20,000 nt of DNA from positions 1,901,459-1,921,458 of the forward strand of contig ML992501.1 in assembly GCA_010093995.1 (NCBI GenBank). Reading direction: 5' to 3'. Below, one piece after another: positions 1 through 20,000 of the stretch. Within the stretch, counting starts at the first letter, position 1; every line of letters starts with the position of its first letter. The notes beneath the pieces are model-generated. The model ran no database searches and had not been told where the DNA came from. It saw only the letters and a list, made by a program, of their open reading frames with translations. Position numbers and translations under genes: made by a program. This stretch comes from Elsinoe ampelina. Taxonomy: Eukaryota.

Positions 1-3000
1 GGTCCTCTGCTTCCTGTCGCCAACTTCTCCTCAACAACATCCTGAGAACGTGTCTTCTTCACCGGCATCTCCCATTGCTCCCAACTTGCCACAGACTCCT
101 TGTCAGCATTGAGATCACTCGCGCCGGTCTCCATGATTGTCTCTGGGACACCGTACTTCTCACCAGAGTTGCGATTTGATCGATCAGTGATGGTATCGTA
201 GCCACTGTCTCTGATCGTCTCTCGTGGCTTATCATCTTCCGGCAGGAAAAGCGACTCTGGTACGCCGCTGTCTCGGCTCTTGTCCAGAACATCGAAAGAC
301 CATCCGGGTGTATTGACGATTCCGGCAGGGCTTGGATCACGAGGTTTATCCAATTCACGTGATTGTTCTGTTGTTGCCAACGAGCCTTCCCGACCTCTTG
401 GGAGCTTACTGACAGTCGTAGGTAGACTCTGCGAGATCTCGGAAGTGTGCATCATGCCGACACTTGAAGTTGACGCTGGCGCTGCGTCGATGGCAGCAAT
501 GGTGGTCTCTGATGGCTCTTCTTCCGTTGGCGTCTCGGCATTCCAGTCAAATGCAGATCCTCGCTTCTTCTTTTTGGATTTCTTGCTCGGGAGATCTGGC
601 AGTGGGGTCTCGACGACTGGTTGCTTGACAGGCTCGGGAATAGCTTCGATCTCTAAAGCGCTTCCTCGTTTCCCTTTGCCCTTTCCCTTCTTACCCTTTT
701 TGATAGGCAGTGCCCATTCATCGTTCTCGGGAGCCTGCTCAGCGCTTGGTACGTCCAGAATCTCCCTGGGAGCAAGACCTGTCGTGTCAAGGGGCAGCTC
801 CTCATGCTCCACAGCGGCAGGTTGAAGCTCACCCGCTGGCATCTCCCCCGTGAGCTCGATAGCACGCCGAGCGTTCTGATCATTCGAGTCATCCTCTTCA
901 GTGTCGACGATCTTCTTGCCTTTGCGTTTCTTCTTGTTCGATTTCGTGAATATGGACTCTTCCGGCCCCTCAGCCTTCGATAGCTCTTCCTGGGATCTGC
1001 TGAGCATCGCTGCAGTGAAGCCAGCCGCTCCGAGACCTGCAGTCAATGCAGCAGTGAAATCATCATCCCCTTGCCCGTAAGTCGATGGCTTGTCGTGAGA
1101 ATCTGGCAACTCCTTTGAAAGCGTACCCTCATCTAGAAGAGACTGCTCAGTCTTTTCCTCAGATGGCGTATCCGTGGTCGATCTGCGATTCTTCTTCCCT
1201 TTCCGGCCTTTCTTGTTGACGATAGCAAAGGCTTCTTCAGGATCCACCTCTGCTACAGTACCTGGCGGCGATGATCGGCGGTGGAAGACTGGGTCCTCCA
1301 CAACCATGTTAGAGTCGAAGCCGGATTGTGCAAGACCAGCTGCGAGAGTGGCTGCAAAGTCTATATCGTTGGATGGCGGGCTAACAGCTCTTGCGAATGA
1401 CGATTGTGTTCCTCTCGCGCGATCATCGGACTCCCGCAGAACCGTGGTCTGTGACAAGTTGGCCCGCAGTCCTTCTTCCGCAGTCTTCTCAGCTACCGGT
1501 GTAGGCGGATCATCCTCGACATCGAAACCCTTTGCCTTCTTGGATTTGCGTTTTTCCTTTTTCGAGATCTTGCGAGTGATTGGAAATTCGGACTGGTCGA
1601 TGTGAGTAGTGTCTTGCGCTCGAGATGCGTCCTCAGTGTCGACCGTTGTTAACTTTTCCGCCACAGGCATGGCTGTCGGGACTCCCTCGTCATCCTGCTC
1701 AGCTGCTTCAACCTCGTCCGCCCAGTCAAATTTACTGAGTGGCCGAGAAAGGCGGAATTGATCTGGGACGCTTGATCGTGGTCCTGATCGGGCTTCGGCC
1801 AGTTCGGACGTTCCCTTTTCGCCGCCAATGGTCTGTGCTATAGACTCTTCTGAGGCTGGGTTGGACGCGACGACTGTGTCAGGCACCACGTCCGATTGCT
1901 CATCTTCGGCGAGGTCAAGAGTCTTTCGCTTCTGCTTGGCTTTCTTCCGATCTTTCTTGGAAAGTTTGAGACTAAAGGGAGAGAATTCCTCGTTGTCTGG
2001 TTCCCGATCCACGAGTTCTACTGGCTTTGCTTGTGCAGTGCTGCTGTCCTGTTCCGTGGAAACGAGGTTCTTCTCGTGGTTGTCGATTGGTGTCTCAGCA
2101 GGTACAGCGACAGAAGAGATCCCACGTTCTGGTGATTCTCTTCGTGACAAAAGTGGCTGACGCTCATCCTCGAGCAGCTCGGAAGGCGCTCTTGTCAAGG
2201 GCATTCGGTCTACCCCCATGAAGCACTCGTTGCCTTCGGAGGAGACGTGGGATGATTGCTGCCTGTGCGGTTCCGACTCTGTGTCGCGAGGCGGACTGTC
2301 CTTGAAACGCGAAATACCAACTTCCTCGACTGGTGATTCGGTCGTAATGACAGCATCTGATTGCTTTGCTGGTGTCGCTGGGATGTCAATTGGGTCCGTG
2401 ATTGCTGCTGATCGATCGACAGTATTTAGCCCGATGAGAGGTTCAGAGGACAACACTGCTTCAGAGATAGCATCCTTCGTTTCCCTGACTACGACAACAT
2501 CTTCTGACTTGGACGGATCAACTTGAGTAGACAAGTCTGGCTGCCGATCCGCTAACGCCAATTTCTGACCAGCTTCCTCAAGATCAGCGGGCAGAGGAAC
2601 TTCCCTTGAAAGAGGCGTTCCAATAGCTGATGCGCGTTTCGACTTCTTCCCTTTCTTCTTCTTAGACATACGAGCCCACATCTCATCCGGCGTCTCCATG
2701 TTCGAATCGAGGAGTGGGTCAATATCCCAATCCCCGAGCGGAGTTGGTATGGCGGATGTCTGTGCGCTGGTAATGGCAAGATTGTCGGTCTGGATGGGTG
2801 ACAGGTCGCGAAGGTCTTCGGGCATCTTCATTGTCTCGAGAGGGACGTCTGGTGAAGGCTGTGCAGGCTCGGAGATCGTGGATTCACGACGGTCGGATGT
2901 AGCTGGGAGGTCTCGCAAGTCAGATGGCATGACCATGCGTTCCAGAGGACGATCATCCGGTGCTGGACTCGGCACTTGCGACTGCACTTCGGATTTGGGC

Positions 3001-6000
3001 AGCCCGTCTCCGTCGCGGTTCACTTGTTCTTTGATCTCGTCGGGTGCAGCGCCGTTGTGTTCCGTCTTGATTTCCTCGGCCTTGTCATCACTCCGCAGAG
3101 CAAGAGCACCCGCAGCTGTGGCGAGAACAGCAGCCGCAGCGGCAGCCTTCCGACCCTTCTTCTTGCTCTTCGAGGTGGTCGGCGCCCAATCGTCCTCTTC
3201 AGGTTGATCGCTGGTAGGATGCTGGACAGGAGCTGTAACCTCAAAGTCGTCTGCCCGCTCAGTGACAGGGGGAGTCATCTGAGCGAAGTCGACGCCCGAA
3301 GCTCGTTTGCCTTTTTTGCCCTTCTTGCCTTTCTTAACGACGTATGAGCTCCATTCGTCTTCTGGTGTGGCTTGAACTGACTGTATTGGTGCCGAGTCGT
3401 TGATGGCTGGCGTGTCTGCGGGCTCGACTGCTTTTGATGGGCCCATACTGTCAGCAGTAGTGTCGATAGTCGGAACGCCTCGTTCAATATCCTTGCTAGT
3501 GGATGTGGCCAGTTGTTGCTCGGTCGCCGATCCGGTGGAGGCTGCATACTGGTCGGCAGTACCCCTGAGAGATTGCTCAGCAGGAGGATCAAAGCCAGAT
3601 TGATGAGGGACCGGATCGAGCTCGTCGCTGATGGCCCGCTTGGAATTCTTCCCTTTACGTGCTTTCTTTGTTGTGAATTCGTCATTCCAAGAAGTTTCGA
3701 TATGCGCAGTGGAAATTGGTTCTGTGGCAGGTTCATCGACGCGAGACTCCGTGTTGGCGAACTCGTCCACAGCCGGCTGGCTGCCCTCAGCGACTCCCAT
3801 GGTTTCGCCATGGCTTGTTGCTGTAGCCATATCCACCTTAGCAGGTTGCGAGATGACCTCGTTTGTAGTCGGAGCCTGCTCGTCTGCCTCAGCACGTTTC
3901 CCCTTCTTGCCCTTACGCTTCTTGAGAGGAGTGAAGCCCCAACCATCATCTGCGATGGTCTCATTGATTGTCGTGTTAGGCTCCTCTTGTTGGAGAATCG
4001 GTTCCGACGTCGACTCAATGGCTTGGATCTGCCCTACTGGATCAGCTGGAACAGGTGCGAGATTTCCAGACTCGTTATCAAGCGGCATCGCGGCATCAGC
4101 GATGGGCGCCGGTGCTGCCTCAAACTCAATTGCTTCTGCCCGCTTCCCTTTCTTGCCTTTCCGCTTCTTGACTGGAAAGTCCCAAGCATCATCTGCTGCG
4201 GTCTCGGCTGGTGGCTGTGACCGTTGCAATTCGATGTCGGCCTGTTTGTCTATGGCGATGACTTCCGTTGTTGGCAGGACCTCCACGTCTCTTGAAGATT
4301 GCTCTAGGCTCGGGAGTGGTGCATTGTCGTTGGGGACCGGGACCTCCTGTCCTTCCAGTGTCGTTTCTTCCGCCGGAGTCTCAGACAATGCCTTTCCCTT
4401 GCCACGCTTCTTGTCCTTTCTAGACTTCTTGGTGACGAAGACTTCCGAAGGGGGTTCAACCGGATTCTCAACATTCTTGACTTCTGTGTTACTGACATCG
4501 GGATCATCAGCATGGGCTGAGGTAGTTTCAGTGACGGCGGGCATCTGACTAACGGTCTCCAGCTCCTCCACATCGCCACGCATCCGGCTGCTCTCATCCC
4601 TGATCAGATCAACTTCACCCCACAGATTGGAGAAATCCCTTGGCTTCGCAGGCAGAGACGAAACAGGTTGGTCAGGGGTGGCTTCGATCGATGGCACTGG
4701 GTCCGGATGCGGGTTTTGCGCCTGAACGTCTTCAGTGGAAGTATGCTCAGGCAGAGGAGCATCGGGATCCGGTCGAGTGAATCGATCCGACTCATCCCTC
4801 ACCAGATCTTCGGGGCCCCATAGCGGCTCGCTGGAAGCAGTCTTCGTTTCGCTCGACTGTTGGACGGTTGTGTCGGAATCTTGGTTCTTATCGTGCTGCT
4901 CAGTAGACTTTTCTGCGTCGCCATCTAAGATTGTTCTGTCCCTGGATTTGCTCGACGAGGAACGCTTGTCTGATTTGTCGCTGCTGCGTTTCGATTTGCC
5001 AGCAATACCAGGTAGGACCCACGAGAGCACTGTCGAGGTAGCTGACTTTCGTTTCTCATCCTTGCTTTTGGATCGCTTGTCTTTGTTCCCACGCTCAGTT
5101 GACTTGCTCCGCGTATCGATGGGTGACGACGAATCATCGATCTTCTCGGCCTCGATGCCGTCCTTAGTCGTAGGTTGCTGTTCGGAGACGGTATCGTCTT
5201 GCTGTACAACCATACGGCTGTCCGGCAATATCTGGTCTTGCGTACCGACTGATGAGGATTCTTCGGGATGCACAGAACCGTCGGATTTGCCGTTTTTGTG
5301 ATTTCCAGTACCGAGAGCTGCGACCGTAGCACCTACGCCCGCAACAGCACCAGCCATTAGGCCCCAATAGTCTGTAGATCTGATCGCGTCCTGTTGTGAT
5401 GTCTGCACCATTTCCGAGGTAGCTACTTTGTCGTCCAAAGGGTCGGTGAGGGACTCAGCGGATTCTCTGAATTGCGGTGGTGTGGCGTCTTCAGTCCCTG
5501 CGGGTGTTACTTCGCCATTGCCGTCTTCATCCTCGAACGCCCAGGGATCAGATCTTCGAGCCTTCTTCAACTTCTTCCGCTCGGCTTTGGAGAGTTGCTT
5601 TGTATCTATTTCAATGGACTCGGTCTGTGCTGGCATTGTACCTTGCACGACATCTGTAGCGTCGTCGAAGCTCCTGACAGGTTCCACTGGCTCGCCAGTT
5701 GCTACCGATTCTGTTGGCTCTTGCAAAGGCTCATCGTTCCAAAGATCCACCTTCTTGCCTTTCTTGAGCTTTTTCAGCTCCTTCTTGGACAGTGGTTTAG
5801 CCCATTCGTCGGTCTCACTTGCTTGGTTCTGCGTAGCAGGAGAGTCAGAAGGCGGCTCGTGCGAAACGATCGTGGTTGGAGGCTCCTTTTGGAAAGGAGT
5901 GGCCTGCGTATCGAGTTCAGCTTCTTCCACTGCGATCGCAGCTGGGTTATCCTCAACAGCCACTTGCTTGCCCTTTTTCAGCTTCTTCAGCTCTTTCTTG

Positions 6001-9000
6001 GATAGCGGTTTCGACCATGGCTCAATTTCCTGTTCCAGGTCGGGATCTGCAGGTGCCTCTTTTCCTACAGTGGGGTCTGCATCTGCCAGGACAATTTCGC
6101 GAGGCGCGTCGGTATCCACCTCTCGAGTACCAGCGACGTCGACGATTTGCTTGCCCTCGGCGTCGACGGACGGTGATGGCTCCTCGCTCCACAAGTCGAC
6201 TTTCTTGCCTTTCTTCAGCTTCTTTAGTTCCTTCTTCGAGAGTGGTTTTGACCGCTCGTCAGCTTCAGGTTCCTGCTCAACGATAGTGCGAGAAGGGTCC
6301 GCAGTAGTTTGATTAGTGACGTCCACAGTGTCGGCAAGCGCCTCGTTCTCGACAGTAGTAGCAGTATTTGCGTCATCGTCAGGCTGCTTGCTGTCGCTGA
6401 CAATGTTCGTGGTCGGCTCTTCAATGGCAGTGTTCACCGGCTCATCACTCCATGGGTCTACTTGCTTCCCCTTCTTCAGCTTCTTGAGTTCTTTCTTCGA
6501 AAGTGGCTTACTCCAAGGCTCCGGTTCGGTCCCATTCGGTGGCTCGTCTGCGAGCTCCAAGGGTTGCGCTCTATCCTGAGTGGTCCCGGCATAAACACCA
6601 AGGTTATCGTCTGCTTCTGAGTATTCGGTCGGTTGAGTGGCATTGGCATTGATTGCCAATGGTTCTTCTCTACCCGGAGATAGAGCCGTCGGCGATTTAG
6701 CAGATAGATCCACCTGCTTTCCTTTCTTGAGCTTCTTCAGCTCCTTTTTGGAAAGAGACTTGCTCCCGGCTTCTGGTACTGCGGTGTCGACTGGGGCGTC
6801 GGGCTGCATATGGCTGGAGATATCCTCAGACTGGAGTTGTGGAGTTTCGAGGTTGGTTCTCGTCTCGGCCGAGTCATCCGGGAGGTCTGTTTGCTGTAAA
6901 GAAGCCGAATTGTCAAGCGTGCTTCTACCAGTCAGTTGTCTGTCCTCCGCGGCAGGAGATGGCTCCTCTGCCCAGATGTCAACTTTCTTGCCCTTCTTCA
7001 GCTTTTTCAGCTCTTTCTTTGATAACGGCTTCGACCATTCTTCGATCTCAGTAGGGTCTTGTGGACGCACGGGCGGATCAGCCTGCGGTTGCTGGACATC
7101 TGGGATGGCAGCGGCGTCAGATTCGCCGATGGTCTGGAGGGCAGAGGCGTCAACAGCATCAATCTTTTCGATATCGAGCTTGGCGAGAGGATGATGTGAC
7201 CCAGCAAGTGGGTCGCTCTGTCTCTCTTCATTAGGTGTTGAGGCTTGAGTCGACGGCTCTTCGGTCCACAAGTCGATCTTCTTGCCCTTCTTCAACTTCT
7301 TGAGCTCTTTCTTGGAAAGTGCTCGCGCTTCTGGCTGGACAGAGGACTCTGCAGGGGGCGGCTCAACTTCGGTCTGTTGTTCGACGTGCTCGGACACGAA
7401 ACGGGACGGGGCAGATGTCTCGATAGGTTCAGCGTCGGTCGACGTAGCATGTGACATGAATGCTTCACTTTGGTCCTGTGGGACTGGCTCGGTTGTTGCT
7501 GGCACAACGTCGTTCCAGATGTCAAATTGAACGCCCTTCCCCTTCTTTCCTTTCTTCTTCTTGTCAGACTTCAAGGGAGTAGATGCCCGTTCAACCTCAG
7601 TAGGTTTGGTCGTTCCCGCGGATCTCTCCACGGCGGTCACGGGCGTCGTGATGATCGATGGTTGCTCCTCAAAAGACGTTTGCTGCAGCTGCTGCATCTG
7701 CTCATCAATTCTAAACGTCTCCGACTGTTTCGATTCGTGAGTCTCAAGAGCGGGCAGACTTGTCGTGGGGTCATCTTCCTTCGAAATTCCAAGTTCAGTA
7801 AGACCTGACGGTGGTTGATCTCGAGTCGTAGATGGAACATCAGCAGGTACCACGATCGCTTCCTCCGACTTTAATTCGACAATGTCACGCTTGCTCTTAC
7901 TGCCTTTTCGTTCTCGCTTTGCTCGCCACTCCTTGCCTGGACTCTCACTCTCGCCGAAAAGACCATCGACAGCATCCCGAGTATCTTGCTCGTTCCTCTC
8001 CTTAATCTCTTCCGCAGTCTCGCGATCGACTTCACCGCTTGTCACGACAGCAGTGCCGAGCTTGAGAGGCTTGCCTTTCTTCTTGCTGCCCTTACGGGCA
8101 GGTTTGAGGACGAATGCAGGCTCCGGCTGTTCGCTGGGTGTGGCAAAGGAGGGGCTGGGCTCCTCCAGTGGCGTGGCGAACACGGAATGTGATCCTGGGG
8201 AGATCGGTGTGGGCTCAGCAAGGCTAGAGGTGGTTGGAGGCATGTCAGACCCGTCGCTGATAGGCTCGCGCGAATGAGAGCTAACGTCGGTCTCGGTCAG
8301 AGCGTCGGCAGCGAGTGCAGCTCCGGGCCCAAGTGCTACAGTGCTAGCAATGGTGCCAAAGTCCAAGCCTGTAGAGACGGTAGGTGCACTGTCAGGTTGC
8401 GGGACTTGGTCGACCGCATCTCTGGCTGCGCGTTCTTCCCTCTCCTTCTCCTCCCTAAGCATATCTTCCCAGCTGTAAAACTCGGGTTCACGCTTGGGCT
8501 TTTTGCTGAACACATCGGAAGGAAAGGCGCTCGCTCGAGGAGTACTCTGATTGGAGCTTAGCACGTCCTCGAAACGCATCTGCGACTCGATTGAACGCTC
8601 TATAGGCAAGTCGAAGTTCTTGAATTCATCCTCGGCAGACATGGCTGGCAGTGGTGTTTCTACGGCGTCTTCGAAGAGCTGCTCCTCAACAGCACTCTCA
8701 TATCCGTCGCTACCTCTAAGGCTCGATGCGCGGCTCGTCTCCCGACTGATCGGAAGAGGTGGTAGCGGCTCGTCCTCAAGGACTATTTCACTGGGCTTAC
8801 GATTGTGCTCGACGAGATACAAAGGTTGAAACTCTCGTCTGATCTCAATAGATCGGGGCCTCGAAGCTCTGGTCCGAGGTGTAATGAGAGAAGCAGGGGA
8901 ATCTGGTGAAGCAGGTACTTGACTCGAGAAGCTCTCTGCTCGTTGCCGTGAAGCGTTTGGCGTGGACGTCGTGCTCACCGATGGTGAAGGTGGCGGCCGG

Positions 9001-12000
9001 CGAAAGCGGAATGGTACAGCTGTAGCGGACGCTGGGCGAAGTGGCAAAGCTGCGGGACGCCGAGGAGTCTCTGTAACCGGTGACTGAAGGGATAGAGACT
9101 CTGGCGACATGACACTGCCTCCGAGGCTTTCTTCATGATACATGGTCGCGGTACCAAGATCAGCTGACCTGTCGGAATTTATGGCCGTCTCTGGAGCTCG
9201 AGACAGCTGGGTTGATGGTTCGGCGGGTAGAGATTGAAGCTCCTCAACCTCTACCCGCTTGGCTAAAAAAGACTGATCCTGGTATTTATCCTCTCCGGTC
9301 AATGTGCTGCTCCGGTCACGGTTTCGCAGATCCTCTTTGGACGAAGTTGATCGACGAGATAATTGATCAGGTGGGCTCTCTGCTTCGCGGTCTCGTCGAC
9401 GTTCGCGCTTCGACTCGGATGGTATATCACCATAGTCTGCAGTGCTCCGCCGCGAGATGCCAGAGGCAACACTGCGTGTGTCATCGTCGTCTCCTGTCCC
9501 GCGACGGCGATGATGTTTCTTGTCTTTCTTGTCGTCGCGATCATCTGGCTCATCTTGATTGGCGTCTTCCGACTTGCGACGGAACATTCCGAACAGGCCG
9601 CCCTTCTTGTCCTTCTTCGACGAGCTCTCATCTTTATCACGCTTTGACTTGCTCGAACGCTCAGAGTAGCCTGAAACCATGGACATGTTGTCATCAAAGT
9701 CGCCACTACGTCTTGACTTTTTCTTACGGGCTCTCCGCTCCTCTTCTGTCTCGGTTCGTTGAGGCTCGTCAAAGGATCCCGGAATGCCATAATTGAACTG
9801 CTCTCGCTCGGTGTTGCCATTCCTGTCCGCAGAGGCGGCCTCATACGGTGGTGAGCGTGATAGAGTGTCTCGTCGCTGGCGGGACTTCTCGTCAATAGGA
9901 CTCCTATCGTCGAATCGATCCTCATCTCGTTTGTCTGAGCGAGATTTCAGTGCATCGTTGGCGACGAAACCGGCAGCCCCGCCGGCTAGCAGCGCTGTAG
10001 CGATGTCACCGAAGCTCTGCTTGTCCTTTCTGCGGTCGCCAGCTTCGGACTGAGTGTCGCGATCAATTTGGTCCTCTCGACGTTTGCTGCCAGGCTCTGA
10101 CGCGGCATATGTATCTCGAGTTGTAGAAGTGTCCCGAGAAGATTTGTCGTCGGCCAGACTCTTGCGGCGTTCCTTCTCGAGCTTCTTCTTGTCCTTTTTC
10201 GAGAGTGGGGCTGCCCAGGCTGTGTCTAGCTCTTCCTCCTTGGACGCAATGCCATTCGTTGAAAGGACAGGCTCGGATATATCATCGGTATTTTGTCGAG
10301 CAAGCTTGTCTCGCTTTTTCAGCTCCTTCTTGCTCAACGGTACTTGCCACTCGTCAGCTGTGGGAGCTTCTTCCACAGGAGTCTCGACCGGCGTAGGGAA
10401 GTCTTCTGTGTTTTGTCTAGCAAGCTTGTCTCGTTTCTTCTGTTCCTTCTTGCTCAACGGAATCTGCCACTCGTCGGCTGCAGAGGTTTCCTCGACCGGG
10501 GTCTCGACTGGAGTAGAGAAGTCGTCCGTGTTCTGTCGAGCAAGCTTGTCACGTTTCTTTTGCTCCTTCTTGCTCAAGGGAACTTGCCACTCATCCTGGA
10601 CGGAAACCTCCTTGACTGGCGTTTCGACCGGCGTCGAAAACTCGTCGGTGTTCTGTCGTGCCAATTTGTCCCTTTTCTTCTGCTCCTTTTTACTTAGAGG
10701 GACAGACCACTCATCATTTGCAGCGTCGTGGAATGCGGTTGACTCTGACTGCTCCTTGACAGGGATCTCAATTGGATTGGCAAAGTCATCCGTAGCTTGC
10801 CGTGCCAATTTCTCTCGCTTCTTCTGTTCCTTGCGTGACAGGGTCGGAGTCCATGTGTCTTCTTGCTCAGCAATGGCTTCAATGACAGGCTGAATCATAG
10901 GGTCAGAAGCTGGCTCAGGAATCGTCTGCAAAGGCGTCACAGAAGCGCTCGCGAAATCGTCCGTATCCTCCCTGACGAGCTTGTCTCGACGTTTCCTGTC
11001 CTTTTTCGAAAGAGGTGCTTCGAAAAATTGCTCCTCGTTGTCTTTCGTAGGAGGTGTTTGGACTGCCATGAATGGCTCCAGAGCTTCAGCGACTATGTCA
11101 TCAGTATCGCGACGAGGTAGCTTGTCTCGCTTGCGTTGCTCCTTCTTAGTGAGCGGCTTCTCCCAACTTTCCTTGTCGCCAGCGGCCTGGGCGACAGGCT
11201 CCTCGATGACGGATGAAGCACGCTCGGACATGTCTGGCTCAGAGGCAAAATCTACAATCTCACGCGTGCCAGTCTTGCCCTTCCGCTTCTTGTCCTTTTT
11301 GCTAAGGCCAGTGTCCCATGTTTCAGATCTTGTGTCGAGATCTCGATCCTCTTTCTCAAGATTGCGAGGTGGCAGCGAAGACCATGACTGAGCAAGAGGC
11401 CCGTCTTCGATGACCTTATCCTTGACCTCGCGAACACGAGATGTATCCCGGCTAGGAGGCTTCGTTTCTCGTGATATTGTTGGTGGTGGCCCATCTTCGA
11501 AAGCACCTGGAATATAGGACCTCCTCTCAGCCACGGGCGTTGGCTCGTCCACCTCGCCTTCAATAAAGCCTCGAACAGGCGGTGCTCCCTCAGTACCAGG
11601 AGAGTCTAATGACATTCCAAGATCGGACACGGTCTCGAAGAAGGGTGACTGGTAGATACCAGGTCGTTCGAAAGATGATCTCGGCTCTTCGCGAACGACT
11701 TCGATTGTCTCAGGCTCTCCAGTAAATCTGTCAGCGGCGAATGGAGCCGCGGCGGATGGGAGATCGCTGAATTTGTAGCTCGTGCTGGGCTCGCCACGTT
11801 CATCGCTCTTGACTTCGATGACCGGATCTGAGGGATACGCCCCAGCAGGTGGTAAACGCGGACTGTGCGCAGGGGACTCGATCTCATAGAAGCGAGTATC
11901 ATCTGGACCCCAGCTGACTCGATTGGCCACTTTCTCGTCCCTTGTCTTCTCGGCGGACTGATTGGGGATTTCACGTTCCGTCACGACGTGTGGAGAGACC

Positions 12001-15000
12001 GGCGATTTGTCGCCCTTGGCAGAGCCTGCCATGCTCACAGGGGGTGTAGGCACAATCAATCCCAGATGAGGCACACCGTCCTTGCGGATTAGCACCTGAG
12101 TCTTAGGATCGAAACGCTTAAAGTCGCCTGCATGCATAGTGTAGTGGATGTCAGCATCGGCATTGGGTACCCATTCCTTCAGCTTCTTCTGCCGTTCCTC
12201 CTCTTCGGAGAGGACAGGTTTCTTTTCGAGTTCTTTAGGCGCAAAGAACTCAGCTTGCGTGGGCTGTGGCGAGGTGTACTTCTCTTTCAGATCTGCAACG
12301 ACGCGCGCCGCAGTATCTCTGGCAGCATCAGAATATTCTACACGAGATCGTCCGCGCTTTTGATCTTCGGGAGTGTCCGGAGAATAGGCATCGTCTTCGG
12401 TATCGCGACGACTCGGCTTGAATGTCTGAGTGTAGTATCCTGTAGCAGGGTCGTAACTCGAGTGCGTTTGTTCTGCCAAATCGTTATGACCAGGGTATGG
12501 AGGCGGAGGCGTCGAGCGTGCTCCTCCTTCTCGTGCTTGTCGCTCGGCCAGCTCCTTCTTCTTGGCTGCTATGAGCGCCTCCAGCTCTCGCTCGCGGTCC
12601 GACAAAGCATTTACAGGCTGCTGAGGAGGCTGTGAAACTTGCGGGTTGGTAATTGGAGGAGGAGACGGTAGAGCACCGCTCATGCTGTATTGTGCTTCGT
12701 GCTCGGCTCTATCAGCGATAGCTTGTCGTTCATTCTCACGTGCTCGGTCGTAAGCTTTGCGCTCGGCATCTTCTCGTTTCGTGCGTGTGCGCTCGCTCTC
12801 TTGGACACGTTCTCTCTCTCGTTCTGCCTCGTGGTTCTCATCGCGATTGTCATTACGTCTTTCTCTTCGTGAATCTTTTCGAGACTGTCGGTCATCTTCG
12901 AAACGGACGCTCGAGTCGTCTTTCCTGCCACGTGTCGCAGCATAGATTCCAGCGGCTGCAGCGGCAGCGCCACCCAGCACCGCAGCGTCACCCATGGAAA
13001 TGCCAGGAGATGGATCTGTCTGGGATCTACGGGGCGCAGGCAGTTCGGGCCGGTTCCCATCCTTCCTGCGTTCTGACGTAGAAGAAGAATAGTCGCTTCT
13101 GCCATCTCTAGACTGGCCAGACCAGCCGCGTTCTGGTCGCGTCTCGTATCTAGGCTGAGCAGAGACTGCCGATGATGAGTCTGTGAACGGCATAGGTTCA
13201 ACATGCTGCATGGGGCGCATGGCTGTTGACGAGACCACCGAGGCGACATCTGCGAGCCTTACAGGCGTGGGCTGCGCTGGTGAGGGGTAAGACTGTATTC
13301 TTGACGATTGTGGAGATTCTCTCATGGGTAGCGATGGCGTAGGTTCAATGGTGTATGTTGGTCGCTGCTTAGGCTTCTCTCGCTTTTGAGATGAGCTGCC
13401 CCATCGCCATCCCCATTTCCCTGTACCCGAAGAGTCCGAACTCAGAGATTCTCGACTCGATCTTCGGGCAGGTCTCTTGCCTTTGTCGTAGTGCAAATCT
13501 CCGAATGCGAGACCTGAGGTCGCGCTTGAAGCGTCAGATTCAGAAACTGACTCCCAGCCATCCTCGTCAGCCGAGCTTGGACGCCCAAGAACACTTCCAC
13601 GATCGCGGTGCCCGTGAGCACTGGGCTTCTCCTTCACAGCAATCACTTCTGGTCGCCGTCTACTTTGTGCCGCCGCGAGAGCTGCCGCAGTAGCCCCGAT
13701 CCCTAGCAGCGTAGAGTCGAGATGATCTCTCGAGTTGCGTCGGGAACGTCTCCTAGGGCTCGATTTGCGGCGGCTGATCGAACCTCCGAACGCCAATCCT
13801 GAATCCGAGGAAGAAGATGAGCCATTGCCAAAGTTGAAGAAGCCCTTTTGCTTCCTCTTCTTTTTGCCAGAAATCGATTTCCGTTTGGACTTTGGGGCTG
13901 TGACTCCAAGCATCTCTCCAATGCCAGGGCTGTGGCTTCGTGATCGGGAGCGCGATCGTCTGCGGATGGACACCCCATTTGGATGGGCTTCATGAGCACG
14001 TGAGGGGCCGGCATATGTAACATATCTTTCCTTCGATCGCGACCGCGACGACCTGATGGGTTCAGGGTGTCTTACGGTCAAAGCATCTGGATTTTGCGGA
14101 TACACATAGTCATTACGACCATGCGGTCGCACCACACCTCGCGAGATATCTGATCCTCTTGACTGGTAGCTCGGTGGTCGGTCCGATCGTCCAGACTTAG
14201 CACTGTAATCGTCGTTGAGCTCATGCTTCTGGTTCCAGAGTGCCCCGCCGACTTTAGCAATGCCGTACCCGGCCAGACCAGCACCAAGCCAGCCAGCCTT
14301 ACTTTTCCGCTTGCCGCCATTTTCAGACGAAGACGAAGAGTGGTATCTTGCATCCTTGTCGACACCACTATGCTTCCCTTTGCGTCTAGCAGACTGTCGT
14401 AAAGATTCGTTCGATCGGCGTCTCTTGAACGAGTCGCTGGAACGCCGACGATGGAAGTGATGTGGTCTGGGTGCATCTCGCGCCGAAGACTTGGGATCGA
14501 AGCAATATTTGCAAACCCCAATATACTCAGTATATTCTTCCATTCTGCGGACATCCTCCTTGTTCTGGACTAGGTCGAACAATCGGTCAAGAGGACCTCG
14601 ATGCGTATGTCTATGCTTGTGCTCTATCGCCTGTCCTACCATTGAGGGCGGGCGATAGGTGAATTGATCTTCCTGCGGATGGTTGACAGGGAGGGTTGAT
14701 GATCCTGAAGTATGATGCGCAGCATAGGCACCGGCCGCCAGTCCTGCCGCTCCGGCAGCCGCTACAGTGGGCAATGAGCTTCCATTTGCTTGAACGGGCT
14801 GTGGAGGTTGCGCAGGAACGTAGTAAGCTCCCCCAAAACCGCCATTATTCTGGGGAATATTGCTCCCGTGCTGTGCCCATGTCCCATTTGCTGTGCCCGA
14901 TGCAGTATAGAAAGATGCTGCATCACTCGCCCCAACTCCTGAACCTGGCTGACCAGGTGCGTATGCAGAAGTTGAAGGTCCATGTTCTGGTCTGGAAGGT

Positions 15001-15752
15001 CTCGAAGAGCTGGATTGTTTTGGGGGTTTAGATAGGCTTCCACTTGCTCCATAGAAGTCTGCAGCTGATCCATTGCCAGTGTCCTGTGCAGGAGTTGGGA
15101 TCGAAGATGCTGGTTGTAAATGCGGTGGATGGTGCATCTTGATATCGGGAGAAGGTGGCCTGACACCTGGTTGCATGCTCACCGACTGGCCCTGGTCACC
15201 GTAGAAGTCTGCAGCGAGCCCATAGCCTCCCTCAGAAGTAGTCTTTCCTGCCCGCTCAAAAGCGTTATGCGAATAGTCCGCCGGAAATTGACCTGGAAAT
15301 TGATTCTGTACATTGGACGATAGTTGAGGTATAGCAGATTGAGACATGCCATACGGCTGATCGTGTTGTCCAGGGAATTGACTGAAGCCTGTCGCGCGCA
15401 TACCACTGGCAAAGTCCTCTGCGCCTCTGGTCCTCTCAGTTCGTGCAGCGCGAGAGGGGCCCTCGGTCGACTCGACTCGTTTCTCTTTTCGCTTGTCGCT
15501 GTCGCGTCTGTCTCCCTCCCTCCTCTTGCGGTCTTTTGACCTGCTTCGAGACCGACTCTTTTTGCCTCCCTTCTTTTCCGAGCGCGAGGAGACTCTGCTC
15601 CTGATTTCACTCTTGCCATCCAGATCCTCCCATTCTTCCTCGTTTGCGACACTCCGGATGGCGCTCTCTGTAAGCGAAGGTGTTCGACTGGACTTGTCCG
15701 ACTTCTTGTTGCTCTTGGAGGAAGAGCTATTGCTCCGACGAAGTCCAAACAT
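1..15752 (-). CDS. lah: Giant (>=5250 aa, 3'-partial) Leashin-like Woronin body tether protein ('involucrin repeat protein' family)
   Basis: ATG at 15752 in a CACAATATG context, with an in-frame TAA at 15780-15782 upstream. It reads MFGLRRSNSSSSKSNKKSDKSSRTPSLTESA. The frame was open at every point I translated (15752, 15200, 14500, 13000, 10300, 9260, 8800, 7000, 5350, 1300, 3). No minus-strand ORF in the track below 15752 lies in this frame, as expected if the frame has no stop and runs off the window. Motifs that I recall from Pezizomycotina Lah homologues: GLAADFYGDQGQSV..QPGVRP, DTGNGSAADFYG, MEEYTEYIGVCKYCFDP, WLGAGLAGYGIAKVG, SDSGLAFG, TAVPFRFRRPP, EFQPLYLVEHNRK, DFAATLAAGLAQSGFD...DPVFHRRSSPPG. 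It also has many poly-Lys islands in acidic disordered sequence. The ORF itself is near certain; the family call is by recognition, not by search. Confidence 0.82.
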   Translation of the reverse strand, partial: MFGLRRSNSSSSKSNKKSDKSSRTPSLTESAIRSVANEEEWEDLDGKSEIRSRVSSRSEKKGGKKSRSRSRSKDRKRREGDRRDSDKRKEKRVESTEGPSRAARTERTRGAEDFASGMRATGFSQFPGQHDQPYGMSQSAIPQLSSNVQNQFPGQFPADYSHNAFERAGKTTSEGGYGLAADFYGDQGQSVSMQPGVRPPSPDIKMHHPPHLQPASSIPTPAQDTGNGSAADFYGASGSLSKPPKQSSSSRPSRPEHGPSTSAYAPGQPGSGVGASDAASFYTASGTANGTWAQHGSNIPQNNGGFGGAYYVPAQPPQPVQANGSSLPTVAAAGAAGLAAGAYAAHHTSGSSTLPVNHPQEDQFTYRPPSMVGQAIEHKHRHTHRGPLDRLFDLVQNKEDVRRMEEYTEYIGVCKYCFDPKSSARDAPRPHHFHRRRSSDSFKRRRSNESLRQSARRKGKHSGVDKDARYHSSSSSENGGKRKSKAGWLGAGLAGYGIAKVGGALWNQKHELNDDYSAKSGRSDRPPSYQSRGSDISRGVVRPHGRNDYVYPQNPDALTVRHPEPIRSSRSRSKERYVTYAGPSRAHEAHPNGVSIRRRSRSRSRSHSPGIGEMLGVTAPKSKRKSISGKKKRKQKGFFNFGNGSSSSSDSGLAFGGSISRRKSSPRRRSRRNSRDHLDSTLLGIGATAAALAAAQSRRRPEVIAVKEKPSAHGHRDRGSVLGRPSSADEDGWESVSESDASSATSGLAFGDLHYDKGKRPARRSSRESLSSDSSGTGKWGWRWGSSSQKREKPKQRPTYTIEPTPSLPMRESPQSSRIQSYPSPAQPTPVRLADVASVVSSTAMRPMQHVEPMPFTDSSSAVSAQPRYETRPERGWSGQSRDGRSDYSSSTSERRKDGNRPELPAPRRSQTDPSPGISMGDAAVLGGAAAAAAGIYAATRGRKDDSSVRFEDDRQSRKDSRRERRNDNRDENHEAERERERVQESERTRTKREDAERKAYDRARENERQAIADRAEHEAQYSMSGALPSPPPITNPQVSQPPQQPVNALSDRERELEALIAAKKKELAERQAREGGARSTPPPPYPGHNDLAEQTHSSYDPATGYYTQTFKPSRRDTEDDAYSPDTPEDQKRGRSRVEYSDAARDTAARVVADLKEKYTSPQPTQAEFFAPKELEKKPVLSEEEERQKKLKEWVPNADADIHYTMHAGDFKRFDPKTQVLIRKDGVPHLGLIVPTPPVSMAGSAKGDKSPVSPHVVTEREIPNQSAEKTRDEKVANRVSWGPDDTRFYEIESPAHSPRLPPAGAYPSDPVIEVKSDERGEPSTSYKFSDLPSAAAPFAADRFTGEPETIEVVREEPRSSFERPGIYQSPFFETVSDLGMSLDSPGTEGAPPVRGFIEGEVDEPTPVAERRSYIPGAFEDGPPPTISRETKPPSRDTSRVREVKDKVIEDGPLAQSWSSLPPRNLEKEDRDLDTRSETWDTGLSKKDKKRKGKTGTREIVDFASEPDMSERASSVIEEPVAQAAGDKESWEKPLTKKEQRKRDKLPRRDTDDIVAEALEPFMAVQTPPTKDNEEQFFEAPLSKKDRKRRDKLVREDTDDFASASVTPLQTIPEPASDPMIQPVIEAIAEQEDTWTPTLSRKEQKKREKLARQATDDFANPIEIPVKEQSESTAFHDAANDEWSVPLSKKEQKKRDKLARQNTDEFSTPVETPVKEVSVQDEWQVPLSKKEQKKRDKLARQNTDDFSTPVETPVEETSAADEWQIPLSKKEQKKRDKLARQNTEDFPTPVETPVEEAPTADEWQVPLSKKELKKRDKLARQNTDDISEPVLSTNGIASKEEELDTAWAAPLSKKDKKKLEKERRKSLADDKSSRDTSTTRDTYAASEPGSKRREDQIDRDTQSEAGDRRKDKQSFGDIATALLAGGAAGFVANDALKSRSDKRDEDRFDDRSPIDEKSRQRRDTLSRSPPYEAASADRNGNTEREQFNYGIPGSFDEPQRTETEEERRARKKKSRRSGDFDDNMSMVSGYSERSSKSKRDKDESSSKKDKKGGLFGMFRRKSEDANQDEPDDRDDKKDKKHHRRRGTGDDDDTRSVASGISRRSTADYGDIPSESKRERRRDREAESPPDQLSRRSTSSKEDLRNRDRSSTLTGEDKYQDQSFLAKRVEVEELQSLPAEPSTQLSRAPETAINSDRSADLGTATMYHEESLGGSVMSPESLSLQSPVTETPRRPAALPLRPASATAVPFRFRRPPPSPSVSTTSTPNASRQRAESFSSQVPASPDSPASLITPRTRASRPRSIEIRREFQPLYLVEHNRKPSEIVLEDEPLPPLPISRETSRASSLRGSDGYESAVEEQLFEDAVETPLPAMSAEDEFKNFDLPIERSIESQMRFEDVLSSNQSTPRASAFPSDVFSKKPKREPEFYSWEDMLREEKEREERAARDAVDQVPQPDSAPTVSTGLDFGTIASTVALGPGAALAADALTETDVSSHSREPISDGSDMPPTTSSLAEPTPISPGSHSVFATPLEEPSPSFATPSEQPEPAFVLKPARKGSKKKGKPLKLGTAVVTSGEVDRETAEEIKERNEQDTRDAVDGLFGESESPGKEWRAKRERKGSKSKRDIVELKSEEAIVVPADVPSTTRDQPPSGLTELGISKEDDPTTSLPALETHESKQSETFRIDEQMQQLQQTSFEEQPSIITTPVTAVERSAGTTKPTEVERASTPLKSDKKKKGKKGKGVQFDIWNDVVPATTEPVPQDQSEAFMSHATSTDAEPIETSAPSRFVSEHVEQQTEVEPPPAESSVQPEARALSKKELKKLKKGKKIDLWTEEPSTQASTPNEERQSDPLAGSHHPLAKLDIEKIDAVDASALQTIGESDAAAIPDVQQPQADPPVRPQDPTEIEEWSKPLSKKELKKLKKGKKVDIWAEEPSPAAEDRQLTGRSTLDNSASLQQTDLPDDSAETRTNLETPQLQSEDISSHMQPDAPVDTAVPEAGSKSLSKKELKKLKKGKQVDLSAKSPTALSPGREEPLAINANATQPTEYSEADDNLGVYAGTTQDRAQPLELADEPPNGTEPEPWSKPLSKKELKKLKKGKQVDPWSDEPVNTAIEEPTTNIVSDSKQPDDDANTATTVENEALADTVDVTNQTTADPSRTIVEQEPEADERSKPLSKKELKKLKKGKKVDLWSEEPSPSVDAEGKQIVDVAGTREVDTDAPREIVLADADPTVGKEAPADPDLEQEIEPWSKPLSKKELKKLKKGKQVAVEDNPAAIAVEEAELDTQATPFQKEPPTTIVSHEPPSDSPATQNQASETDEWAKPLSKKELKKLKKGKKVDLWNDEPLQEPTESVATGEPVEPVRSFDDATDVVQGTMPAQTESIEIDTKQLSKAERKKLKKARRSDPWAFEDEDGNGEVTPAGTEDATPPQFRESAESLTDPLDDKVATSEMVQTSQQDAIRSTDYWGLMAGAVAGVGATVAALGTGNHKNGKSDGSVHPEESSSVGTQDQILPDSRMVVQQDDTVSEQQPTTKDGIEAEKIDDSSSPIDTRSKSTERGNKDKRSKSKDEKRKSATSTVLSWVLPGIAGKSKRSSDKSDKRSSSSKSRDRTILDGDAEKSTEQHDKNQDSDTTVQQSSETKTASSEPLWGPEDLVRDESDRFTRPDPDAPLPEHTSTEDVQAQNPHPDPVPSIEATPDQPVSSLPAKPRDFSNLWGEVDLIRDESSRMRGDVEELETVSQMPAVTETTSAHADDPDVSNTEVKNVENPVEPPSEVFVTKKSRKDKKRGKGKALSETPAEETTLEGQEVPVPNDNAPLPSLEQSSRDVEVLPTTEVIAIDKQADIELQRSQPPAETAADDAWDFPVKKRKGKKGKRAEAIEFEAAPAPIADAAMPLDNESGNLAPVPADPVGQIQAIESTSEPILQQEEPNTTINETIADDGWGFTPLKKRKGKKGKRAEADEQAPTTNEVISQPAKVDMATATSHGETMGVAEGSQPAVDEFANTESRVDEPATEPISTAHIETSWNDEFTTKKARKGKNSKRAISDELDPVPHQSGFDPPAEQSLRGTADQYAASTGSATEQQLATSTSKDIERGVPTIDTTADSMGPSKAVEPADTPAINDSAPIQSVQATPEDEWSSYVVKKGKKGKKGKRASGVDFAQMTPPVTERADDFEVTAPVQHPTSDQPEEDDWAPTTSKSKKKGRKAAAAAAVLATAAGALALRSDDKAEEIKTEHNGAAPDEIKEQVNRDGDGLPKSEVQSQVPSPAPDDRPLERMVMPSDLRDLPATSDRRESTISEPAQPSPDVPLETMKMPEDLRDLSPIQTDNLAITSAQTSAIPTPLGDWDIDPLLDSNMETPDEMWARMSKKKKGKKSKRASAIGTPLSREVPLPADLEEAGQKLALADRQPDLSTQVDPSKSEDVVVVRETKDAISEAVLSSEPLIGLNTVDRSAAITDPIDIPATPAKQSDAVITTESPVEEVGISRFKDSPPRDTESEPHRQQSSHVSSEGNECFMGVDRMPLTRAPSELLEDERQPLLSRRESPERGISSVAVPAETPIDNHEKNLVSTEQDSSTAQAKPVELVDREPDNEEFSPFSLKLSKKDRKKAKQKRKTLDLAEDEQSDVVPDTVVASNPASEESIAQTIGGEKGTSELAEARSGPRSSVPDQFRLSRPLSKFDWADEVEAAEQDDEGVPTAMPVAEKLTTVDTEDASRAQDTTHIDQSEFPITRKISKKEKRKSKKAKGFDVEDDPPTPVAEKTAEEGLRANLSQTTVLRESDDRARGTQSSFARAVSPPSNDIDFAATLAAGLAQSGFDSNMVVEDPVFHRRSSPPGTVAEVDPEEAFAIVNKKGRKGKKNRRSTTDTPSEEKTEQSLLDEGTLSKELPDSHDKPSTYGQGDDDFTAALTAGLGAAGFTAAMLSRSQEELSKAEGPEESIFTKSNKKKRKGKKIVDTEEDDSNDQNARRAIELTGEMPAGELQPAAVEHEELPLDTTGLAPREILDVPSAEQAPENDEWALPIKKGKKGKGKGKRGSALEIEAIPEPVKQPVVETPLPDLPSKKSKKKKRGSAFDWNAETPTEEEPSETTIAAIDAAPASTSSVGMMHTSEISQSLPTTVSKLPRGREGSLATTEQSRELDKPRDPSPAGIVNTPGWSFDVLDKSRDSGVPESLFLPEDDKPRETIRDSGYDTITDRSNRNSGEKYGVPETIMETGASDLNADKESVASWEQWEMPVKKTRSQDVVEEKLATGSRG
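5530..7330 (-). repeat. Coding dispersed repeat array B (7 units + 1 degenerate, consensus W-S/A-KPLSKKELKKLKKGK-K/Q-VDLW)
   Basis: Copies at about 7265-7325, 6970-7040, 6705-6760, 6450-6515, 6190-6250, 5960-6020 and 5740-5805, plus a degenerate LSKAERKKLKKARRSDPW at about 5540-5595. The acidic spacers vary in length, giving a period of ~210-300 nt. Confidence 0.9.
9223..9270 (-). promoter_or_regulatory. Candidate -1 programmed ribosomal frameshift signal (U_UUU_UUA + 5-nt spacer + 16-bp hairpin)
   Basis: The minus strand reads TC-TTTTTTA (9270-9264; codons TCT TTT TTA, correct X_XXY_YYZ phase), then GCCAA, GCGGGTAGAGGTTGAG (9258-9243), loop GAGC, TTCAATCTCTACCCGC (9238-9223). The stem has 14 Watson-Crick and 2 G-U pairs. 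The -1 frame reads AGC CAA GCG GGT AGA GGT TGA (stop at 9246-9244). Confidence 0.7.
10170..11170 (-). repeat. Coding tandem repeat array A (~8 units, consensus DEWxVPLSKKEQKKRDKLARQNTDDFSTPVETP)
   Basis: Trp codons at 10347, 10467, 10587 and 10707 give an exact 120-nt (40-aa) period, with another at 10851. More diverged units lie near 11010, 11160 and 10215. Confidence 0.9.
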
Positions 15753-16488
15753 ATTGTGTAGTAAATTCGTGAAGTTGGGTTATCAATCAATGTCTGTGTG
15801 TCATCGCGTATGTCTTGTCGATTGCGCTCGAAGTATTGTGCAGGTCGCAAATAGTTTGGACGTAATTTGCAGAGTCACAAAGCGACACTGATGAGCCTCG
15901 CGCGGTGTGGGCTCAAATTTCACCCTGCTGGGCGAATGATGGTGGAGCAATGTTCAGTTTGAGATGGTGAGTTGATGTGTTGGCGTGCAGCGCAGATCTC
16001 TGCCGCCCAAAGCTTCCAGCCACTCAATTTGAACGCTGCATGATGAGCATCCCTGTCCTTCACTTTTGGCATATGCAGAATATCGGGTCATTATGCTAAA
16101 TTATGGTATTTCACATTTCATTCTCCGGCTACATGCCACTCTACTGCCGACCGCTGGCCAAAAAATATCGAGGTCAGGCGGACTGTTTACCGTTTTGCGG
16201 TCAATCGTGGTTCGCCGCCTCATCTCCGCTTCCGCCTGGCAACGGCCCGCAAGTCAGTTCAGTTACCGCTATTATTATAAGATCGGACTTTTCTCAGGCG
16301 TAGAATTCCTTGCATGGATCTACCAGCATGAGCGCATCGTGACTACCATCTTCACGACCATGACATCCTCCGTGCTCGCTCGCCTCGTGCTTCTCTGATG
16401 CGTAGCTGAGTGGCGGTGGTTGTGGCGGACGCAGCCTGGTCCACAGTGATGCCAAGCCATCGTCGATCCTCTTGCAATCATTGGTAAA

Positions 16489-17447
16489 TCATGTGACTGG
16501 ATGACCGAGTTGTGCGCGGATTTGTATGATCTGATCTCTTTGAGCGGCCGGTAAAGTGAAAATCATCTCCCTTGTCATGCCGAGAATCTGCTGTATGGCA
16601 GCCTGTTGATCTGGAGGCGCGGCTGCTGGTGCTGGTGGTGGAGCATACACTGGCTGTTGTGGAGGTGTAGGCGCTACAGGTGGCTGATACTGCTGGTACC
16701 CACCATAAGGATTCGGTGGCTGTGCCTGAGGAGGAGGGACTGGTGGTTGCTGGTATTGGGGAGCCTGAGGCTGAGCTGCTGCTGCTTGAACAATACTGCT
16801 GAGAACGTTCGTGTCTGTAAGACCCAGTAATAAGAGAGCTTGGAAGATTGCGTATGCTAATTGTGGTGCCACGGCGAAAAGCTGCTGCACCTGCGCGGGA
16901 TTCTCTGCGACCATCCCTTTCATCTGGGAGATCAGATCGAGAAGTTGAGGAGCTGGCATCGCGGAGAGTGTCTGAGAGATAGCATCTGGCGCGCTGATGT
17001 TCGGGTTTTCGATCCCTGGAGGTAGAGGGGGCAGCGCTCCTGGTGCCTGTCCGTCGAACCCGTTTGCGTGAGGGATTGGCTCAGGCGCGAGCTGGGTTGT
17101 GGGTGCACTTCCTCCTCCGCCTCCTCCGCCACCGCCACTGCTGTCGTTCGACCAGTCCACTCTTAGCTTACGACCCATTATATCGTGATCATTGAGGTTG
17201 CGCACGGCTGCTGCTGCTGTGTCCGGGTCCGCATATTCCAAGAAACCGAATCCCTTCGGCCGCCCGGTCTCTTTGTCGTGCACTAACCGAAAGTTGTTGA
17301 CTGCACCCACTCTCGAGAAAATATCGATGATCTGTTCTTCGCTCACGCCTGAGATTGGTGAGTATGATGATTCACGTTGGGTGCGCAAGTTCACTTACCA
17401 TATGGGATGTTACCAACAAAGACTGATCTGCCAGGTGCAGGGGCCAT
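16489..17447 (-). CDS. RNA15: mRNA 3'-end cleavage/polyadenylation factor RNA15 / CstF-64 homologue (302 aa; exons 17447-17399 and 17348-16489)
   Basis: The spliced product starts MAPAPGRSVFVGNIPYG|VSEEQIIDIFSRVG. It has an RRM with RNP2 VFVGNI and RNP1 KGFGFLEY. The CstF-64 hinge reads APDAISQTLSAMPAPQLLDLISQMK...PQLAYAIFQALLLLGL. A Pro/Gln linker leads to the C-terminal DQQAAIQQILGMTREMIFTLPAAQRDQIIQIRAQL. There is an in-frame TAG upstream of the ATG. Confidence 0.95.
17349..17398 (-). other. 50-nt spliceosomal intron of RNA15
   Basis: Donor G|GTAAGT at 17398, branch-like TACTCAC, acceptor CTCAG|GC at 17349. Removing it restores the frame and joins RNP2 to the rest of the RRM. Confidence 0.92.
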
Positions 17448-17776
17448 TCTGGTCAAGCGCGTCGGCGCCTAGGGCTCTCAGGAGCTTCCAATGGCACGGG
17501 ATCTTGCTGGTTGGCGTGGTGCGAGGTCGTTGAAGGCGAAGAAGTGGGATGTGGAGTGATGAAGCTGGAAGAGCTGCGAACACAGGCGGCCATCCAAGAG
17601 AACTTCCTGTGAACGCCTGGCCCGTGCGGATCTGCAGCTGTTGTAACTGGCAAATCGGATCGAGAGACGTGTGTTTCATTCAGAGAGTTACAATAACCGA
17701 TTTATCTACTGTGCGTGCGCTGACTTATCAGTACCAGTTCTTTAGTACTAGAGAAGCTATACTAGCCTTCTATTAT

Positions 17777-17790
17777 AACACTCCCCCTCT
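17777..17790 (-). other. Polypurine tract and probable start of the 3' LTR
   Basis: The minus strand reads AGAGGGGGAG followed immediately by TGTT, a typical PPT/LTR junction, in the same orientation as the RNase H. Confidence 0.6.
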
Positions 17791-19559
17791 AGTATAGATT
17801 ACTAAAGCTAGAGAACTATCCTATTACATGTAAGTAAAGTAATTAGCTTATTACTTTATCTCTTTATAATTACTTATAATTGTTAGTGTTAGCTAATTAT
17901 TAGTAAGAATTCACTATTAGTTTAGCTTATAATTGCTAGTAATAATAGTAACTATTAACAATAGCTAGGTAGCTATTATTTATATAAATAGACTAGCTTA
18001 TAAGTCTTAATTAAAGAGATATAAGTATCTAACTAGCCTCTTTATAATTTCTCTTTCCTTTATTATACTTATAGTAGTAGCCTTTTCTTTTATATAACAC
18101 TTTTACCTTCTTACTATACTATATTAATAACACTTATAATATAAGCGCTATAGTGTAGTAATAGCTAGATATTAGTAGTATTACTACTAGTGCTAGTACT
18201 CTAAGTAGTCTACTAGGTGGCAGAGGTAGTAGTAAGAAGAGAAATTCTCTATTAAGGTTACCTAGTACTTCTAATGTTAATTATAATACTACTATAAGAC
18301 TAATTACTTATCTTAATACTCTTAGTAAGTAGCTATAAAGTATTAATAGCATAAGCTAACATTAATAGCCTAATTAACTTAGACTTTAACTTAATAGTTA
18401 GCCGACATAATCTAGAATACTCTTCTTAGGCTTAGAATAATTAGTTATTATAACTATACTAATTTATATTCTATCTAGAGGTCTATAGTAGTCTAGGCCT
18501 TTAGTACCTATAGTATATACCTAGTAGTTACTAATTCTATTCTAGTTAAGGATCTAACTAAGTAAGTTAACCTTACTAGATCTACTAACTACTCTACTAC
18601 TTTAATAGCTTCTAGTACTACTAGTAGAGTAGTCTACTATAGCACTAATTACTACACTAAGTGTTAGAGATCTAACTCTAGCAATAATTAGAGTAAGGGT
18701 AGGGGTAGTAAGTTTAGTAAGTACATTACTTTACCTAGTTAGCTTAATAAGGCCTACACTTACTATACTTATAGTAACTAATATACTAGATGTTCCTTAG
18801 CTAACTATACTTTAACTCTAAGGCCTATTAGCTCTCCTAAACCTATAAGGACCCTAAGTAGCTTAAGGGTTATTACCTAGCCTATTCTATATAGCTTAAT
18901 ACACCTACTAATAGAGCTCTTAAGGTCTATCTCTTTTAGTAGTACTTTGCCTTAGAGGTTCTTACTAAGGGCTTATATACTAGAGGCATTATTAGGTATA
19001 GTTAATACCTTAATAACTTATACTAACTCTTGCTACTTTATAGTAGTCCCTATAAACTTTGTAGATTCTACTAACCTAACTACTACTAAGGTTTATAACT
19101 TAGCTACTATAGTAATAAACTATATAGTAGAGCTTATAAGAATTGTAGCTACTAGCTACTCTAGTTAGCTTTCTCCTATTTATGCCTTTATACTAGGCCT
19201 AGTACTAATAAGGTATAGTAGGTCTAGATCTAACACTTCTATAAGGTCTACTAGTAGTAATAAGAAAAGGGGTTCTTCTTCTATAAAGAAGTAATTAGAG
19301 GTAGAGGATAGGTAGAAGTTATTAAAGGTAATAATAGTACTAAGTAGTAGATATAGCTTAGGTATAAGTAGCTAGTAATAGAGTTATAATAGCTTTTCCT
19401 TTCTCTCTTCTTAATAATAAAACAATTTACTTTAAGCTTTAGACAAATAAGATAGCTTAATAAGTAGTAGTAGTATAAATAATATACTTAAAATAACAAT
19501 ATATATAAAATTTAAATAAGTATATAGTGTAGATATATACTAAGTAATTAGCCTTTACT

Positions 19560-19999
19560 AATTAATTAAGGATCTTATTAGGAGACTTAGGCTTTATAAG
19601 TGTATTAGCTAATTACTAAGTTATATTAATATACTTAAGCTTAATTACTTTAAGTTTATACTACTCTCTATAGTAATAATTCCTTAAATTAATATACTTA
19701 GATCTCCTTAAATTAGTATAATCTCTTATAAGTTTAATAGCTAACTTATTATTAATAAAGACTATAGTTAGGCTAAGGTAAATATTAGTAAGTAGCCTAA
19801 GTTTAATAATGAGATTTCTTAACTAATTAATCTCTCTATAGGTCTTAGTAAAGGCAAGGTATTTAGCCTTAGTGCTTAATAACATAATAATCTTCTATAG
19901 CCTTAACTTCTAAATAACTAGTACACTAAGTATATAAATAATAGTACTAGATATAGATCTTATAGTTAATCTATCTCTAGTAAAGTCTAAGTTAGAGTA
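19560..19999 (-). pseudogene. Copia-type RNase H (pol C-terminus) relic
   Basis: One frame reads YSNLDFTRDRLTIRSISS...VI*KLRL*KIIMLLSTKAKY...VFINNKLAI...RRSKYINLRNYYYRE...**LANTLIKP. Reversing C>T/G>A changes gives YSDSDFAGD..RSTSG, W.S..Q..V.LSSTEAEY, DNKSAI, RSKHIDLR and QLAD.LTKP, which are the ordered copia RNase H motifs. Confidence 0.9.
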
Positions 20000-20000
20000 G

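What the first reader, a model, noticed from the sequence alone, without database searches (positions are those of the whole stretch)
9223..9272. Retrovirus-like -1 ribosomal frameshift cassette in the middle of a fungal leashin-like gene
Seen in sequence: an in-frame U_UUU_UUA heptamer (TCT TTT TTA = S-F-L, codons 2161-2163). It uses TTT and TTA codons, atypical for this GC-rich ORF, and it is the only six-U run I noticed in the 15.7-kb coding strand. A 5-nt spacer follows, then an uninterrupted 16-bp stem with a 4-nt loop. Established: U_UUU_UUA plus a downstream stem-loop is the HIV-1 gag-pol type of -1 signal, and 5-9 nt spacers are typical. E. coli dnaX and copA use -1 shifts into a nearby stop to make truncated isoforms. 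Inference: this nuclear gene is recoded, with a fraction of ribosomes ending at ...DQSF(L/F)SQAGRG* (~2169 aa). Validated -1 frameshifting in cellular fungal genes is rare, and I know of no report for leashin.
Basis: partly seen in the sequence, partly recalled or inferred. Interest (0 to 1): 0.93.

Follow-up and report, generated by a model that had tools for sequence, protein, structure and literature searches.

The report
Frameshift-like signal in fungal leashin gene
A giant fungal tether-protein gene contains a textbook-looking ribosome-slipping signal that sits exactly on a deeply conserved protein motif, but whether the cell really uses it could not be settled here.

Summary
On the minus strand, an in-frame U_UUU_UUA (9270-9264) is followed by a 5-nt spacer and a 16-bp/4-nt-loop hairpin (9258-9223, two G-U pairs). 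A -1 frame UGA lies at 9246-9244. It is the only T6 run and the most stable 45-nt fold in the 15.7-kb ORF.

- Codon-shuffled versions of the ORF give an equally good heptamer+hairpin in 13 of 1973 trials. That implies a few such cassettes per fungal genome by chance.
- S-F-L belongs to a protein motif, SFLxxR, found in 110 of 121 full-length orthologues across fungal classes. Amino-acid conservation therefore needs no RNA explanation.
- The hairpin-coding peptide is kept only in Elsinoaceae, and E. australis has two replacements in the stem.
- In favour: the cassette is built from rare codons (0 of 20000 recodings fold as well). The ORF is otherwise purged of slippery runs.

Relatives' nucleotides, the decisive evidence, could not be read because the table was cut.

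Odds: incidental cassette on a conserved peptide about 0.45; programmed -1 frameshift about 0.3.

The parts
3..15752 (-). Leashin-like giant ORF (5250 codons, 3' end runs off the window)
   Evidence: The closest proteins are Elsinoe fawcettii, E. australis and Sphaceloma murrayae proteins of 5672-6240 aa. No Pfam family matched.
9264..9272 (-). Codons 2161-2163, TCT TTT TTA = S-F-L. They are the core of the conserved SFLxxR peptide motif. The in-frame slippery heptamer T_TTT_TTA is 9270-9264.
   Evidence: The motif is present in 110 of 121 full-length orthologues. It is invariant in the alignments A2 (8 of 8) and A3 (12 of 12).
9259..9263 (-). 5-nt spacer GCCAA
9243..9258 (-). 5' arm of the hairpin. 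It covers the last base of the K codon and the codons for R V E V E.
9239..9242 (-). Loop GAGC
9223..9238 (-). 3' arm of the hairpin. It covers the last two bases of the L codon, the codons for Q S L P, and the first two bases of the A codon.
9244..9246 (-). TGA stop in the -1 frame, inside the 5' arm. A -1 shift would end the protein at ...DQSF(L/F)SQAGRG, about 2169 aa.
9263..9265 (-). TAG in the +1/-2 frame, overlapping the end of the heptamer
   Evidence: read

Best explanation
The stretch encodes the core of a deeply conserved short peptide motif of leashin-family proteins, [QE]-S-F-L-x-x-R-[VP]-E. In this Elsinoe-like species the motif happens to be written with the codons TCT TTT TTA. 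The next 12 codons (K-R-V-E-V-E-E-L-Q-S-L-P-A) fold into a strong 16-bp hairpin.

On physical grounds such a U_UUU_UUA + 5 nt + stable stem-loop should make a small fraction of ribosomes slip -1 and stop at the UGA seven codons on. This step is inferred, not shown. The most likely status is an incidental, lineage-restricted cassette riding on a protein-level motif, not a selected recoding device.

Shown here: the anatomy, its rarity within the gene, its chance rate, and the protein-level conservation. Inferred: that slippage occurs at all, and that it is not selected for.
For: 1. SFLxxR is present in 110 of 121 orthologues of 2800 aa or more, from Dothideomycetes to lichen-forming classes. S, F, L and R are invariant in alignments of 8 and of 12 diverse sequences whose identity to the query falls to 26-28%. 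The preceding Q/E and the R at +5 are conserved too, and a slippery site does not require them.

2. Downstream of R[VP]E the peptide changes between lineages: RVEDLPPLP, RPQPPPTP, RPEIPSTG. This particular hairpin therefore cannot be family-wide.

3. The three-way identical run DQSFLAKRVEVEEL (14 aa) is ordinary for this protein; 17 longer runs exist.

4. Hairpins this stable occur somewhere in 5 of 30 codon-shuffled ORFs. A heptamer plus a hairpin at least this stable occurs in 13 of 1973 shuffles. Scaled to about 15 Mb of coding DNA, that is a few per genome by chance. The scaling is my own arithmetic, and the 15 Mb figure is my assumption, not a tool result.

5. E. australis has V->A and P->S inside the stem. 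These replacements necessarily change two pairs.
Against: 1. Given the peptide and the gene's own codon usage, 0 of 20000 synonymous recodings fold as well (best -25.3 against -27.3 kcal/mol). The chance of xxT TTT TTA is 0.0049.

2. The stem uses the rare codons CGG (12%), GTA (12%), CTA (10%) and CCC (17%), plus TTA (4.8%) in the heptamer.

3. The ORF is strongly depleted of slippery sequence.
- Homopolymer runs of 6 or more: 2 observed against a mean of 17.3 in shuffles; 0 of 5000 shuffles had 2 or fewer.
- In-frame heptamers: 7 observed against 16.3 (P = 0.007).
- In-frame TTTTTTA arises in only 39 of 5000 shuffles.
A harmful accidental cassette would be expected to be purged by one synonymous change.

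4. The sense-strand hairpin is more stable than its antisense copy (-26.3 against -21.8 kcal/mol). This fits an RNA-level feature better than a DNA-level one.

5. The replacements in relatives are compatible with keeping stem pair 5. It would be G-C with V/P, G-U with A/S in E. australis, and A-U with I/S in P0004. This is inferred from amino acids only.
Confidence: 0.45

Rival explanations
1. Programmed -1 ribosomal frameshift. A set fraction of ribosomes slips on U_UUU_UUA, stimulated by the hairpin, and terminates at UGA 9246-9244. The outcome would be one or both of the following: (a) a 2169-aa N-terminal isoform that lacks the central linker and the C-terminal anchoring region; (b) exposure of the roughly 17-kb mRNA to nonsense-mediated decay, as a dosage control.
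For: - The anatomy is canonical, with a spacer inside the 5-9 nt range called typical in Atkins et al. 2016 (passages read; anatomy).
- The hairpin is the strongest local fold in the ORF, sits next to the only U6 run, and is built from rare codons.
- The ORF is otherwise purged of slippery runs.
- The sense fold is better than the antisense fold.
- The F-L needed for UUU UUA is invariant in orthologues.
- V/P, A/S and I/S at stem pair 5 fit a G-C, G-U, A-U series.
- There are precedents. One is a -1 shift conserved across Pezizomycotina in the Rab-GDI displacement factor gene (Atkins 2016, passage). Others are the yeast -1 signals that end in premature stops and destabilise mRNAs (abstracts of Jacobs 2007 and Belew 2011).
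Against: - No nucleotide-level conservation could be examined.
- Conservation of S-F-L is explained by a peptide motif.
- The hairpin-coding peptide is absent outside Elsinoaceae and its near relatives.
- The chance rate is 0.66% per ORF of this size.
- Several claimed cellular -1 frameshifts in other eukaryotes have been contested (CCR5 and ATP7B papers, search listing only).
Confidence: 0.3
2. The hairpin is a selected RNA element with a role other than frameshifting. Examples are a translational pause site or a binding or localisation element in a very long mRNA. The U6A next to it is then coincidental.
For: - The fold relies on rare codons, and 0 of 20000 recodings match it.
- The sense fold is more stable than the antisense fold.
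- It is the only close inverted repeat of 12 nt or more inside the ORF.
- It persists in a 301-nt context.
Against: - No Rfam family matched. The only hit was mir-197 on the other strand at E = 0.78, far below its gathering score.
- No covariation data are available.
- Hairpins this stable arise in 5 of 30 shuffled ORFs.
Confidence: 0.1
3. The stretch is not coding here at all, because it is a small in-frame intron (GTAGAG...CAG, 48 nt), or the palindrome is purely a DNA-level by-product.
For: The 48 nt from GTA at 9254 to CAG at 9207 are in frame and begin with GT and end with AG (read).
Against: - The peptide encoded by this stretch (VEVEEL[QR]SLPAE) is present in the annotated proteins of three other species.
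- The 5' site GTAGAG and the lack of a CTRAC branch site fit fungal intron consensus poorly (consensus recalled, not from a call).
- The two G-U pairs would be mismatches in DNA or in the antisense RNA.
Confidence: 0.03

Closest known systems
HIV-1 gag-pol -1 frameshift signal (U_UUU_UUA plus a stem-loop)
   Same: The heptamer is identical, and the stimulator is a simple stable stem-loop a few nucleotides downstream. The heptamer and stem-loop of HIV-1 are as described in the abstract of PMC4373837 (listing) and in Atkins 2016 (passages).
   Different: This is a cellular fungal gene, not a retroviral one. The -1 frame is closed after 6 codons, so the shift would truncate the protein, not extend it. 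No experimental or phylogenetic support exists here.
E. coli dnaX (tau/gamma) and copA -1 frameshifts that yield truncated isoforms
   Same: The logic is the same: a -1 shift into a nearby stop gives a shorter protein from the same mRNA. dnaX's A_AAA_AAG is mentioned in Atkins 2016.
   Different: Those are bacterial, use a different heptamer, and dnaX has an upstream SD-like stimulator. In a eukaryote a stop roughly 11 kb before the normal one would probably also trigger mRNA decay (inference).
Conserved -1 frameshift in the Pezizomycotina Rab-GDI displacement factor gene (Podospora anserina: U_UUU_UCC, pseudoknot 2 nt downstream)
   Same: It is a nuclear gene of the same subphylum, with a U-rich tandem shift site and a 3' RNA structure (Atkins 2016 passage).
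   Different: That shift opens a long extension ORF and is conserved over about 400 million years. Here the shift closes the protein, and conservation is untested.
Yeast endogenous -1 PRF signals acting as mRNA-destabilising elements (e.g. EST2)
   Same: The layout is a heptamer plus a structure inside an ORF that sends ribosomes to a premature stop. Such signals were predicted in about 10% of genes and are described as rapidly evolving (abstracts of PMC1802563 and PMC3074144).
   Different: Those signals were defined with pseudoknots, whereas this is a plain hairpin. NMD dependence is untested. The generality of that class is debated (listing only).
Neurospora lah-1/lah-2 split of the leashin locus
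   Same: It is a way to make an N-terminal leashin product without the C-terminal pore-anchoring part. Ng et al. 2009 show this changes Woronin-body positioning (PMC2690989, passages).
   Different: In Neurospora it is achieved by an internal terminating exon and a second promoter, not by recoding. Any functional parallel here is speculation.

Membership tests
Programmed -1 ribosomal frameshift signal | In-frame X_XXY_YYZ slippery heptamer | tested here: met
   T_TTT_TTA at 9270-9264 in the ORF's frame. It is 1 of 7 in-frame heptamers with Y = A/T and the only U6 run.
Programmed -1 ribosomal frameshift signal | Stable RNA structure starting about 5-9 nt downstream | tested here: met
   5-nt spacer, then a 16-bp stem with a 4-nt loop. 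The 45-nt fold is -27.3 kcal/mol, the lowest of 15706 windows. For the 91-nt fold, z = -4.2 and 0 of 200 shuffles fold as well. The hairpin is kept in a 301-nt fold.
Programmed -1 ribosomal frameshift signal | Defined outcome in the -1 frame | tested here: met
   SQAGRG then TGA at 9246-9244. A stop this near is also what chance gives.
Programmed -1 ribosomal frameshift signal | Co-occurrence beyond chance | tested here: inconclusive
   13 of 1973 codon-shuffled ORFs have a heptamer with a hairpin at least as stable 3-9 nt downstream. 0 of 20000 recodings of this peptide fold as well. This is rare per gene but expected several times per genome.
Programmed -1 ribosomal frameshift signal | Heptamer and structure conserved at nucleotide level in orthologues (suppressed synonymous change, covariation) | tested here: inconclusive
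   Two relatives at about 90% identity cover the site without indels: the X7 contig over 8600-9596 with 94 differences, and the X9 contig over 9137-9298 with 16. No other orthologous DNA could be reached.
Programmed -1 ribosomal frameshift signal | Frameshift product or ribosome drop-off observed | not testable with these tools
   No run on record as RNA holds the stretch. There are no proteomic or profiling data.
Leashin (LAH/Lah) Woronin-body tether | Giant protein (about 5000-10000 aa) with conserved N- and C-terminal regions separated by a poorly conserved, charged, repetitive middle (Ng et al. 2009 passages) | tested here: met
   More than 5250 aa. Three-way identity is high up to about residue 2450, near zero over about 2650-3450, and patchy after that. 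KK-rich repeats are present. Orthologues are 4-7.6 k aa and share a conserved C-terminal block that lies beyond the window's end.
Leashin (LAH/Lah) Woronin-body tether | Sequence homology to a characterised Lah (A. fumigatus AFUA_2G08060, N. crassa NCU02793) | not tested
   The link is indirect only. UniRef names several orthologues 'Involucrin repeat protein'. That is the same name carried by AFUA_2G08060, which tethers Woronin bodies (PMC8227032 passages). No Aspergillus or Neurospora protein was among the 120 of 186 hits listed.
Leashin (LAH/Lah) Woronin-body tether | Binds WSC on Woronin bodies and anchors at the septal pore | not testable with these tools
   This is a functional property and needs experiments.

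The most novel reading that the evidence does not exclude
Elsinoaceae leashin carries a selected -1 frameshift signal embedded in the family's invariant SFLxxR motif. A fixed share of ribosomes would then make a 2169-aa N-terminal leashin that lacks the elastic linker and the pore-anchoring C-terminus. That product would be a translational counterpart of the lah-1/lah-2 gene split of Neurospora. The shift might also tune the stability of the roughly 17-kb mRNA through nonsense-mediated decay.
Probability: 0.25. Interest if true: 0.8.

Novelty: new member of a known kind. Interest (0 to 1): 0.45.

Why it matters
Phylogenetically supported -1 frameshifting in non-retroelement nuclear genes is very rare and often contested. 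A real case in leashin would add a second conserved example in Pezizomycotina. It would also give a mechanism for making tethered and untethered forms of a Woronin-body tether from one mRNA.

If it is incidental, it is a useful calibration. A perfect-looking HIV-type cassette on a conserved peptide arises in about 0.7% of codon-shuffled ORFs of this size, so anatomy alone is not evidence. Separately, the invariant SFLxxR motif is an unreported handle on leashin function.

Tried and rejected
- Whole genome of the window: none is held.
- Orthologous DNA, metagenome scan: it gave one locus (L001), a relative of P0005. Its contig begins about 28 codons after the motif, so it says nothing.
- Orthologous DNA, other scans: prokaryote genome and viral contig scans found no relative.
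- Sequencing runs: 12 of 15 listed rows hold part of the stretch, and no RNA holder is listed.
- Laying X4, X5, X7 and X9:
  - X4 and X5 are identical to the window where they cover it, and they do not cover the site.
  - X7 and X9 cover the site, but only 40 of 95 difference rows were printed, all at or below 8961.
- Rfam: nothing above threshold.
- Pfam: nothing.
- Earlier findings of this scan: nothing on this gene or genome.
- Paper search 'leashin' + 'frameshift': one unrelated paper.
- Intron reading of 9254-9207: rejected, because the peptide is present in orthologous proteins and the splice signals are poor.
- An 18-nt exact match to 9243-9260 on another contig of organism C: judged a chance match. 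The second 18-mer on that contig is low-complexity DKKDKK coding sequence.
- Pseudoknot: not considered further, because a 4-nt loop leaves no room for loop pairing.
Full report
**What is there**

The window's minus strand carries one ORF from 15752 to the window's start. It has 5250 codons and no stop before the end.

The closest proteins are 5672-6240-aa proteins of Elsinoe fawcettii, E. australis and Sphaceloma murrayae. Across the queried regions they are 60-77% identical. A search with residues 330-830 found 186 relatives of 2887-9188 aa among 1129 scored candidates. The 120 listed come from Dothideomycetes, lichen-forming fungi and others.

Three features match the published description of leashin (Ng et al. 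2009, PMC2690989, passages read):
- The N-terminal roughly 2450 aa are conserved.
- A nearly unalignable stretch (about 2650-3450) is followed by a patchily conserved, KK-rich repetitive region.
- Orthologues share a conserved C-terminal block that lies beyond the window.

Direct similarity to a characterised Lah was not tested. The link is the shared UniRef name 'Involucrin repeat protein', which AFUA_2G08060 also carries (PMC8227032, passages). Pfam finds nothing.

**The observation**

- Codons 2161-2163 are TCT TTT TTA (9272-9264), giving an in-frame T_TTT_TTA.
- The spacer is GCCAA.
- A 16-pair stem (9258-9243 with 9238-9223, two G-U pairs) closes on the loop GAGC.
- The -1 frame reads SQAGRG and stops at TGA 9246-9244.
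- A TAG lies in the +1/-2 frame at 9265-9263 (read).
- The T6 run is the only one in the CDS.
- The hairpin is the most stable of all 15706 45-nt windows (-27.3 kcal/mol; mean -7.9, sd 3.6; next best -25.4 at 14768-14724).
- The hairpin survives in 91-nt and 301-nt folds.
- It is the only close inverted repeat of 12 nt or more inside the ORF.

**How unusual is it?**

Two null models give different pictures, and both matter.

*Holding the peptide fixed and drawing codons from the gene's own usage:*
- 0 of 20000 recodings fold as well (best -25.3, mean -9.7).
- xxT TTT TTA has probability 0.0049.
- The stem uses CGG, GTA, CTA and CCC, each only 10-17% of its family. TTA is 4.8% of Leu codons.
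- From those frequencies I calculate by hand about 4e-5 for all 16 pairs.

*Shuffling synonymous codons over the whole ORF:*
- A hairpin at least as stable turns up somewhere in 5 of 30 shuffles.
- An in-frame heptamer (Y = A/T) with such a hairpin 3-9 nt downstream appears in 13 of 1973 shuffles. At -25 kcal/mol or lower the count is 49, and at -20 or lower it is 351.
- If a fungal genome has about 15 Mb of coding sequence (my assumption, not a tool result), that means a few equally good cassettes per genome by chance (my arithmetic). Anatomy alone therefore cannot carry the claim.

One result pushes the other way. The real ORF is strongly depleted of slippery sequence.
- It has 2 homopolymer runs of 6 or more, against 17.3 expected; 0 of 5000 shuffles had 2 or fewer.
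- It has 7 in-frame heptamers, against 16.3 expected (P = 0.007).
- In-frame TTTTTTA arises in only 39 of 5000 shuffles.

The survival of the one U6A beside the strongest hairpin is therefore odd if it were harmful.

The sense hairpin is also more stable than its antisense copy (-26.3 against -21.8 kcal/mol).

**Conservation at the protein level**

DQSFLAKRVEVEEL is identical in the window, E. fawcettii and S. murrayae. However, 17 longer identical runs exist in the protein.

More telling, SFLxxR is a family-wide motif.
- It is invariant in an 8-sequence alignment that reaches 28% identity.
- It is invariant in a 12-sequence full-length alignment.
- It is present in 20 of the 41 proteins stored at that stage, many of which are fragments.
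- It is present in 110 of 121 proteins of 2800 aa or more.
- Of the 11 without it, one has SFF. In the others no near variant in the expected region turned up. I did not check whether gaps or gene models explain this.

The residue before S (mostly Q/E) and the R at +5 are conserved, although a slippery site does not need them.

Downstream of R[VP]E the sequence differs by lineage: RVEDLPPLP, RVEDEESMPLPE, RPQPPPTP, RPEIPSTG. The hairpin-coding peptide is restricted to Elsinoaceae, and partly to two unnamed Dothideomycetes (P0004, P0005).

Amino-acid conservation of S-F-L is thus explained without RNA.

Within the close group the replacements are at least compatible with the lower stem. These readings are inferred from amino acids.
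- Q->R can keep a U-G pair.
- The pair formed by the first bases of the Val and Pro codons would be G-C (V/P), G-U (A/S in E. australis) and A-U (I/S in P0004).
- E. australis V->A changes U to C in the 5' arm. This needs a synonymous CTA->CTG to be compensated. That is a prediction, not a result.

**Conservation at the nucleotide level: the decisive test, not achieved**

- No genome is held.
- The single metagenome locus starts about 28 codons after the motif.
- Prokaryote and viral collections hold no relative.
- Sequencing-run contigs of two relatives cover the site without indels or joints. Organism C spans 8600-9596 with 94 differences in 997 nt. Organism D spans 9137-9298 with 16 differences.
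- From the printed rows, 34 of 108 third codon positions differ in 8640-8961. The 18 cassette codons would therefore be expected to carry about 5.7 changes if unconstrained. The data that could settle the matter exist but were not visible to me.

**Comparison with what is known**

- The heptamer and plain stem-loop resemble HIV-1 gag-pol.
- The truncating outcome resembles dnaX/copA. It also resembles the yeast -1 signals that send ribosomes to premature stops and destabilise mRNAs (abstracts of Jacobs 2007 and Belew 2011).
- Spacers of 5-9 nt are called typical in Atkins et al. 2016 (passages).
- The same review describes a -1 shift conserved across Pezizomycotina in the Rab-GDI displacement factor gene. 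[quoted passage not shown] Recoding in nuclear genes of this subphylum therefore has precedent.
- Against easy acceptance, claimed cellular -1 shifts in CCR5 and ATP7B have been contested (search listing only).
- A search for 'leashin' with 'frameshift' found one unrelated paper. No report for leashin is in the library searched.

**Verdict**

The interpretation remains open.
- About 0.45: an incidental, lineage-restricted cassette lying on a conserved peptide motif. On physical grounds it probably causes a little slippage.
- About 0.3: a selected -1 frameshift, giving a truncated isoform and/or decay-mediated dosage control.
- About 0.1: a hairpin with another RNA role.
- About 0.03: an intron or a DNA-level by-product.
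- The rest is unassigned.

If real, it would be a new member of a known kind.

Noticed in passing
window 9255-9272 (-), protein residues 2161-2166: SFLxxR is an invariant short motif of the whole leashin-like family. It is present in 110 of 121 full-length orthologues and sits in a conserved central module alongside VPxRFxxPxSP, PLYLV and LPxLPxS. I know of no described function for it.
   Followed up: partly
window 3-15752 (-): The ORF is strongly depleted of homopolymer runs and slippery heptamers relative to synonymous codon shuffles. Runs of 6 or more: 2 against 17.3. In-frame heptamers: 7 against 16.3. No A_AAA_AAG or A_AAA_AAA occurs despite about 400 Lys codons.
   Followed up: partly
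window 4765-4818 (-): A second in-frame heptamer, G_GGC_CCC at 4818, is followed by a -21.9 kcal/mol local fold. It is not a canonical slippery sequence.
   Followed up: no
window 14724-14768 (-): This is the second most stable local fold of the CDS (-25.4 kcal/mol), in an Ala/Gly-rich stretch.
   Followed up: no
window 18001-20000: GC drops sharply to 25-30%, against about 54% in the rest of the window. Several short AT-rich inverted repeats lie at 17754-19653. This is possibly an AT-rich or repeat-degraded block upstream of the gene.
   Followed up: no
window about 5500-10900 (-), protein residues about 1620-1850 and 2880-3400: There are two families of tandem peptide repeats built around PLSKKEQKKRDKLARQNTDDF and PLSKKELKKLKKGKKVD.
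   Followed up: no
L001 1577-1673: In the metagenome relative the long frame breaks and continues in another frame with about 100 nt of overlap. This could be an intron, a sequencing frameshift or something else.
   Followed up: no
window 9243-9260 (+): Another contig of organism C carries an exact 18-nt match to the 5' arm of the hairpin. About 600 nt away it also has an 18-nt match to a low-complexity DKKDKK-coding stretch at 9516-9533. This is probably chance.
   Followed up: partly
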